Part shown: positions 1 to 64,000 of the stretch, one piece after another
How positions within the stretch are numbered: position 1 is the first letter of the stretch
How the letters are laid out: each line of letters begins with the position of its first letter
Origin: an uncultured delta proteobacterium
Lineage (GTDB): Bacteria > Desulfobacterota > Binatia > UBA9968
Assembly (NCBI GenBank): GCA_963727625.1
Contig: CAVSHR010000011.1
Location: 32,001 to 96,000, forward strand
Direction: 5' to 3'
DNA: 64,000 nt
Notes under the pieces: model-generated
Databases searched by the model: none
Seen by the model: only the letters and a program-made list of their open reading frames with translations
What the model was told of the DNA's origin: nothing
Translations under genes and position numbers: made by a program

Positions 1-231
1 GTCAAATCGCAGATTGGCCGCATGTTCCCACCAACCGGCTTGCTCTCGAGCGGTGGCCTGCTCGCTGGCCGTGCCGCCCAGGAACTGAACGCGCAGGGTC
101 GAGCCGTTCATCCAGGCCTTTCCGATCGGGGCTATGGCGCGCTCGCCGCCTCTCAGCCGCATGGTCCGTTGCGGGCGCATTAGCTCCGACGGCAAGGTGC
201 GATCGATACAAACTTTTGGTCTATCAGCCAT
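1..231 (-). CDS. Astacin/M12-like zinc metallopeptidase, N-terminal part (runs off window edge)
   Basis: Not in ORF track. Manual translation from ATG at 231 (AAGGAG RBS upstream): MADRPKVCIDRTLPSELMRPQRTMRLRGGERAIAPIGKAWMNGSTLRVQFLGGTASEQATAREQAGWWEHAANLRFD. The W-x-NG-x-x-LRV-x-F-x-GG...W...AN-L-x-F pattern is typical of bacterial astacin-like peptidases. HExxH lies outside the window. Confidence 0.65.
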   Translation of the reverse strand, partial: MADRPKVCIDRTLPSELMRPQRTMRLRGGERAIAPIGKAWMNGSTLRVQFLGGTASEQATAREQAGWWEHAANLRFD

Positions 232-517
232 GACTTGGTTTCTCCTTATTCAATGAATTTGTGCAGGAACTAATCGCAGGGGGGAGCAAGCGCTGTACCA
301 ATCCGTTCTGTGGGTATTCCCAAGTCATCTTTGACGTGGAAATACAAAAAATTACGTGTTTATCGCCACCGGAGCGGCAGCGACGGCTGGTTAGAGCAAC
401 ATTTGTTTACCTTATGTGTAAACAAGGTTGCGCATCAGACCCGGACAGGGCGACATGCGAAATCGGCGCAGCGGGCGCTTCTGTCCCAAAGCCTGGGGGT
501 TTACGAGAGCTTGGGTT

Positions 518-1198
518 TCAATCGATCACCTCAGAGACATAGAAGTCAATGTGGCGGCGGCTGGCGTTGGCTTGCCCGCGGCCGGCAGTCATCTGCTCGC
601 ACTCCTCCTTGCTGTGGGTCTTCAGTGTCCCAAGAGGGGCGGCCATGATCTGAATTCTCGCCGAGCGGACTAAATCGATGCCGCAGCGCAGCAGGGTATC
701 GAGATCGCCGGCGACCACGGTGCCGCCGTGGCCGCGCAGGAGCACGGCGCTGCGGTCGCCGAGCGTGGCGGCGACCTTGTCGCCGAGCTGATGGTTGCGG
801 ATCAACAACGGCGAGTCGTAGATCGGCGTGCCGCGGTAAAAGTGCACGCCACAGTTGGCGATGACTTTGATCTCCTGTCCCGAAGCGGCGACGATCACCA
901 GCTCGTCGGGGTGGTAATGCAGAATGCACTGGACATCAGAGCGGGCTTTGTAGATCGACGTGTGCATCGGTGTCTCGCCGTTGGGCTCGCCGGCGCCTTC
1001 GAGCTTGTTGCCCTGGGCGTCGATGATAATGATGTCGCGCGCGGCGACTTTTCCCGGCGGCATATGCGGCGTGCTGAGAATCCGCCCGTCGGGCAAGCGC
1101 GCGGTCAAGTGGCCATAGCCGTCGAGCAGCCGCTGTTTTTGCAGCGCCCTGCAGGCTAGGACCATTTTTTCTTTTGTCGCGTCGATGGCATCGATCAT
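518..1198 (-). CDS. Class II aldolase/adducin family protein
   Basis: GH-L-T-AR, E-x-x-MH-x-x-IY-x-AR-x-DV, H-Y-H and LLRGHG motifs; GAGGAG RBS. Confidence 0.9.
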   Translation of the reverse strand: MIDAIDATKEKMVLACRALQKQRLLDGYGHLTARLPDGRILSTPHMPPGKVAARDIIIIDAQGNKLEGAGEPNGETPMHTSIYKARSDVQCILHYHPDELVIVAASGQEIKVIANCGVHFYRGTPIYDSPLLIRNHQLGDKVAATLGDRSAVLLRGHGGTVVAGDLDTLLRCGIDLVRSARIQIMAAPLGTLKTHSKEECEQMTAGRGQANASRRHIDFYVSEVID

Positions 1199-1223
1199 GG
1201 GCTCTCCTCGTGTTCTTTTAATC

Positions 1224-2075
1224 TTATTTTGTTCCGCCGGTTGAAACGCGCTTCATGAAATCGGCGAACAGCGCGGCCATCTCGCCGGCTTTTTCATCCC
1301 ATTCCTCCCTCGGGCTGAGCGGTTCGTCGTAGTGCTTGGGAAACAAGACATGCACTTCGCTTTTCTGTGTCAGACGGCCGAGGTTTTCACCGGTTTGCCG
1401 GCCGTGGGTGTTATCGTTTCCCGGCACGATGCAGGCAGGCACTTTGAGCGATTTCAAATCTTGTTCGCTGGCGCCGATCACCGGCAGGTCGGCGCCTTTG
1501 AGAAAATATTCGCGCCAGTGCGACATGACGGCGATGAAACGCTCGGGGGCCATTTCCATCAGCGCGTCGCGGTTTTCCGGGCGCGCTTCGATGCGCTCTT
1601 TCCAGTGCTCCATCGCGCACACCGCGGCCATGCCGCCGGCTTGTGCCGCTTTGATGTACTGGCCGTAGTATTCTTCGGCGAGGCGCTCGCAGGCGAAGCG
1701 GCCGCCGGTGACGCGCCAGAGCAGGAGACCGCGCACCGCCTCGGGATGGCGCAGCGCGATCAACAGCGCGGTGCGGCAACCCGACGAGCTGCCGCCGACA
1801 AACGCCGGCAGAGCGCCCAGTTGCGAGAGCAGCTCGTGTATATCGTCGGCCCAGATTTCATACTCCGAATCGTTGCCGTCGATGACGACGTCGGAGGCGC
1901 CGCAGTTGCGCCGGTCGAAGATGACCGCGCGATGGCCGAGGGCGGCGACTTCTTTGGCTATCAGCTCGATGCCGCTGATGTCGCGCCGGCCGCCGGGCGA
2001 GAGCGCCACCCAAGGGCCGCGATCGCCCAGGACTCGATAGTTGATGTTGACGCCGCGCACTTTTGTGATGGGCAT
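1224..2075 (-). CDS. Alpha/beta fold hydrolase
   Basis: GSSSG nucleophile elbow, D-RR-NCG-x-S motif; start moved to ATG 2075 after AGGAGG. Confidence 0.88.
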   Translation of the reverse strand: MPITKVRGVNINYRVLGDRGPWVALSPGGRRDISGIELIAKEVAALGHRAVIFDRRNCGASDVVIDGNDSEYEIWADDIHELLSQLGALPAFVGGSSSGCRTALLIALRHPEAVRGLLLWRVTGGRFACERLAEEYYGQYIKAAQAGGMAAVCAMEHWKERIEARPENRDALMEMAPERFIAVMSHWREYFLKGADLPVIGASEQDLKSLKVPACIVPGNDNTHGRQTGENLGRLTQKSEVHVLFPKHYDEPLSPREEWDEKAGEMAALFADFMKRVSTGGTK

Positions 2076-2474
2076 GACGGGCCTCCTTTTGTTTGACCGC
2101 CGCACCATATCCGATAAACCACGGATTGATCAACCAAGGGCGTGTTCGAATTGAGCAGCCAGGCGGGTTTCACTCTGTCATTTTGGCGTTGGGATCAATG
2201 GGTCAGTCAGGCGGAGGGTCGTATTAAAACCCACAGATGAGCTTTCATAGCGGCGGATGGATTCATCCGACAGCAGGGTCGCCGACCCGTAGTCCGATAC
2301 TTTCGCTCCTTAGACTTCGAAGTTAGTTTTGGAGTGTCGAGGCAGTACTTCGAGGCTGATGCCGAAAAATATCTTTCATCACTGAAATACAACACAGGGC
2401 GGAAAATAGAATGCAAACGTTGAAATTGTAACCTCGGTCAGGCATGAGTATGGAGCCAACGAGGGATCGTCGCT

Positions 2475-3980
2475 ATGAATTGGCAATTTTTTCAGCGGGT
2501 TTATTTATTCTTCGTCCTGTTGATTGCTGCTGCGGTTGTTTCCGTGCGCGCATCGGAGCCTGTTGCGTCTGCGCAGTTAAATCTCAAATCCATTCCACCC
2601 AACATTGTTTTCGTCCTTACCGATGACATGACGTTCGATGATCTCAAGGTCATGTCGAATGTGAAAAAAATGCTGGCGGACAAGGGGGCATCCTTTGCGA
2701 GGTTTTTTGTAGTGAACTCGCTCTGCTGCCCGTCGCGTGCATCGATTCTGCGGGGCCAATTTGTTCATAATCATAGGGTCGTCCACAATCAAGAAGGGTT
2801 TAAGCGGTTTTATGAATACCGCCATGAGCGATCAACGATCGCGACTTGGCTGAAGCAATCGGGTTATACGACAGCGCTAATGGGAAAGTACCTGAACGGT
2901 TATGCACTCAAGCATCAAGAGAGCTATGTCCCGCCGGGCTGGGACGAGTGGGACAGCCCAATTGATGGGAAAGCTTATCGCGAGTTTAACTACCGTTTGA
3001 ACGAAAACGGCAAAATCGTGGCCTATGGTCAATCGGCCGAAGATTACCTGACCGACGTTCTGTCGCGAAAGGCAACCGCGTTCATCCGGCGAGTCGCCGA
3101 AAACCAATCGCCGTTTTTCCTCTATCTCGCTACCTATGCACCGCATCAGCCGGCCACCCCGGCGTCGCGTCACGAGAATCTTTACGCGGGCATCAGGGCT
3201 TTGAGAACGCCGTCCTTTGACGAAAAGGATGTCAGCGCCAAGCCGGCATTCATACGCAAGCGGCCTCACCTCGGCAGTAAGGAGTTAAAAGAAATTGACG
3301 GGCTCTACCGCAGGCGTTTGCAGTCGCTTCATGCCGTCGATGAGCTGGTCGCCGCGGTCGTGGAAACTCTGGCGAAGACCAACCAGCTGCGCAACAGCTA
3401 TATCGTTTTCACCTCTGACAACGGCTTTCATCTCGGTCAACATCGCCTGCCTTGGGGAAAACAAACCGCGTATGAAGAAGATATCCACGTGCCGCTCGTG
3501 GTTCGCGGTCCCGGCATCGCCGCGGGACAGGTCGTTGGCGAGCTAGGTTTGGAAACGGACTTGGCTCCGACATTCGCCGAATGGGCCGGCGCGGCGGCTC
3601 CGAGCTTTGTCGATGGCCGTTCTCTTGTGCCCCTATTGCGCCGCAATCTGGGCTCAGCCGGTTCCTGGCGTGACGGTGTACTGATCGAGCATACTCCCGG
3701 CACGGAACCCTTTATGACGAGGGTTGAAAAACTATTGCTAGTCGGTAAAGACGCGTTGCCCGCGTACTCGGCGGTACGCTCACAAAGCCATCTCTACGTG
3801 GAGTACGAGAACGGTGAACGCGAGTTCTACGATCTCAAAAAAGATCCGGCGGAACTCGTCAACCTTTACAAGAAAGCCGATCCTCAGTTGATTCAGCGAT
3901 TTTCGTCTTGGCTCGCCAACATGAAAAGTTGTCGCGGCGCCGCCTGCCGGCAAGCCGAGGAGAAGGCGCTTGAGCGGTAG
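2475..3980 (+). CDS. Exported sulfatase (N-acetylglucosamine-6-sulfatase-like)
   Basis: PNIVFVLTDD, formylglycine motif C-P-S-R (LCCPSRASIL), GKYLN, TSDNGFHLG; N-terminal signal peptide. Confidence 0.92.
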   Translation: MNWQFFQRVYLFFVLLIAAAVVSVRASEPVASAQLNLKSIPPNIVFVLTDDMTFDDLKVMSNVKKMLADKGASFARFFVVNSLCCPSRASILRGQFVHNHRVVHNQEGFKRFYEYRHERSTIATWLKQSGYTTALMGKYLNGYALKHQESYVPPGWDEWDSPIDGKAYREFNYRLNENGKIVAYGQSAEDYLTDVLSRKATAFIRRVAENQSPFFLYLATYAPHQPATPASRHENLYAGIRALRTPSFDEKDVSAKPAFIRKRPHLGSKELKEIDGLYRRRLQSLHAVDELVAAVVETLAKTNQLRNSYIVFTSDNGFHLGQHRLPWGKQTAYEEDIHVPLVVRGPGIAAGQVVGELGLETDLAPTFAEWAGAAAPSFVDGRSLVPLLRRNLGSAGSWRDGVLIEHTPGTEPFMTRVEKLLLVGKDALPAYSAVRSQSHLYVEYENGEREFYDLKKDPAELVNLYKKADPQLIQRFSSWLANMKSCRGAACRQAEEKALER

Positions 3981-4170
3981 TCTCTGGGTCACCCCGGGCC
4001 ACCCCCGGTTTGACGGACGCCTAGAAACGGGACGAGGAAACACCGCTCAGAGTCTGAAGTGAGCGCCTGCAACCGTAAACTAATAATTTACCGCGATGAT
4101 CGTCAAAAATGTCCCGGGACGCCTCTGTCCATCGTAATTTCGATCGTTCATTGTGACCGCCGGCCACGGC

Positions 4171-4194
4171 GGGCGCGACGCATCGCGCCCCTAC
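4171..4194. repeat. GTAG-type REP-like palindrome
   Basis: GGGCGCGAcgcaTCGCGCCC followed by CTAC (GTAG on the minus strand). Confidence 0.5.
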
Positions 4195-4207
4195 GGGCTA
4201 CGCCCAG

Positions 4208-5362
4208 TTAGCCTTTGCAGGTCACCCACCGGCGCGGATAGGCGTTCAAGGACTCGCAGCGGTTTTTCTTCACCATCACCGTTTCGCCGAATTGCAGGCC
4301 CATTTTCTCGTCGTAGGTGATCAGATTGGGCTGAATCACGATCACCATGTTTTCGCGAAAGGTCAGCTCCTTCGATTCATGGCGTTTGCGCGTCTTGGTC
4401 TGGAAGATCGGCGGATACTGGTTGACGCCGTGCACCAGATCGTCGTAGGTGCTGTAGCCGCGCCGGTGCACGATTTCGGCGGCTTCTTCGGCTTCCGTCG
4501 TGGTGGCACCGTCCTTGATGACTTTGGTCAGGATCTCGAAGACCTCCATCGCGGCGTCGTGCATCTTTTGCCACTCGGCTGTCGGCCCTTCGCCGATCGA
4601 AAAGGTCCGATGAATCTGACCGCTGTAGCCGGAGTAGGCGCCGCTGATCTCGGTGATCAGCGCGTCGCCTTTTTGTAGTTTCCGGCTCGAATGAAATTGC
4701 GACGGCACCGGAAAATCCGGGTCGCGCATCGGCATGCTGCTCATGAAATGAATGCCGGCGTAACCGCCGGCCTTGAGATAGACGGGCTCGATGATCGCGG
4801 GGATTTCGTCCTCGCGCATGCCGGCTTTCAAACCTTCCGCCAACGCCTGGATGGATTGATCGGTGAGCTTGGATGCCAGGTGAATGCGCTCGATTTCTTC
4901 CGCGCTTTTGATCGTGCGCATCATGCGCAGCTTGCCGCCGAGGTCGACAAAGGTCGCGTTGGGATATTTTTCTCGCAGCTGGTTGTAGATCTGATAGGAG
5001 ATCGACCCGACCAGGCCGATCCTTTTCGACTCCAAGCCGCGCTCGCCGATCAACTCGACAACGCTGCCGGTGGTGTTCGGGCCGGCCCAGCGGACGTCTT
5101 TAATCCACGACATGACCTGCGCCATCGGGTAGTGGTTGAAGAGCTGCATCAAAATCACCGGCTTCTTGCCGGTTTGCATGAGCAAGTAAGCCTCCCGGCT
5201 GCTCGGCCAGTCGCTCAACCAGAAAATATCGGACGCATAGCGTCCGCTGCCGTAGCATAACAGCGCGTCGACGCCTTCTTGATCGATCAAGCCGTAAACC
5301 GCTTTATGCCGCCTTTCGAGTTCCGCATCGGAAAAAGTCGGGTAATCGGAGCGCTGTCGCAT
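4208..5362 (-). CDS. M24 family (Xaa-Pro peptidase/creatinase-like) protein
   Basis: Creatinase-like N-domain, R-x-IKS-x-EEI, GYSGQIHRT, HG and GETV motifs; metal ligands non-canonical. Confidence 0.85.
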   Translation of the reverse strand: MRQRSDYPTFSDAELERRHKAVYGLIDQEGVDALLCYGSGRYASDIFWLSDWPSSREAYLLMQTGKKPVILMQLFNHYPMAQVMSWIKDVRWAGPNTTGSVVELIGERGLESKRIGLVGSISYQIYNQLREKYPNATFVDLGGKLRMMRTIKSAEEIERIHLASKLTDQSIQALAEGLKAGMREDEIPAIIEPVYLKAGGYAGIHFMSSMPMRDPDFPVPSQFHSSRKLQKGDALITEISGAYSGYSGQIHRTFSIGEGPTAEWQKMHDAAMEVFEILTKVIKDGATTTEAEEAAEIVHRRGYSTYDDLVHGVNQYPPIFQTKTRKRHESKELTFRENMVIVIQPNLITYDEKMGLQFGETVMVKKNRCESLNAYPRRWVTCKG

Positions 5363-5560
5363 GGGAAAAGTCCTCCAAGTATCTTTCGATAATTAACATC
5401 CCCGACACGGAGTAGGGGCACCGTCGGAGTCCGTTTTGTTCGGTGTATCATCGCCGCCTCGATGGAAGCAATCAGAGCAGTCTATCTCAAGTTACGGCCT
5501 GGACATTTATTTTTGCGCGTGACACTCTTTGCCTAGTCGATTCCAATCTGGAGGGTGGTT

Positions 5561-6388
5561 ATGACGGTACTCTTTCGCGCGCGCCGAACATTATTAACCC
5601 TTGCACTTTCAGCTCTAGTCGTCAGCGGCTGTGCCCAAGCGCAATCGGGAACGAACGAGTTTCGTCCGCAGGTCGGGCAGGAAGGCAAGGATGTGATCTG
5701 GGTGCCGACACCGCAATCTCTGGTCGACCGCATGCTTGACATAGCGAAGGTGACGTCGCGGGATTACGTGATCGATCTCGGCTCCGGCGATGGCCGCACA
5801 GTGATTACCGCGGCCAAGCGCGGCGCCCGAGCCCTCGGCATAGAATACAATCCCGACATGGTGGAACTTTCCAAGCGCAACGCGGCCAAAGAAGGCGTGA
5901 GTGACCGCGCCAACTTCGTGAAAGCGGATCTGTTCGAGAGCGATTTTTCCAAGGCCACGGTCATCACCATGTTTTTACTGCCTGATATCAATCTCAAGCT
6001 GCGGCCCAAGATTTTGGATCTGAAGCCGGGAACACGGATCGTGTCGAATTCCTTCACCATGGGCGATTGGGTGGCGGACGATACCGTGACCTCGAAGGGG
6101 AACTGCGTGTCTTACTGCACGGCCTATTTGTGGATCGTTCCGGCGAAAGTCGAAGGCACCTGGCAGCTCGCCGATGGCACGCTCAACTTGAAACAAACGT
6201 ATCAAATGATTTCAGGCTCGCTCCGGCGCGGTAACAACACGATTCAGCTCGCTAACGGCAAACTTCACGGCGATCAGATCATCTTCAACGCCGCCGGTTC
6301 TCTGTACACCGGCCGGGTAAACGGCAACAGCATGGAAGGGAGCATCAGCTCCGGCGGTAATTGGAAGGCGACGAGATCCGCCCGGTAG
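5561..6388 (+). CDS. Class I SAM-dependent methyltransferase-fold protein with lipoprotein-like signal
   Basis: DVIWVPTP, IDLGSGDGR SAM-binding motif; VSG-C lipobox-like segment; GGAGG RBS. Confidence 0.88.
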   Translation: MTVLFRARRTLLTLALSALVVSGCAQAQSGTNEFRPQVGQEGKDVIWVPTPQSLVDRMLDIAKVTSRDYVIDLGSGDGRTVITAAKRGARALGIEYNPDMVELSKRNAAKEGVSDRANFVKADLFESDFSKATVITMFLLPDINLKLRPKILDLKPGTRIVSNSFTMGDWVADDTVTSKGNCVSYCTAYLWIVPAKVEGTWQLADGTLNLKQTYQMISGSLRRGNNTIQLANGKLHGDQIIFNAAGSLYTGRVNGNSMEGSISSGGNWKATRSAR

Positions 6389-6524
6389 CATGGGTCGTCG
6401 CTTCCAGGTTAAAAGTCCGTCTGCTCGGTAAATTTAAAACTTTGCATTGATCGACGCTATTTCGGAGCACACCCGAACTCTCATCGTTTTTGTCTCGCAA
6501 GTTGCTGAAAAAGGGTGGAACATG

Positions 6525-6601
6525 CTTCGACAAGTCTCAGCATCGACGGAGTTTTATCAATGATTTCAAGACTCGTTCCGTTCGTCCTGAGCCTGTCGAA
6601 G
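6525..6601. repeat. Paired inverted REP-like element (CTTCGACAAG..CTCAG / CTGAGCCTGTCGAAG)
   Basis: Imperfect long inverted repeat between the tandem methyltransferase genes. Confidence 0.6.
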
Positions 6602-6633
6602 ATCTCCGAAAGGGGTCTTCGGTAATATCCTAA

Positions 6634-7476
6634 ATGAACATACGGAAATTTTGCCGCACGGCCGCGCTGCGGTCTTTGGTTGCGTTTTTTCTCTGGCTGC
6701 CGCTGCTCGTGAACGAGACGGTTCGCGCGGGGGATAGCGATTACACGCCGAAATCGGGGCAACCCGGGAAAGACGTCGTTTGGGTGCCGAGCCCCATGGC
6801 GATGGTCGAGAAGCTCCTCGATATGGCCGCGGTCACTCCGCAAGACTACGTCATCGATCTCGGTTCCGGCGACGGGCGCACGGTGATTGCCGCCGCTAAG
6901 CGCGGCGCGCGGGCCCACGGCATCGAATACGATGGCAACCTGGTCGAGCTGTCCAAGCGCAACGCGACGAAGGAAAGCGTCGGTGACAAGGCGACCTTTG
7001 AAGAAGCGGATGTCTTTGCCGCCGATTTCTCAAAGGCGACGGTGATCGTTCTCTTTCTCACGCCGGAGATGAACATTCGGCTGCGGCCAAAACTGCTCGA
7101 TTTGAAGCCGGGCACGCGCATCGTCGCCAATACTTTCGGCATCGGCGATTGGAACGCCGACAGGACTTCGACGATCGCCGGGAATTGCGAACGGTGGTGC
7201 CTGGCGCGGCTGTGGATAGTGCCTGCCAAGGTTGCCGGCAGGTGGCGGCTGCCGCAGGGCGAGCTGATCCTAAAGCAGAACTATCAGACGTTTTCCGGAA
7301 CGATGACCGGCGCCGGGGGCGCGCTGCCGGTGGCCGGACGCGTGCGCGGCGGAAACATTTTCTTTGCCGCTGGCAAGACTCGCTTCACCGGCCGTGTCGA
7401 CGGCGATTCGATCGAAGGCATCGCGCGAATCGCCGGCAAGGACCGGGAGTTTCGCGCAAAGCGAATCGGCCGTTGA
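6634..7476 (+). CDS. Class I SAM-dependent methyltransferase-fold protein, paralog of 5561..6388
   Basis: Shares DYVIDLGSGDGRTVI-x-AAKRGARA, DLKPGTRIV and LWIVPAKV with the upstream gene; signal peptide. Confidence 0.88.
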   Translation: MNIRKFCRTAALRSLVAFFLWLPLLVNETVRAGDSDYTPKSGQPGKDVVWVPSPMAMVEKLLDMAAVTPQDYVIDLGSGDGRTVIAAAKRGARAHGIEYDGNLVELSKRNATKESVGDKATFEEADVFAADFSKATVIVLFLTPEMNIRLRPKLLDLKPGTRIVANTFGIGDWNADRTSTIAGNCERWCLARLWIVPAKVAGRWRLPQGELILKQNYQTFSGTMTGAGGALPVAGRVRGGNIFFAAGKTRFTGRVDGDSIEGIARIAGKDREFRAKRIGR

Positions 7477-7484
7477 TGCCTATC

Positions 7485-7532
7485 AAAGAAGAAAGGGCAG
7501 ACGTGAAGTTCACGCCGCCCTTTCTTTTCTTT
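7485..7532. terminator. Bidirectional intrinsic terminator
   Basis: AAAGAAGAAAGGGC-agaCGTGAAgTTCACG-cc-GCCCTTTCTTTTCTTT hairpin between convergent genes. Confidence 0.7.
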
Positions 7533-7548
7533 AAGAAGCGGCTTCCCG

Positions 7549-8547
7549 CTATTTAATTTTCAGCAATCTTTTGGCATTGCCTTCGAGCATGAGCAGCTTG
7601 TCGGTTTCGGAAATATCGAGCTGCTCGACTTTCTTCGCCGCGTCCCAATCGCCCAGGCTGTAAGGGTAATCGGTGCCGACCATGATGTGCTCGACGCCGC
7701 CCAGGCCGATCAAATATTTGATCGTGTCGAGGCGGTAGATCATGTCGTCGTAATAGATATTTTTAAGATAAGCGCTCGGCGCCATCTTGGCCTTGGCCGC
7801 ACGCGCCCCGGCGCGCACCTCCCAGCCGCGGTCAAAGCGGCCGAGGTGATAGGGGAAAAAACCGCCGCCGTGGAGAATGCACAGCTTCATGTTGGGGAAG
7901 CGGTCAAAAACGCCGCTGTAAGTTAAGTAGCCGAAACAGAGCGCGCTGTCGGCGGGGTTGCCGCAGATCAACTTCAGCCCGTAGGGATTCATTTTGTCGG
8001 CGCCGGCGACGTCCTCGGGATGCATGACGATCATCACGTCGAGCTCCTGCGCCTTGGCCCAGAAGGGATCGAACTCCTCGGTGCCGTAGTACTTGCCGTT
8101 GACGTTGGTGCCGATGTAGCCGCCGCAAAACTTCAAATCGCGCACCGCGCGTTCCAGAACTTTGGCGGCGCGCGCCGGGTCTTGCAGCGGCACCGACGCC
8201 ATGCCGACGAAGCGATCGGGGTAGCGCTTGACCAGATCGGCGATCCCTTCGTTGTAGACATTGCACCAGTTCTCGCCCTGTTCGCCGGTGAGCCGATAAC
8301 CTAGCGTCGCCGTGTGCGCCTCGAGCGCGGCCATGGCAAGCTTCGAATCGGCCATCATCTTGAGCCGCTCGTCAATGGCCGGCAGCTCCGGGTGAAGGAC
8401 AAAGGGCGGGCCGCCGGCGAAGGAGAGCGACTTCTGGCCGTCCTTTTCGATCAGCTCGACGCCCAGGTGCTTGCCGTTCTTTTTCGCTTCCTCGAGCAGG
8501 CTGTTGGGCACGTAATGGTGGTGCACATCGATGGCACAAGCGTTCAT
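7549..8547 (-). CDS. Amidohydrolase_2 family protein (ACMSD-like decarboxylase)
   Basis: IDVHHH, MHP, HGGGFFPY and GTDYPY motifs; real start taken as ATG 8547. Confidence 0.9.
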   Translation of the reverse strand: MNACAIDVHHHYVPNSLLEEAKKNGKHLGVELIEKDGQKSLSFAGGPPFVLHPELPAIDERLKMMADSKLAMAALEAHTATLGYRLTGEQGENWCNVYNEGIADLVKRYPDRFVGMASVPLQDPARAAKVLERAVRDLKFCGGYIGTNVNGKYYGTEEFDPFWAKAQELDVMIVMHPEDVAGADKMNPYGLKLICGNPADSALCFGYLTYSGVFDRFPNMKLCILHGGGFFPYHLGRFDRGWEVRAGARAAKAKMAPSAYLKNIYYDDMIYRLDTIKYLIGLGGVEHIMVGTDYPYSLGDWDAAKKVEQLDISETDKLLMLEGNAKRLLKIK

Positions 8548-8602
8548 GGCAAATCGGTTCCTTTTCTTGGATTCATTCTTGAGAACTGCTAACTGACTTT
8601 GG

Positions 8603-8635
8603 CTCTCACCCCGACCCTCTCCCAGAGGGAGAGGG
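8603..8635. repeat. REP-like palindrome CCCTCTCCC-aga-GGGAGAGGG
   Basis: CTCTCACCCCGACCCTCTCCCAGAGGGAGAGGG, intergenic. Confidence 0.6.
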
Positions 8636-8674
8636 TTGGGGATGAACCGGCGAGAGAGCGAATGTGAAGCAACG

Positions 8675-10342
8675 TCAATGCGGCATGCACAACTGCTGGC
8701 GGCGCACTTTGCCTGGGAAGACTTCGTTGCAATGACCGTCTTCGACCACTGTGGCACCGTTTACGACCACGGCTTTTATGCCCGGAGGATGGCGCATGAC
8801 TTCTTGCGCATCGACCATGTCGGGAAGCTTTTTGCTGACGAGATCGTCGATTTTGTCGGCATCGAAGATCGTCACGTCGGCCGGCATCCCTTCCCTGAGC
8901 ACACCGCGGTTGAGGTGCAACTTCTGCGCCGGGTAGCCGGTCAATTTCTGGACGGCTTTTTCCAGGCTGAACAATTTCTTCTCGCGCGTCCAATAGCCGA
9001 GCACTTTGGTCGGCGCGCCATGCCAGAAAAAGCGGTCGAGATGAGCGCCGACATCCGTGCCGATCAGGCTGGTGTCCGACTTGATCATTTCCGCCAGCAG
9101 CTCGGGATGGGCGTTGGCGAGGCCATGATAGCAAATTGCCGAATTCAGATTATCCTCGAGCCAAGTGTCGAAGAAAGCATCGACCGGAGCCTTCTCGGTG
9201 ATCCGGGCGATTTCTTCGACGTTCTTCAGCTCGAGCTTTTTCAATTCCGGCTTTTCGAGATGCTCGAAGACCACGCGGTCCCAGCCATGCCATTCGGGAA
9301 ATTCGAGCTTGCCCTGGCAGGCGATGCGCTCCTGCTCGATTTTTCTGCGGATGTCTTTGTCGCGGAGCTTCGCTTTTAAATCGGACGAGTTTTTGATCGC
9401 TTCCCAAGTCGGCAGGCCATTAAACAGGAAGCAGTCGTCCAAGTTGAAGCGGCGAATATGCTGGTAGGGGATGACGACGCCGTAAAGTTCCTGGCCGCGT
9501 TTCTGCGCTTCTTCCATGTATTGGATCGATTTCATGCCCATCGCTTTCGCGCCCGGGCGCACGCGGAACTCGTTGCCGATTTGCAGCGTCTTGATTTTTG
9601 TCAACATCTCCGGCACGCCGGAATCCGGCTGGAGAATCATCTGAAAACCGTTGAATTGAAAGCATCCGCCATACTCGGCGGCAACGTTGGCGAGGTCGAT
9701 GATTTCTTCGTGCTCGGCAAAGGTGCTCGGCGTGCCGGCATGAATCGCCGGTCCGCCGCGCGGGCTGGTGGAAAAGCCTATAGCACCGAGCTCCATGCCT
9801 TCGCGCACCATTTTCTTCATCGCATCGAGCTCCTCGGGTTTGGCGGCGCGTCCGTAGGCGTCCTCGCCCATGACGGTCAAGCGTACCGGAGAGTGCGGCA
9901 TCAGCGGCAACACGTTGATGGCGACCTTGCCTTCGAGATAATTCAAATACTCGGCGAAGGTATTCCACCTCCAGTCTTTGTCGTCGACGTACTTGTCCAA
10001 AACTCGCCGCAGGTATTGAACCAAGACCTGGCGCGGCTCGGGCTTGGGCGGCACCGGCGCGCAGGACGCGCCGCAGTCGCCGATCACGATGCTGGTCACG
10101 CCGTAATTTACCACAGGGTTGCCGTTGGGATATTGCACGACAAACGCGTCCATGTGCGTGTGCGAGTCAATGAAGCCCGGCGCTACGACATGTCCTTTGG
10201 CGTCGATCTCTTTCTTCCCCGTTCCTAAATTTTTGCCGATGGCCGAAATATTCTCGCCATCGATCGCCACGTCAGCCGCGAAGGCCGGGCTACCCGTGCC
10301 GTCGATGACCGTACCGTTCTTGATCACCAAATCGTGAGCCAT
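8675..10342 (-). CDS. N-acyl-D-amino-acid deacylase family amidohydrolase
   Basis: DLVIKNGTVIDGTG, PGFIDSHTHMD, GTDVGAH and GMPADVTIFD motifs. Confidence 0.9.
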   Translation of the reverse strand: MAHDLVIKNGTVIDGTGSPAFAADVAIDGENISAIGKNLGTGKKEIDAKGHVVAPGFIDSHTHMDAFVVQYPNGNPVVNYGVTSIVIGDCGASCAPVPPKPEPRQVLVQYLRRVLDKYVDDKDWRWNTFAEYLNYLEGKVAINVLPLMPHSPVRLTVMGEDAYGRAAKPEELDAMKKMVREGMELGAIGFSTSPRGGPAIHAGTPSTFAEHEEIIDLANVAAEYGGCFQFNGFQMILQPDSGVPEMLTKIKTLQIGNEFRVRPGAKAMGMKSIQYMEEAQKRGQELYGVVIPYQHIRRFNLDDCFLFNGLPTWEAIKNSSDLKAKLRDKDIRRKIEQERIACQGKLEFPEWHGWDRVVFEHLEKPELKKLELKNVEEIARITEKAPVDAFFDTWLEDNLNSAICYHGLANAHPELLAEMIKSDTSLIGTDVGAHLDRFFWHGAPTKVLGYWTREKKLFSLEKAVQKLTGYPAQKLHLNRGVLREGMPADVTIFDADKIDDLVSKKLPDMVDAQEVMRHPPGIKAVVVNGATVVEDGHCNEVFPGKVRRQQLCMPH

Positions 10343-10600
10343 AACTGGGTCTCCTCCCTCTGGACGGTCAAATTAATTGCTTATCCCACCGAAACGGTTG
10401 GGCTGTCAACCGACGGGGGGAAGTTTTGGATTTTGGTCTAGAGTTTTCAGTCGTAAAAGTAGGTGTTTGGGCGGTTCTTGATGGTTTGAGACTGGTTTTG
10501 ACGACAGCCAATAGCGGAACTATAAAGACCGTTTGCCGGGATTTAGCCCGCGCCCCGAGGCTCTAGACTCAAAACAAACGCGCTCTGTTGTAGAGAAGGA

Positions 10601-12101
10601 TCAAACCGCGTCTTCCGGGCGCTCGTACTTGGCCTTACCCAGGCGTTCTTTGATCGTTGGGTAGGCGACCGTGAAGATCGTCAACGCGATCAGACCCATG
10701 ACCGTCTTGAAGGTCAACCATTTGGCGCCATAAGCGGCGGTAGATATCCAAAGGTAACTCTCGGCGATTCTTGCCAAGGGTCAGACCAAGGATTAGCGGC
10801 GGCCGCGGCCAGCCGAACTTGACCATGCAAAAGCCGATAAACCCGAACAGCAGCGTGGCAATGACGTCGTTGAGGTCGTTATTTGCCGTGAACGAACCGA
10901 TAAAAACCAAAAACATCAAAAACGGGATGAGCAATGTGCCGCGGATAAATGTGAGGGCCGCGAGATGATTGAGGATCAAAAAGCACAGCGCTGCGACAAT
11001 GATGTTGGAAATGATCAACACCCAAACCATGGAGAAGGTCACATCGAGCCGGGATTTGAGCATCTCGGGGCCCGGATTGAGACCCACGATCAACATGGCG
11101 CCGAGCAGCAACGCCATACTGCCGCTGCCTGGGATGCCGAAGGCGAGGGTTGGAATCAGATCGCCGCCGCGAGTCGAATTATTCGCCGCGCCGGGGCCAA
11201 GCAGTCCTTCGACCGCGCCTTTGCCAGCGCGGGATTTGTCCTTCAAACCTTGGACTGCATGGGCATAGGAAATCCACTGGGCGACGTTGGCCCCGAGGAC
11301 TGGCAGTACGCCAAAGTATACGCCGATTAGGCTACAGCGCACGACCAGCCAGAAATGGCGAAAGGTGTCTTTAACGCCTTCCATGACCCCGGTGAGCTTT
11401 TCCTGCTTAGCGCTGGCGATGCTGGTACCGCGGACCGCGAGATCGACGATCTCGGGAATCGCGAACAGGCCGACGACCACCGGGACCAAGTCCAAACGGT
11501 CCCAAAGATATAGGCTGCCGAAGGTGTAGCGCAAAGAGCCGGTTTGAGGATCGACGCCGATAGCCGCCAACATCAGACCGATGCCGCCGGCGAGAAGTCC
11601 CTTGATCAAGGATGTTCCGGCTAACGTGCCGATGAAGGTGATGCCCATGATCGCGATGATAAATAGCTCGGGAGATCCAAACAGGAGCACCAGCGGACGC
11701 ATAATCGGAATTGAAATTGCCAGAGAGAACGCGCCAACCAGCGCACCCACGACCGAGGCGGTAATCGCGGCGCCAAGGGCGCGGCCGGCCTCGCCGTTTT
11801 TGGACATGGGATAACCGTCAAGTATCAAGGCGGCTGAGGACCCCTCCCCGGGGATCCCGAAAAGAATCGAGGTCAAATCGCCGGTGGTCCCTGTCACGGC
11901 GAGCATGCCGAGCAGAAACGCAAATGCAGAGATGGGGTCTTTGATGTTGTAGGAAAACGGCAGCATCAAGGCGAGTGTCGCCAAACCGCCGATACCGGGG
12001 AGGAGACCCACCCAAAAGCCAATCGCGATGCCGATGAGCATGTAACCGAAGGCCGGCCACGCCAGCACTTTCCAAAATCCTATGATAAATGCCTCGAGCA
12101 T
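10601..12101 (-). pseudogene. tctA: Tripartite tricarboxylate transporter permease TctA with +1 frameshift near the C-terminus
   Basis: GLLPGIG, GIPG..DGYPM...GEAGRAL and GIPGS motifs. At ~10769 one extra A (GGC AAG A ATC GCC GAG) shifts frame; removing it gives ...LGKIAESYLWISTAAYGAKWLTFKTVMGLIALTIFTVAYPTIKERLGKAKYERPEDAV* ending at 10601. Confidence 0.8.
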
Positions 12102-12489
12102 GGGCGTTTCCTCGACTAATTTATCCCCGGCGGACGATGGTCATTAGCGCATATTCGACCATGCGTCAACAATATTTGCCGCAGAATAGATTGTGCTTTT
12201 CGGTGAAGTTTCACGGCGTTCGCGCGTCGAGGCCCGCGGGGCTACTTGCGCAGTATCCGTTTCAATGCAGCAGCGACATCGGGCGGTTGATCGACAACTT
12301 CTTTGGCGCGTGCATCCTATTCATCGCCGGCGGCCCTCGCTTGGTCTTTTCCCCAAGATCTTTGTGGGGCTGCAGCTAGGCACAGCGGGTTGAGCCGAAT
12401 TGAACCCACCGGCATGAAGCGATCGGGGGTTTTGAGCAGCGGTGGGTTCACGAACGTACGGCAGGTGGGAGATGACGGCGGCTTGGCGA

Positions 12490-12978
12490 TCAAGTCAATC
12501 CGAGCCAGGTAATGACCATCCCTTCCGGGAACGGCAACGTGAGCAACTTAACGAATAAACCATAAAAGAATATCCAAGCGATTAGAGTCAGCGAAATTGA
12601 TAGAACCCACGGCTCCCCGCCCTGGAACTTTAAATAGGCGAACATCATGAGCGGAATGGCAATCGGAAAGCCGAGCAGGACGATCAGCGCAAAAAAGCCA
12701 ACCAGCCATGAAAACATGACGATGGCCCGCTTCTTGGCGGTTACCGGGTCGACATCTTTGGTAAACTGAAAATCCATAGGCGTTGCATCGGCCGATTGTT
12801 TAGCTTTGACGCCTTTCAGATCTAGAATGACTTGAACGAAGGCGAGAATCACCATCGGAATACCGATCGCCCACGGAAAGAGTCGCGCCTGGAGGCGCCA
12901 GTCCCGCGCCAGATAGACGAAGACGCAGAAAAAAACGAAAGCACAAAGGCTAAATAAAGCTGCCGGTGTGATTTTCAA
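12490..12978 (-). CDS. tctB: Tripartite tricarboxylate transporter TctB family small membrane protein
   Basis: Four to five TM segments, ARLFP, C-terminal F-x-x-LL-x-LPFPEG; TTG start after AAGGAG; upstream of tctA. Confidence 0.8.
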   Translation of the reverse strand: MKITPAALFSLCAFVFFCVFVYLARDWRLQARLFPWAIGIPMVILAFVQVILDLKGVKAKQSADATPMDFQFTKDVDPVTAKKRAIVMFSWLVGFFALIVLLGFPIAIPLMMFAYLKFQGGEPWVLSISLTLIAWIFFYGLFVKLLTLPFPEGMVITWLGLT

Positions 12979-13297
12979 CGCGAACTCCTTTCGAGTGACC
13001 AGCCGCTGAGGCCGCCTCCGTACGCCTCGACTTCCCGGCCCTGGAACGGCGGAATCTAGCAAACGTCATCCGGCTCGTCCGTCGCTCGGATCGCGCGTCG
13101 CAAACAAGCCAGCCGCCCGGCGTACGCCGCGGCCCTTATCGTCGGCAGCGCTTCGCTTAGCACAGAGTCGATCGGCCGGTCAACTTGTTCGCGGCTTTTC
13201 TTGCCGAGGCGAGGTGTGATAAGTGGAGCTTGATTCGATCCGCCGGAGCCATGGCCGAACCCCGGCTGGGCTCATGAACCAAAGAAGGTGGGCGTCC

Positions 13298-14494
13298 ATG
13301 GAGTATCGCCTCTCAACTGATGAAGAAAATCTGCGTAGAGTCGTCGAGGAGTTCGTTCGCGCCGAGCTCATTCCCTTAGAGCGGGATTTCGCCGACGCGC
13401 CGGATATCTTCGAAGGCAGCCGTTGGAGGAGCCGGGTGAAATCGAGCCAAGACCCGGAGATCCAACGCTATCTGGGGATTATGGGCGAGCTCGAAACGAA
13501 GGCCGAAACCCAGGGGCTTTGGCATCTCGATGTGCCGAAGGAGTTCGGCGGCGCGCAGGTCAGCAACGTCGCCATGATCGCGGTTACCGAGGAATTGGAA
13601 AAGAGCTCGATTCCCTTCGAGTTCGGCAACCACGTCTCGAATATCCTTTATAACTGCAAGGGCGAGCAAATCGACAAATATCTCTGGCCCTGCATTCGCG
13701 GTGATAAGACCTCCGCCTTCGGTTTGAGCGAGCCGGCGTCGGGAGCGGACCCGTCTATGATGCAAACGACGGCGAGCCCCGACGGCGATTGCTTTGTCAT
13801 CAACGGCACGAAGATGTTTCCGACCTTTGCCGACGTCGCTGATTTCGTCCAGCTCTTCGCTCGCTTACCTGGCACCTCCGGGCGCGACGGGATCACTTGT
13901 TTTCTTATCGATACCGGCACGCCGGGCTATAAAGTGGCGCGCAGCGTCGCCACCATCGCCGGCACCGAGCCCTGCGAGTTGGTTTTCGAAGATTGCCGCG
14001 TGGACAAAGCGCAAGTGCTCGGCGAAGTCGGCAAGGGCTGGGCGCTCAATCAGGCCTGGCTCGGCGCCAGGCGGTTTCAAGTAGGCATCCGCGCCCATGG
14101 AAAATCACTGCGTGTGCTCCGCGTCGTGCGGGATTTGCTGAGACACGATTCAAAAGAAGCAGAAAAATTCGTCGAGAGAATAGGCTGTTTCCTGGGCGAG
14201 CTCGATGCTCTGCGGGCCCTGACCTATCTCGGCGCGTGGAAAGCTGATGAGAAAATGGACGTGCGCGCGGAGGCGGCGAACGTGAAATTATCCGCCACCG
14301 AGCTTTTGCATGAGGTCATCGACTTCGCGCTGGAGGTCGCCGGGCCGTCGGGACTGCGCAAAAATCACGTGCTCGCGCGAGCCTTTCGCCACGCAAGATC
14401 AACAAGGATTGTCGAAGGGCCGTCGGAGATCCAGCGCCACATCATTCAGCGCGGATTGTTTCGCGACGGTGTTGCTGCTTTGGAGTTGTCATGA
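13298..14494 (+). CDS. Acyl-CoA dehydrogenase
   Basis: FGLSEPASGAD, INGTKMF, RIVEGPSEIQR with catalytic-position Glu. Confidence 0.9.
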   Translation: MEYRLSTDEENLRRVVEEFVRAELIPLERDFADAPDIFEGSRWRSRVKSSQDPEIQRYLGIMGELETKAETQGLWHLDVPKEFGGAQVSNVAMIAVTEELEKSSIPFEFGNHVSNILYNCKGEQIDKYLWPCIRGDKTSAFGLSEPASGADPSMMQTTASPDGDCFVINGTKMFPTFADVADFVQLFARLPGTSGRDGITCFLIDTGTPGYKVARSVATIAGTEPCELVFEDCRVDKAQVLGEVGKGWALNQAWLGARRFQVGIRAHGKSLRVLRVVRDLLRHDSKEAEKFVERIGCFLGELDALRALTYLGAWKADEKMDVRAEAANVKLSATELLHEVIDFALEVAGPSGLRKNHVLARAFRHARSTRIVEGPSEIQRHIIQRGLFRDGVAALELS

Positions 14495-14583
14495 ATCGGC
14501 TGGGGGCGAAAGCCGCGAGGCACGATTGTAATCCTTTTCATTCTCATACCTCGGGCGCCGCGCTTCATGCTTAGATTAACTCT

Positions 14584-15705
14584 ATGGACCTTAAGCTCAC
14601 CGAAGAAGAGAAACTGATCAAGGAGACGGCCGCGCAATTCGTCGCGCGCGAATTGATTGCCCGCGAAGGCGAGTATCTCAAGCAGCGAGCGCCGTTTCTC
14701 CCACCCGGCGCGCCGTCGCGCCGCGAGCTCGATCCCGACTTGAGGGACAAACTCAAGGCAAGCGCGCGGCAGCTCGGATTGTGGACGCTCGAGTTGCCGG
14801 AACGTTTCGGCGGCTCAGCGCTGAGCGCCGTCGCTCAAGTGCTGATTCACCGCGAGTTCGGCCGCTCGATTTTGCCTTTTCGGCCGGTTTCGATCCCGGG
14901 CTTTATGTTCGAGAGCAACTACGGCGAACGTCTGGCGGACGGCACTGTGAGCCTAGAACTGGCCTTCGAAGAAGCGCACAAGACCGGCGAACTAAGCCGT
15001 CTGCAGACCCTTTATCGCCAGGAGCCGGACGGATCGATTCTACGAGATTCGTCGATTTTCGTCTCCAATTCCCGCGCCGACCTGTTCTTGGTGCCGGCGC
15101 GGGAGCAAGGCACGCAGCGCTTGGGGCTGTTTGCGCTGGAGCGAGAGGCCCCGGGAGTCACCGTCACCGACGAAGTCGATCTTACCACCGACGGGACGGA
15201 GGCGCGGCTCATGCTGCGGCAATGCAAAATTCCCAACGAGCAACTGCTGGGTTACGAATACGAAGCAGGCGCAGCGATCGCCGCCAAGCAACTGAATATC
15301 GCGGCGCGCTCTTTGGGGATCGGCCTGCGCTGCCTGGCGAGTTCGATTGACCACGCGCGCAACCGCGTCACGTTCGGCCGCCCGCTGGCGCAGCGCCAGG
15401 CGATCCAGTGGATGTTGGCCGACTTGTCCATCGATATTCGAACCTGCACTTGGCTCACCCTCGAAGCGGCCTGGCGTTGCGACAACGATCTGCCCTACTT
15501 CGAAGAAGCCGCCCTGGCAAAAAAACGCTCGGCGAAGATGGCCTTTCAAGCGGCCGATGTGGCGGTTCAGATTCACGGCGGCTACGGGGTGTGCAAGGAA
15601 TTTCCATTTGAAGGATTTTACCGGGAAGCGCGTTTGCTGCGCCTGCTCTACGGCCGGGAAGACGAGTTGGATCGAGCGGTGGGGAAAAGATTTTTAGAGG
15701 AATGA
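14584..15705 (+). CDS. Acyl-CoA dehydrogenase-like protein (divergent, likely non-catalytic subunit)
   Basis: RVTFGRPLAQRQAIQW and QIHGGYG retained; lacks the SEPxAGSD motif and has LYG instead of xEG. Confidence 0.82.
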   Translation: MDLKLTEEEKLIKETAAQFVARELIAREGEYLKQRAPFLPPGAPSRRELDPDLRDKLKASARQLGLWTLELPERFGGSALSAVAQVLIHREFGRSILPFRPVSIPGFMFESNYGERLADGTVSLELAFEEAHKTGELSRLQTLYRQEPDGSILRDSSIFVSNSRADLFLVPAREQGTQRLGLFALEREAPGVTVTDEVDLTTDGTEARLMLRQCKIPNEQLLGYEYEAGAAIAAKQLNIAARSLGIGLRCLASSIDHARNRVTFGRPLAQRQAIQWMLADLSIDIRTCTWLTLEAAWRCDNDLPYFEEAALAKKRSAKMAFQAADVAVQIHGGYGVCKEFPFEGFYREARLLRLLYGREDELDRAVGKRFLEE

Positions 15706-15793
15706 GGCGCGAGGCGTGAGGGGGGCCGGAGAAATTCGCTTTCCTCGCGCCTTCAACCTCGCGCCTCGTGCCTGCGACTAATAAGGAGCGCTG

Positions 15794-16945
15794 ATGCGAC
15801 GGAAGAAAGTTTGTTTTGTCGGTTACGGATCGACGGAGTATTCGCGCAAATCGGACGCGTCGGCGCTCTGGTACTATGCTGAGGCGATTCGCGACGCGCT
15901 GCGCCAAACCGGGCTTAAGAAAAACGACATTCGGGGCTTTTCGATTACGACCCAGGCGAGCCCGGACTATTCGCCGCATGTGGCCGAGCAGCTGGGTTTG
16001 GAAGTCGATTGGGTGCTCAACGGCGATTACGGCGGTGCGGGTGGGGTGATGAGCGTCAGGCGCGCGGCTGATGCCATCGAATGCGGGCATCTCGATGTCG
16101 CAGTCTTGGTCGGCGGCAATTCTTTCGACAGGAGCATGCCCACCCAGCGTCAGCTGGAATACCAGCGCGGCAACTTCATCGATGTCTTCGGTTACGGCGG
16201 GCCTAATTCGCTGATGGCGCTGATTCAACGGCTGCACATGGAGCAGTACGGCACGACGCTGGAGCAGATCGGCAAGATCGCCATCGCCCAGCGCGACAAC
16301 GCGATCAACAATCCGCAGGCGCTTTTTCGCGCGCCGATGACGATGCAGGATTATCTGAATTCACGGATGATTTCCGACCCGATCCGGCTATTCGACTGTG
16401 TCATGCCTTGCTCCGGAGCGGAATGCGTCATTCTCGCCTCCGAGGAGAAAGCCAAGCAGGTCACCGATAAACTGGTGTATCTCGTCACCGACGCCGAAAT
16501 CTCGCATTACCAGGTCGCCAACATGTTGCCCGACAAAACAACCTTCGGTCAGAAAGTCGTCGGCGAGCGTATTTTCAAAGAGGTGAAGCACGAGGATATC
16601 GATTTTGTAGAAATCTACGACGACTATCCGATCGCCGTCATGATTCAGATCGAGGACCTCGGTTTCTGCAAAAAAGGCGAAGGCGGCAAATTCGTCGATG
16701 CGCATGATTTGACTTACAAAGGCGATTTCCCGGTCAATACCGGCGGCGGCGAATTGTCCGTCGGGCAGGCCGGTCTGGCGGGCGGCTATCTTCATATCGT
16801 CGAAGCGCTGCGCCAACTTCGCGGCGAGGCGCAAGGAAACCAGGTTAAAAAAGCCGAGCGCGCGCTGGTTACCGGCATCGGCTGGCTTAACTATGGCCGC
16901 AACCTGGGCACGACGGCGGCGCTGGTTATGGAAAGGAGAAAGTAA
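15794..16945 (+). CDS. Thiolase-fold protein (SCPx/Ltp2-like)
   Basis: NP-x-A..R-x-P-x-T-x-x-DYL-x-SR-x-ISDP-x-RLFDC, EIYDDY, PVNTGGG; no Cys at the usual nucleophile position (GDYGGAGG). Confidence 0.87.
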   Translation: MRRKKVCFVGYGSTEYSRKSDASALWYYAEAIRDALRQTGLKKNDIRGFSITTQASPDYSPHVAEQLGLEVDWVLNGDYGGAGGVMSVRRAADAIECGHLDVAVLVGGNSFDRSMPTQRQLEYQRGNFIDVFGYGGPNSLMALIQRLHMEQYGTTLEQIGKIAIAQRDNAINNPQALFRAPMTMQDYLNSRMISDPIRLFDCVMPCSGAECVILASEEKAKQVTDKLVYLVTDAEISHYQVANMLPDKTTFGQKVVGERIFKEVKHEDIDFVEIYDDYPIAVMIQIEDLGFCKKGEGGKFVDAHDLTYKGDFPVNTGGGELSVGQAGLAGGYLHIVEALRQLRGEAQGNQVKKAERALVTGIGWLNYGRNLGTTAALVMERRK

Positions 16946-17364
16946 TGGCTGACGCAAGCATACCGCAAAAAAGTTTGCCCAAGGTCAACAAAGTGGATCA
17001 GCCCTTTTGGGAAGGCGCTGCGGCCGGCAAATTCTTGCTGCAAAAATGCCGGGGCTGCGGCAAGGTGCAATTCTTCCCGCGGGTCGCCTGCGTCGACTGT
17101 TTCGGCGAATTGGACTGGATCGAAGCCAAGGGCACCGGCAAGATTCACAGCTTCACGTTGGTGCGAGTACCGCGCAATCCCGCCTTCAAAGACGAGGTGC
17201 CGATTTACTATATCAACGTCATTTTGGATGAAGGCGTGATCGTCGAAAGCAAGCTGGTCGGCGATAACAAAGAAAAGGTGAAGATGGGCGATCGGGTCAA
17301 GGCTGTATTCCAGCAAACCCATGATCCGTCAATCAAGTTGCCGTGTTTCGAGCTGGCGGGCTAG
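16945..17364 (+). CDS. Zn-ribbon/OB-fold (DUF35/ChsH2-like) protein
   Basis: PFWEG, CxxC...P-R-x-x-CxxC, G-x-G-x-I-x-SFT; overlaps the thiolase stop codon. Confidence 0.9.
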   Translation: MADASIPQKSLPKVNKVDQPFWEGAAAGKFLLQKCRGCGKVQFFPRVACVDCFGELDWIEAKGTGKIHSFTLVRVPRNPAFKDEVPIYYINVILDEGVIVESKLVGDNKEKVKMGDRVKAVFQQTHDPSIKLPCFELAG

Positions 17365-17480
17365 GAATTTTGGATTGGCGATTTTGGATTTTGGATTATC
17401 GCGGATCACCCGGTAGAAACCGATTTGGTTCAAGTGCCGATTACGGGAGGCGAGATGAGAATGCAAATCAGTTATTTTAG

Positions 17481-17603
17481 GCGATCGAAAACGTAATCGT
17501 AAATGATAAAAATTTAGCCCGCTTGGGACTGAAAGCCGACGAGATTCTAAATCTTTCGTTCTTGCAGCGCCTGCAACAAGAGCGGAAAGCTAAATCTCGC
17601 TAG
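17481..17603 (+). pseudogene. C-terminal remnant of an ABC substrate-binding protein
   Basis: Startless frame AIENVIVNDKNLARLGLKADEILNLSFLQRLQQERKAKSR* resembles the C-terminal helices of the SsuA/NMT1-type SBPs in this window. Confidence 0.45.
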
Positions 17604-17616
17604 AAAGGTTCACATC

Positions 17617-18411
17617 ATGGAGTTTCAAACGATATTGTTCGAAGTCCGAAATCAGATCGCGTACGTGACGTTCAATCGGCCGGAGTCGATGAACGCAATG
17701 AACCGACAGATGACTCAAGACCTCATTGTCGCCTGCCGGCAGATCGAAGAGGACGCGGATGTTCGCATCGTGATTTTTACCGGAGCGGGGGAAAGGGCGT
17801 TTTCGGCCGGCATGGATTTAAAAGAACGCGCCGAAACCGTGTTCTCGCCGATCGAACGACGCCAGCAGAAATTGACCAATACAATTTATACCCAGGCGCG
17901 CGCGGTGGCGGCGATCACCAAACCGACGATCGCTGCGATCCGGGGCTATTGCGTCGGCGGCGGATTAGAGTTTGCCTTGGCCTGTGATCTTCGGGTGGCG
18001 GCGGAAGACGCGAAACTCGGACTGATGGAAGTTCGGCGCGGCATCATCCCCGGCGCGGGCGGCACGCAGCGGCTGACGCGCGCCGTGGGCGTTACCAAGG
18101 CTATGGAGATGTGTCTCACCGGCGACTCCGTGAGCGGCCTCGAAGCAAAATCGCTAGGGCTGGTGAATAACGCGGTACCGTCGGCCGATGTGGTTGAAGC
18201 CGCCGAGGATCTGGCCAACCGGATACTCAAAGGGGCGCCCATGTCGGTGGCGTTTATCAAGGAAGCGATCAAAAAGGGCATCGAGTTGCCGCTGGAGGAA
18301 GGTTTGCGGCTGGAAGCGGATCTCTCCGCGCTGATCGGCAGTACAGAAGATGCCAAGGAAGGCCCTCGGGCATTCGCCGAAAAACGCGCGCCGGTGTGGA
18401 AGGGGAAGTAG
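17617..18411 (+). CDS. Enoyl-CoA hydratase/isomerase
   Basis: NRPESMNA, FSAGMDL, GGGLEFALACD, MEVRRGIIPGAGGTQRL; both catalytic Glu present. Confidence 0.92.
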   Translation: MEFQTILFEVRNQIAYVTFNRPESMNAMNRQMTQDLIVACRQIEEDADVRIVIFTGAGERAFSAGMDLKERAETVFSPIERRQQKLTNTIYTQARAVAAITKPTIAAIRGYCVGGGLEFALACDLRVAAEDAKLGLMEVRRGIIPGAGGTQRLTRAVGVTKAMEMCLTGDSVSGLEAKSLGLVNNAVPSADVVEAAEDLANRILKGAPMSVAFIKEAIKKGIELPLEEGLRLEADLSALIGSTEDAKEGPRAFAEKRAPVWKGK

Positions 18412-18547
18412 GCATGGGGCGCGAGGCTTGAGGTGTGAGTAGGAGCAAAGAGTATCGTATTTCCTCACGCCTCGTGCCTCAAGCCTCTCGCCCAGGTTGA
18501 TGAATTTAAATCGCTTAAAGTAAGCAGAGAAAATAAGGAACGCACGA

Positions 18548-19369
18548 ATGGCAGACGAGAAAGTTCTCTACGAGGTCAAAGATAAGCTCGCGTGGATCAC
18601 GCTCAACCGGCCGGAATCGTTGAACGCGGTCAACCGGGAGATGGTGAAATCGATCGTCGAATATTGCCGGCAGGCGGAGGAGGATCGAAACGTTCAGGTG
18701 GTGATCTTCAAAGCAAACGGTGAGCGGGCATTTTCCGTCGGCGGCGACATTAAGGATCGCGCGCGCCTCAATGCGACTACTGCGGCTGCGGAGCCGGCGC
18801 AGTCCCTGCTGGTGGCGCGTCAGGCGAAATACTCGGCGATTCCGGGAACTCCGGCGCCGGCCATCGCGGCGATCAACAAAATTACCATGGCGCTCGTTCA
18901 TGGCTATGTCGTGGGCACTGGGCTGCTGATGAGCCTGGCTTGCGACATCCGCATCGCGGCCGAAGGCGCGCGGCTCGGCCTCAGCGAAGTGCGGCTCGGT
19001 TTCATGGCGGGCTCCGGTGGAACGCAGCGAATGGCGCGGTTGGTCGGCATTCCCAAGGCTTTGGAAATCTGTTTGTCCGGCGAGCTCTACGACGCCGCGG
19101 AGTGTCACCGCATCGGGTTGGTCAATCAGCTGGTGCCCTACGATCAACTCGTCCCCGCCGGAGAGAAAATGGCCCAGTCGTTTCTCAAGGGCGCGCCCCT
19201 GGCGCTGCGCTATATAAAGGAAGCGATCTACAAGGGCAGCGAAATGACGCTGGAGCAGGGCTTGCGGTTCGAATCCGACCTGCAGAGCATGGTGATGCAG
19301 ACCGACGATGCCAAGGAAGGGCCGAAAGCTTTCGTCGAAAAGCGGCCGGCGAATTGGAAAGGAAGATAG
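18548..19369 (+). CDS. Enoyl-CoA hydratase/isomerase (tandem paralog)
   Basis: NRPESLNA, FSVGGDI, LSEVRLG..GGTQR; first catalytic Glu absent (GTGLLMSLACD). Confidence 0.9.
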   Translation: MADEKVLYEVKDKLAWITLNRPESLNAVNREMVKSIVEYCRQAEEDRNVQVVIFKANGERAFSVGGDIKDRARLNATTAAAEPAQSLLVARQAKYSAIPGTPAPAIAAINKITMALVHGYVVGTGLLMSLACDIRIAAEGARLGLSEVRLGFMAGSGGTQRMARLVGIPKALEICLSGELYDAAECHRIGLVNQLVPYDQLVPAGEKMAQSFLKGAPLALRYIKEAIYKGSEMTLEQGLRFESDLQSMVMQTDDAKEGPKAFVEKRPANWKGR

Positions 19370-19492
19370 CTGCTTGTTCAAAGTTCAATGGTTCAAGGTT
19401 CAACGCCGGAACCCATGGTCGATGCGTCCGTGCGTGCGGGTAGCGGATATCCGACGTAGAACGTTTGAGCGTTGAACGGTTGAACGAATTCC

Positions 19493-21022
19493 ATGGGTAG
19501 CAGTATTCCGATGCTGATGGGCGACGGCCTGCGCCGCAATGCGGGTAAATTTCCGCTCAAGATTGCGGCGCAGGATCGCTTTCGCGAAATTAATTATGGC
19601 GAGCTCAACGCGCGGGTGAATCAACTGGCGCATGGGCTGTTGTCCCTCGGTGTGCGCCGGGGCGACGGTGTGGCGCTGTCGGCGGGCAATTGCATCGAGC
19701 ATTTGGAGGTCATTTTCGCCACTGCCAAGATCGGCGCCTTGGCGATTCCCTTGGACGTGAAATGGAAAGCCCTGGAATTGGGCTCGGTGCTCGCCGCCCT
19801 GGAGCCGCGTTTTCTCATGCTTCAAGAAGATTGCATGGGGGAGTTCGACAAGGCGAAGCAACTCAAGGATCTGAGTTTTATCAAAACGGTTTTGCTCTCG
19901 CCGGACCGCAGCTACGGCGGACTTCTCGCCGGCCGCAGCTCGGCCGAGCCCGGCGTCATCGTCAACGAGGACGATCCCTTCGCAGTCTTGCTCACCTCCG
20001 GTACGACGGGGCTGCCAAAGGGTTGCCTGGCGACCCATCGCACTTTCGTCTTTCATTGTATCAACAACGCGATTGAAAAGGGGCTCGGCGTGCATGACAA
20101 AGCGCTTTTGTCCTCGCCGATCTATTTCAACGCCGGACGCTCGTTCACTCTCGGCATCATCTACTTCGGCGGCACGATGATCTTGCACGAGCGCTTCGAT
20201 GCGGAACAGGTGTTGGCAGCGATCGAGCGTGAGCGAGTCACATACATGGGTGCGGTGCCGACCATGTGCGAGCGCATGCTCCAGGTTCTCGACAGAAAAA
20301 CCTACGACACCAGCTCGATCCGTTGTCTGGCGATCACCGGCGGAAAGGTTCATCCGACGGTGTTGGGGGATTTGAAGCGGCGCGTGACACCGAACGTTTA
20401 CCGGACCTACGCATCCACCGATTGCGGGCAAATGGCGATCTCCAAACCGGGGGACGCGGAGAGCAAGTCCGGCGCGGCGGGCCGGCCGGTTTGGTGCGTC
20501 GATTTGCGGATTGTCGACGATCAGGATAGTTCCGTTAACGTCGGCGAGGTCGGCGAGATCGTTTGCCAAAGCCCGTTGGCGACCCATGGCTATTACAAGA
20601 ATCCCGAGGCGACCAGTGCATCGTTTCGCGACGGCTGGTTTTACACCGGCGATCTCGGCTACTTCGACGCCGACGGCTACCTTTACGTTGTCGGACGCAA
20701 AAAAGACATGGTGAAAAGCGGCGGTATCAGCATTTATCCGTTGGAGATCGAGAGCGTGCTTTATAGTCACCCCGATATAGTGGAAGCCGCGGTGATCGGC
20801 GTGCCGGACGATAAATGGGGCGAAGCGGTCAAGGCGGTGGTGGTGGCAAAGGGCGATTGCAAGCTCAGCGCGGAAAATTTACTGGTTTTTTGCAAGGACC
20901 GGCTTTCCGCGTACAAGGTGCCGAAGTCGGTGGAGTTCCGCGCCTCGTTGCCGCATACGGAGATCGGCAAGGTCAACAAAGTGAAATTGAAAGCCGAAAT
21001 TCTCGCCGAAATTAAAGCGTGA
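19493..21022 (+). CDS. AMP-dependent acyl-CoA ligase
   Basis: TSGTTGLPKG, YASTD, TGDLG, GRKKDMVKSGG and C-terminal GKV motifs. Confidence 0.93.
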   Translation: MGSSIPMLMGDGLRRNAGKFPLKIAAQDRFREINYGELNARVNQLAHGLLSLGVRRGDGVALSAGNCIEHLEVIFATAKIGALAIPLDVKWKALELGSVLAALEPRFLMLQEDCMGEFDKAKQLKDLSFIKTVLLSPDRSYGGLLAGRSSAEPGVIVNEDDPFAVLLTSGTTGLPKGCLATHRTFVFHCINNAIEKGLGVHDKALLSSPIYFNAGRSFTLGIIYFGGTMILHERFDAEQVLAAIERERVTYMGAVPTMCERMLQVLDRKTYDTSSIRCLAITGGKVHPTVLGDLKRRVTPNVYRTYASTDCGQMAISKPGDAESKSGAAGRPVWCVDLRIVDDQDSSVNVGEVGEIVCQSPLATHGYYKNPEATSASFRDGWFYTGDLGYFDADGYLYVVGRKKDMVKSGGISIYPLEIESVLYSHPDIVEAAVIGVPDDKWGEAVKAVVVAKGDCKLSAENLLVFCKDRLSAYKVPKSVEFRASLPHTEIGKVNKVKLKAEILAEIKA

Positions 21023-21046
21023 ACGCATTTGAAAGGAGTCATTCTT

Positions 21047-22042
21047 ATGAAGTTTCTTGATCGAGCTTCACTACTTTTCCTTTCCAGCCTGGGGATCTTC
21101 TGCACCGCTGCAACGGTGACGGCGCAGCAAAAAGTCAAATTTCCGGTGAGCGCGTCATCGAAGACGCTCGGCTATAGCCCGATGTGGGTGGCGAGCAGGC
21201 TCGGTTTTCTCGACCGCCAAGGGCTGGATGTTCAGCTGGTTTTGGTCAGCGGCGCCGACAAATCGACGATGGCGCTGGTCAGCGGCTCGGTCTACATCTC
21301 GAGCGGCGGCACCGACACCGTCATCGCGGCGGTGGAGCAGGGGGCGGATTTGGCTTCCATCGGCGGGATCATCAATGGCCTGACGCACTACATCATGGGA
21401 GGGAAGAAATTTCATTCCTTCGAGGATCTGCGCGGCGCGAATATAGGCTCGTCGGGTCTGACTTCGGGGACGGCTTTTGTCTTGCGGCGGGTGTTGCGGG
21501 CTAAGGGACTCGAGTATCCGCGCGATTACAGTTTAGTCAACGTGGGCGGCTCAGCGCAGTCGTTTCTAGCGCTTACCGCCGGCAAGATCGACGCGGCAAT
21601 CATCGCCGTGCCGCTCAATTACCAGGCGGCCGCCATGGGCCATCCGATCATCGCCAAGGTCGTCGATTTCATTCCCAACTACCAGCTCACGGAAGTGACG
21701 GTCAAGCGCTCGTGGGCCGAGAAAAACCGGACGCTCGTAGTTCGATTCATGAAGGGTCTAGTGTTGGCGATGCGCTGGATGTACGACAACAAGGAGCCGG
21801 CCATCGAGTTTTTATCCAAGGAGATGAAGCTCAAGCCGGAGCAGGCGCGGCGCGGCTGGGAATACTACACGGAAAACAAGATCTGGAACCCCAACGCCGA
21901 AACCAACGTCGAAGGCGTGCGAACGGTCATTCAGATTTCCGGCGAGCGCGGCGTGTTCAAGGGCGGGGCGTTGCCGCCGCCGTCAAAGTATCTGGACCAC
22001 AGCTATGTCGAGGAGGCGCTTAAAGATCTGGGCAGAAGATAA
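21047..22042 (+). CDS. ABC transporter substrate-binding protein (SsuA/NMT1/THI5-like)
   Basis: Signal peptide, WVA..GF..QGLDV, DLRGANIG, GKIDAA. Confidence 0.85.
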   Translation: MKFLDRASLLFLSSLGIFCTAATVTAQQKVKFPVSASSKTLGYSPMWVASRLGFLDRQGLDVQLVLVSGADKSTMALVSGSVYISSGGTDTVIAAVEQGADLASIGGIINGLTHYIMGGKKFHSFEDLRGANIGSSGLTSGTAFVLRRVLRAKGLEYPRDYSLVNVGGSAQSFLALTAGKIDAAIIAVPLNYQAAAMGHPIIAKVVDFIPNYQLTEVTVKRSWAEKNRTLVVRFMKGLVLAMRWMYDNKEPAIEFLSKEMKLKPEQARRGWEYYTENKIWNPNAETNVEGVRTVIQISGERGVFKGGALPPPSKYLDHSYVEEALKDLGRR

Positions 22043-22099
22043 ATAATTAAAAATGCAATATTAAGAATTGAAAATGGCGAAAGGGATTGGATTCGACAG

Positions 22100-22969
22100 A
22101 TGGATTTGCACCCACGGCAACGTAATTTTATTCACGATGGTTTGAAGCTCAGCTACTGGGAGTGGGGCGACCCGAAGGAGGAAACCTACGTCTTCGTCCA
22201 CGGCGTGCGCGATCAAGGCCGCAGCTGGGACCTTTTTCTCGAGGCTTTGATCAAGCGGGGCGTGCCGATCAAGCACGCGGTGGCACTCGATTTGCGCGGC
22301 CATGGCGACAGCGAATGGCCGAGCACGAGCCGCGGCTATCAGCACGAGGACTTTCTCACCGATTTGGCCGGCTTGCTCAAGCATCTCGAAAAGGAACCGC
22401 TGACGATCATCGGCCATTCGCTCGGCGGCAGTATGTGCCTGCTCTACGCCGCGGCGTTTCCCGAGAAGGTCAAGCGCCTGGTGTTGCTCGAATCCCTCGG
22501 CCCGTTCGCGCGCGCCGACGACGATGTGCCGAAAATCATCGCCGAACGTCTCAAGGGGCGCGATTACATCGAGATCCCGTTTCCCCATGAAACCCTGGAG
22601 TCCGCCGCCAAGTCCCTGCAGAAAACGTTTCCGCTGATCCCGGACAAGATAGCGTTGCACATGGCGCGCCATGGCACGAGCTTCAAGGGCGGGCGCTACC
22701 GCTGGAAGCATGATCCGATCCTGCGCTACCGCACGACCACGGCGATGTCCGAAGGACAGATCGAAGCCTTTATCCGTCGTTTGCAGTGCCCGATCCTGTT
22801 TGTCTACGGCACGGAGAGCGATTTCATAAAGTCGGTGCGCGGACGCCGCGCGCAGCTTTTTCCCAACGCGAAGATCGTTCCCGTCGAAGGAGCGGGCCAT
22901 CACATCCCCCATGAGAAGCCGGAGGAGCTGGCGGAGATTGTGGTGCCGTTTCTTTTGAACGGCGAATAA
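22100..22969 (+). CDS. Alpha/beta fold hydrolase
   Basis: HG oxyanion motif, DLRGHGDS, GHSLGG, GAGHHIPHEKP. Confidence 0.9.
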   Translation: MDLHPRQRNFIHDGLKLSYWEWGDPKEETYVFVHGVRDQGRSWDLFLEALIKRGVPIKHAVALDLRGHGDSEWPSTSRGYQHEDFLTDLAGLLKHLEKEPLTIIGHSLGGSMCLLYAAAFPEKVKRLVLLESLGPFARADDDVPKIIAERLKGRDYIEIPFPHETLESAAKSLQKTFPLIPDKIALHMARHGTSFKGGRYRWKHDPILRYRTTTAMSEGQIEAFIRRLQCPILFVYGTESDFIKSVRGRRAQLFPNAKIVPVEGAGHHIPHEKPEELAEIVVPFLLNGE

Positions 22970-23088
22970 CCGTTCCAGAGGTTTCAGGGGTTCCAGTTGT
23001 TCCAATCGTTAAAGAGAGAATCCCATTACGGTTAAGTTGGAACCTCTGAAACTATTGGAACGACTGGAACCAGCGATTATGGAGCGAA

Positions 23089-23547
23089 ATGATTATGTAT
23101 CTCTCCGCTGAACAGATCGCGGCGATGGAAAGCGTGCGCAGGATCCACAATCTCAATCCAGCGGCGATTCGAATGGACAAATCGCTTGGCGATGAAGCCG
23201 GGCTCAAGAACATCGGCATTCATCTGATTACGATTGCTCCCGGCGATAAGTCGACGGAGTTTCATTCTCACAAATATGAGGACGAAGCGATCTACGTCCT
23301 GTCAGGGCACGGTTCCGAAGCGATCGGAGATGAGACGCACAAAATCGGTCCGGGGGACTTCATCGGATTCCCCGCAGGCGGCCCGGCGCATGAAACGGTC
23401 AACGACGGCGCCGGGCCGTTGGTTTGTCTCGTCATCGGCCAGCGCCTCGCACAGGATGTCGTCGATTATCCGAATAAAGGCAAGCGGCTTTACCGTAACA
23501 GCGGCCAGCGCGATATGGTCGCCTACACGAACATTGAAAAGCGCTAG
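23089..23547 (+). CDS. Cupin domain protein
   Basis: H-S-H-x4-E motif 1 and GDFIGFPAGGPAH motif 2. Confidence 0.88.
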   Translation: MIMYLSAEQIAAMESVRRIHNLNPAAIRMDKSLGDEAGLKNIGIHLITIAPGDKSTEFHSHKYEDEAIYVLSGHGSEAIGDETHKIGPGDFIGFPAGGPAHETVNDGAGPLVCLVIGQRLAQDVVDYPNKGKRLYRNSGQRDMVAYTNIEKR

Positions 23548-23737
23548 CGCGTCCAGTCTTGGCGCGCTGACGACCTTTTGCAGTGGGTAGGGGCGGATTT
23601 CTATCCCTTCCTTGCAGTTTTTTCCGGCAACGACGATTTCCACGGGTGATTTTGCCCAAATGCACCGCCGGCCCGTTTGTATTCTGAAAAGTTGTTGCAT
23701 AAGTTGAGATCGATTTTGGAAACGTTGGGGGGAGACC

Positions 23738-24556
23738 ATGGCTGAATTGACAACCGTTTTACAAAAAATTGACGAAGATACCGGTGTCGCCTGGCTGACG
23801 TTCAACCGGCCGGAGAAGAAAAACGCCATGAGCCACAAATTCATGGCCGAGTTGATCGCGGCGCTGAAGGCCTTGGCGGACAATGAAAAGATCAAGTGCA
23901 TCGTCACGACCGGCTCGGGCGATTCCTATTCGTCGGGGCTCGATCTTTACGATCTGCGTGAGTCATGGAAGCGCAAGCGCGCCTGGGACCACGCCGGTAC
24001 CACCTACGAGATCGTCCGACTGCTGCGAAATATTCCTCAAGTTACGGTCGCGTCGGTGCGCGGCTGGTGCCTCGGCGGCGGTTTGGCTTTGATCAACGGC
24101 CATGACCTGTGCATCGCCGGGGAGTCGGCAAAGTTCGGCATGCCCGAAGTGATTCGCGGCAGTTACGGCGCGGTGGCGACGTCGACTTTGTTTCATAGCG
24201 GGATTCCAATCAAGAAGGCTTTTTACATTCAGCTCACCGGGAGAAATCTCACCGCCGCGCAGGCCGAGAGAATCGGATTGGTCTCCGAGGTCGTGCCTGA
24301 CGACCAACTGACGGCGTCCGTCGAGCAACTCGCCCAGGAGTTGGGCAGCCGCAACGGGGTAACCCTGGAGAGCGCCAAGATCGCCGCGTATATGCAAAAG
24401 GATATGGATTTCGCAACGGCGCTCAGAACCGATGACCTGGTTTCGCACCGCATGCGTTACTACACCAATCCGCTGAACGACGTGGAGGGCTATCTCCACT
24501 CGCAGAAGGGCGGCGGCACCACCGGCTACGTGAAGCCGGAGGATCGGAAGAAATAA
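23738..24556 (+). CDS. Crotonase family protein (hydroxycinnamoyl-CoA hydratase-lyase-like)
   Basis: FNRPEKKNAMS, GWCLGGG, FGMPE; similar to 29527 and 53451. Confidence 0.82.
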   Translation: MAELTTVLQKIDEDTGVAWLTFNRPEKKNAMSHKFMAELIAALKALADNEKIKCIVTTGSGDSYSSGLDLYDLRESWKRKRAWDHAGTTYEIVRLLRNIPQVTVASVRGWCLGGGLALINGHDLCIAGESAKFGMPEVIRGSYGAVATSTLFHSGIPIKKAFYIQLTGRNLTAAQAERIGLVSEVVPDDQLTASVEQLAQELGSRNGVTLESAKIAAYMQKDMDFATALRTDDLVSHRMRYYTNPLNDVEGYLHSQKGGGTTGYVKPEDRKK

Positions 24557-24641
24557 ATTCGTTCAAAGGTTCAATGTTTCCCCTGAAAATTTTCGAGTTC
24601 GATAATGGATTGTTCCTACTTTGAGTAGCGGAGGAGATGCG

Positions 24642-25772
24642 ATGTCTTTGCACACGCCGTTGTGTGATTTGCTGAATATTAAATATCCTATTATCCAGGC
24701 CGGCATGGGCTGGGATAAAGAAGGCCTGACGACACCGCCGGCGTTGGTCGCCGCAGTGTCGAATGCCGGTGGCCTGGGCTGTATCGGCGGCAGCTCGATA
24801 CGGCCTGAAGTTATCCGCGAACGGATCCGTGCGGTTCGGCAACTGACGGACAAGCCCTTCGGCGTCGATATCACATTGCCAAAAATGGAAGACGTGAAAA
24901 TTGCCGACCCTGACGAAGTGCACAAAGAGATCGAAGAAAAGTTTCCTAAACACGCCAGGTTCAACGAAGAGCTGATTCCTAGACTTGGCTTGACGCCGCA
25001 GCCGCCGGATCGCAAGAGCTGGGTGAAGACACCGAAGGCGACGCGCGAGCAGCTAAAAGTTATTCTCGAAGAAAACGTGCCGATCCTGATCATCGGCCTG
25101 GGCGACACCGCCGAAGTCGTGCCCTTGGCGCACGAGCGCGGCATCAAAGTCATGGCGCTCGCCGGTGCGGTCAAGCATGCACTCAGTCACGCGCGCAAGG
25201 GTGCCGACGTGATTATTGCTCAGGGGTATGAAGCCGGCGGCCACACCGGAACCATCGGCAACTTTCCCTTGATCCCGCAGATCGTCGACGCTGTGCGGCC
25301 GAAGCCGGTGGTCGCCGCCGGCGGGATCAGCGACGGTCGCGGCGTGGCGGCGGCATTGGCCTTGGGCGCGGTGGGTGTCTGGTGCGGTACGACGTTCCTG
25401 GTGACCCGAGAGGGGGGCATCAATCCGATTTACAAAAAGCAGATTCTCAAGGGAAGCTCCGAAGACTTTGTCCGCACGGCCTACACCAGCGGCCACTTTG
25501 CGCGCCACTATCGCAGCGACGTTATCAAGGCCTGGATGGGCTCGGGGCTCGACGCCATGCCGACGCCGTACCAGGGCAACGCGATGGACGAAGTACGGCG
25601 CGCGGCGGAAGCGGCGGATCGTGTCGATCTCTTGCATGTTCCCGGCGGTCAGGTTGCCGGAATGTTGAGCGAGGAGCGCAATGATGTTCCGGCGAAGGAG
25701 ATTGTCGAGCGCATGGTTTCAGAGGCATCGCAAATATTAAATGATATGCGCAGTCGATACGTGGGAGCCTAA
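24642..25772 (+). CDS. Nitronate monooxygenase/FabK-like flavoprotein
   Basis: YPIIQAGM, AVSNAGGLG, QGYEAGGH, AAGGISDGRG. Confidence 0.9.
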   Translation: MSLHTPLCDLLNIKYPIIQAGMGWDKEGLTTPPALVAAVSNAGGLGCIGGSSIRPEVIRERIRAVRQLTDKPFGVDITLPKMEDVKIADPDEVHKEIEEKFPKHARFNEELIPRLGLTPQPPDRKSWVKTPKATREQLKVILEENVPILIIGLGDTAEVVPLAHERGIKVMALAGAVKHALSHARKGADVIIAQGYEAGGHTGTIGNFPLIPQIVDAVRPKPVVAAGGISDGRGVAAALALGAVGVWCGTTFLVTREGGINPIYKKQILKGSSEDFVRTAYTSGHFARHYRSDVIKAWMGSGLDAMPTPYQGNAMDEVRRAAEAADRVDLLHVPGGQVAGMLSEERNDVPAKEIVERMVSEASQILNDMRSRYVGA

Positions 25773-25779
25773 GGCAAAA

Positions 25780-25916
25780 AAATCCGAAATTCGAATATCG
25801 AAATCCGAAACGCAGCGGAAATCAAAATAGCCGCGGGCAAATCGCAAAGCGGTTTCGTTTCTAAATTTGGAAATTTGAAGTTGTTTCAAATTTCGGATTT
25901 CGTGCTTCGGATTTTG
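25780..25916. repeat. Inverted heptamer tandem arrays (AAATCCG-type ... CGGATTT-type)
   Basis: AAATCCG AAATTCG AATATCG AAATCCG on the left; TTTCGGA TTTCGTG CTTCGGA TTTT on the right. Confidence 0.7.
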
Positions 25917-25959
25917 TTGGATTCAACTTTAGATAAGGAAAGCAGGATTCAAGATAACT

Positions 25960-28332
25960 ATGGGTGCCGCATTTCTCAAAGGCTATCGAGCGTTGGATTT
26001 AACCGGGTTGAACGGCCAGCTATGCGGCCGGGTGCTCGCCGACTTGGGCATGGAGGTGATCAAGATCGAGCCGCCGGGAGGCGACCCGGTGCGCCATCTT
26101 CCTCCTTTTATAAATTCGGCCGACGGCAATCGATTGAGCACGACCTTTGCTCACCTGAACGCCGGCAAGGCGAGCAAGGTGCTCGATCTCGACAGCGAGG
26201 CGGGGCGCGCCGAGTTGCGCAAGCTGGTCGAGAGCGCGGACGTAGTCCTGGAAAGTTTTCAGCCCGGCGAACTGGAGTCCAAAGGACTCGGATACAAAGA
26301 TCTTGCCGCCATCAATCCCGCCATCGTCATGGGTTCGATCACCTGTTTCGGCCAGACCGGTCCGAAGAAAAACCTCGCCTACAACGATCTCGTCGCCCTC
26401 GCCCAGAGCGGTTTTCTTTATATCGCGGGCGATCCGTCGATGGCGCCGGTGCGGCCGCCGGAAACTCAGGCCTATTATTTCGCGAGTCTGTTCGGTGCCG
26501 CCGGCGTGCTGGCGGCGCTTTACCGGCGCGAGCGCACGGGGCAGGGCGATCACGTCGATGCGTCGATGCAGGAAACGCTGGCGACCCAGGAACATATCAT
26601 CCGGCTTTGGGCCAATGAAAAAGTTATCGCGAAACGGGCCGGCAGCCAGCATGGCTCGGTGGCGCCGGCGAAAATTTTTCCTTGCCGAGACGGCTTCGTC
26701 TATCTTTATGTGACCCGGCAGCACTGGAAGCTGTTTCTAAGTGTATGGAAAAATCATCCGGCGGTGTTCGATGCGCCCGATTGGCTGAACAACCTCTATC
26801 GCCGCGCCCACGCCGACGAGCTCAATCCGGCCATCGAGAAATACTTGAGCGCGTATACCATGGCCGAGATCACCGAGCTGTTGCAGGAGAAAGGCATTCC
26901 CTGCGTGCCGGTGAACACGCCCCTGGGCTTTGCCAACGACGAGCATGTGCGCGAGCGCGGTTTTATCGCGCCGGTGGAGCACGCCGGATTCGGCAAGACG
27001 AAACAGCCGGCGATGCCGTTCGTGATCGATGGCGAGCGGCTTCCTGTCGCAAGCGTGCCGGTGCTCGATAGTTGGAAAGATAGCGGTGTTCGGAAAAGCC
27101 CAAGCCAACCATCGAACACCGCGGGCAGCGCGGGCAACGGTCCGCTCGACGGCATGCGCATCGTCAGCTTCGATCACGTGCTCGCCGGGCCGTACGGCAC
27201 GACGATTTTGGCCGAGTTGGGCGCCGACGTGATCAAAATCGAGTCGAGCAAGGGCGGCATGGATCCGTTTCGTTTCTTCGGCACCGGCGAAGATCCCAAC
27301 GTGTCGCCGCGCTTCTTGGAGTTCAACCGCAATAAGAGATCCTTCACGGTTAATCTCAAGCATCCCAAGGGACAGGGCGTCCTGCACGATTTGGTCGCAA
27401 AGGCCGACGCCGTGCTGGATAACTACAGCGTCGACGTGGTCGAGCGCATCGGTTTGGGTTATCAGCAGCTGTGCAAGGTGAAGCCCGACATCGTCAACCT
27501 GCGCATGCCGGGTCTCGGCACCACCGGGCCCAAGCGCTACTACTCGACGGTCGGCGTGAACATCACGGCGTTCACCGGCCTCACCTATTTATGGAATCAT
27601 CCCGGCGTCACCAATCCGCCCGTCGGCGCCCAGACGGTGTTTCCAGACTATGTCTCCGGTGTGCTGTGCGCGATCATCATCATCTCGGGCGTGCTCCAGC
27701 GCGACCGTGAAAAGATGGGCGTGTTCATCGACATGGCGCAGTCGGAGGCGACGGCGTTTATGATCGGAGCGAGCCTGATGGAGGCGGTGACGAGCGGTAT
27801 CGATCCCCAGCCCGTCGGCAATACTTCTCCTTCGATCGCGCCGCATGACTGCTATCCGTGCAAGGGCGAGGATCGCTGGTGCGTGATCGCGGTCGAGGAT
27901 GAAAAACAATGGAGCGCGCTGGCGAAAATTCTCGGCGTCGAAGGCGACGCGCGCTTCAAGACGATGGCCGATCGCTTGCGTCATCGCGACGCGCTGAACG
28001 CGATCGTTTCGGACTGGACGGCGAATCAGGATGCTTTCGCGGTGATGGACCGCTTGCAGCAGGTGGGCGTGCCGAGCGGCGTGGTGCAAACCGGCGAGGA
28101 CTTGGTCAACGATCCCCAGCTCCAGCAGCGCGGCTTCATCGTCGCCGTCGATAATGCGCGCCTGGGGCGCGTGGTTCTGCCGAATTTTCCGCTGCAATTC
28201 ACGAAGGCCAAACTAACACGGCGCTGGGAATTCCCCGTGCTCGGCCGAGACACCGAGGCAGTGCTGCGCGACGTGGTGGGTTACGACGAAGCGACCATCG
28301 CGGCACACAAACAAGACGGAGTCTTGGAATAG
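25960..28332 (+). CDS. Family III (CaiB/BaiF) CoA-transferase, two-domain fusion
   Basis: Two repeats of the LxGxRxxD...LA(D/E)LG-x-(E/D)VIKIE...N-x-x-K-x-S core; conserved Asp only in the C-terminal domain (VFPDYVSG). Confidence 0.92.
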   Translation: MGAAFLKGYRALDLTGLNGQLCGRVLADLGMEVIKIEPPGGDPVRHLPPFINSADGNRLSTTFAHLNAGKASKVLDLDSEAGRAELRKLVESADVVLESFQPGELESKGLGYKDLAAINPAIVMGSITCFGQTGPKKNLAYNDLVALAQSGFLYIAGDPSMAPVRPPETQAYYFASLFGAAGVLAALYRRERTGQGDHVDASMQETLATQEHIIRLWANEKVIAKRAGSQHGSVAPAKIFPCRDGFVYLYVTRQHWKLFLSVWKNHPAVFDAPDWLNNLYRRAHADELNPAIEKYLSAYTMAEITELLQEKGIPCVPVNTPLGFANDEHVRERGFIAPVEHAGFGKTKQPAMPFVIDGERLPVASVPVLDSWKDSGVRKSPSQPSNTAGSAGNGPLDGMRIVSFDHVLAGPYGTTILAELGADVIKIESSKGGMDPFRFFGTGEDPNVSPRFLEFNRNKRSFTVNLKHPKGQGVLHDLVAKADAVLDNYSVDVVERIGLGYQQLCKVKPDIVNLRMPGLGTTGPKRYYSTVGVNITAFTGLTYLWNHPGVTNPPVGAQTVFPDYVSGVLCAIIIISGVLQRDREKMGVFIDMAQSEATAFMIGASLMEAVTSGIDPQPVGNTSPSIAPHDCYPCKGEDRWCVIAVEDEKQWSALAKILGVEGDARFKTMADRLRHRDALNAIVSDWTANQDAFAVMDRLQQVGVPSGVVQTGEDLVNDPQLQQRGFIVAVDNARLGRVVLPNFPLQFTKAKLTRRWEFPVLGRDTEAVLRDVVGYDEATIAAHKQDGVLE

Positions 28333-28424
28333 ACGAAAGTACCGAGGACTGAGTGCCGGAGGACTGAGCATTAAGAAAACTCAGCCCTCAGCCCTCAGGA
28401 CTCAATTAATAAAGAGGAGTAAAG

Positions 28425-29459
28425 ATGGGACGTATCGTACTGATTCTGGGATTTTTGATTGCCTTCGCCGGAAATGTTGAGGCGCAGAGCAAGACGGTTG
28501 CCGAGCTGGCCAAGTACCGCGGCGCGGACCGCGAGGAGATGCTCAAGGCCGGCGCGAAAAAGGAAGGCAAGATGGTTTGGTACACGAGCCTTACCGCGCA
28601 TCGCGATATCGCCAATGTTTTCCAAGCCAGGTATCCAGGCGTTAAGGTCGAGACCTACCGCGCCAGCAGCTCGGATCTAACTCGGCGGATCATGTCGGAA
28701 GCGCAGGCGCGGCGTAATCTCGTCGATCTGGTCGAAACAACGCCGGCGACTTTGATGTTCATGCGCGACAATCAGTTGTTGATGCCCTATCTCTCGCCGC
28801 ACCTCGGTTCCTACCCGGACGATTCGAAAGAAGAGGCGGACAAAGGCCGGGTCTACTGGACCACCGATCGCGAGTCGGTCATCGGTCTCGGCTATAACAA
28901 GAATTTGGTTCGCGCCGCCGACGTGCCGAAAAGCTTTGCCGATTTGGTGAAGCCGGAGAACGCCGGCAAGATCGGCGTCAGTGGCGACTCCACCGGTGTG
29001 CGTTTTATCGGCGCGGTGCTCAAGGCCAAGGGCGAGGAGTTCGCCAAACGAATGGCCGGATTGCATCTCAAGATGCATCTCATCTCCGGCGGGGCGATTC
29101 ACGAACTCCTGGCGGCCGGAGAGATGGCGATGTCGATCTCGATCTTTCGCAACCACGTGCTTCTGGGGCAGGCCAAAGGTGCGCCGACCATGTGGGTGCC
29201 TTTGGAATTGAATCCCACCAACGCTGGCGGCGTGGCGCTGCCCGCCGCCAGCAACCATCCCTACGCGGCGCTGCTGCTCGCGGACTTCCTGCTCAGTCCC
29301 GAGGGACAGAAGATCATGGAAGAAAAATTCCGCTTCGCGACGCCGACCAAGGATTACGGTTTCAAACGCTGGTACCCGGAGAAGGGCATGACCCTGGACC
29401 AGTATGAAAAAGCCGAGGGGCGCTGGAAGAAGCTGCTGCGCGACATCGTCTTGAAGTGA
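28425..29459 (+). CDS. Extracellular solute-binding protein (Fe3+/thiamine/polyamine-type)
   Basis: Signal peptide, GAKKEGKMVWYTS, YNKNLV...PKSFADL, HPYAALLLADFLLSPEGQ. Confidence 0.85.
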   Translation: MGRIVLILGFLIAFAGNVEAQSKTVAELAKYRGADREEMLKAGAKKEGKMVWYTSLTAHRDIANVFQARYPGVKVETYRASSSDLTRRIMSEAQARRNLVDLVETTPATLMFMRDNQLLMPYLSPHLGSYPDDSKEEADKGRVYWTTDRESVIGLGYNKNLVRAADVPKSFADLVKPENAGKIGVSGDSTGVRFIGAVLKAKGEEFAKRMAGLHLKMHLISGGAIHELLAAGEMAMSISIFRNHVLLGQAKGAPTMWVPLELNPTNAGGVALPAASNHPYAALLLADFLLSPEGQKIMEEKFRFATPTKDYGFKRWYPEKGMTLDQYEKAEGRWKKLLRDIVLK

Positions 29460-29526
29460 AAATCCCAAATGAATCGAGAGAACGACGCAGGACAACCTTT
29501 TAGGAAAAAAAGAAGGAGGAACGAAG

Positions 29527-30345
29527 ATGGCAAATTATCAGACGCTGCTGGTGGACAAAAACGACGGGGTGACGACGATTACATTCAACCGGCCGGAAAA
29601 GCGCAACGCTATGAGCCCGCAGTTGCACCGCGATATGTACGACTGCTTGACGGATCTGCGCTACGACAAAGAAACCCGCGTGATCGTCATCACCGGCGCC
29701 GGCGAGAGCTTTTGCGCCGGGCAGGACTTGAAGCAGTATTTCATCGAGATGGATTCCCAGCCCGACCGCGTGCGCGACGAAGTGCGCGAGAAGTCGCGCC
29801 AGTGGCGCAACGAGATTCTGCGCAAGATGCCGCAGCCGGTAATCGCCAAGATCAACGGCTGGGTGTTCGGCGGCGGCTTCACGGTCGTGACCGGCTGCGA
29901 TATCGCCATCGCCGCCGACGACGTGCAACTCGGCCTCTCGGAGGTCAACTTCGGCCACTTTCCCGGCGGCGAAGTGACCATCGTCCTTTCCGAGAACCTC
30001 CAGCCCAAGCATGCCCTCTACTATGCGCTCACCGGCAAAACCATGACGGCCAAGGAAGCCGAGCGCATCGGTTTGATCACCAGAGCGGTGCCGCGCGCCG
30101 ATTTGGAAAAAGAAGTCATGGACCTGGCCAACAACTTGAAAGAGAAGGCGCCGTCGGCGCTCAACGCGGTGAAAGAGGCCTGGTATTATACCTTCTACTC
30201 GAATCCCGACGTGGCCTACGAGCTCTCTGGCCTGATCTCCGACAAAGCCAAGCTGGCGATCGGCGGCCGGCCCGGCTTACAGCAGTTCGCGCGCAAGGAA
30301 TACCGGCCGGGGTTGGGGTCTTACAAAGTCGAAGAAAAAAAGTAG
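29527..30345 (+). CDS. Hydroxycinnamoyl-CoA hydratase-lyase-like crotonase
   Basis: RPEKRNAMSP, AGQDLKQYF, NGWVFGGGF, GLSEVNFG, C-terminal RPGLGSY. Confidence 0.85.
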   Translation: MANYQTLLVDKNDGVTTITFNRPEKRNAMSPQLHRDMYDCLTDLRYDKETRVIVITGAGESFCAGQDLKQYFIEMDSQPDRVRDEVREKSRQWRNEILRKMPQPVIAKINGWVFGGGFTVVTGCDIAIAADDVQLGLSEVNFGHFPGGEVTIVLSENLQPKHALYYALTGKTMTAKEAERIGLITRAVPRADLEKEVMDLANNLKEKAPSALNAVKEAWYYTFYSNPDVAYELSGLISDKAKLAIGGRPGLQQFARKEYRPGLGSYKVEEKK

Positions 30346-30518
30346 ACGTTCCAGTAGTTCCAATCGTTCAAGTCGTTCCAGCCCTCTCTTTTCATCCTCC
30401 CCCGCGTCGTGGGGGAGGATAGGGGATGAGGAGATGCGCTTGAATTACCTCATAGGCGTTGAACCTTGAACCGAGCGAAGCGATTGAACGTTCGAAGATA
30501 TACTTCGGAGGATAGGGA

Positions 30519-31673
30519 ATGGATTTCAATCTGCCTGAAGAATTTCAGATGCTCAAAGACACGGTACGCAAGTTCGTCGACAAGGAGCTGATCCCGATCG
30601 AGATGCACTCGATCGAGAACATGGAGCTCAAGCCGGACATTCGCGAGCGCTTGGAAAAAAAGACCAAAGAAATGGGCTTGTGGATGTTCGACGTTCCCGA
30701 AGAATACGGCGGCGGTGGGCTCGGCAGCTTGGCGCAGGTGCTGGTGTGGGAAGAGCTGGCGCGCACCATCGCACTCCCTTCGCGCGGTCAGGGCATCTTC
30801 GGGCCGGAAATCAGGCCAATCCTCTATGCGTTAAACGACGAACAGAAAAAACGTTTTCTCGATCCGATCCGTAACGGCGAGAAAAAGCTCTGCTTCATGC
30901 AGACCGAGCCCGACGCCGGCTCCGATCCGGCGTCGATGAAAACCCGAGCCGTTCGCCAGGGCGACTATTACATCGTCAACGGCACCAAGCGTTTCATCAC
31001 CGGCGCCGGCGATGCCGACTTCGGCCAGTTGATGGCGGTGACCGATCCGGCGAAGGGCGCGCACGGCGGCATTTCCTGCTTCATGGTCGACATGAAAACG
31101 CCGGGCCTGACGCTGGTGACCAAATACAAGACCATGATGGGCGAGGAGCCCTGGCACATCACCTTCGACGACATGAAGGTGCCGGTTGAGAATTTGGTCG
31201 GTAAAGAGGGAGAAGGCTTCAAGTTAGCTCAGAAATGGCTGGGAATCGGCCGCTTGAAACACGGCGCGCGTGCGCTTGGTGTCGCCGAGCGCTGCATCGA
31301 GATGGGCGCGCGTTATTCCAAAGAAAGAGTCACCTTCGGCAAGCCGTTATCCGAGCGGCAGGGGATCACTTTCAAGCTCGCAGATTCCTACGTCGAGCTG
31401 CACGCCGCGCGTTTGATGGTCTATCAAGCGGCGTGGAAGAACGATCAAAAGATGGATATCCGCAACGAAGCGTACATGGCGAAGCTCTTCGCCGACGAGA
31501 TGTCGTTCCGCGTCGTCGACCGCGTGCTGCAGATCCACGGCGGCATCGGTCTGACGCTCGATTTGCCCTTGGCGAAATGGTTCGTCGACCAGCGCAGCCG
31601 CATGATTACCGAAGGCGCCTCCGAAGTCATGCGCATGGTGATCGCAAGGGAAGTGCTGAAGAAATACAATTAG
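30519..31673 (+). CDS. Acyl-CoA dehydrogenase
   Basis: QTEPDAGSD, NGTKRFIT, QIHGGIG, ITEGASE. Confidence 0.93.
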   Translation: MDFNLPEEFQMLKDTVRKFVDKELIPIEMHSIENMELKPDIRERLEKKTKEMGLWMFDVPEEYGGGGLGSLAQVLVWEELARTIALPSRGQGIFGPEIRPILYALNDEQKKRFLDPIRNGEKKLCFMQTEPDAGSDPASMKTRAVRQGDYYIVNGTKRFITGAGDADFGQLMAVTDPAKGAHGGISCFMVDMKTPGLTLVTKYKTMMGEEPWHITFDDMKVPVENLVGKEGEGFKLAQKWLGIGRLKHGARALGVAERCIEMGARYSKERVTFGKPLSERQGITFKLADSYVELHAARLMVYQAAWKNDQKMDIRNEAYMAKLFADEMSFRVVDRVLQIHGGIGLTLDLPLAKWFVDQRSRMITEGASEVMRMVIAREVLKKYN

Positions 31674-31675
31674 GA

Positions 31676-31765
31676 GTTCAAAGCGTTCAAACCGTTCAAG
31701 TAGTTCAAGACGTCCGAACCTCCGAAAACGGTTTGAACGATTTGAACGGCTTGAACTACTTGAAC
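31676..31765. repeat. Inverted nonamer tandem arrays (GTTCAANNN ... NNNTTGAAC)
   Basis: GTTCAAAGC GTTCAAACC GTTCAAGTA GTTCAAGAC ... TTGAACGAT TTGAACGGC TTGAACTAC TTGAAC between convergent genes. Confidence 0.75.
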
Positions 31766-31778
31766 GCGTTCGCGGCGT

Positions 31779-32174
31779 TTAATTTTCCTTCGCGAACGAG
31801 AGCTCCCAGCGGTTGCCGTCGGGGTCGAAGACGTTGATCGAGTAGCTCACGCCGTCGCGATGCTGGCGTACCTTCTCAATATTTGCGCCGATTTGCTTGA
31901 GCGAGCCTAAAGCCTTTTCTTGTTCCTGCCATGGGATATTCAGCGTGTGATGCGGGTCCACTTCGCGCGGCTTGATCGATGCATCGAATAGATGCACCTC
32001 GAAGTTGCCCAGGCGAACATCGACTTCCTTCACTTGCCCGGCTTTTTTTTGTTCCTCGGTCGGCTCGACCTTTTTGACGATCTGTCCGCCGATCACTTTG
32101 GTATAAAATTCCACCGCCTTGTCGAGATCCTTGGCGCTGGTGGCGAAGGTTCGGATTCCTTTGATATCGAACAT
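31779..32174 (-). CDS. VOC/glyoxalase family protein
   Basis: DLDKAVEFYTKVIG and DPDGNRWEL motifs; AGGAGG RBS. Confidence 0.88.
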   Translation of the reverse strand: MFDIKGIRTFATSAKDLDKAVEFYTKVIGGQIVKKVEPTEEQKKAGQVKEVDVRLGNFEVHLFDASIKPREVDPHHTLNIPWQEQEKALGSLKQIGANIEKVRQHRDGVSYSINVFDPDGNRWELSFAKEN

Positions 32175-32365
32175 GAGCCTCCTTGAGGAAAAAATGTGGG
32201 TTTGTGAAATCACGCTAGTGCGGGGAAGCGCGTTGTCAAGGCTTCGGCCCTAGACGGCATGAAACGATATCAGATGCATTTGAAAAATCCAGTTTGCTCC
32301 GCGCTGTTTTCGCGCGATGCGACTAAAGGTGTCTTAAAATCGGTATTGTGTCCGCGGAATTACGG

Positions 32366-32418
32366 AATTAACCTCGGAACTAGCCCCCCCGCTCGTTGGC
32401 TGCAGCCGCGAGTTGTGT
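32366..32418 (-). mobile_element. Degenerate/half attC-like site
   Basis: Minus strand just after the 32433 stop: ACACAAC TCGCG GCTGCAGC CAACG ... GTTAATT; left arm attC-like, right arm decayed. Confidence 0.35.
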
Positions 32419-32432
32419 CTCAGCGGCGACGA

Positions 32433-33260
32433 TTAGCGATCTTTCCACCCGTTCGGGAGAATCACCTCAAGAAAAGTTCGCTGGTAGAGATCTGAGTGCC
32501 GAAAAGGCCCAGCGTACCCGAGGCTTTTTGCAACTGTTTCTCTTTCGATTCTCTCGAACGGAGCCAGCCTCGGATCGAATGATACTTCCTCAAAGACTTC
32601 ATTCGGCTCAATCGGAAGTCGAATCTGACCCTCCGCGTTGATGCCTCGTTCATCGACGCACATGAGACGGATCTCGGCTTCGTGCGCAAATGCTGTGCGC
32701 TTGAGCAGTAGCAAGTCGGCACGGAGATGGCCGCGGCCGACAGCGGCGGGCCCGTGGCGGTCAATCAAGTTGGCTGCGTACTGCAGAATCTGGTCGCGTG
32801 TTCCGTAACGCACTGCGCCGAGGTAGCAGGAAACACCTTCTAGAGTAGCTGCCCAAGATCGAGCGGCTCCAATCAATTTCCGCGGCGAAGTGCGCACGCG
32901 AACACCCTCGTGACGTGGGTCTGTATTGCGGCCGAAATGAGTATCCTTGTTCACGCGCGAATAGGCCCGTAGTAGCGTGTCTGACTCCTGAGTTCTCGAC
33001 CAGCACTGCGCATATACCGGCAAGAGGAATGTTTCGAGCGACTGTTGCCGCCAAGGCGTGGTACGCTGGTCAACCATCATTATGCTCGACGCCAAGATCT
33101 CGAATGGATCTTCCCACTGCTGTGGTGCCACGAGTACCAATTGGCGCAATCGAAGCGCCTCTTCGAAATACCAAAGAGGGAAGATTCGATATACAGGTCC
33201 ATCGGGGTGCTCGATCCCAAGTAGCCCCTCGATAATGGACGGTGTGGTGTTATCAGCCAT
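32433..33260 (-). CDS. DUF2971-like protein (cassette gene)
   Basis: VYR, WEDPFE, CWS..ESD....YS, KR-x-AF-x-HE-x-E-x-R motifs; ATG 33260 lies just downstream of a GTTGGGC core site. Confidence 0.7.
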   Translation of the reverse strand: MADNTTPSIIEGLLGIEHPDGPVYRIFPLWYFEEALRLRQLVLVAPQQWEDPFEILASSIMMVDQRTTPWRQQSLETFLLPVYAQCWSRTQESDTLLRAYSRVNKDTHFGRNTDPRHEGVRVRTSPRKLIGAARSWAATLEGVSCYLGAVRYGTRDQILQYAANLIDRHGPAAVGRGHLRADLLLLKRTAFAHEAEIRLMCVDERGINAEGQIRLPIEPNEVFEEVSFDPRLAPFERIERETVAKSLGYAGPFRHSDLYQRTFLEVILPNGWKDR

Positions 33261-33275
33261 AAGAAGTGTGTCGCA

Positions 33276-33333
33276 GCCCAACGCCACGCTCAGCAGGCGC
33301 TCATAGCGATCGGGCTGACGCGAATGATTAGTG
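33276..33333 (-). mobile_element. attC-like site (58 bp)
   Basis: Minus strand: CACTAAT cattc GCGTCAGC ...GCTGAGC gtggc GTTGGGC; L''/L' complementary with one extra base, 5-nt spacers, R' fits GTTRRRY. Confidence 0.65.
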
Positions 33334-33367
33334 CCAAAACTTCAGAATGTACACCTTTTTCGTCCTC

Positions 33368-33973
33368 TTACTCTGGGGTCAGGGATGCAGCGCTCATTCG
33401 TTCTAGGACCCCTTCGACCAGATCCTTGCGGTTCGCCATAGAAAAAATTTCGGACGCGGCAAGCAGCGCAATGGCGCTGGAGGAATTGATCACCTCCAAC
33501 ATCTCACCTTCGGAGTAGTTCGCTGTTATCTGACCCGGAGTCATTCGGCGTACCGCTTGCAAGTAACCGCCGTGAGCATAGCTGCACATAGCACTCCAAG
33601 CCTCTTTTTTCACCTTCGAGAGAACACCTACGTCGTAACCACGCTGCGCCTCAATCTCGTCAATCAAGGCGCCAAAAGTCTTCTCATTTATCTTGCCTTT
33701 TGCAAAGTTCTCGACTTCCTTTTCCGATGCACAATGCCAGAGCCATACCCCGCGGACGAAGGTTTCAAACGTTGGGCGAACAAGTGAAAATGCCGATCCA
33801 ACAAATGATTTTTTAAGGAGCAACAAAATGGCTTTGTGGTGCTCGTGAACCTGGTCGAACAGCGCCGCGGCCATGACCTCACGGTCGCCAGAGGGAATCT
33901 CTAGGCCATGGATTGAGCTATCGATCCAGTTCGAAAGATCGGCGGAACGTGCCAGTGCGGGTTGGATGGTCAT
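33368..33973 (-). CDS. DUF6988/DUF5677-like all-helical protein (cassette gene)
   Basis: LVRPTFETFVRGVWL and MCSYAHGG motifs; lower GC; bounded by attC-like sites. Confidence 0.65.
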   Translation of the reverse strand: MTIQPALARSADLSNWIDSSIHGLEIPSGDREVMAAALFDQVHEHHKAILLLLKKSFVGSAFSLVRPTFETFVRGVWLWHCASEKEVENFAKGKINEKTFGALIDEIEAQRGYDVGVLSKVKKEAWSAMCSYAHGGYLQAVRRMTPGQITANYSEGEMLEVINSSSAIALLAASEIFSMANRKDLVEGVLERMSAASLTPE

Positions 33974-33983
33974 ATTCTGACAA

Positions 33984-34064
33984 GCTTAACGTGAAGACTG
34001 AACGGACGGGGTCCGCGAGCGTATTGAGCGGGTCTGAAGATCCGTTTCAAGCCGCTTGTTCGAC
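33984..34064 (-). mobile_element. attC-like site (81 bp)
   Basis: Minus strand: GTCGAAC aagcg GCTTGAAA CGGA...TCCG TTCAGTC ttcac GTTAAGC, starting 1 nt after a TAA stop. Confidence 0.7.
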
Positions 34065-34065
34065 T

Positions 34066-34751
34066 TTATTTCTTGGCCTGCTGTTTAGCCAGTCGACTCT
34101 TAAACTCCTCATACCGATCCGTGAGATCGTATATGTATTCTATGATTGCATTTACGAACGCTTGAAGATCCTCGGCATCTTGCCGTGAAATTGCGATATC
34201 CTCTGGGTGTTCCGCAATAATCCGAAACCAGTGCAATTTGACTCCAAAATCAAAAAACGCCCGTCCATATGGTTGCCCCTTTCAGCTACCGAAATCCTTC
34301 TAGCATTATTTCTTCGTCTGAGCACAAGGCCTCGGCGTCTAAGGTGCGAAACGGCGGGGAATCAAAACATCGCGACAACACTTCGATTGCGGCGCAAGAT
34401 GACGCACGAGGCGGTGCAGGCGCCAGCCTGTAGGCTCTTGTCGGCTTCTAATAACGAGTCCGTCACGACTCGTGGAATCCGCCAACTTGAGAAGGTTCGC
34501 GAAGGTTTGGGATGGATGCGAACAATGTCAGACATTGGTCTTCAGTGGGCATTATGTCCTTCAAAATTTATTTGATGAGACTCCCCAGCGAGAAGCGTTC
34601 CGCAGCTTGGGCACTTGCCGACGTAAAGGCGATTACCATATGGTTCTCGGGCCTCATCGTCGAAACCGCCATTCTCGGCCAACCCCGTTCTCTCTGCGGC
34701 TACTTTAGCCTTGCACCACGGGCAGTCGATAATGAATGTCTTAGTGTTCAT
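34066..34751 (-). pseudogene. DUF4145-like (HEPN-related) protein with N-terminal Zn ribbon, disrupted
   Basis: Fragments MNTKTFIIDCPWC...KCPSC; SDIVRIHPKP..IPRVVTDSLLEADKSLQAGACTASCVILRR; AEHPEDIAISRQDAEDLQAFVNAIIEYIYDLTDRYEEFKSR..* separated by a stop and frameshifts. Confidence 0.7.
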
Positions 34752-34787
34752 ATTATGTATTCTATGTCCAAGCGCGGTGTCAGACTT

Positions 34788-34815
34788 GCCTAACTCTACT
34801 AACTGTTTTGTCACT
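34788..34815 (-). mobile_element. Integron-type core site GTTAGGC with attI-like context
   Basis: Minus strand GTGACAAAACAGTTAGTAGA-GTTAGGC at the 5' end of the DUF4145 cassette; no inverse core or palindrome upstream. Confidence 0.4.
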
Positions 34816-34909
34816 GCCAAGCTCGGCTATGGAGCATGATAAAGCTCCAACATCCGGGGCGTGAATTGTACGCAAGCCGCGCGGGCAGAGAAAACGGAAT
34901 CTCATTTTT

Positions 34910-35183
34910 CTACCCGCCGCTGCCGTAAGGCCTCGTAAGAATCTCGAGGGTCCTCGAAATACACGCCGCGGCCGCCGTCGTTCCGGTTGATTTCGCCGGG
35001 GCGTTTTCTGTTGGGGTCGGCCCAGCAATGAAGGCCTCGGTCGCGGACGCGGGCGAAGATCTGGTCGAACTCTTCTTCGCTGATCAAGAAGGCGTCGTGC
35101 TCCGCCGAAATCTTGCCGTCGTTTTCGCAGAAAACGATGGAGACGTTCTTATTGAGCGGGACGACGAGCATCGGTGCCGAACG
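34910..35183 (-). pseudogene. 5'-truncated, frameshifted duplicate of the VOC gene at 37905..38288
   Basis: PMLVVPL..AFLISEEEFDQIF-x-RVRDRGL-x-x-WADP-x-RKRPGEI..NDGGRG-x-YFED, then a ~14-nt deletion; LEILTRPYGSGG* continues in another frame. Confidence 0.85.
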
Positions 35184-35184
35184 T

Positions 35185-35940
35185 CTAAACAGAACCGAGC
35201 CGATGCGCCCGAAGGAAGGAACGTATCTGGCGCACCGCCAGGGGAATCCGCTCCTTCGGCTCCTTCCAGGGGAACATGCTGACTTCCGCGTTCGGCGCGA
35301 GCATCGCAGCTTCCATGGCGACGGCATACGGATGCGGTTTTGTATCATCTGGCAGAATCAGTACGGGCGTCCGGCAATTGCGCACGAAATCCCGTGTCAC
35401 GGTCTAGACGAAATCTGCGTCGGTGCGGTACATTTTGGTCAGAAATTTGTCGACCATCTCCATCGTGATGTCCGGCCGGCGCTTGACTAACTCCGGACCC
35501 CAGCCTTTCATATTGCCGTCGTAGGAGTGGGTGGGCAGCTCAGGGCGGAATCCGCTCGGCTGCGCCAGCACGGCCGCGACAATACGATCGGGTGCCCGCT
35601 TCAGCAGGTTCCAAATCAAGGGACCAGCGATGCAGAAGCCCATCACCATGAACTTGTCGATTCCCAAGTGATCCATCACGCCGATATGGTCGTCGGTATA
35701 GGCATCCCAGGGCCGATCGATCTCGAGCGGGCCGGAGGACTGGCCGCCATTGGCGTTGCGCATGTCCGAGAAGATGCAGCGGTACTCTCCCTTGAACTCC
35801 TCGATCGCGTTAAAGGGCACGCCGCGTTTCAAGCCGGCGATCGTCGAATTCAATCCTCCGCCGGGGACGAGTAACAACGGGAAGCCGGAACCGGCCTCCT
35901 CATATTGGATGTGAACGGGGCCTTTTTCGTAGAACGACAT
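35185..35940 (-). pseudogene. Alpha/beta hydrolase interrupted by a single in-frame TAG
   Basis: ORFs 35404..35940 and 35185..35400 are in the same frame: ...MYRTDADFV(TAG)TVTRDFVRNCRTPVLILPDD..HPY; GFCIAG elbow. Confidence 0.82.
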
Positions 35941-36063
35941 GGCAGTTCCTCGCTGTCTAGTTTATTGATTTAACACTCGCCGCGCTGTAACCATCGCTGT
36001 TACGGCGGCACCGTATTTTGCGTCTAATCGGATCCACCATCCGAGTCCTCCTAACTTTCGGCC

Positions 36064-36136
36064 GGATAACGCCCGCGCTCACCGGCGCCAAGGGAGCGAA
36101 GCGCCCGAGGGCGTCCGGTGGAGCGCACAGTAGGAC
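36064..36136 (-). mobile_element. attC-like site (73 bp)
   Basis: Minus strand: GTCCTAC tgtgc GCTCCACC GGACGCC...GGCG CC GGTGAGC gcgggc GTTATCC; canonical L''/L' with an extra C; 4 nt after the HEPN gene stop. Confidence 0.75.
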
Positions 36137-36140
36137 GAGC

Positions 36141-37019
36141 TCATAGTGGGTCCGCACCAAAGAGCTTTGCTTCAAGCTCTGTATGCGTTGGCACACGGTT
36201 GTCTTCGATCATCTTGATGAGGGCGCGACGGGCCAAGGCGTAGGTCTGCTGCAAGGAGTCTGCCTTTTTGTCTTCTCGGCCATGCGCAGCAGCAGACCTG
36301 GAGTCGTACAACTTGGCGATCGCCTTCTGTGTGTTCATTCGGGGAATTCCAGCCGGTTCCAGGAAGCTAGCCAGACCGCTGGAAATGCGATACCTCAACT
36401 CTGCTTTGTCGGGGGAAAAGATGGCTTCAAGGCCGCCCCAGAGGGATAACATGGCAAGGCTTCGATGCCGGACGAACATGCTCTGGTCGGTTGCCTCGAG
36501 CAGTACACGAAAGTTATCGTTTGACTGGTACAGGTTTGAAGCCTCCGCCCAGTGCTTTGCTACCCACGCTGCGTCGGTCTCTGAAATGTTTCGCCTTGCT
36601 TCTGAGTCGAGCACAAGCATCTGTGACTCAACCTCAATTGGGTGATACACAGCTTTGGCATGTTGTTCTTTCGCTTCTTGGAAGGACCGTTCGCCGACCG
36701 TTGGGACAAGGAATGTTGGTCCGACCCGAAGTCGCAGCATGGCCGTGATCCACCAGGCGACGTACATAGGATCGAGCGAAAGAGCCGTGACTGTTGAAGC
36801 GGGGACTTCCAGCTGAACCGTCAAGTCGAAGCCGAGTCCGCCTTTCACTGCAACCCAGGGGCCTGGATGATGGCTCCCCTTGGGTGCTGGAGAGAACGCC
36901 ATCATGAACGGGGCGAATAGATGTGCGTAGGAGTTGCTGAGTTTCACTCCGTAGCCAAGCGCGGCCTCGGGAACATCCAGTGTCACTCCGGCCAAGCCGG
37001 CGAATACTCCCTTGCTCAC
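36141..37019 (-). CDS. HEPN domain protein (ApeA-like), putative RNase; cassette gene
   Basis: LWGGLEAIF...ELRYRIS...LYDSRSAAAHG contains the HEPN RxxxxH motif; GTG start. Confidence 0.8.
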   Translation of the reverse strand: MSKGVFAGLAGVTLDVPEAALGYGVKLSNSYAHLFAPFMMAFSPAPKGSHHPGPWVAVKGGLGFDLTVQLEVPASTVTALSLDPMYVAWWITAMLRLRVGPTFLVPTVGERSFQEAKEQHAKAVYHPIEVESQMLVLDSEARRNISETDAAWVAKHWAEASNLYQSNDNFRVLLEATDQSMFVRHRSLAMLSLWGGLEAIFSPDKAELRYRISSGLASFLEPAGIPRMNTQKAIAKLYDSRSAAAHGREDKKADSLQQTYALARRALIKMIEDNRVPTHTELEAKLFGADPL

Positions 37020-37035
37020 TTCCAGCCTTTAGATC

Positions 37036-37042
37036 GTCCAAC
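37036..37042 (-). mobile_element. Cassette core site GTTGGAC
   Basis: Lies just upstream of the HEPN start; complementary, bar one base, to that cassette's own inverse core GTCCTAC. Confidence 0.55.
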
Positions 37043-37341
37043 TTTTGAGTATACAGGTCTGCCATTACCCTGCTTGGGCGTTTGCATAGCGACGGATTTT
37101 CCTTCAGTTTTCAATCTCTTGTCAAGGATTTTGGCTACGAGATCGCGCCGCAATATACCGGTCTGCGAAAGCTCAATTTACCTGACCGGGATGGAGAATG
37201 GTCTCCCTAAAGCATTGTGGTTGGCGCCAGTTCGGCCGTCTCGGTGTTGTCACGCTCTGGTGCGGTGTCGGACTGTACAATCGAGGTCGATGTAATGGCT
37301 TGCTACAAATTCCCCGGCCGGTCATCCGCTCAATAAGCGAT

Positions 37342-37554
37342 CTACAAATCTTCCGAATTTAAGCCCGTCCGTTTCGCAATTCGGGCAAGCATCCGCGGAC
37401 CAAGTTCTTCGTTATCATGAAAGGCAAAGACAAAATCCGGCCAACCAGGCCGGGAAAGTGTGCGGTGTGAACCGGATTGTCGCTTGATGGCCCAACCGAT
37501 CCGAAGAAGCGCGGCCAATACACGTCTAGCACGTGTGCTGGCCCACTCACTCAT
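37342..37554 (-). CDS. hicA: Type II TA toxin, HicA family
   Basis: GW-x-x-x-RQ-x-GSH catalytic motif and downstream FAFH; ATGA overlap with hicB. Confidence 0.88.
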   Translation of the reverse strand: MSEWASTRARRVLAALLRIGWAIKRQSGSHRTLSRPGWPDFVFAFHDNEELGPRMLARIAKRTGLNSEDL

Positions 37555-37757
37555 GCCGCTGCAAACGAGATGCTGACGAGATTCGGGCCAGCTTCACCAT
37601 GTTCGAGACGGTCAGCTAGGACACGGAGCGCAAGAGCTTGAACCTTTGCCTGAGCCTCGTTCGAAGTGCTTCCGTACGCGAGAACGCCGGCCAGGTCAAC
37701 GACTTCGGCTAGCCAACGACCGTCTTCTTCTTGTTCAATTTCCACGCGGAAGTTCAT
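37551..37757 (-). CDS. hicB: Type II TA antitoxin, short HicB family
   Basis: EQEEDGRWLAEV..L-x-GV-x-x-YG-x-T..EA motif; no DNA-binding C-domain. Confidence 0.88.
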   Translation of the reverse strand: MNFRVEIEQEEDGRWLAEVVDLAGVLAYGSTSNEAQAKVQALALRVLADRLEHGEAGPNLVSISFAAA

Positions 37758-37809
37758 GGACCAATCTTACGCCTTTACTCAGCAGTTGAAAAGGATTGTA
37801 AGTACAGCC

Positions 37810-37876
37810 CTCTAACGCAAAGACTGGGTGGAAGTGGCCCGGACCAGCGAGACCAGTTTCAAGCTGCCTAATTCTA
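37810..37876 (-). mobile_element. Degenerate attC-like site related to 33984..34064
   Basis: Minus strand: tagaatt aggca GCTTGAAA CTGG...CCCAGTC tttgc GTTAGAG; same L'' octamer and CAGTC arm as the 33984 site; inverse core decayed. Confidence 0.5.
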
Positions 37877-37904
37877 CTGATTCTTTTGTCGCCGTCGGCA
37901 TTAT

Positions 37905-38288
37905 CTATCCCCCGCTGCCGTAAGGCTGGGTCAAAATTTCCAGAAAGTGACCGTCGGGGTCTTCGAAATAGATGCCGCGGCCGCCGTCGTTGTGGCTGAT
38001 CTCGCCGGGGCGTTTTCTGTAGGGGTCGGCCCAGTACTTGAGCCCGCGATCGCGGACGCGGCCGAAAATCTGGTCGAACTCTTCTTCGCTGATCAGGAAG
38101 GCGTAGTGCTGCGAGGATATATCGCCGTCGTTATCGTAGAAGTCGATGGAAACATCGTTGTCGAGCGGGACCACCAGCATGGGTCCGAACGGCGTGGCGC
38201 TCGGCAGGCCGAAGATCTCGGTAAAAAAGGTTGCCGACTTCTGTTTGTTTCGACACCAAACTATCGTGTGATTTAGCTGTACACTCAT
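37905..38288 (-). CDS. VOC/glyoxalase (bleomycin resistance-like) protein
   Basis: LNHTIV, QHYAFL and YFEDPDGHFLE motifs. Confidence 0.9.
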   Translation of the reverse strand: MSVQLNHTIVWCRNKQKSATFFTEIFGLPSATPFGPMLVVPLDNDVSIDFYDNDGDISSQHYAFLISEEEFDQIFGRVRDRGLKYWADPYRKRPGEISHNDGGRGIYFEDPDGHFLEILTQPYGSGG

Positions 38289-38557
38289 TTTAGAGTTCTC
38301 CTTACCGGGCGTCGTATGCGTTTATTATCGGCTTGGCAACGCCGCCGCTTAGAAGGCACTCTATCAGTTTCCTGACGCGCCGTTAATCGGGTCTTGCCGC
38401 GGCTGCTGAATGCAAAGCAAATTCCTCGCTGCGCTCGGAATGACAGCCCTGAATTTCGCCGTTTTCAAAGACAGCCGCAGTGGCGTGGCGTCTTGCTCTC
38501 GTTTGATGTAAGAAGGCGGGCAGTGAAACATTACCGAATCCCAGGGGAGGAATAGCT

Positions 38558-40216
38558 ATGATCGCCGGCCATGCAGTCGCTCAGTGTCTTCGCAACGAGG
38601 GTGTGCGCCATGTATTCTGCGTGCCGGGCGAGAGCTATGTCGCCGTGCTCGACGGACTCTATACGACGCCGGAAATTCAGGTAATCACCAATCGCCAGGA
38701 AGGCGGCGCCTGCTTCATGGCCGAGGGCTACGCCAAGGCGACGCGCAAGCCCGGCGTGTGCATCGTCACGCGCGGGCCGGGGGCGACTAACGCGAGCATC
38801 GCGGTGCACAGCGCCAAATACGATTCGGTGCCGCTGGTCTTGCTGGTCGGACAGGTGGCGCGCTCGGCGCGCGGGCGCGAAGCGGGGCAGGAGATCGACT
38901 ACACGCATTTTTTCGGCACCATCGCCAAATGGGTGATCGAGATCAACGACGCCAGGCAGGTGCCGCGGATCATGGCGCGGGCGTTTCACATCGCGCGCAG
39001 CGGCCGTCCGGGCCCGGTGGTCGTCTCCTTGCCGCGCGACATGCTCGAGGAGGATGCGAACATCTCGATGATCGATCCCTATCCAATGTTACGCGTCGAG
39101 CCCGATCCCAAGGCGATGCAAGAAATCGTCGAGCGCATCAACGCGGCGAAGAAGCCGGTGTTGATCGCCGGCTCGGGCACGCAGTATTCCGACGCGCGCC
39201 AGGAGCTGATCGACTTCTCGGAGAAGTTTCATATTCCGGTGCTGACGTCGTACAAACGCCAGGACGCGTTCCCCAACAGCCATCCGAACTACATCGGCAA
39301 CCTGGCCAACGCCAACAAGCACACGCGCAACCTGGTCGCGAACGAGGCGGATTTAGTCGTCGTTATCGGCAGTCGACTGAACCAGCAGACAACTGCAAGT
39401 TTCGCTTTTCCCAAACCCGGACAGCCGTTTATTCAGATCTATCCCGATGAGCAAACCATCGGCCATAACCTGCGCCCCGACTCGGGCATCGTCGCCGACG
39501 CGAAAATGGCGCTGGCCGCGGCGCTCAAATTCCCGGGACCGCGGCCGAACGAGAGCCGCGCCGGTTGGATCGCGGAACATCATGCCGCGCAAAAACGCTA
39601 CGCCACACCGGCCGAGCGCCCGACGCGGCGCGTGTCGATGGAGCGGGTGCTGGTCGATCTCAAAGCCGCGCTGCCGCCGGACGCGATTACGACAACCGAC
39701 GCCGGTAGCTTCGGTCAGTGGCACCAGCGCTACTTGGAATTTGACCACGCGGATTCCTACATCTCGCCAAGCTTGGGCTGCATGGGGCCGGGAGTGCCCT
39801 CGGCCGTGGCGGCGAAGCTCGCCCATCCAGAGCGGTTGGTCGTGACCCATGCCGGCGACGGCGGTTTCCTCATGACCGGGCAGGAGATGGCGACGGCAAA
39901 ACAATACGATGCCGACATCATTGCCATCGTCTACAACAACGAAGGCTACAACTCGATCCGCATGCACCAGGTAGCGCAGTATCCCGGCCGCCCTTGCGGC
40001 AACGATCTGGTCAATCCGGATTTCGCCGGGCTCGGCACGGCCTACGGTGCTCTGGGATTGAAAGTGAATCGCGACGAGGAATTCCTGCCTGCGCTCAAGC
40101 AAGCGATGGCAGCGAACAGGTCGGCGTTGATCGAGGTATCGACCGACATGGAATACGTCACACCGACGGCAACGCTGACCGAGCTTTCGGGAAAGCCGCT
40201 GCAGGGCGGGGATTAA
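38558..40216 (+). CDS. Thiamine diphosphate-dependent enzyme (acetolactate synthase-like)
   Basis: VPGES, RQEGGA, TRGPGATN and GDGG...NN ThDP-binding motif. Confidence 0.92.
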   Translation: MIAGHAVAQCLRNEGVRHVFCVPGESYVAVLDGLYTTPEIQVITNRQEGGACFMAEGYAKATRKPGVCIVTRGPGATNASIAVHSAKYDSVPLVLLVGQVARSARGREAGQEIDYTHFFGTIAKWVIEINDARQVPRIMARAFHIARSGRPGPVVVSLPRDMLEEDANISMIDPYPMLRVEPDPKAMQEIVERINAAKKPVLIAGSGTQYSDARQELIDFSEKFHIPVLTSYKRQDAFPNSHPNYIGNLANANKHTRNLVANEADLVVVIGSRLNQQTTASFAFPKPGQPFIQIYPDEQTIGHNLRPDSGIVADAKMALAAALKFPGPRPNESRAGWIAEHHAAQKRYATPAERPTRRVSMERVLVDLKAALPPDAITTTDAGSFGQWHQRYLEFDHADSYISPSLGCMGPGVPSAVAAKLAHPERLVVTHAGDGGFLMTGQEMATAKQYDADIIAIVYNNEGYNSIRMHQVAQYPGRPCGNDLVNPDFAGLGTAYGALGLKVNRDEEFLPALKQAMAANRSALIEVSTDMEYVTPTATLTELSGKPLQGGD

Positions 40217-40247
40217 GAAAAAGGGCGCTGGATTTTGTTCGTCGATG

Positions 40248-41360
40248 CTAAAGCGAATAAAATTCTTTCGGATTATGAATGAGAATCTTTTCGACTAACT
40301 CTGCTGAAATATCCTCGCGCGACTTCATCGCTTCCACCAGAGCTTTTTCTTCTGCCGGATCGTTGTGGCCGTAATCCGAGCCGATCATCAAGTGATCCTC
40401 GCCGATCTGCTCCGCCAAATAAGGAATATCCTCGTCCGCTTCGCAAGCGACGTAGATACGGTAGTCGCGGAACAGATCCTTGCACGAGGCGTGTTTCCAG
40501 CGCGCGTTGGGAAAAGACGGGCGCGGTCGCGCCGATCGCTTGAGATGATGGTACAGATACGGCACCCAGCTCGCCGACGCTTCGAGAAAACCGAATTTCA
40601 AACTTGGATACTTCTCGGGAATCTCGCTCGCCACCAGATCGCGAAAGCCGATCACCGGTGGCAGTTGCGAGGCGGCGAAGGTGCCGTTCAAGCCCAGATC
40701 GAAAAAATCGTTGATGTGGCGCGAGCTCTGGCCGGTGTGCACACAGATCGGCAGGCCGAGCTTTTCCGCTTCAGCGTAGATCGGATAGAAATGCGGATTG
40801 TTGAGTGTCAACGAACCGACGATGCCGCTGAAGAATAGTCCGACGGAGCCGTTCTTTTTCGCTTTGTGCATCTGCTCGATTGATGCGTCCACGCTGTGCA
40901 GCGGCAGCACGGCAACCCAGCGCAAGCGGCCGCGGCTCTTGGCGAACACTTGGGCTAGATAGCGGTTGTAAGCGGCGCAGAGCGCGCGCTCCAAGGCGTC
41001 ATCGTCGGTCACCTGGATGAGAAACAGGGTCGGGTAGATGATCTGGACGGCGACGCCGGCGCGATCCATGTCGGCCAGGCGGACCTCGACGTCGGTCAAT
41101 TCGCGCGACTCGCGCAGGATGTCGCGGCGCCCGGTCTCGCGCTTGGATGCCGCGGGCGTGATCAGACGGAAGCCGCCTTTGCCGGCGGCTTTGGGAAAGA
41201 TATTGCCGTCGATCAGCCAGAGCATGTTGAAATCGCCATACAACGTGTCTTCCGGAGCAGCGACCATCACCGGCCGGCGCCGTTGCATGTCGTTGTCGAT
41301 CAAGGTCCACATGCTCTGCGATTCTGCGATATGGGTGTCGGCGTCGATGATCCCGTTCAT
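40248..41360 (-). CDS. Amidohydrolase_2 family protein
   Basis: IDADTH, YPT, VHTG, FLEA..SW, GSDYGH-x-D. Confidence 0.88.
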   Translation of the reverse strand: MNGIIDADTHIAESQSMWTLIDNDMQRRRPVMVAAPEDTLYGDFNMLWLIDGNIFPKAAGKGGFRLITPAASKRETGRRDILRESRELTDVEVRLADMDRAGVAVQIIYPTLFLIQVTDDDALERALCAAYNRYLAQVFAKSRGRLRWVAVLPLHSVDASIEQMHKAKKNGSVGLFFSGIVGSLTLNNPHFYPIYAEAEKLGLPICVHTGQSSRHINDFFDLGLNGTFAASQLPPVIGFRDLVASEIPEKYPSLKFGFLEASASWVPYLYHHLKRSARPRPSFPNARWKHASCKDLFRDYRIYVACEADEDIPYLAEQIGEDHLMIGSDYGHNDPAEEKALVEAMKSREDISAELVEKILIHNPKEFYSL

Positions 41361-41675
41361 TTTCGTCTCCTCCATCCGGTTGTCCCCGACTCTATCGAGG
41401 AGCGAAACTCCGGGTCAAGTGGTCGACGGCCTGTGGCGGTGCTTTCGCGGTTAAAAATAAGTCTGCCGACATTCGGTCAGCGAAAGATCTCTCGCGTTGC
41501 TCGATATGACACAGCCGATTTTTGGTCGTCATTCCGAGCGTTAGCGAGGAATCTTTCCCTGTATTTCGACGCGGGCAATCTCTGGCTGAATCAGCGGCAT
41601 TCCGAATTCTGGTTTGACAGCAAAACAGCGCGCGTGGTTAAAGTTACCGAGAATCGACGCGAGGGAGGGCGGCTT

Positions 41676-42794
41676 ATGATCGGGGGATTTCGAGTCTATG
41701 ATGCCGACGCGCATGTCAATATCGCGCCGCAAATGTGGGAAGATCTGCCGAAAGAGTTCGCCGCGCGCCGGCCGCGTCCGGCGTTAATTCACGATGGCAG
41801 CGAGCTCGGCGGGTTCACCGCCGGCTGGTTGATCGACGGCCGCATGGAGCCACACGCCTTGGGGCCGGGTTTGCAGCCGGCCACGCCGCCGCGTTGGGTG
41901 GTCGAAGGACCGGATCGCGGCTCTTTGACGCTGGTCGACCCGGAGGCGCGCATCCGCGATCTCGATCGTCTGGGGATCGATGTGCAATTTTTGTTTCCCT
42001 CCACTTTATACGCCCGCTGGACCGCGGATCCACGTTTCGAAGCGGCGCTGTGTCGCGCTTTCAACCGCTTCATCGCGCGGCAAACCAAGCCATTCTCGAA
42101 GCGCTTGAAATGGGCCGGCCTGGTTCCGCTGCGCGAACCGCGCGAATCTATCCCGGCTCTAACTGAGATGATTGAGCTTGGCGCTTCCGCCGCGGTGGTT
42201 TTCGGCACCGCCCAGGACAAGATGCTGAGCGATCCGAGCTTCACGGATTTTTGGGACGAGTTCGCCCGCTGCAAGCTGCCGCTCTGCGTGCACATGGCGG
42301 CGAGCTTTCCGCCGTTCGATAGTTGCGTGGAAACGTTTCTGGGTGCGCACGCGCTCAGCATGGCTCTGCCTGCGCAAATGGCGTTCGTGGCGTTGCTCGC
42401 TACCGGCATGATGGATCGTTATCCCGATCTCCGGATCGCCTTCATGGAGTTCGGCGCCGAATGGATTTTCTACATGGTCGGCCGCCTGGATCATTATTTG
42501 GCGCGGGACCGCGAAATCCAGCCTCAAGTGCTTAACGCGCGCATGCCGGCGCACACGATGAAGGAATACCTCCGCTCTGGACGGGTGTTTATCTGCGGCG
42601 AGATGGAAGATCCGCTGATGAAAGAGGAAATCGCGCTGATGGGAGAAGACCAATTGCTTTACTCGTCGGACTATCCCCACGGCGAGGGGCGCGAAAAGGC
42701 CGCCCAAGAGCTATTGGAAAGACGCGATATCAGCCAAGCGCAAAAGCAGAAAATCCTCCACGACAATCCGATACGATTGTTCGGTGCAGTTTGA
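41676..42794 (+). CDS. Amidohydrolase_2 family protein
   Basis: YDADAH, FPS, CVH, FMEFG..W, SSDYPH; real start taken as ATG 41676 after GGAGG. Confidence 0.88.
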   Translation: MIGGFRVYDADAHVNIAPQMWEDLPKEFAARRPRPALIHDGSELGGFTAGWLIDGRMEPHALGPGLQPATPPRWVVEGPDRGSLTLVDPEARIRDLDRLGIDVQFLFPSTLYARWTADPRFEAALCRAFNRFIARQTKPFSKRLKWAGLVPLREPRESIPALTEMIELGASAAVVFGTAQDKMLSDPSFTDFWDEFARCKLPLCVHMAASFPPFDSCVETFLGAHALSMALPAQMAFVALLATGMMDRYPDLRIAFMEFGAEWIFYMVGRLDHYLARDREIQPQVLNARMPAHTMKEYLRSGRVFICGEMEDPLMKEEIALMGEDQLLYSSDYPHGEGREKAAQELLERRDISQAQKQKILHDNPIRLFGAV

Positions 42795-42891
42795 TCGCTA
42801 ATCGCAACTCAAACCGCTGAAACCGTCCGCGCGGTTTTGACCAAAGGGTGCAGTTTGTATTATGTAAAGAGCTAATAAGGATGCACAACGG

Positions 42892-43293
42892 ATGGAACTG
42901 GCGACATTCAGCGACAAGATCCAACAAACAATCGATTCCGGCAAAGAGAAAATGTACTTCGATTTGGTGGGAACGGCGAACATGCGCTGCTGGTTGAACG
43001 TCTATATGCCTGGCTCGGGCACCGTGGGGCTGCATTACCACAACAGCGACGAGACCTTTACGGTGATCGAAGGCAGCGGCGAACTCGTTCATCGCGACGG
43101 CAGCCGGACGGCGATCGAGAAGGGCAGCGTCGTGCTGATCCCGGCGAAGTCCTATTACAACATTAAAAATGCCGGCGACAGCGTGATGGCGCTCCTGGGC
43201 AATCGCGCCGAACCGTTCGGCGGTCCGACGATTTTTCTCGATCCGGAGCTCAACGAGAAAATGAAAGGGCGAAAACAGTTCGAGCGGATTTAA
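42892..43293 (+). CDS. Cupin domain protein
   Basis: LHYHNSDETFTVIEGSG motif. Confidence 0.85.
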   Translation: MELATFSDKIQQTIDSGKEKMYFDLVGTANMRCWLNVYMPGSGTVGLHYHNSDETFTVIEGSGELVHRDGSRTAIEKGSVVLIPAKSYYNIKNAGDSVMALLGNRAEPFGGPTIFLDPELNEKMKGRKQFERI

Positions 43294-43427
43294 AAGAGTC
43301 TAGAGTTTGGGTCTAGCTCGGGCAAATCGCCGGGCCTGCAACGAGACGGCGGCGCCGGCTCTTTCAAAACCATAGAACGCGTATTAAGTAATAAAGCAGC
43401 AACTTATGTTTTTAGGAGAGAAGCACC

Positions 43428-44516
43428 GTGGGAATTATTGACGCGGACACTCATATCGACGAAACAGATGACACCTGGGAGTACATACAAGAGTCGGATC
43501 TGACCTACAAGCCGACGACGGCCTATCCAGCCAATCCTGACCCGAAGCTGCCGCCGGCGCGCTACTGGGTGATCGATGGCAAGCGCCAGGTTCGTTTTAT
43601 CCGAAGCGACAAGGATTCCGGCACCACCGTCGAAACGCGCGAGCTTTTGGACGTGAAGGCCCGGCTCAAGCATATGGATGAGCTGGGCACGGACATTCAA
43701 GTTATCTATCCGACCTTGTTTTTGATGGAGGCGACGGATAAGCCGGAGATCAACACGGCGATGCGCCGCAGTTACAACCGCTGGCTGGGCGAGCGGTGCG
43801 GCCAGTCGGGCGGCAGGTTGCGTTGGGTGTGCATGCCGCCGCTGCAAAATATGGCCGCGACCGTTGAAGAACTCACTTGGGCTAAGGAGCACGGCGCCTG
43901 CGGTGTGCTCAAGAAAGGCGACCGTGAGGCGGGAAAATATCCAGCCGATCCCTATTTTGAACCGTTGTACGCCGAAGCGGAGAAACTCGACTTACCCATC
44001 TGCCTGCACACCGGTTCCGGGATTCCGGATTTTTCTCCGGCCAGAGAGTTTTCCCACGGACAATTCATGCGCACGAAAGCCGCGGCGATCAATGGCGTGC
44101 TCGGGATGGTTTTGCACAAAATCCCGATCAAGTTTCCCAAGCTCCGCATCGGCTGCATCGAAGCCGGTTCGATGTGGACGCCGTTCGTGGCTTACGATTT
44201 AAAGCGGCAGGCGTTCCGGCAAAAGGGGCGCGAGTCGGTAGGAGTGCTCGGCGTGCCGCAGATCGAGCTTCCGTCCAATGTATTCAAAGACAACCGGATC
44301 TACGTCACTTGTCAGGTGGATGAAGATCTGCCCTATATTTTCAAAACCGTCGGCGAAGATAATTTAATGGTCGGCTCCGACTACACCCATCGCGATCCGT
44401 CGATGGAGCTTGAGTTCCGCAAGGAACTGCAAGCGCGCGCGGACAAGGGCGATATCCCGCAAGCGGCAATTCAGAAGATTCTCTATGACAATCCGAAGGC
44501 GTTTTACGCGCTTTAA
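43428..44516 (+). CDS. Amidohydrolase_2 family protein
   Basis: IIDADTH, YPT, LHTG, IEAG..W, GSDYTH-x-D; paralog of 40248..41360. Confidence 0.88.
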   Translation: MGIIDADTHIDETDDTWEYIQESDLTYKPTTAYPANPDPKLPPARYWVIDGKRQVRFIRSDKDSGTTVETRELLDVKARLKHMDELGTDIQVIYPTLFLMEATDKPEINTAMRRSYNRWLGERCGQSGGRLRWVCMPPLQNMAATVEELTWAKEHGACGVLKKGDREAGKYPADPYFEPLYAEAEKLDLPICLHTGSGIPDFSPAREFSHGQFMRTKAAAINGVLGMVLHKIPIKFPKLRIGCIEAGSMWTPFVAYDLKRQAFRQKGRESVGVLGVPQIELPSNVFKDNRIYVTCQVDEDLPYIFKTVGEDNLMVGSDYTHRDPSMELEFRKELQARADKGDIPQAAIQKILYDNPKAFYAL

Positions 44517-44580
44517 GAGCGGGCGAGGTTCCTCGCTTTGCTTGGAATGAATTTGCCCTGTGATTTCGACCGAAGTTGTT

Positions 44581-44609
44581 TTGACAGAATAGCGGCGGTG
44601 AATTACAGT
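44581..44609 (+). promoter_or_regulatory. Sigma70-type promoter for the selenoprotein cluster
   Basis: TTGACA-N17-TACAGT, followed by the AGGAGG RBS and ATG 44640. Confidence 0.65.
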
Positions 44610-44639
44610 GAATTCAAATTTAACAGGAGGAGGGCGCAA

Positions 44640-45188
44640 ATGATCGTTCTCAGCCCGGAAGGGAAAGCGAAGACTTCGGCGGCGAAAATTGCCCCGGTGG
44701 CGCGCTTTACGAGTTTACAGGGGAAAACCATCGGGGTGCTAGATAATAGCAAGCCCAACGCCGACAAACTTGCGGAACGTTTGGCTGAACTGTTGAAAGA
44801 GCGCTATGGCGTGGCCCAAGTGATCACTCGGCGCAAGCTGACGGCGCAGCAAGGCGCGCCAAAACAATATATCGAGGAGCTGGCCGCGCAGACGGATTTT
44901 GTCCTAGCCGGTCTCGGTGATTGAGGCTCCTGCACGTCGTGGAGTGTCCACGACTCTTTAGAAATCCAGAAGCGCGGCAAGTTCGCCGTGACTTTCATCA
45001 CCAACGCTTTCACGGCGCTGGCGAAATCCGAAAAGGAAGCGTTCGGGGCGCCGGATCACCCGGTGCTGGTGGTGCAACATCCGATCGGCACCGTCAAAAT
45101 CGAAGAAGTGAACAAGCGCGCCGAAGCGGCGCTCGATCAGTTGGTCGAAATTTTACTCGAGCCGAGCGCTAAAGCGAAGGTTGCGTAG
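44640..45188 (+). CDS. UGSC-family selenoprotein 1 (Sec at TGA 44922-44924, residue 95)
   Basis: ORFs 44538..44924 and 44988..45188 are in one frame: ...LAGLGD-U-GSCTSWSVHDSLEIQKRGKFAVTFIT...QHPIG; SECIS-like hairpin at +11; the paralog has TGA at the same position. Confidence 0.88.
44936..44954 (+). promoter_or_regulatory. Bacterial SECIS-like hairpin
   Basis: GTCGTGGA-GTG-TCCACGAC, perfect 8-bp stem starting 11 nt after UGA, G first in the loop. Confidence 0.8.
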
Positions 45189-45277
45189 TAAAAGCACTTG
45201 CAAGTTTCGGGTTTCGAGTCTTGAGTTTAAGCGGAGATTCGAAACCCGAACTTTTTGTATTGTTACTTTTCCTAATT

Positions 45278-45363
45278 CCGTCATGTCGGCGCTGGCCGGC
45301 ATCTATACTTAGTCTTCGGTTGCGCGAACCAAACCTGGATTTCCGCCTGCGCGGGAATGACGG
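45278..45363. repeat. REP-like paired element (CCGTCAT...CTGGATTTCCGCCTGCGCGGGAATGACGG)
   Basis: Inverted ends CCGTCAT/ATGACGG with internal palindromes; related GGAATGA half-sites near 38420-38445 and 44528-44550. Confidence 0.6.
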
Positions 45364-45401
45364 ATAGGAAATTCAAAGTTCCTTGTTGAAGGGGTAGTCT
45401 T

Positions 45402-46454
45402 ATGGCAACGGCAGCACTGCAAGCGGAAAAGTTCGAAATCCCGGATGATATTTGGGAAGCGCAGGAATACTTCGTCGAAAAAGGTTGGTCCGATGGGCTG
45501 CCGGTCATACCTCCGACCGAAGCGCGCGTGGCGAAGATGCTAACCGGAACTAAGCGCAAGCCTGACGAAGCGATCGGGTCTGTGCCGCCGCGTTGGGCGG
45601 TCGCCACGGTGGAAAAGATCGCCATCAACGGCGTCATGGCCGGCTGCAAGCCCGAGTACATGCCGACTTTGATCGCCGTGGTCGAAGGGCTCTGTGATCC
45701 CAAGCTCAATCTCTACGCATTGCAAGCGACCACAGGCGGGCCGGCGGTGATGGCGATTATCAACGGTCCGGTGCGCAAACAGCTCAACGTTAACGGTGGC
45801 TCCAACGCTCTCGGTGAAGGCTGGCGCGCCAACGCGACCATCGGCCGTTTCGTGCAGATGGTCAAGCGCAATATCGGCGGTTCGCTCCCTGGCACGACCT
45901 GTAAGGCGACGTTGGGCTGGCCGGGAAAATATTCCATCTGCATCGGCGAAAACGAGGAATCGAGCCCTTGGGAGCCGCTGCACGTCGAGCGCGGCTTCAC
46001 AAAGGAACAGAGCACCGTGACGGCGATCAGCGCAGATGCGTCCGTGCGTGCGTCCGATTTGGACAGTACCAAGGCCGTAGGCATTCTCACCAATTTTGCC
46101 CAGCGTATGGAAGGGCCCTCGGGGCCGGAAGCGATCATGGTGGTCTGCCCCGAGCACGCCAAAATCATCGCGGGCGACGGTTTCAGTAAGAAAGACGTGC
46201 AGCAATTTGTCTGGGAGCGCGCCGCCTATCGGATGAAGGACCTGCCCGAGGAGACTTTCGCGCAACGGGTCAAACGCCGCTCCGATCTCAAGTTGACGCG
46301 CGACAGCATTATTCCCGTGACCGATAAGCCGGAAGATATCCTCGTCGTGGTCGCCGGCGGCGACGGCTCGCAGTCACAATATATCCATGTCTGGGGCCAA
46401 GGCACGCCGGAAGGCGGGTCGACGCGGTCGGTAACGAAATTGATCAAAGCATAA
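45402..46454 (+). CDS. Conserved hypothetical protein, partner of UGSC selenoprotein 1
   Basis: GWSDGLPVIPPT, EKIAINGVMAGC-x-PEY, RANATIGR and ENEESSPWEPLH motifs, shared with 47190..48254. Confidence 0.85.
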   Translation: MATAALQAEKFEIPDDIWEAQEYFVEKGWSDGLPVIPPTEARVAKMLTGTKRKPDEAIGSVPPRWAVATVEKIAINGVMAGCKPEYMPTLIAVVEGLCDPKLNLYALQATTGGPAVMAIINGPVRKQLNVNGGSNALGEGWRANATIGRFVQMVKRNIGGSLPGTTCKATLGWPGKYSICIGENEESSPWEPLHVERGFTKEQSTVTAISADASVRASDLDSTKAVGILTNFAQRMEGPSGPEAIMVVCPEHAKIIAGDGFSKKDVQQFVWERAAYRMKDLPEETFAQRVKRRSDLKLTRDSIIPVTDKPEDILVVVAGGDGSQSQYIHVWGQGTPEGGSTRSVTKLIKA

Positions 46455-46528
46455 GAGATCAAACGTTCGAGCCGTTCAATTCGTTCCAGACGTTAAAGCC
46501 GAAAAGATTATTTTTGGGAGATTCATCT

Positions 46529-47089
46529 ATGGCAACGATAAAATTTCTCGATCCGAGAGTGACGATAAATCCCAAAGACCGGCCGCTGGTGCCGGCTCTG
46601 GATACGCTGGAAAACAAAGTCATCGGCATCATCGATAACGGCCAGGCCAATTCGACAACGATGTTTCAGGAGCTGGCCAAATTGATTCAAGAAAAGTTCC
46701 AGACAAAAGAAGTGCTTTTCAAAACCAAGCCGACGCATATGCAGGGCGCGCCGAAGGCAATGATGGACGAAATTCTCAGCCGGTGCGACGCGGTGATCAC
46801 CGGTTTGGGGGCTTGAGGGTCGTGCACGTCGTGGAGTGTCCACGACGCCATCGAGCTGCAAAAGAAAGGAAAGCCGACGGTGACGCTGTGCCAGTCGATT
46901 TTCATGGAGCTGGCGCGCACCGAAGCGAAATTTTTTGGCCTGGCGAAACTTCCTTTAGTTGAAATCCCGCATCACCCAAGTGGCGGTGCGCGGCCGGGCG
47001 AACATCGAGCAGACGCAGAGGGGGCGATTAATTTGGTCAATGAGCAGTTGACGCTGGGCGGGAGAATGAAAAACTCGCAGGTGGCGTAA
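46529..47089 (+). CDS. UGSC-family selenoprotein 2 (Sec at TGA 46814-46816, residue 96)
   Basis: ORFs 46514..46816 and 46880..47089 are in one frame: ...ITGLGA-U-GSCTSWSVHDAIELQKKGKPTVTLC...PHHP; SECIS-like hairpin follows. Confidence 0.88.
46827..46847 (+). promoter_or_regulatory. Bacterial SECIS-like hairpin
   Basis: CGTCGTGGA-GTG-TCCACGACG; core identical to 44936..44954 and at the same distance from UGA. Confidence 0.8.
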
Positions 47090-47189
47090 CCTCCCACCTC
47101 GGTCCTCCCCCGAGGTGGCGGAGGAAATGAAATTACCCGATATGATCTTGATAGTGCGATTGCCATTCTAATTCGGAGCTTCGTAACAA

Positions 47190-48254
47190 ATGACTCTCAT
47201 TTCAAACGTCATCGAAGTCGAAGACACTTGGGAAGCGGTCAATGACTGGTTTTGCAAGGAAAAGCTGAGCGATGGCTTGCCGATCGTGCCGCCGACGGCT
47301 GAGCGCGTTGAGAAAATGCTCAGTGCGACGGATCGTGATCCCGCCGAGGTGATCGGGCCGATCCCGCCCAGGTGGGCGCCATGCTCGATCGAAAAGATTG
47401 CGATCAACGCGGTCATGGCCGGCTGTTTGCCCGAGTATCTGCCGGTGATCATCGCCGCGGTCGAAGCGATCTGCGAACCGCGTTTCAACCTTTATGGTGT
47501 TCAGGCCACGACTGGTTACGTCGGGCCGGCGCTGTTGCTCAACGGTCCGATTCGACGGCAATTGAACGTCAATTGCGATTCCGGTGTGTTCGGTCCGGGC
47601 TTCCGCTCCAACGCGACCATCGGCCGCGCCATGCGCTTGATTCTCATCACCGTCGGCGGCGGTTATCCGGGCGACACGGATCGATCGACGTTTGGTTGGC
47701 CCGGCAAGTACACCATGTGTTTCGGCGAGAACCAGGAGAAAAGCCCCTGGGAGCCGTATCACGTCGAATTCGGCTTCACGCCCAGCGATAGCACGGTAAC
47801 CGTGTTCGGCATCAACGGCTTTCTGCCGATCCACACCGCCGGCAATCGCGGCGAGCAGGCGCTCGCGTCATTGGCCGAAGTGATCAAAATGCATCACGGC
47901 GTGAGCCATCTCGACGTCGGCAGTTTCGGCGGCGGCACGCCGCTGATCGCGCTGGGCATCGAGGACGCCGAGATCATGGCGCGCGACGGCATCACCAAGA
48001 AGCAGGTCAAAGACTATCTCTGGGAACACGCGTCGTTAAAATTCTCCGAGGTCCCGGCGCGGCGCAAAGGCCATAAGAGCGACGAAGAGTTGTGCCGCGA
48101 AACGCCGAACATGACGCCGGACGGCGTGGTCCATTTGTCGACCAAACCCGAAGACATCATGATCATCGTCATTGGCGGCAAGCATCGCCATTCGGTGTTC
48201 CTGCCGATGTGGACCGGGCGCAACACTTTGTGCGTAATCAAGGGGATAAAATAG
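47190..48254 (+). CDS. Conserved hypothetical protein, partner of UGSC selenoprotein 2
   Basis: SDGLPIVPPT, EKIAINAVMAGCLPEY, RSNATIGR, GWPGKY, ENQEKSPWEPYH; paralog of 45402..46454. Confidence 0.85.
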   Translation: MTLISNVIEVEDTWEAVNDWFCKEKLSDGLPIVPPTAERVEKMLSATDRDPAEVIGPIPPRWAPCSIEKIAINAVMAGCLPEYLPVIIAAVEAICEPRFNLYGVQATTGYVGPALLLNGPIRRQLNVNCDSGVFGPGFRSNATIGRAMRLILITVGGGYPGDTDRSTFGWPGKYTMCFGENQEKSPWEPYHVEFGFTPSDSTVTVFGINGFLPIHTAGNRGEQALASLAEVIKMHHGVSHLDVGSFGGGTPLIALGIEDAEIMARDGITKKQVKDYLWEHASLKFSEVPARRKGHKSDEELCRETPNMTPDGVVHLSTKPEDIMIIVIGGKHRHSVFLPMWTGRNTLCVIKGIK

Positions 48255-48277
48255 AGAAATAGTTTAAAGGAGATCGC

Positions 48278-49279
48278 ATGCATCAGATTGGGCGTTTCGT
48301 CGGTTTGGTAATTTTATTGATTGCGGTTGTCGCGACGCCGTTTGCGGCGGCCCAAGACAAGGTTCGCATGGGGTTGAGCTCGGTGAGCGCATTGCACAGC
48401 GCCGTGTGGGTGGCCGAGCAAAAGGGTTTATTTCGCAAGCATGGTATCGATCCGGAAATCATCGTTACCGGGCAAGGCGGCACCGCCGGCATCGGCGCGC
48501 TGCTCGCCAACGATATTCAAATGGCGAGCTCGGCCGGCGATTCGCTGGTAGCGGCGGCGTTGCGCGGCGGCGATACGGTGATGGTTGCGGGCGTCGTCAA
48601 CAAGGGTTTACAGAGGATTGTCACGACACCAGACATCAAGGTGCCGGCGGATTTGAAAGGCAAACGCATCGGCGTCACCCGCATCGGCGCGGTGTCGTAT
48701 TCCGTTTTGCTCATGATGCTGCAGCGCTGGAAGATGACCACGAACGACGTGCAAGTCATGCAAGTCGGCTCGTCGCCGAACATGCTCGCCGCCATGGCCA
48801 AAGGGGGGCTCGACGCCGCCGTATTGACGATTCCGTCGATGTTCGTCGCCGAAGATCGGGGCTATCGCACGTTGCTCGATATGGCCGACACCGATATTTA
48901 TTATCTGCACACGATGATCGCGACCACGAACCACTATATCAAAGCCCACCGCGATGTCGTGCTGAGATTTCTCAAGGGCTACCTTGAGGGGATTGCCTAT
49001 GTGAAACAGCATCGAAAGGAAAGCGCCGAAGTCGTCAAGAAAAAACTCCGCATCGGCGCCGCTCAAGAGCACAACCTGGAGCGGTCCATCGATTTGCTGA
49101 GCGATAAATATTACGAGCAGGTTCCGTACCCCGCCATGCGCGGCGTCGAGACCGTGCTCGGTTTTGTCGAACGGGACAATCCCAAGGCAAGCGGCGCCGA
49201 TCCCAAGTCATTCGTCGATGATAGCCTGCTGCGCGAGATCGATCAGAGCGGTTTTATAAAGAAGCTCTACCAGCGCTAG
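48278..49279 (+). CDS. ABC transporter substrate-binding protein (SsuA/NMT1-like)
   Basis: Signal peptide, WVAEQKGLFRKHG, DLKGKRIGVTRIG, FVDDSLLREI; 23 nt after the preceding stop. Confidence 0.87.
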   Translation: MHQIGRFVGLVILLIAVVATPFAAAQDKVRMGLSSVSALHSAVWVAEQKGLFRKHGIDPEIIVTGQGGTAGIGALLANDIQMASSAGDSLVAAALRGGDTVMVAGVVNKGLQRIVTTPDIKVPADLKGKRIGVTRIGAVSYSVLLMMLQRWKMTTNDVQVMQVGSSPNMLAAMAKGGLDAAVLTIPSMFVAEDRGYRTLLDMADTDIYYLHTMIATTNHYIKAHRDVVLRFLKGYLEGIAYVKQHRKESAEVVKKKLRIGAAQEHNLERSIDLLSDKYYEQVPYPAMRGVETVLGFVERDNPKASGADPKSFVDDSLLREIDQSGFIKKLYQR

Positions 49280-50000
49280 AATTGGCAGCGCTTACATCCG
49301 GCGCCACGGTCCAACGTGATCGCGGATATGGTCCGTGGCGCTGGTTTCTCATTCCACTTAAACTCTCCGCAAATTTTCCGCCGCGATCTCTCCGGCGGAC
49401 TGATTCCAATGCCGGTGCAAGGGGACTCGCCGTTTGTCAACGCAGCGGGTACGCCGTCGCGTTAATCGTCCGGTAGATCTTTTATAAATAAGAGTCACTC
49501 TCGCAGGGCCAGAGGCAAGATGCCTTGGCGCTTCTTGTCGTTTTTGGGCGTCCGAATATAGCTTTCGTGAATTTGGATTATTTCTTGGTGGTTTCGTGCG
49601 CGTCGCGATGGCGCAACCTTTCGGATCATGACGTGAACATTGGTTACGGGAATCTCTCGCCCAGTCCGTGGTTACCTGGGCAATTTTACATGATCTTGCC
49701 GAAGGGTCGGTGGCACGAAACATGCTCAAGATTGTCAAATTGAATGCTAAAGCTCCCGGAGTCAAAGTCGCGGCCAATGCTGGTAATTCACGGATGTGCT
49801 CTCTTTGAGGAAAAAATAAGGAATTAAGGAAGTTGCCGCCGCGTTAAATGTTTTCAGCGTCCATATAACGAGATTACCGGATGGCGCGCTGTGAACGGCA
49901 ATGAACAAGACTCGACTGCTAAGGACAATCAGCGTTACACGCAAGCGGAATCCTCGGGGCGGCTCCCGCGCAGCGCGCAGAGGGGAAAGTAAAAAAAGCG

Positions 50001-50402
50001 ATGGGAAAATCGATATTAATAGTTGATGACAATCCAGTGAATATGAAGCTTATCCGGATATTGCTCGGCGGCGAGGGCTATGATGTCCAGACGGCGGCGG
50101 ATGCAGAGGAAGCCTTGCGAATCCTGCAGCAATCGCATCCGTCCATGATCCTGATGGACATCCAGTTGCCGGGGATTGACGGTCTGGAGCTTACGCGGCG
50201 CCTCAAAGGGGACCCCCTGACACGCGATATTCGTATCTTGGGGTTGACCGCTTATGCCATGAAAGGGGACGAAGAGAGAATTTTAGCCGCCGGTTGCGAC
50301 GGCTACATTGCCAAGCCCATCGACACGCGCTCTCTACCGGGCGTCATAGAGAGCTATCTCGAACTTGATCCAGTGAAAAAGCCTACAGCGGCGCGTTTGT
50401 GA
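50001..50402 (+). CDS. Single-domain response regulator (DivK/CheY-like)
   Basis: ILIVDD, LMDIQLPGIDG, LTAYAMKGD, GCDGYIAKP. Confidence 0.92.
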   Translation: MGKSILIVDDNPVNMKLIRILLGGEGYDVQTAADAEEALRILQQSHPSMILMDIQLPGIDGLELTRRLKGDPLTRDIRILGLTAYAMKGDEERILAAGCDGYIAKPIDTRSLPGVIESYLELDPVKKPTAARL

Positions 50403-50437
50403 TAGCGACCCATGGCAATCCGTGCGAATACACCTCA

Positions 50438-53161
50438 ATGAAAATTCTTGTTGTTGAAGATAACCCGTTATCGAGGAAGTTTACCCGAGTCGCGCTAGAA
50501 GCTGATGGTTTTTCCGTGGTCGAAGCGAAGGACGGGCAGTCCGCCATCGCGAGCCTTGAACGCGAGCTTCCGAATCTAATTTTGCAGGATATTCTGCTTC
50601 CCGATATCGACGGATTCGAGCTCGTGAACCGATTGCACGCCGTGCCCGGCGCGGAATCCATTCCAATCCTGGCGTTGACTGGATTGATCAGCAAGAACGG
50701 TGAAACCAAGCTGCCGCAGGCTGCCTTCGAGGATTATCTGTTCAAGCCGGTTGACCCGGTGTTTCTAACCAGCACCGTGCGCGCCCATTTGGCGGCGAAT
50801 CAGACTTCGAAGCAAAAGCCGGGGCAAGGGCTCGTCATTCTTGCGGTCGACGATGACCCGAGGCAGCTCAAGCTTCTGGCGACCTATTTAGGCAACCTCG
50901 GCTTTGGCGTGACCACGGCTAAAGACGGTAATGAAGCGTTGAGGAAAGCCTCAGCGACGCTGCCCGACGCTATAATTTCGGATGTTTTGATGCCCGGGCT
51001 CGACGGTTTCGAGCTGTGTAGGGCGATCCGAAAACATGACCGGCTCGGGCTGATTCCGGTAATCTTACTGACCAATAGTTACTACGACTCAGCTGACAAG
51101 CGGATGGCGGCGGAGATTGGCGCCAACGCGCTGGTGATGCGCACACCGGACTGCAAGGACGGCGTGAAAGCCCTGCTCCACAGCCTTGTTGATCCCGCCC
51201 CGGTGCCGATGCCCGATGAAAGCGGATTTGAATCCCTGCACCGTGATAGTTTGATGCGACAGCTCAATCGCCAGGCGAAGCTCAACGTCGACTTAGCGCG
51301 CCGCTGCGCGGTGCAGAGCGCCCAGATCGCCGTCCTTGCCAGCGTGGCGCAAAGCTTTTTGCGCTCCGGGGAAAACATCGAAAGCCTCTTGTCCGAAATT
51401 CTCGCCCATTACATGGCGGTTATCGGTTTTTCGCGCGGCGTCGTCTATCTGATGGATCAAGACTCGGTCCTGAAGCTGTCAGGTCAGATTGGATTTTTCA
51501 CAAGCAGCGAAAATGCCTTGACAGACTTTTTCGGCTGCAGCGATCTCTTATATTCAACCATGGCGCAGAAAGAACCGGTGGTCTTCAGCGCGCCAGCCGT
51601 CGAGGAAAAATATCAAACCCTGCTGGACCGCTCCGGGGTGCGCTCCGTGCTCCTCGCTCCGCTCGCCTTCAATGACCGCGCGCTCGGCGCCATCGGATTG
51701 TTTTCCGATAGCCGACAGCTATATCCCGAATGGATTAGCTTTTCGAAATTGATTAACGGCCAAATCAGCCAAGCGGTGGCGCTGTGGCAAACGATTTCTC
51801 AATTGAAATTTTTGGCCGCCTATGATCCTTTGACCGCTTTGCCGAACCGGGCTCGGATGGCCAAACGGGTGGATGAAATCCTCGATCGAGGGGACAGTTC
51901 GGCCGAGGTTGCATTGTTGCGGATCAACATCGATCGATTCGAAGAAATCAACAATGCGCTCAGTTATCAAAAAGGCGATGAATTGTTGCGCCAGTTCGCG
52001 GCCAGGCTTCAAAAATCCGTTCGTAACGCCGACCTGTTGGCGCGGCTCGATGCCGATGAATTCGCCGTGGTGCTTTCGGGAAACGGTGTCGCGCAGCAGG
52101 TGCCGGAAACCGCCCGGTTGATTTTCGCCGCATTGGAAGCGCCGTTCACCATCGATCATCTTCCGTTGGAAGTTAACGCGAGCATCGGCGTGGCGCTGGC
52201 GCCCGAGCATGCGACGAACGCCGAAGATTTGCTGCGTCGGAGCGATATGGCAATGCGGGCGGCGAAGCGCTCGGTTTCGGGTTATTCTATTTACACAACG
52301 GCCATCGACAAATACGATCCGCAGCGTTTAACGCTGATGGGCGAGCTCAGTTACGCCATCGATCACGACGAGCTTGCACTCTTTTATCAGCCGAAGATTA
52401 GCTTTAAAAGCAACCGGATCGTCGGTGTCGAAGCACTGCTGCGCTGGTACCATCCGCAACGGGGCATGGTCGCACCGGATGAGTTCATACCGCTCGCCGA
52501 AAAAACCGGCGCGATCCAAAGACTCACTCAATGGGTGTTCACCAAAGCGATCCGACAAGCGGCACTCTGGCGTCGCGCTGGGATTCCGCTCAAAGTTTCG
52601 CTTAATCTATCGGTGCGCAATCTGCTCGAGCCGACGTTCCCGAACCGGATGATGTCGATCATCGAAAGCGAGGGCGCCGGGGTTGATGGCATCACCATGG
52701 AGATCACCGAAAGCGCCTTGATGGCGGACCCGGCGACGGCGAGAAAAGTGCTGATCGTTTTGAGTGAGCGAGGTCTGCATTTTTCGATCGATGATTTCGG
52801 CACGGGTTATTCCTCGCTAGCCTACCTCAAGCATTTGCCGGTGGGCGAAATTAAAATAGATAAACTGTTTGTCGCCAAACTAAACACCGACGCGGACGAC
52901 AGCGCCATCGTGCGTTCGACCATCGAGCTCGGCCATAACCTTGGTCTCTCCGTGACCGCGGAAGGGGTCGAAGACGAGCAGACCTGGGCGAGGCTGGCCG
53001 AGCTGGGGTGCGATGAGGCGCAGGGATATTACATGAGTCGGCCGCTCCCTTTGGATCAACTGGAGCGCTGGCTGATCGAATCGCAGTGGGGTGTGCAACC
53101 GGCACTTGATGGCGCGAAGGTCCAAGCGCCATTGAGTGACGCAAACTTGAGACCTCTTTAA
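50438..53161 (+). CDS. REC-REC-GAF-GGDEF(degenerate)-EAL c-di-GMP phosphodiesterase
   Basis: Two receiver domains, GAF-like middle, DPLTALPNR..RLDADEF, then EALLRW and DDFGTGYSSL. Confidence 0.92.
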   Translation: MKILVVEDNPLSRKFTRVALEADGFSVVEAKDGQSAIASLERELPNLILQDILLPDIDGFELVNRLHAVPGAESIPILALTGLISKNGETKLPQAAFEDYLFKPVDPVFLTSTVRAHLAANQTSKQKPGQGLVILAVDDDPRQLKLLATYLGNLGFGVTTAKDGNEALRKASATLPDAIISDVLMPGLDGFELCRAIRKHDRLGLIPVILLTNSYYDSADKRMAAEIGANALVMRTPDCKDGVKALLHSLVDPAPVPMPDESGFESLHRDSLMRQLNRQAKLNVDLARRCAVQSAQIAVLASVAQSFLRSGENIESLLSEILAHYMAVIGFSRGVVYLMDQDSVLKLSGQIGFFTSSENALTDFFGCSDLLYSTMAQKEPVVFSAPAVEEKYQTLLDRSGVRSVLLAPLAFNDRALGAIGLFSDSRQLYPEWISFSKLINGQISQAVALWQTISQLKFLAAYDPLTALPNRARMAKRVDEILDRGDSSAEVALLRINIDRFEEINNALSYQKGDELLRQFAARLQKSVRNADLLARLDADEFAVVLSGNGVAQQVPETARLIFAALEAPFTIDHLPLEVNASIGVALAPEHATNAEDLLRRSDMAMRAAKRSVSGYSIYTTAIDKYDPQRLTLMGELSYAIDHDELALFYQPKISFKSNRIVGVEALLRWYHPQRGMVAPDEFIPLAEKTGAIQRLTQWVFTKAIRQAALWRRAGIPLKVSLNLSVRNLLEPTFPNRMMSIIESEGAGVDGITMEITESALMADPATARKVLIVLSERGLHFSIDDFGTGYSSLAYLKHLPVGEIKIDKLFVAKLNTDADDSAIVRSTIELGHNLGLSVTAEGVEDEQTWARLAELGCDEAQGYYMSRPLPLDQLERWLIESQWGVQPALDGAKVQAPLSDANLRPL

Positions 53162-53450
53162 TCCTTGTTTCGACTTTCCAATATTTTCCCTAATATGTGT
53201 TGAACTGAGCCGCAGCTGGCGCGGCGCTTTCATCGAGTTCCCTCTCCTATTCAGATTTTCTCATTGATTTGCTGCCGCACGGACGAGGCGAAAAGCGCCG
53301 CGCCGCACGCGTTGGCATTTCTCCGACTTCTTCAAGGACACCGTGATTGATCTTCTGATCGCCGCATCGCGCGCAGAAAACCTGCTTCGCTTGACAATCG
53401 GTTCGAGGCTCAAATAAGGTCAGCACAAATTCTCAAGGAGGTATCGAATC

Positions 53451-54290
53451 GTGGCAGCAACTTTATGGAAAGAATACAAGACGGTTAAGGTCGAAAAGGA
53501 AGACGGGATTACCTGGTGTATTCTCAACCGCCCGGAAAAGCGCAATGCGATGAATCCACAGCTTCATTACGACATGCTGGAAGCCCTCACCGAGCTGGAA
53601 GTTGACAAGGAAACCAAAGTACTGGTTCTTACCGGCGCCGGGCCGAGCTGGTGCGCCGGACAGGATTTGCGCGAATATTTCCGCGGTACCGACACCAATC
53701 CGTTGGAAAGGCGCCGAGCGAGTTGGGCCTCGCAAGAGTGGCGCTGGCGCCGCTTGTTCTACTTTCCCAAGCCGACCATCGCCATGGTTAACGGCTTTTG
53801 CTTCGGCGGCGCGTTCACGCCCCTGATCGCTTGCGATTTCGCCATTGCCGCGGAGGATGCGACCTTCGGCTTGAGCGAAGTCAATTGGGGAATATTCCCG
53901 GGCGGATTGGTCAGCCGCGTGTTGGCTGACGCCATGTGTTACCGCGACGCCATGTGGGCGATCATGACCGGCGATCCGTTCGACGGTAAAAAAGCCGCTG
54001 AGGTCAAACTGATCAATTACGCGGTACCGAAAGAAAAGTTGCGCGACGAGACCATAGCCCTGGCGCAGAAACTTATGAAGAAAAATCCCCAAGTGCTGCG
54101 CGCCGCCAAGGAAGTCTATAAATATTGCCGGACGATGGATTACGGCCAGGCGGAAGATTACATGGGCGCGAAAGGCACGGCGTTGCGCTTCACCGATCCA
54201 GAAAAAGGCCGGGAGACCGGAATGGAGCAGTTTCTCGACAAAAAAACTTACCGGCCGGGTCTGGGCGAATACGATCGCAACGCGAAATAA
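53451..54290 (+). CDS. p-Hydroxycinnamoyl/feruloyl-CoA hydratase-lyase
   Basis: RPEKRNAM, DLREYFR, EWRWRRL, KPTIAMVNGFCFGG, GLSEVNWGI, KNPQVLRAAK, EDY, GMEQFLDKK..PGL-x-x-Y closely follow the HCHL pattern. Confidence 0.87.
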   Translation: MAATLWKEYKTVKVEKEDGITWCILNRPEKRNAMNPQLHYDMLEALTELEVDKETKVLVLTGAGPSWCAGQDLREYFRGTDTNPLERRRASWASQEWRWRRLFYFPKPTIAMVNGFCFGGAFTPLIACDFAIAAEDATFGLSEVNWGIFPGGLVSRVLADAMCYRDAMWAIMTGDPFDGKKAAEVKLINYAVPKEKLRDETIALAQKLMKKNPQVLRAAKEVYKYCRTMDYGQAEDYMGAKGTALRFTDPEKGRETGMEQFLDKKTYRPGLGEYDRNAK

Positions 54291-54391
54291 AGTTCAAGGT
54301 TCAATAGTTCAACGTTCAAGATCGGATGCGGGTTTTGGGTTGACAGTTTGTCAGCAATCCAAAATCCGCACTTCGATATAATGGAGCAGCA

Positions 54392-55555
54392 GTGGATTTC
54401 GATTTACCTGAAGAGCTGCAGCTTTTGAAGGGAACGGTTCGCAAGTTCGTTGACCGAGAGCTGATCCCGCTCGAGCGCGAGTGCCGCCCGGAAGGCGAAG
54501 ACATGCCGGAGCAGTACATCAAGCCGCTCCAGGAGAAAGCCAAGGCGATCGGCCTCTGGCTGCTCGACGTGCCTCAGGAATACGGCGGCGCCGGTCTCGA
54601 CTTGATGAGCCGCTGCGTGATTATGGAAGAAGTGGCGCGCACGGTGGCGATTCCGTTTCGCTACGCGCCGATCTTCGGCCCGGAAGTCCGGCCGGTGCTG
54701 TTTCACTGCAACGATGAACAGAAGCAGCGATTTCTGTTTCCGGTGATTCGCGGTGAGAAGAAAATTTGTTTCGCACAGACCGAGCCGGATGCCGGCAGCG
54801 ATCCGGCGGGAATGAAAACTCGCGCGGTGCGCGACGGCGATCATTACATGATCAACGGGACCAAGCGTTTTATCACGGGAGCCAAGACCGCCGATTACGC
54901 TCAGGTGATTGCCGTGACTGATCCGCAGAAAGGCGCTCGCGGCGGAGTGAGCTGCTTCGTCGTCGATATGAAGGCGCCGGGAGTGACGCTCGAAAAATTG
55001 TGGCCTACGATGATGGGCGACACGCCTGGGCAGATCCTTTTCGAAAACGTGCGCGTGCCGGCGGCGGATATGATCGGCAAGGAAGGCGAGGGATTTTCCA
55101 TCGCTCAGGGTTGGATCCAGGAGGGCCGCATCCGCGGCCACGGCGCCCGTCCGGTTGGCATCGCTTCCCGCGCTCTCGACATGATGATCGAATATTCCAA
55201 AGTACGCACGACTTTTGGCCGGCCGCTGGCCGACCGCCAAGCGATCCAGTTCATGATCGCAGACTCGGCGATGGAGTTGCATGCCTGCCGGCTGATGGTC
55301 TATGAGTGCGCATGGCGCCATGACCGCGGCGAAGACATTCGCCAGCTTTCCTACATGACCAAGATTCTGTGCGCCGAGATGGCGAGCCGGGTGGTCGACC
55401 GCTCGATTCAAGTGCACGGCGGGTTAGGGCTGATGCGCGAGTTGCCGCTCGAGTGGTGGTACCGGCAAGTGCGCAGCATCCGAATCACCGAAGGCACGCC
55501 GGAGGTCCTGCGCTGGCGCTTGGCGCAGCATATCATCAAAAATCACAAGGGCTGA
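54392..55555 (+). CDS. Acyl-CoA dehydrogenase (paralog of 30519..31673)
   Basis: QTEPDAGSDPA, NGTKRFITGA, QVHGG, ITEGTPE. Confidence 0.93.
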   Translation: MDFDLPEELQLLKGTVRKFVDRELIPLERECRPEGEDMPEQYIKPLQEKAKAIGLWLLDVPQEYGGAGLDLMSRCVIMEEVARTVAIPFRYAPIFGPEVRPVLFHCNDEQKQRFLFPVIRGEKKICFAQTEPDAGSDPAGMKTRAVRDGDHYMINGTKRFITGAKTADYAQVIAVTDPQKGARGGVSCFVVDMKAPGVTLEKLWPTMMGDTPGQILFENVRVPAADMIGKEGEGFSIAQGWIQEGRIRGHGARPVGIASRALDMMIEYSKVRTTFGRPLADRQAIQFMIADSAMELHACRLMVYECAWRHDRGEDIRQLSYMTKILCAEMASRVVDRSIQVHGGLGLMRELPLEWWYRQVRSIRITEGTPEVLRWRLAQHIIKNHKG

Positions 55556-55683
55556 CCAGGCTGCTGAAAAAGACTCCTATGCTTCGTTGCGCTCGATCGC
55601 CTCGCTCCGACGTACTGAGGAGTTCGCCCGCGCTCGTTGATTCGTCGCGCGCCTCGCCTCTGAGATCTTTTTGAGCAGCCTGG
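55556..55683. mobile_element. MITE-like 128-bp element with 18-bp terminal inverted repeats
   Basis: CCAGGCTGCTGAAAAAGA ... TCTTTTTGAGCAGCCTGG (1 mismatch), directly after the ACAD stop codon. Confidence 0.65.
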
Positions 55684-55706
55684 AGATCCAAATCAAAAAC
55701 GCTCCA

Positions 55707-56915
55707 ATGAATGATAGATTTAACGCAACCTCGCTCCTGCCCGGCTTTCGTGTTCTCGATCTAACCTCGTCGATCGGTGCGCTCTGCGGCAAGTTGCTCG
55801 GCGACCTTGGCCTGGACGTGATCAAGGTGGAACCACCGGCCGGCGACGCGACAAGGTCCGAGCCGCCTTTTGCCAAGGGTCACGCGCACAGGGAAGGCAG
55901 TTTGCGCTTCGCTTATCTCAACGCCGGCAAGCGCAGCCTCACGCTTGATATCACCCAGGCACGCGGTCGAAGTTTGTTACTCGATTTGGTCGAGCGCGCG
56001 GACGTGATTGTAGAAGATTTTGCCCCCGGGTCTCTTGCCGGATTAGGTCTCGGTTACGAAGCTCTGCTCGAAAGGCAAAACAAATTAATTCTCGTCTCCC
56101 TGAGCGGTTTCGGCCAGGACGGGCCTTACGCCAGTTACAAAACGACAGACCTCATCGGCAACGCCATGGGTGGTTTGCTCTACATCAGCGGCGACCCGAA
56201 GATGACGCCGTGCAATCCGCCTGAGACTCAGTCGTTCTACTATACTAGTCTCTTCGCAACCTATGGAGTCATGCTCGCGCTTTGGCAACGCGAGAGCCGC
56301 GGCATCGGCGCATGGATCGATGCTTCGGTGCAGGCGAGCATGGCGCTGCACGAGCACGTCGCGTTCAACTATTCCGCCGAGGGCCGGGTGATGAAGCGCG
56401 CCGGCAGCCAGCACCAGCACAACGCCCCGGCAAATTTGTTTCAGTGCAAGAACGGCTGGATTTCATTGTTTGTTACCCAGACTCACTGGCCCCTGCTCCT
56501 CAGGGTTTGGCCGGATCACGATCCGGAGCTCGACGATCCCAAGTGGATCAACAGCAACCTGCGCCGCCAGCATGCCGACTACATCAACGCGCAAGTCACC
56601 TCGTTTACCTTGCAATTTACCAAGGAAGATCTCGCCGAACTGATGCAGAAGCACGGCATCCCGGGTCTGCCGGTAAATTCTCCTTCGGATTTTATGAAAG
56701 ATCCGCACATTCAGGCGCGCGGGTTTTTTGCAAACGTCAATCATCCCGTACTCGGTTCGTACAGCCGAGCAGGAACTCCTTTTATGGTCGACGGCCGGCG
56801 ATCGCCGCCATTAGCCGCGCCGCTGCTGGGACAGCATAATCATGAGGTGTTTTGCGGCGAGTTGAGATTGAGCGCGAGTGAAGTGGCCGTGTTGGCGGCG
56901 GAGAAAATTATTTAG
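55707..56915 (+). CDS. Family III CoA-transferase subunit A (no catalytic Asp)
   Basis: LPGFRVLDL, DLGLDVIKVEPP, NAGKRS; PPETQ motif as in the N-domain of the 25960 fusion. Confidence 0.9.
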   Translation: MNDRFNATSLLPGFRVLDLTSSIGALCGKLLGDLGLDVIKVEPPAGDATRSEPPFAKGHAHREGSLRFAYLNAGKRSLTLDITQARGRSLLLDLVERADVIVEDFAPGSLAGLGLGYEALLERQNKLILVSLSGFGQDGPYASYKTTDLIGNAMGGLLYISGDPKMTPCNPPETQSFYYTSLFATYGVMLALWQRESRGIGAWIDASVQASMALHEHVAFNYSAEGRVMKRAGSQHQHNAPANLFQCKNGWISLFVTQTHWPLLLRVWPDHDPELDDPKWINSNLRRQHADYINAQVTSFTLQFTKEDLAELMQKHGIPGLPVNSPSDFMKDPHIQARGFFANVNHPVLGSYSRAGTPFMVDGRRSPPLAAPLLGQHNHEVFCGELRLSASEVAVLAAEKII

Positions 56916-56919
56916 ACCA

Positions 56920-57025
56920 ATTAATAAATGAAAATGGAGAATGGATAATTGAAAACGGATCAAGCCTCATTCGGTAAACTAAGAGACGAGCTCCGAAATT
57001 CTCAATTCTCCATTCTCAATTAATT
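56920..57025. repeat. Inverted heptamer tandem arrays (AAATGGA-type ... AATTCTC-type)
   Basis: AAATGAA AATGGAG AATGGAT AATTGAA ... AATTCTC AATTCTC CATTCTC AATT. Confidence 0.7.
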
Positions 57026-57030
57026 TAAAG

Positions 57031-58245
57031 ATGGAAACACCAAGTCATATTCTCAAAGGTGTCCGTGTCCTCGCCTTTACCACCGGATACGCCGGTCCCT
57101 ATGCCGGCCGATTGCTTGCCGCTTACGGCGCGGAAGTGATCAAAGTGGAGTCCAAGAAAGGCGGTCTCGATACCTTTCGGCATTACGGCCAGCACAAGGA
57201 TATCGATGCCGCGCCGCGCTTCATTGAGTGCAACCTCGGAGTGCGTTCGTTTGCCATCAATCTCAAACATCCGACCGGCGCCAAGCTAGTCCGAGAAGTG
57301 GCCGGCAAGTCGGATGCGATCCTGCAAAATTTTCGTCCCAGGGTATTGGATAAACTCGGTTTGGGCGATGACGAGCTCAGAAAATTCAATCCTAAACTTG
57401 TGATTGTAAAACTCCCGGGTTTCGGTTCTGAAGGGCCGAAGAGCGGCTATGGAACCTGGGGATTCAATCTCAACGCCTTTTCCGGCATGACCTATCTGTG
57501 GAACCACCCGGAGCAGGACCGGCCCATCGGTAGCCAGGGTGTCTATCCGGATCACTTGGGTTTTGTCATGGGTCCGACGCTGTTGGTCGCGGCGCTCTTG
57601 AGCAGCCGGCGCAGCGGCAAGGGTGTGACCATCGATTTGGCACAGATCGAAGGGACGGCGTACACGTTGGGGGCGACTTACCTCGAAACAACCATCAATG
57701 GCGACGATCCGCAACCCCAAGGCAATCATTACGCGCTGACTGCGCCGCACGGCTGCTACCGCTGCCAGGGTGAGGATCGCTGGTGCGCCATTTCTGTGCG
57801 CGATGATGCAGAGTGGCGCGCATTCTGCCGGGTCATCGGCCAAGCCGAATTCGTGAGCGACGCTCGATTCAGCGATTTGCCGTCGCGACTGAAAAACCGC
57901 GCGGCGCTCGACGAGATTGTTGCCCAGTGGACACGGGGGCAATCGGCGGAAGAAGTTATGACCAAGCTCCAGTGCGCTGGAGTTCCGGCCGGCGTGGTCC
58001 AGACCGGCGCCGATTTATTGAAAGACCCCCAACTCCGTCACCGCAATTATTTTGCGTCCTTTGATGATTCGCTGATCGGGCCTTTCGAGATTCCCCGCGC
58101 CGGCATCGCTTTTCGCGGTACCAACGAGGAACCTTTGCGTCTACCGCACCGGTTCGGCGCCGACAACGATGCGATCCTCGGCGAACTCCTCGGTTACGAC
58201 AGCGCGACCATCGCGCAATGGCGCCGGGAGGAAATCCTCACTTAA
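57031..58245 (+). CDS. Family III CoA-transferase subunit B (catalytic Asp present)
   Basis: LKGVRVL, AGPY, GAEVIKVES, VYPDHLG; matches the C-domain of the 25960 fusion. Confidence 0.9.
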   Translation: METPSHILKGVRVLAFTTGYAGPYAGRLLAAYGAEVIKVESKKGGLDTFRHYGQHKDIDAAPRFIECNLGVRSFAINLKHPTGAKLVREVAGKSDAILQNFRPRVLDKLGLGDDELRKFNPKLVIVKLPGFGSEGPKSGYGTWGFNLNAFSGMTYLWNHPEQDRPIGSQGVYPDHLGFVMGPTLLVAALLSSRRSGKGVTIDLAQIEGTAYTLGATYLETTINGDDPQPQGNHYALTAPHGCYRCQGEDRWCAISVRDDAEWRAFCRVIGQAEFVSDARFSDLPSRLKNRAALDEIVAQWTRGQSAEEVMTKLQCAGVPAGVVQTGADLLKDPQLRHRNYFASFDDSLIGPFEIPRAGIAFRGTNEEPLRLPHRFGADNDAILGELLGYDSATIAQWRREEILT

Positions 58246-58305
58246 GTTTTGTCCGAATAGGTCCATTGCGGCGCGAAGGAGGTTTTTAGGCTCCGCGCCA
58301 GCGTC

Positions 58306-58711
58306 GTGGCGAAGACTTTCGGTTTTGCTTTGCTCTGGGTGGCGTCGAAGCAGGGCTTCAATACCATCGGTCGGTTTATTGACGTGATTCCGCATTATCA
58401 ACTCTCGGTCTATTCCGTCATGCGGCCGTGGGCGGAAAAAAACGCGTGTCGTCGCGCGCTTCATGAAGTCCATCGGCCTCGCCTGGGGCTGGATCTGCGG
58501 TAACAGGGAAGCGGCGGCGGAATGGCCGGCGAAGGAAATGGGGCTGAAGCGCGATTAGGCGCTCAAGGGTTGGGATTTATACACCGGCAAGGGGTTGTGG
58601 CATCCGCTCGGGGACGTTACTTTCGAGGGGCTCGGCGTCGTCGCGCAAATCTACGCCAAGCAGAACCAACTCAAATCGCCGCCCAATCCGGTTAAATTTG
58701 TCGATCAAAGT
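58306..58711 (+). pseudogene. Degraded ABC substrate-binding protein gene (paralog of 21047..22042)
   Basis: KTFGFALLWVASKQGF joined directly to NTIGRFIDVIPHYQL...WAEKN; after a frameshift RFMKS..KEMGLKRD*ALKGWDLYT..WHP...FVDQS. Approximate boundaries. Confidence 0.75.
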
Positions 58712-58839
58712 TGTCGCGCGCGGCGGTCATAGAGCTCGACGGACGCTAGAGGATTTCCTGCACGCCGAAACAAATTCGTTGGGACGGTCCGCAATCGGTT
58801 TTTTTGCCGCGAAGATTGTCGTGACGGCGCGCCGGTCTC

Positions 58840-58868
58840 TTGATAAAATTTTTCAGTGCTCTTATAAA
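58840..58868 (+). promoter_or_regulatory. Sigma70-like promoter
   Basis: TTGATA-N17-TATAAA upstream of the GNAT gene. Confidence 0.45.
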
Positions 58869-58900
58869 TCAGCGATCATGTCTGGTTGGACCGACGCTGA

Positions 58901-59437
58901 GTGATAAACCCACCCAAAACTCTTAAAACCGAACGTCTGCGACTGAGAAAAGCGAAACTGAGCGATGCCGAGGCGATTTTTCGCCAGTATGCCCAAGACC
59001 CGGAGGTGACGCGATACGTGAGCTGGCGCGCCCACTCGGACATCGAAGAGACCCGTAGGTACATGCGCATGTGCCTGCTCGCCTGGGACGTGGGCAGAGC
59101 GTTTCATTGGGTCATTGAAAACTCGGAGGACGGGCAAGTGATTGGCATGATGATCGCCCGCGTGGCCGAGGAAAAATGGGAGATGGGTTACGTCTTGGCG
59201 CGCGCCTACTGGGGCCGCGGCTACATGACCGAAGCCCTCAAGGGTTTCATCTCTTGGGCGCTTAAAGAAAAAGACATCTATCGCATCTGGGCTGTCTGCG
59301 ATGTCGACAATTTTGCCTCGGCCCGGGTTATGGAGAAAGCCGGCATGCAGAGGGAAGGAATCTTGCGCCGCTGGTCGGTGCATCCAAACCTCAGCCCGGA
59401 GCCGCGCGATTCCTATTGTTATGCGATCGTGAAGTGA
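58901..59437 (+). CDS. GNAT N-acetyltransferase (RimJ/RimL-like)
   Basis: TERLRLR, YWGRGYMTEA, N-x-AS-x-RVMEKAGM-x-REG. Confidence 0.9.
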   Translation: MINPPKTLKTERLRLRKAKLSDAEAIFRQYAQDPEVTRYVSWRAHSDIEETRRYMRMCLLAWDVGRAFHWVIENSEDGQVIGMMIARVAEEKWEMGYVLARAYWGRGYMTEALKGFISWALKEKDIYRIWAVCDVDNFASARVMEKAGMQREGILRRWSVHPNLSPEPRDSYCYAIVK

Positions 59438-59481
59438 AGGAGATAGAGATCGGAGTGATGGGAAAGGTGTGGTTAATTGAC

Positions 59482-59883
59482 ATGTCAAAACCCCTGGTGA
59501 AAGTCTTAGAGTTTTTGTTTTGCCTGCTGGGCGCGTCGGTCGGCTCGGCCGACGACCGGGTGCGAATCGGCTGGGCGGCGATGGCCGCGTCGCACACGCC
59601 GCTCTGGGTCGCCAAGGAAAGAGGACTCTTTGCCAAACAGGGCCTGCTCGCTGAACCGATCTTTTTCGGCGCCGGTCCGCCGGCGATGCAGGCCTTGGTA
59701 GCGGACGACCTCGACATCGTCGTGACGTCGGCGCCCAATGTCGTCAATCCGCGCCTCGGCGGCGCCGATACGGTGATGGTTTTGTCGATCATTCCGACCT
59801 TCATCGACCACATCATCGTCGCGCCGAGCATCATTCATGAGCTCGAAACCTCGGGTACCATCAAGCAGCTGCTCAAGCGGTAG
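59482..59883 (+). pseudogene. Internally deleted ABC substrate-binding protein
   Basis: SBP N-terminus (PLWVAKERGLFAKQGL) fused in frame to an SBP C-terminal motif (PSIIHELETSGTIKQLLKR); only ~133 aa versus ~330 aa for intact paralogs. Confidence 0.75.
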
Positions 59884-59959
59884 CAAGGCATCACCGCTGC
59901 AGCCGTCCCCGGTGAATGCCGTGCTACGGTTTTGAATTGAAAGCGTGGGAGTCGATCGT

Positions 59960-61114
59960 ATGCCAGTCATCTTTGCCCTTGGATTCCGACCGTTTTTTCT
60001 GCTCGCGGGCTGCGTGGCAGTTCTCCTAATGGCGATCTGGGCGCCCGCCTTTGTCGGCGGTTTCGCCTTCGAGACCTTCTACGGACAGATCGACTGGCAC
60101 AGCCATGAAATGATCTTCGGCTATAGCGCCGCGGTCATCGCCGGTTTTCTGCTGACCTCGGTGCGCAACTGGACCGGGAAACCGACGCCCACCGGCTCTT
60201 TGTTAGCGGGCATGGCGGTGCTATGGCTTCTCGGTAGAATCCTGCCGTTCTTCTCCAATATATTTTCTAACTGGTTGATCGCTTTCATCGATCTGGCGTT
60301 CTTGCCGGCAGTGGTGCTCGGTATCGGCGTGCCGTTGTTGCGCAGCGGTGAAAGACGGAACTTAATCTTCCTGCCGCTTTTGGCCGCATTCTGGGGGGCG
60401 GATCTTCTCGTCCATGCCGAGCTGCTCGGCCTGGCGCCGAGCCTCGCACGCAAGGGAATCTTTCTGGGCCTCAATCTAATCGTTTTGTTGATCGTGGTTA
60501 TGGGCGGGAGGGTGATTCCCTTCTTCACGGAACGGGCGTTGACCGGTGTGGCGATAAAGCGCTGGCCGATGATCGAGTGGCTGTCGCCGCTCAGTGTGAT
60601 GTTCTTTTTACTGGCGGAGCTCTTTCTCCCGGACTCGCGGTTGTCCGCAAGTTTTGCCGCCCTGGCCGGCTGCGCCAACGGTGTTCGACTCGCGGGTTGG
60701 TACACCTCTCGCTATTGGCGCGTGCCGTTGCTCTGGGTGCTGCACCTTGGCTATGGCTGGATCGTCGTGGGATTTTACTTGAAAGTCGGTGCCGCGCTCG
60801 GGGCCGTTGCGTCGCAGTTCACTGTCCATGCCTTTACCGTGGGCGGTATCGGCGTCCTGACCCTCGGCATGATGGCGCGCGTCTCGCTCGGCCACACGGG
60901 GAGGCCATTGAAAGTCGCACCCGCCATGGCTGCCGCCTTCGGCTTGGTTAATCTTGCGGCCGTGACTCGCGGGTTGTTGCCGATCCTGTCTCCACAATGG
61001 TTCTCCCGGCTCATCATCGTCAGCAGTGCGCTGTGGATCACCGCATTCGTTATTTTTCTCGCCATCTACACACCGATACTCACGCAACCTAGAATTGACG
61101 GCCGGCCCGGCTAG
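59960..61114 (+). CDS. nnrS: NnrS family membrane protein
   Basis: GFRPFFL, WHSHEMIFG, GFLLTSVRNWTG, GRVIPFF, HAFTVG, RVSLGHTGR, PRIDGRPG. Confidence 0.93.
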   Translation: MPVIFALGFRPFFLLAGCVAVLLMAIWAPAFVGGFAFETFYGQIDWHSHEMIFGYSAAVIAGFLLTSVRNWTGKPTPTGSLLAGMAVLWLLGRILPFFSNIFSNWLIAFIDLAFLPAVVLGIGVPLLRSGERRNLIFLPLLAAFWGADLLVHAELLGLAPSLARKGIFLGLNLIVLLIVVMGGRVIPFFTERALTGVAIKRWPMIEWLSPLSVMFFLLAELFLPDSRLSASFAALAGCANGVRLAGWYTSRYWRVPLLWVLHLGYGWIVVGFYLKVGAALGAVASQFTVHAFTVGGIGVLTLGMMARVSLGHTGRPLKVAPAMAAAFGLVNLAAVTRGLLPILSPQWFSRLIIVSSALWITAFVIFLAIYTPILTQPRIDGRPG

Positions 61115-61160
61115 GGGTGGCGCGCCACGCGGCGCACCGCGAAATTATCCCGAGCAAGCA

Positions 61161-61277
61161 AAGTTTCTTGTCGACGCGAATCTTGCGCCGTCTCTGTGTG
61201 TTTGGATGGGACCGCGCGGTCATGGAGCCGAACACCTTGTCGATCTCTTAACCGCAATCGATTTGCAGATTCAGTGG
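61161..61277 (+). pseudogene. N-terminal remnant of a DUF5615/VapC45-like PIN protein
   Basis: KFLVDANLAPSLCVWMGPRGHGAEHLVD..AIDLQI matches the (M)KFL-x-D-x-NL...GH-x-x-x-H..D-x-x-I pattern; no start codon, truncated. Confidence 0.55.
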
Positions 61278-61356
61278 CGTGGTAGGGTTCAATGTTCACT
61301 ATCCCCGTTCGAAACATTAAACTTGGAACATTGAACCTTGAACGGCTCGTCCTGGT

Positions 61357-62367
61357 CTAAGCCAACTCCAACCCCACCACCTTCGCCGGGTTCTTCGTAC
61401 AGACCGTGTACAGCTCTTCCTGATTCAGTCCGAACGCTTCCATGTAACCGCGGACTAAGCGCATCGCTTCGACGGAGTCGGGAAAGAGCGGTTCGCCGGC
61501 GTCGCTGGAGAGCGTGAAATGCTCCGGGCCCACTTCGCGGATGGTGTTGTACATGATCTGCGGATCGACGCCGAGGAGCGGCGAGAGCTCGTCCCAGGTG
61601 AAGTTAAAGAGTATTCCAACTGGGGCGAGCTCCTTCATCATTTCCGGTGAGACGTTCAAGAACGGGCTGAACGGGTGATCGATCACCGCGCGCTTGACTC
61701 CCGCCTTGTCGACTTCCTCGGCGAGTTTGTAAATTTCCTTATGTGTTGCGTGGCCGAAAAAGAGCGCGGCATTTCGGTCGGCGCAAAGGTGAACGATGTC
61801 GCGAACTTCGGGCTTTAACTTGCCGTTTTCATCGAGATCGTAGTGGCCGACCTGCATGGCTTCATTCCACGGCAGCGGGCCGACCCAACCTGGAGTGTTG
61901 CGGCTCTGTACGAACCGCCCGTAGGTTCCCACCGTGCTCATGGTAATCACGTGGCTAAATACCGGGAGCCATACCGCGGAAATGCCGCGGTCGATCATAT
62001 CACTGACAGTCTTGGCCGAGACCGGCGCCATCTGCCGGCCGCACACGTAGCTCGACCAGCAGGTGATCGGCGTGACATCTTCTTTCTCCGCCCAACGATT
62101 GACGTCGTCCTGGACAGATTGCGTGGCTTTTACCGGATCGTCCCCGGGAATGCTCTTGAACAGCAGCCCTTTCATTTCCGCCAAGGAGGCGCGCCGGGCA
62201 AGATCGTAGGGATCTTGTTGGCCTTCATGGGTATGGCAGTGAATGTCGATGGCGTCTTTGACCTTGATGTGTGGCGGATGAACGACGCCCGGTTTGTACT
62301 GCGTTCGCGCGGCGTAGGAAGTCACGCAGCGTTCATGGGTGGGCGTGGACACGATATTTTGGGCCAT
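61357..62367 (-). CDS. DUF6282-like metal-dependent hydrolase (amidohydrolase fold)
   Basis: AIDIHCH, FKS, GH, IDHP, LSSDAG and C-terminal NPA..VG motifs. Confidence 0.75.
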   Translation of the reverse strand: MAQNIVSTPTHERCVTSYAARTQYKPGVVHPPHIKVKDAIDIHCHTHEGQQDPYDLARRASLAEMKGLLFKSIPGDDPVKATQSVQDDVNRWAEKEDVTPITCWSSYVCGRQMAPVSAKTVSDMIDRGISAVWLPVFSHVITMSTVGTYGRFVQSRNTPGWVGPLPWNEAMQVGHYDLDENGKLKPEVRDIVHLCADRNAALFFGHATHKEIYKLAEEVDKAGVKRAVIDHPFSPFLNVSPEMMKELAPVGILFNFTWDELSPLLGVDPQIMYNTIREVGPEHFTLSSDAGEPLFPDSVEAMRLVRGYMEAFGLNQEELYTVCTKNPAKVVGLELA

Positions 62368-62715
62368 GGTTTTTCTCCTTTGACCGGTGGCTGGGATGTT
62401 GCTATAGACGCGGTGAGTTTGTCAAAGCGATTTTGGGGCGAGACGCGCGGCGTGAGAAAAAAAGGTATTAGGAATTAGGCGATAGTCGGTACAGGACAAA
62501 TTCCAAAAACGTGACCCTGTTCGTGTTTCGTGAGATCGATCCCTGGCACAGATCAAAGCGTTCAAGACGTTCAATCGTTGCGCTCCGTTCAAATCGTTTA
62601 GCCCCTCTAAGCAGAAAGAAAAAACTAGTTCGTTTTTGGGTTGGAGTTGTTGTAAGAACGGTCGGATTGCTTCACTTTCACTGAAACTTTCTTATTTCCT
62701 GGAGAGGCCATCGTA

Positions 62716-63084
62716 ATGACGAACCGTTTCAATCCAGGTTGGCGTGCACCGTGTCTATTGCTCGCGACCATGCTGCTGTTTCTGCCCAGTACGCGGGTCT
62801 TTGCGGCGGACAAACTTACTTTGATCTACACGACGCGGGTGATGTCGCAGGCCTATCCGTGGATCGCCCAGGATCTTGGGCTGTTTAAAAAATACGATCT
62901 CGATATGCCGGTGGTTTTCGTCACACCGGGCGCGCCGTCGGTCGCGGCGATACTCTCCAGGGATAGCGACGTGGCGGTGATCGGCGCGGCAAGCATCACG
63001 CGACCCTGGGTGCAGGAGAATAAAGATCCAGTATTTGTCGGCGGCATTAAAAGCCTGCTGAAGCTACGCGACAGATTGAAATGA
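62716..63084 (+). pseudogene. Truncated ABC substrate-binding protein
   Basis: Signal peptide plus YPWIAQDLGLFKKYDL..APSVAAILS, ending at 122 aa. Confidence 0.7.
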
Positions 63085-63235
63085 TCCGGGATTGGCGCGA
63101 TGATCTTTGCGCCAACAAGAGGAAAATATTAGGTTCATTTCGTCAAACTCCGTTGTGATAGCCGTTCCCGTCTCCTATAATCAGCCAGTATTTTATCCGC
63201 GCCCTTCGTAATCGCGAGAAGCGGGAGGTGTCGAC

Positions 63236-64000
63236 ATGGATTATGCGCGATGGGTCGAGGCCCTTGAGAAGTCGTTCAACCTTTTCATTCAACGAATCGG
63301 CGAACATTTTCCGAATTTTCTCGGCGCCATCTTGCTTGTTCTGGGCGGCTGGGTGCTCGCGCGTTTACTGCGCGCGGCGATCATCCGGCTGAGCGGCCGG
63401 CTCGATAGCCTGGTGCACAGCCAGGCGAAGGACGATTTTCTCAAGCGGCTGGGGGTGGAGAGGCCCGCATCCGCTCTGATTGGCAGCATCGTTTTCTGGC
63501 TGGTGTTTTTGGTGTTTTTCACCGCCGCCACCGAGACCCTGGGGCTGCCGGTGTTCGCGACCTGGTTGAGCGGCGTTTCTTATTATCTGCCGCGCATACT
63601 GGTCGCGGTGTTGATCGTGCTTGCCGGCCTGCTCGCCGGAAATCTAGCGCGCGACGCGATCACCGCCACGGCGAGCGCCGCAGGCATAGCCTACGCCGAG
63701 CTGTTGGGCCGGGCGATCTACGTGATCATTCTATTGGTCGCGGTTGTCACGGGCGTCGATCAGATGGGGATCGAAAGCCGCTTTCTTACCCTGACGATCA
63801 CCATCGTCATCGCCGCGCTGATCGGCGGTGCCGCGCTCGCCTTCGGGCTCGGCTCGCGCACGACCGTGAGCAATATCATCGCAGCGCATTATTTGCGGCA
63901 GAGTTATCGGGTCGGCCACACCGTGAAAATCGGCCCGGTGCAGGGCAGGATCGTCGAGATCACGCCCACCGCCGTGATCCTCGACAGTTCAGAGGGGCGC
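63236..64000 (+). CDS. MscS-related/TM-helix-repeat membrane protein (runs off window edge)
   Basis: Not in ORF track. From ATG 63236 (GGAGG RBS): MDYARWVEALEKSFNLFIQRIGEHFPNFLGAILLVLGGW...YLPRILVAVLI...ALAFGLGSRTTVSNIIAAHY...YRVGHTVKIG..QGRIVEI; open to the window end. Confidence 0.85.
   Translation, partial: MDYARWVEALEKSFNLFIQRIGEHFPNFLGAILLVLGGWVLARLLRAAIIRLSGRLDSLVHSQAKDDFLKRLGVERPASALIGSIVFWLVFLVFFTAATETLGLPVFATWLSGVSYYLPRILVAVLIVLAGLLAGNLARDAITATASAAGIAYAELLGRAIYVIILLVAVVTGVDQMGIESRFLTLTITIVIAALIGGAALAFGLGSRTTVSNIIAAHYLRQSYRVGHTVKIGPVQGRIVEITPTAVILDSSEGR

Follow-up and report, generated by a model that had tools for sequence, protein, structure and literature searches.

Within the 64,000-nt window, meaning the whole stretch of DNA that was analysed, two selenoprotein genes of the UGSC family lie on the same strand, each followed by a gene for a protein of about 350 amino acids. 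Each UGSC protein and the product of the next gene probably constitute the two subunits of one selenocysteine (Sec)-dependent thiol/selenol oxidoreductase, most likely a reductase, of which the window carries two diverged copies and the genome a third, fused one. Catalysis, reaction direction, electron donor and substrate are the parts of this reading that we infer.

When translated with table 11, the UGSC region gave four fragments (44538-44924 and 44988-45188, then 46514-46816 and 46880-47089), and reading TGA as U merged them into two uninterrupted frames. UGSC-A (44640-45188, + strand) encodes 182 amino acids with Sec95 at the TGA of 44922-44924, in the context GLGD-U-GSCTSWSVHD; UGSC-B (46529-47089, + strand) encodes 186 amino acids with Sec96 at the TGA of 46814-46816, in the context GLGA-U-GSCTSWSVHD. 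The starts were taken as ATG codons preceded by a Shine-Dalgarno-like stretch, which for UGSC-A is AGGAGGAGGG (44625-44634, + strand), read off the sequence 5 nt upstream of the ATG. The two proteins share 36% identity. Both matched PF24696 (cut-off 25 bits) across the TGA (UGSC-A: E 8e-48, 163.2 bits; UGSC-B: E 2e-41, 142.3 bits), bearing out the first-pass annotation, which had joined the fragments into two paralogs of 182 and 186 amino acids by read-through. Under NF041046 (cut-off 125 bits), UGSC-A scored 139.2 bits and UGSC-B 112.5 bits, so UGSC-B is a member by Pfam only. In an alignment of 67 sequences, U95 and U96 fall in an invariant column, and the homologues of the Cys form read CGSC, with Cys at the Sec position, as was to be looked for.

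The decoding signals agree with these frames. Genes for selA, selB, selD and tRNA-Sec were all found in the genome, so the Sec machinery for which the first-pass annotation proposed a search is present. A SECIS-like hairpin, GUCGUGG-AGUGU-CCACGAC, begins 12 nt past the UGA of UGSC-A (44936-44954, + strand), and UGSC-B carries the identical sequence (46828-46846, + strand) with one pair more. Across 67 genes, 89.6% of the cells of this hairpin were paired and five of its seven pairs showed compensatory changes (pair 21-27, for example, occurs as GC in 38 genes but as CG in 28); the covariation score was matched by 0 of 500 shuffles, and covariation occurred at synonymous sites. Moreover, exactly one in-frame TGA was present in 49 of the 55 UGSC matches from 151 related genomes. 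Because the PF24696 match spans the TGA, the Sec machinery is complete and a single TGA recurs in 49 of 55 matches, read-through in both genes is indicated to be more than chance, and UGSC-A and UGSC-B are, judged by their sequences, real Sec genes of the UGSC family. Standard annotation had been expected to fragment such genes, which table 11 does here; many public gene calls likewise end UGSC genes at the TGA or translate it as Trp.

The proteins encoded downstream, partner-A (45402-46454, + strand, 350 aa) and partner-B (47190-48254, + strand, 354 aa), are paralogues with 42-44% identity, and both carry the motifs DGLPxxPPT, MAGCxPEY and NATIGR, just as had been noted for the roughly 350-residue protein after each UGSC gene. 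In partner-A these appear as DGLPVIPPT, MAGC82 and RANATIGR149, followed by ENE183 and SPW190EP. The family comprises 5580 representative clusters. Pfam gave a meaningful match in 0 of 73 members, NCBIfam gave none for the two window partners, and a PDB profile search gave 0 matches at E up to 1. The AF2 model of partner-A is confident (pLDDT 95.7); with the partner as query, Foldseek returned 0 PDB matches at E up to 0.001, with residues 1-114 barely covered, and the best Z among 48,161 chains in VIA-align was 4.3. The weak top rows of Foldseek, a class I fumarate hydratase and a cyanuric acid hydrolase at TM 0.2 or less, were not taken as a fold assignment, and a protein atlas search returned only clusters that are unnamed or automatically named 'thioredoxin family'. 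The partner is thus a family without a Pfam or NCBIfam model and without a solved relative in the searches made.

Linkage between the two families is extensive. At 67 of 80 partner loci a UGSC domain was encoded on the same strand, in 62 of these within 300 nt and in either order; the other 13 loci had no UGSC within 4 kb. Among 151 genomes of the phylum, both families occurred in the same 18, neither in 133 and one alone in 0, which answers the question of genomic co-occurrence positively, and copy numbers agreed per genome (e.g. 6/6, 14/13 and 3/3 for UGSC/partner). Fusions in both orders were found in 52 of 150 partner representatives: the UGSC half after the TGA stood in front in 36, the whole UGSC domain in 12, and the UGSC start stood behind in 4. 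The third copy in this genome is such an in-frame UGSC-partner fusion of 553 amino acids, and it retains Sec. Since UGSC and partner are nearly always found together or fused, they probably form one two-part selenium enzyme.

A predicted heterocomplex adds to this picture. The UGSC-partner model reached an ipSAE of 0.84 in three runs, compared with 0.00 for the best of three controls, with the 74%-identical Cys-form relative P0277 standing in for the window's own UGSC and with single sequences, without alignments, as input. Among solved complexes, 51 of 78 attain the mark used, and among mismatched pairs 2 of 108 do. The three runs shared at least 95% of their contacts, and the pLDDT of the partner chain was at least 83. 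In the model, the invariant N-terminal strand of UGSC docks on the partner; the confident contacts involve UGSC residues 1-12 only, and the Sec loop is not among them. A functional tie between UGSC and its 350-aa neighbour is supported by linkage, by co-occurrence, by fusions that occur in either order and by the modelled complex, which passed its controls.

Glycine and proline reductases, through their selenoprotein B subunits, suggest the nature of the reaction. With hhalign, UGSC aligned with GrdB-like proteins (probability 95.9%, E 5.9e-9) and PrdB-like proteins (probability 92%, E 6.4e-7), in both cases with U on U; negative controls gave 0.4% and 0.1% and the positive control 99.8%. By these alignments, UGSC and the C-terminal, Sec-bearing segment of GrdB/PrdB are distantly homologous; the homologous stretch begins with the strand that precedes Sec and ends with the helix at the C-terminus, with G-x-P-T-V and H-P-x-G common to both. 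The architecture is similar as well, in that GrdB/GrdF/GrdH and PrdB (PF07355), with GrdE/PrdA (PF09338), likewise pair a Sec subunit with a larger subunit encoded next to it. Unlike GrdB/PrdB, UGSC lacks the PF07355 region of about 340 residues, which was not detected in the two window proteins at E up to 10 or in 67 members at E up to 1; the PF07355 profile stops just short of Sec. The partner was rejected as a GrdE/PrdA (PF09338) or GrdB N-domain protein, hhalign giving probabilities of 0.3% and 0.2%. Hence no pyruvoyl group is to be expected, and the Grd/Prd mechanism is not simply transferable. The same genome also has four true GrdB-like/GrdE-like pairs.

A second comparison is offered by PilB, a thioredoxin-MsrA/B fusion in which a thioredoxin-fold reductant is joined to a reductase. 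Similarly, some genomes encode the partner as a fusion with AhpC-TSA/Redoxin CxxC domains, a pointer to thiol-based turnover. The differences are that the usual companion of the partner bears Sec and is modelled as flavodoxin-like instead of as a thioredoxin fold, and that the putative reductase, the partner, matched no described family in the searches made. The AF2 model of UGSC (pLDDT 94.4) consists of five parallel beta-alpha units, its best Foldseek matches were flavodoxin-like proteins (TM 0.4-0.5), and Pfam found no match of UGSC to a thioredoxin-fold family.

In the mechanism that we propose, the partner would bind the substrate through its near-invariant Cys82, Asn144, Arg149, Glu183 and Trp190, and UGSC, as a predicted flavodoxin-like domain docked by its invariant N-terminal strand, would present the U-G-S-C loop at a helix start, in the manner of the homologous Sec loop of selenoprotein B. 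By analogy, Sec may then attack either the substrate itself, once bound, or its adduct with the partner; Cys98 in the UxxC motif may resolve the intermediate to give a selenenylsulfide, and a thioredoxin-type dithiol may re-reduce it. The first-pass annotation had already taken each pair for a two-subunit Sec-dependent redox or bond-cleaving enzyme; the pairing held up, and as the best reading it is strengthened by the homology of UGSC to the Sec segment of GrdB/PrdB, whereas the catalytic part stays at the level of inference. More tentatively, UGSC and its partner might represent a very widespread, undescribed class of selenoenzymes. In this view, the Sec module known from anaerobic glycine/proline reductases was re-used on a catalytic subunit without a solved structural relative, and the resulting enzymes would serve aerobic bacteria of soil and water to cleave small organic acids or amines reductively, driven by thioredoxin, with every paralogous pair (this window has two, and a genome can have as many as 14) tuned to its own substrate.

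The alternative that survives best, although we consider it rather less probable than the two-subunit enzyme, is that the partner makes up the entire enzyme, using Cys82 (and Cys180) for its catalytic and resolving thiols, and that UGSC is only a dedicated electron carrier whose UxxC reduces a disulfide or sulfenate of the partner after each turnover. Thioredoxin and glutaredoxin re-reduce methionine sulfoxide reductase, arsenate reductase and peroxiredoxins in this way. Among 150 partner representatives, Cys82 was kept in 147 and Cys180 in 134 (Asn144, Arg149 and Glu183 in 149 each); thioredoxin-fold CxxC domains fused to the partner replace or accompany UGSC, and the tethering of UGSC by its N-terminal strand in the model is what would be expected of a mobile carrier domain. 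Against this, the Sec loop of UGSC is homologous to that of GrdB/PrdB, in which Sec acts on the substrate; matching copy numbers, with up to 14 pairs per genome, would be unusual for a general carrier; and the fused third copy has Sec yet lacks both Cys82 and Cys180 in its partner part. Furthermore, a Sec UGSC gene is still kept at the loci with a thioredoxin-partner fusion: at five loci, a fusion of the AhpC-TSA/Redoxin type is followed by such a gene.

It had also been suggested that the two pairs assemble into one hetero-oligomer rather than two separate enzymes. The related locus L028 keeps the order UGSC-partner-UGSC-partner with A-type and B-type motifs, in L059 two partners flank a B-type UGSC, and two partner domains stand in tandem in 6 of 150 representatives. 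However, an obligate A+B form is unlikely, because both L033 and L045 have a B-type pair with no second pair inside 4 kb; a majority of the 80 loci likewise have one pair only, and the halves of the tandem proteins, when examined as A-like plus B-like, did not sort in this way. Still more doubtful, and in our judgement improbable, is a module that, instead of being a metabolic enzyme, uses its Sec/Cys motifs to bind, detoxify or traffic a metal, a metalloid or selenium itself. UxxC and CxxC motifs are able to bind soft metals, and the cited part of the literature assigns UGSC no function (PMC13188914), but metal-resistance and transport genes were absent among the recurrent neighbours, and growth to as many as 14 paralogues in one genome better fits varied substrates. 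Finally, genuine termination at the TGA codons, with the fragments being pseudogenes or small genes in their own right, as the splitting by table 11 and by gene callers in public data would have it, is practically untenable and, at the level of sequence, already contradicted by the family profile that continues across the TGA, the conserved hairpin with its synonymous-site covariation, the complete Sec machinery and the Cys of the Cys-form homologues at that position.

The selenoprotein itself was known before. Both PF24696 and NF041046 describe the family, which goes back to the 'UGSC-containing protein' of Zhang and Gladyshev 2007/2008 (PMC1976440, PMC2398784, as far as the cited passages go), and the NCBI name for its members is 'UGSC family (seleno)protein'; the window proteins do not differ from this family in the selenoprotein as such. 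In the cited passages, the 2008 paper (PMC2398784) already reports a fusion of UGSC with 'Unknown_1', which is likely the partner family described here. The claim of a hidden or novel selenoprotein is unsupported or overstated, given the existing models, the NCBI name and the printed fusion. The statement that UGSC selenoproteins had been predicted earlier without a function agrees with the relevant passages of the literature (PMC1976440, PMC2398784, PMC9312934, PMC13188914), in which the function is unassigned; a 2026 review lists UGSC among the selenoproteins with largely uncharacterised functions (PMC13188914, in the part cited). A thioredoxin-like fold was suggested in the cited part of PMC2398784, whereas the model here is flavodoxin-like. 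Within the cited portions of the UGSC literature, no two-gene unit with the partner was found described beyond the 'Unknown_1' fusion. UGSC now has a defined partner, whose family counts 5580 representative clusters and lacks a model in the databases. An evolutionary relationship between UGSC and the Sec loop found in glycine and proline reductases has been tested, and a docking site on the partner is predicted; taken together, these make the function of UGSC directly testable.

Some features around the two pairs may bear on their expression. Ahead of UGSC-A lies a sigma-70-like promoter pattern (TTGACA-17-TACAGT, 44581-44609, + strand). The near-consensus promoter claimed earlier stands as to its 10 of 12 consensus matches, but it is a pattern match only, six promoter-like sites being found in 6.8 kb compared with 3.2 +/- 1.5 in shuffles. 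Between UGSC-A and partner-A, a 17-bp hairpin followed by a U-run (45206-45250, + strand; -34.2 kcal/mol, z -6.4) resembles a terminator or attenuator, and unequal amounts of the two proteins may result. It was rejected as a repeat element, occurring once in the genome, and was not conserved in the related loci L028 and L029.

Upstream of the promoter pattern, an Amidohydro_2 gene (43428-44516, + strand; PF04909, E 1e-22) was identified, and an NMT1/SsuA-like solute-binding protein gene (48278-49279, + strand) begins 23 nt past partner-B; this family neighbours the partner in 5 of 80 related loci. Across the 80 loci no conserved neighbour named the substrate, the commonest, TctC, being present in 11. 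The recurrent neighbours were solute-binding proteins, CoA-transferases, TPP enzymes, MmgE/PrpD and enoyl-CoA hydratases, and, going by this gene context, the substrate may be a small organic acid or amine.

Translated with table 11, the region 44538-48254 of the window contains four short ORFs, arranged as two pairs, and two long ones. When TGA is read as selenocysteine (Sec, U), either short-ORF pair becomes a single frame. With starts placed at ATG codons downstream of Shine-Dalgarno-like stretches, these frames encode two UGSC-family selenoproteins, UGSC-A (44640-45188; 182 aa, Sec95, AGLGD-U-GSCTSWSVHD) and UGSC-B (46529-47089; 186 aa, Sec96, TGLGA-U-GSCTSWSVHD), which are 36% identical. 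The long ORFs encode partner-A (45402-46454; 350 aa), 3' of UGSC-A, and partner-B (47190-48254; 354 aa), 3' of UGSC-B, with 42-44% identity. The first-pass annotation, which had joined four ORF fragments into two UGSC paralogs by TGA read-through, each followed by a paralogous protein of ~350 aa, was thus borne out. The near-consensus promoter that it placed ahead of UGSC-A is present as a pattern (TTGACA-17-TACAGT, 44581-44609; 10 of 12 matches) but is a consensus match only. Between the UGSC-A stop and the partner-A start, a 17-bp hairpin followed by CUUUUUG (45206-45250; -34.2 kcal/mol, z -6.4), found once in the genome, may stop transcription or reduce transcript levels between the genes of the two subunits; loci L028 and L029 showed nothing comparable at the equivalent place.

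To the extent that sequence evidence allows, Sec decoding of these genes is settled. Matches to PF24696 span the TGA in both UGSC-A (E 8e-48) and UGSC-B (E 2e-41), and NF041046 (cut-off 125 bits) scores UGSC-A above (139.2 bits) and UGSC-B below (112.5 bits) its cut-off. A search of the genome for the Sec machinery found selA, selB, selD and tRNA-Sec (76.7 bits). The selD gene (G000:C5:718540-719466, locus L010, on contig 5 of the window's genome) lies directly 3' of selA and selB and has one in-frame TGA, so SelD itself is read as Sec-containing. Inside 11 kb of contig 11 (G000:C11:336778-347406), the tRNA-Sec model also matches at four places below its gathering score of 47 (37.6-44.3 bits); these are probably long-arm tRNAs of a tRNA cluster.

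In both UGSC-A and UGSC-B, a SECIS-like hairpin begins 12 nt past the UGA. Covariation was counted in 67 UGSC genes (2 from the window and 65 from other genomes) over a 57-nt stretch beginning at the TGA, a count that is new for this family. Standard pairs were formed by 89.6% of cells of the seven-pair stem, compared with 78.1% in shuffles, and five of the seven pairs had changes on both sides. None of 500 shuffles reached the covariation score, and slid controls of the stem went down to 19-52% paired. At pair 21-27, 38 genes have GC and 28 have CG; since column 27 corresponds to the third position of a valine codon, a synonymous site tracks its pairing partner here. Among the UGSC matches in a 151-genome sample of the phylum, 49 of 55 had exactly one in-frame TGA and 6 had none.

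A 'UGSC-containing protein' appears in the relevant entry of a 2007 listing as a selenoprotein of unknown function (PMC1976440). The UGSC passages of PMC2398784 place it among the most abundant GOS selenoprotein families (255 Sec forms, 21 Cys forms), guess a thioredoxin-like fold and mention a fusion with a domain named 'Unknown_1'. The entries on UGSC in the 2022 and 2026 reviews still give it no function (PMC9312934, PMC13188914), and the text returned by a full-text search on UGSC terms held no description of a two-gene UGSC and partner unit. The view that the selenoproteins are hidden from standard annotation is overstated: some members bear the NCBI name 'UGSC family (seleno)protein', so curated annotation does not miss them, whereas many other public gene calls truncate UGSC at the TGA or show W in its place. 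In the public homologues P0274-P0276, P0278, P0279 and P0292-P0294, 36-81% identical to UGSC-A, the Sec residue appears as W (GDWGSC, GAWGSC), most likely because the gene caller took TGA for Trp.

Synteny was sampled at 80 loci found via the partner on named genome contigs of many phyla (Binatia, Methylomirabilota, Chloroflexota, Betaproteobacteria, Acidobacteriota, Poribacteria and one Bacillaceae isolate). A same-strand UGSC domain lay within the fetched flanks of 67 loci and was absent from 13. The two were less than 300 nt apart in 62 loci and 0.7-2.2 kb apart in 5, where one UGSC domain is degenerate and belongs to a second partner copy. UGSC was upstream in 36 loci and downstream in 31, and in 15 loci both shared one frame without an intervening TAA or TAG. 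The Sec position of the 67 linked UGSC domains held TGA in 64 and Gly in 1, and was cut off in 2. Across the 151 genomes, UGSC and partner co-occurred in the same 18 genomes, and in none was only one of them present; because the genomes are kin, these figures are to be read as a tally rather than as a statistical test. UGSC and partner copy numbers run parallel, at 3/3 in the window's genome and, for example, 6/6, 14/13, 9/11 and 4/4 elsewhere.

The partner family comprises more than 7171 proteins at E <= 0.001 among 8000 candidates scored, with 5580 representatives at 50% identity (1339 at E <= 1e-30), and every named match is a 'hypothetical protein'. Pfam gave a meaningful match in none of 73 members, NCBIfam matched neither partner-A nor partner-B, and the partner profile found no PDB sequence at E <= 1. 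With an AlphaFold2 model built from 73 sequences (pLDDT 95.7, pTM 0.93), Foldseek found no PDB match at E <= 0.001 and VIA-align nothing above Z 4.3 in 48,161 chains; as the fold search covered mainly residues 115-341, the claim is limited to no solved relative having been found. Among 150 representatives, Asp31 (143), Pro34 (147), Cys82 (147), Asn144 (149), Arg149 (149), Cys180 (134), Glu183 (149) and Trp190 (146) are kept.

The partner stands alone in 83 of these representatives. The post-TGA half of UGSC forms the N-terminus of 36, a signature of Sec fusions truncated in gene calling; in 12 the partner is preceded by a complete UGSC domain with a CGSC or degenerate motif, and in 4 the C-terminus is the beginning of UGSC, up to the Sec position. 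The remainder have another N-terminal domain (5), shorter unexplained extensions (4) or a partner-partner tandem of ~710 aa (6; P0127, P0128, P0188, P0216, P0260 and P0266), in which neither half has the MAGC motif and NATIGR is mostly in one half only. The partner genes of L038, L057, L063, L075 and L093 are without profile positions ~282-315 and lack a UGSC domain within 4 kb; Poribacteria account for four of these loci, and L093 is labelled only 'uncultured bacterium'.

A heterocomplex was predicted from partner-A and P0277, a Cys-form UGSC (74% identical) from the protein search. The ipSAE was 0.84 in three runs and 0.00 for the best of three controls. Among solved complexes 51 of 78 attained this mark, and among mismatched pairs 2 of 108; the score is nevertheless the model's own confidence. 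At least 95% of contacts agreed between runs, the partner chain had a pLDDT of at least 83, and memory of a known complex is unlikely because no like complex has been solved. The confident contacts on the UGSC side are residues 1-12, including invariant Pro6 and excluding the Sec loop, and those on the partner side are residues 6-15, 37-40 (the PPT motif), 57-79 and 153-160. This predicted docking via the UGSC N-terminal strand is new.

UGSC is modelled (pLDDT 94.4) as a parallel beta/alpha domain of five strands in which Sec begins a helix, and Foldseek returned generic flavodoxin-like neighbours only (TM 0.4-0.5). The genome also has four genes like GrdB, the Sec-bearing selenoprotein B of glycine reductase, on contigs 6, 11, 7 and 12 (L108-L111), each beside a PF09338 GrdE-like proprotein gene; their PF07355 match ends at a TGA, after which they read on as ILTST-U-GT[SC]T. 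Short Sec genes like PrdB, the proline reductase counterpart, occur commonly across the phylum. When a profile of 67 UGSC sequences was compared with one of 8 GrdB-like sequences, the probability was 95.9% (E 5.9e-9, 86 columns), and with one of 20 PrdB-like sequences it was 92% (E 6.4e-7, 95 columns); negative controls gave 0.4% and 0.1%, and the positive control (PrdB-like against GrdB-like) 99.8%. Sec aligned to Sec, and a G-x-P-T-V strand and an H-P-x-G loop are in common. This controlled tie is new; Pfam could not reveal it because PF07355 stops just before Sec, and UGSC, unlike selenoprotein B, is not a PF07355 member. The partner resembled neither GrdB (0.2%) nor GrdE-like proteins (0.3%). 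Therefore, UGSC has its Sec module in common with selenoprotein B, and the partner is something else.

Taken with the linkage and fusions, this GrdB-type Sec loop favours the earlier idea of a two-subunit Sec-dependent redox or bond-cleaving enzyme, and we propose, with somewhat better than even confidence, that each pair is a reductase. The partner would bind the substrate, on which the Sec of UGSC would act; Cys98 of UGSC would resolve the intermediate to a selenenylsulfide, from which a thioredoxin-type dithiol would restore UGSC. Catalysis could instead lie wholly with the partner, UGSC serving as its dedicated reductant, a reading favoured by the near-invariant Cys82 and by the way the complex model anchors UGSC through its N-terminal strand, but we regard this as rather unlikely given the one-to-one copy numbers, the strong Sec preference and the GrdB-type loop. 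The third copy in the genome also argues against it. This in-frame UGSC-partner fusion of 553 aa (L024:352-2013, minus strand, contig 7) keeps its Sec (U104 in U-S-T-C), whereas its partner half has Ala for Cys82 and Thr for Cys180, as well as His for Arg142. One GrdB-like gene lies ~7 kb from this fusion. The tandem and fused copies of this genome are newly described here.

A Redoxin-like CxxC domain of thioredoxin fold is fused to the partner N-terminus in 7 of the 80 loci, and three of the five representatives with another N-terminal domain match AhpC-TSA/Redoxin above Pfam cut-offs, with CxxC. In L087, L090, L094, L103 and L105 a Sec UGSC gene of U-G-S-C-T-[ST]-C type comes after the fusion, and in L072 and L079 no UGSC is nearby; thus, the domain is more often an addition to UGSC than a substitute for it. 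For the two-subunit reductase, this fits an electron path from dithiol to UGSC to substrate.

The A-type and B-type pairs are old paralogues, and the A-B tandem is also kept in the related Binatia locus L028. That both pairs assemble into one obligate hetero-oligomer, an earlier suggestion kept alive by the partner-partner tandem proteins, is improbable because B-type pairs occur alone in L033 and L045, and the window is better read as encoding two enzymes. Up to 14 pairs per genome suggests that the pairs act on varied substrates. Recurrent neighbours in the 80 loci include solute-binding proteins (TctC 11, NMT1-like 5, SBP_bac_5 5) and enzymes (TPP 6, family III CoA-transferases 6, MmgE/PrpD 4, enoyl-CoA hydratases 4 and luciferase-like monooxygenases 4), a neighbourhood that gives hints, and no more, of small organic acids or amines as substrates. 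The window has the same mix. Upstream (38558-44516) lie a TPP enzyme, a cupin and three Amidohydro_2 genes; an NMT1-like binding protein is also present, and the downstream stretch 50399-58245, which additionally encodes a response-regulator/GAF/GGDEF/EAL protein, contributes an acyl-CoA dehydrogenase, an enoyl-CoA hydratase and two CoA-transferases of family III.
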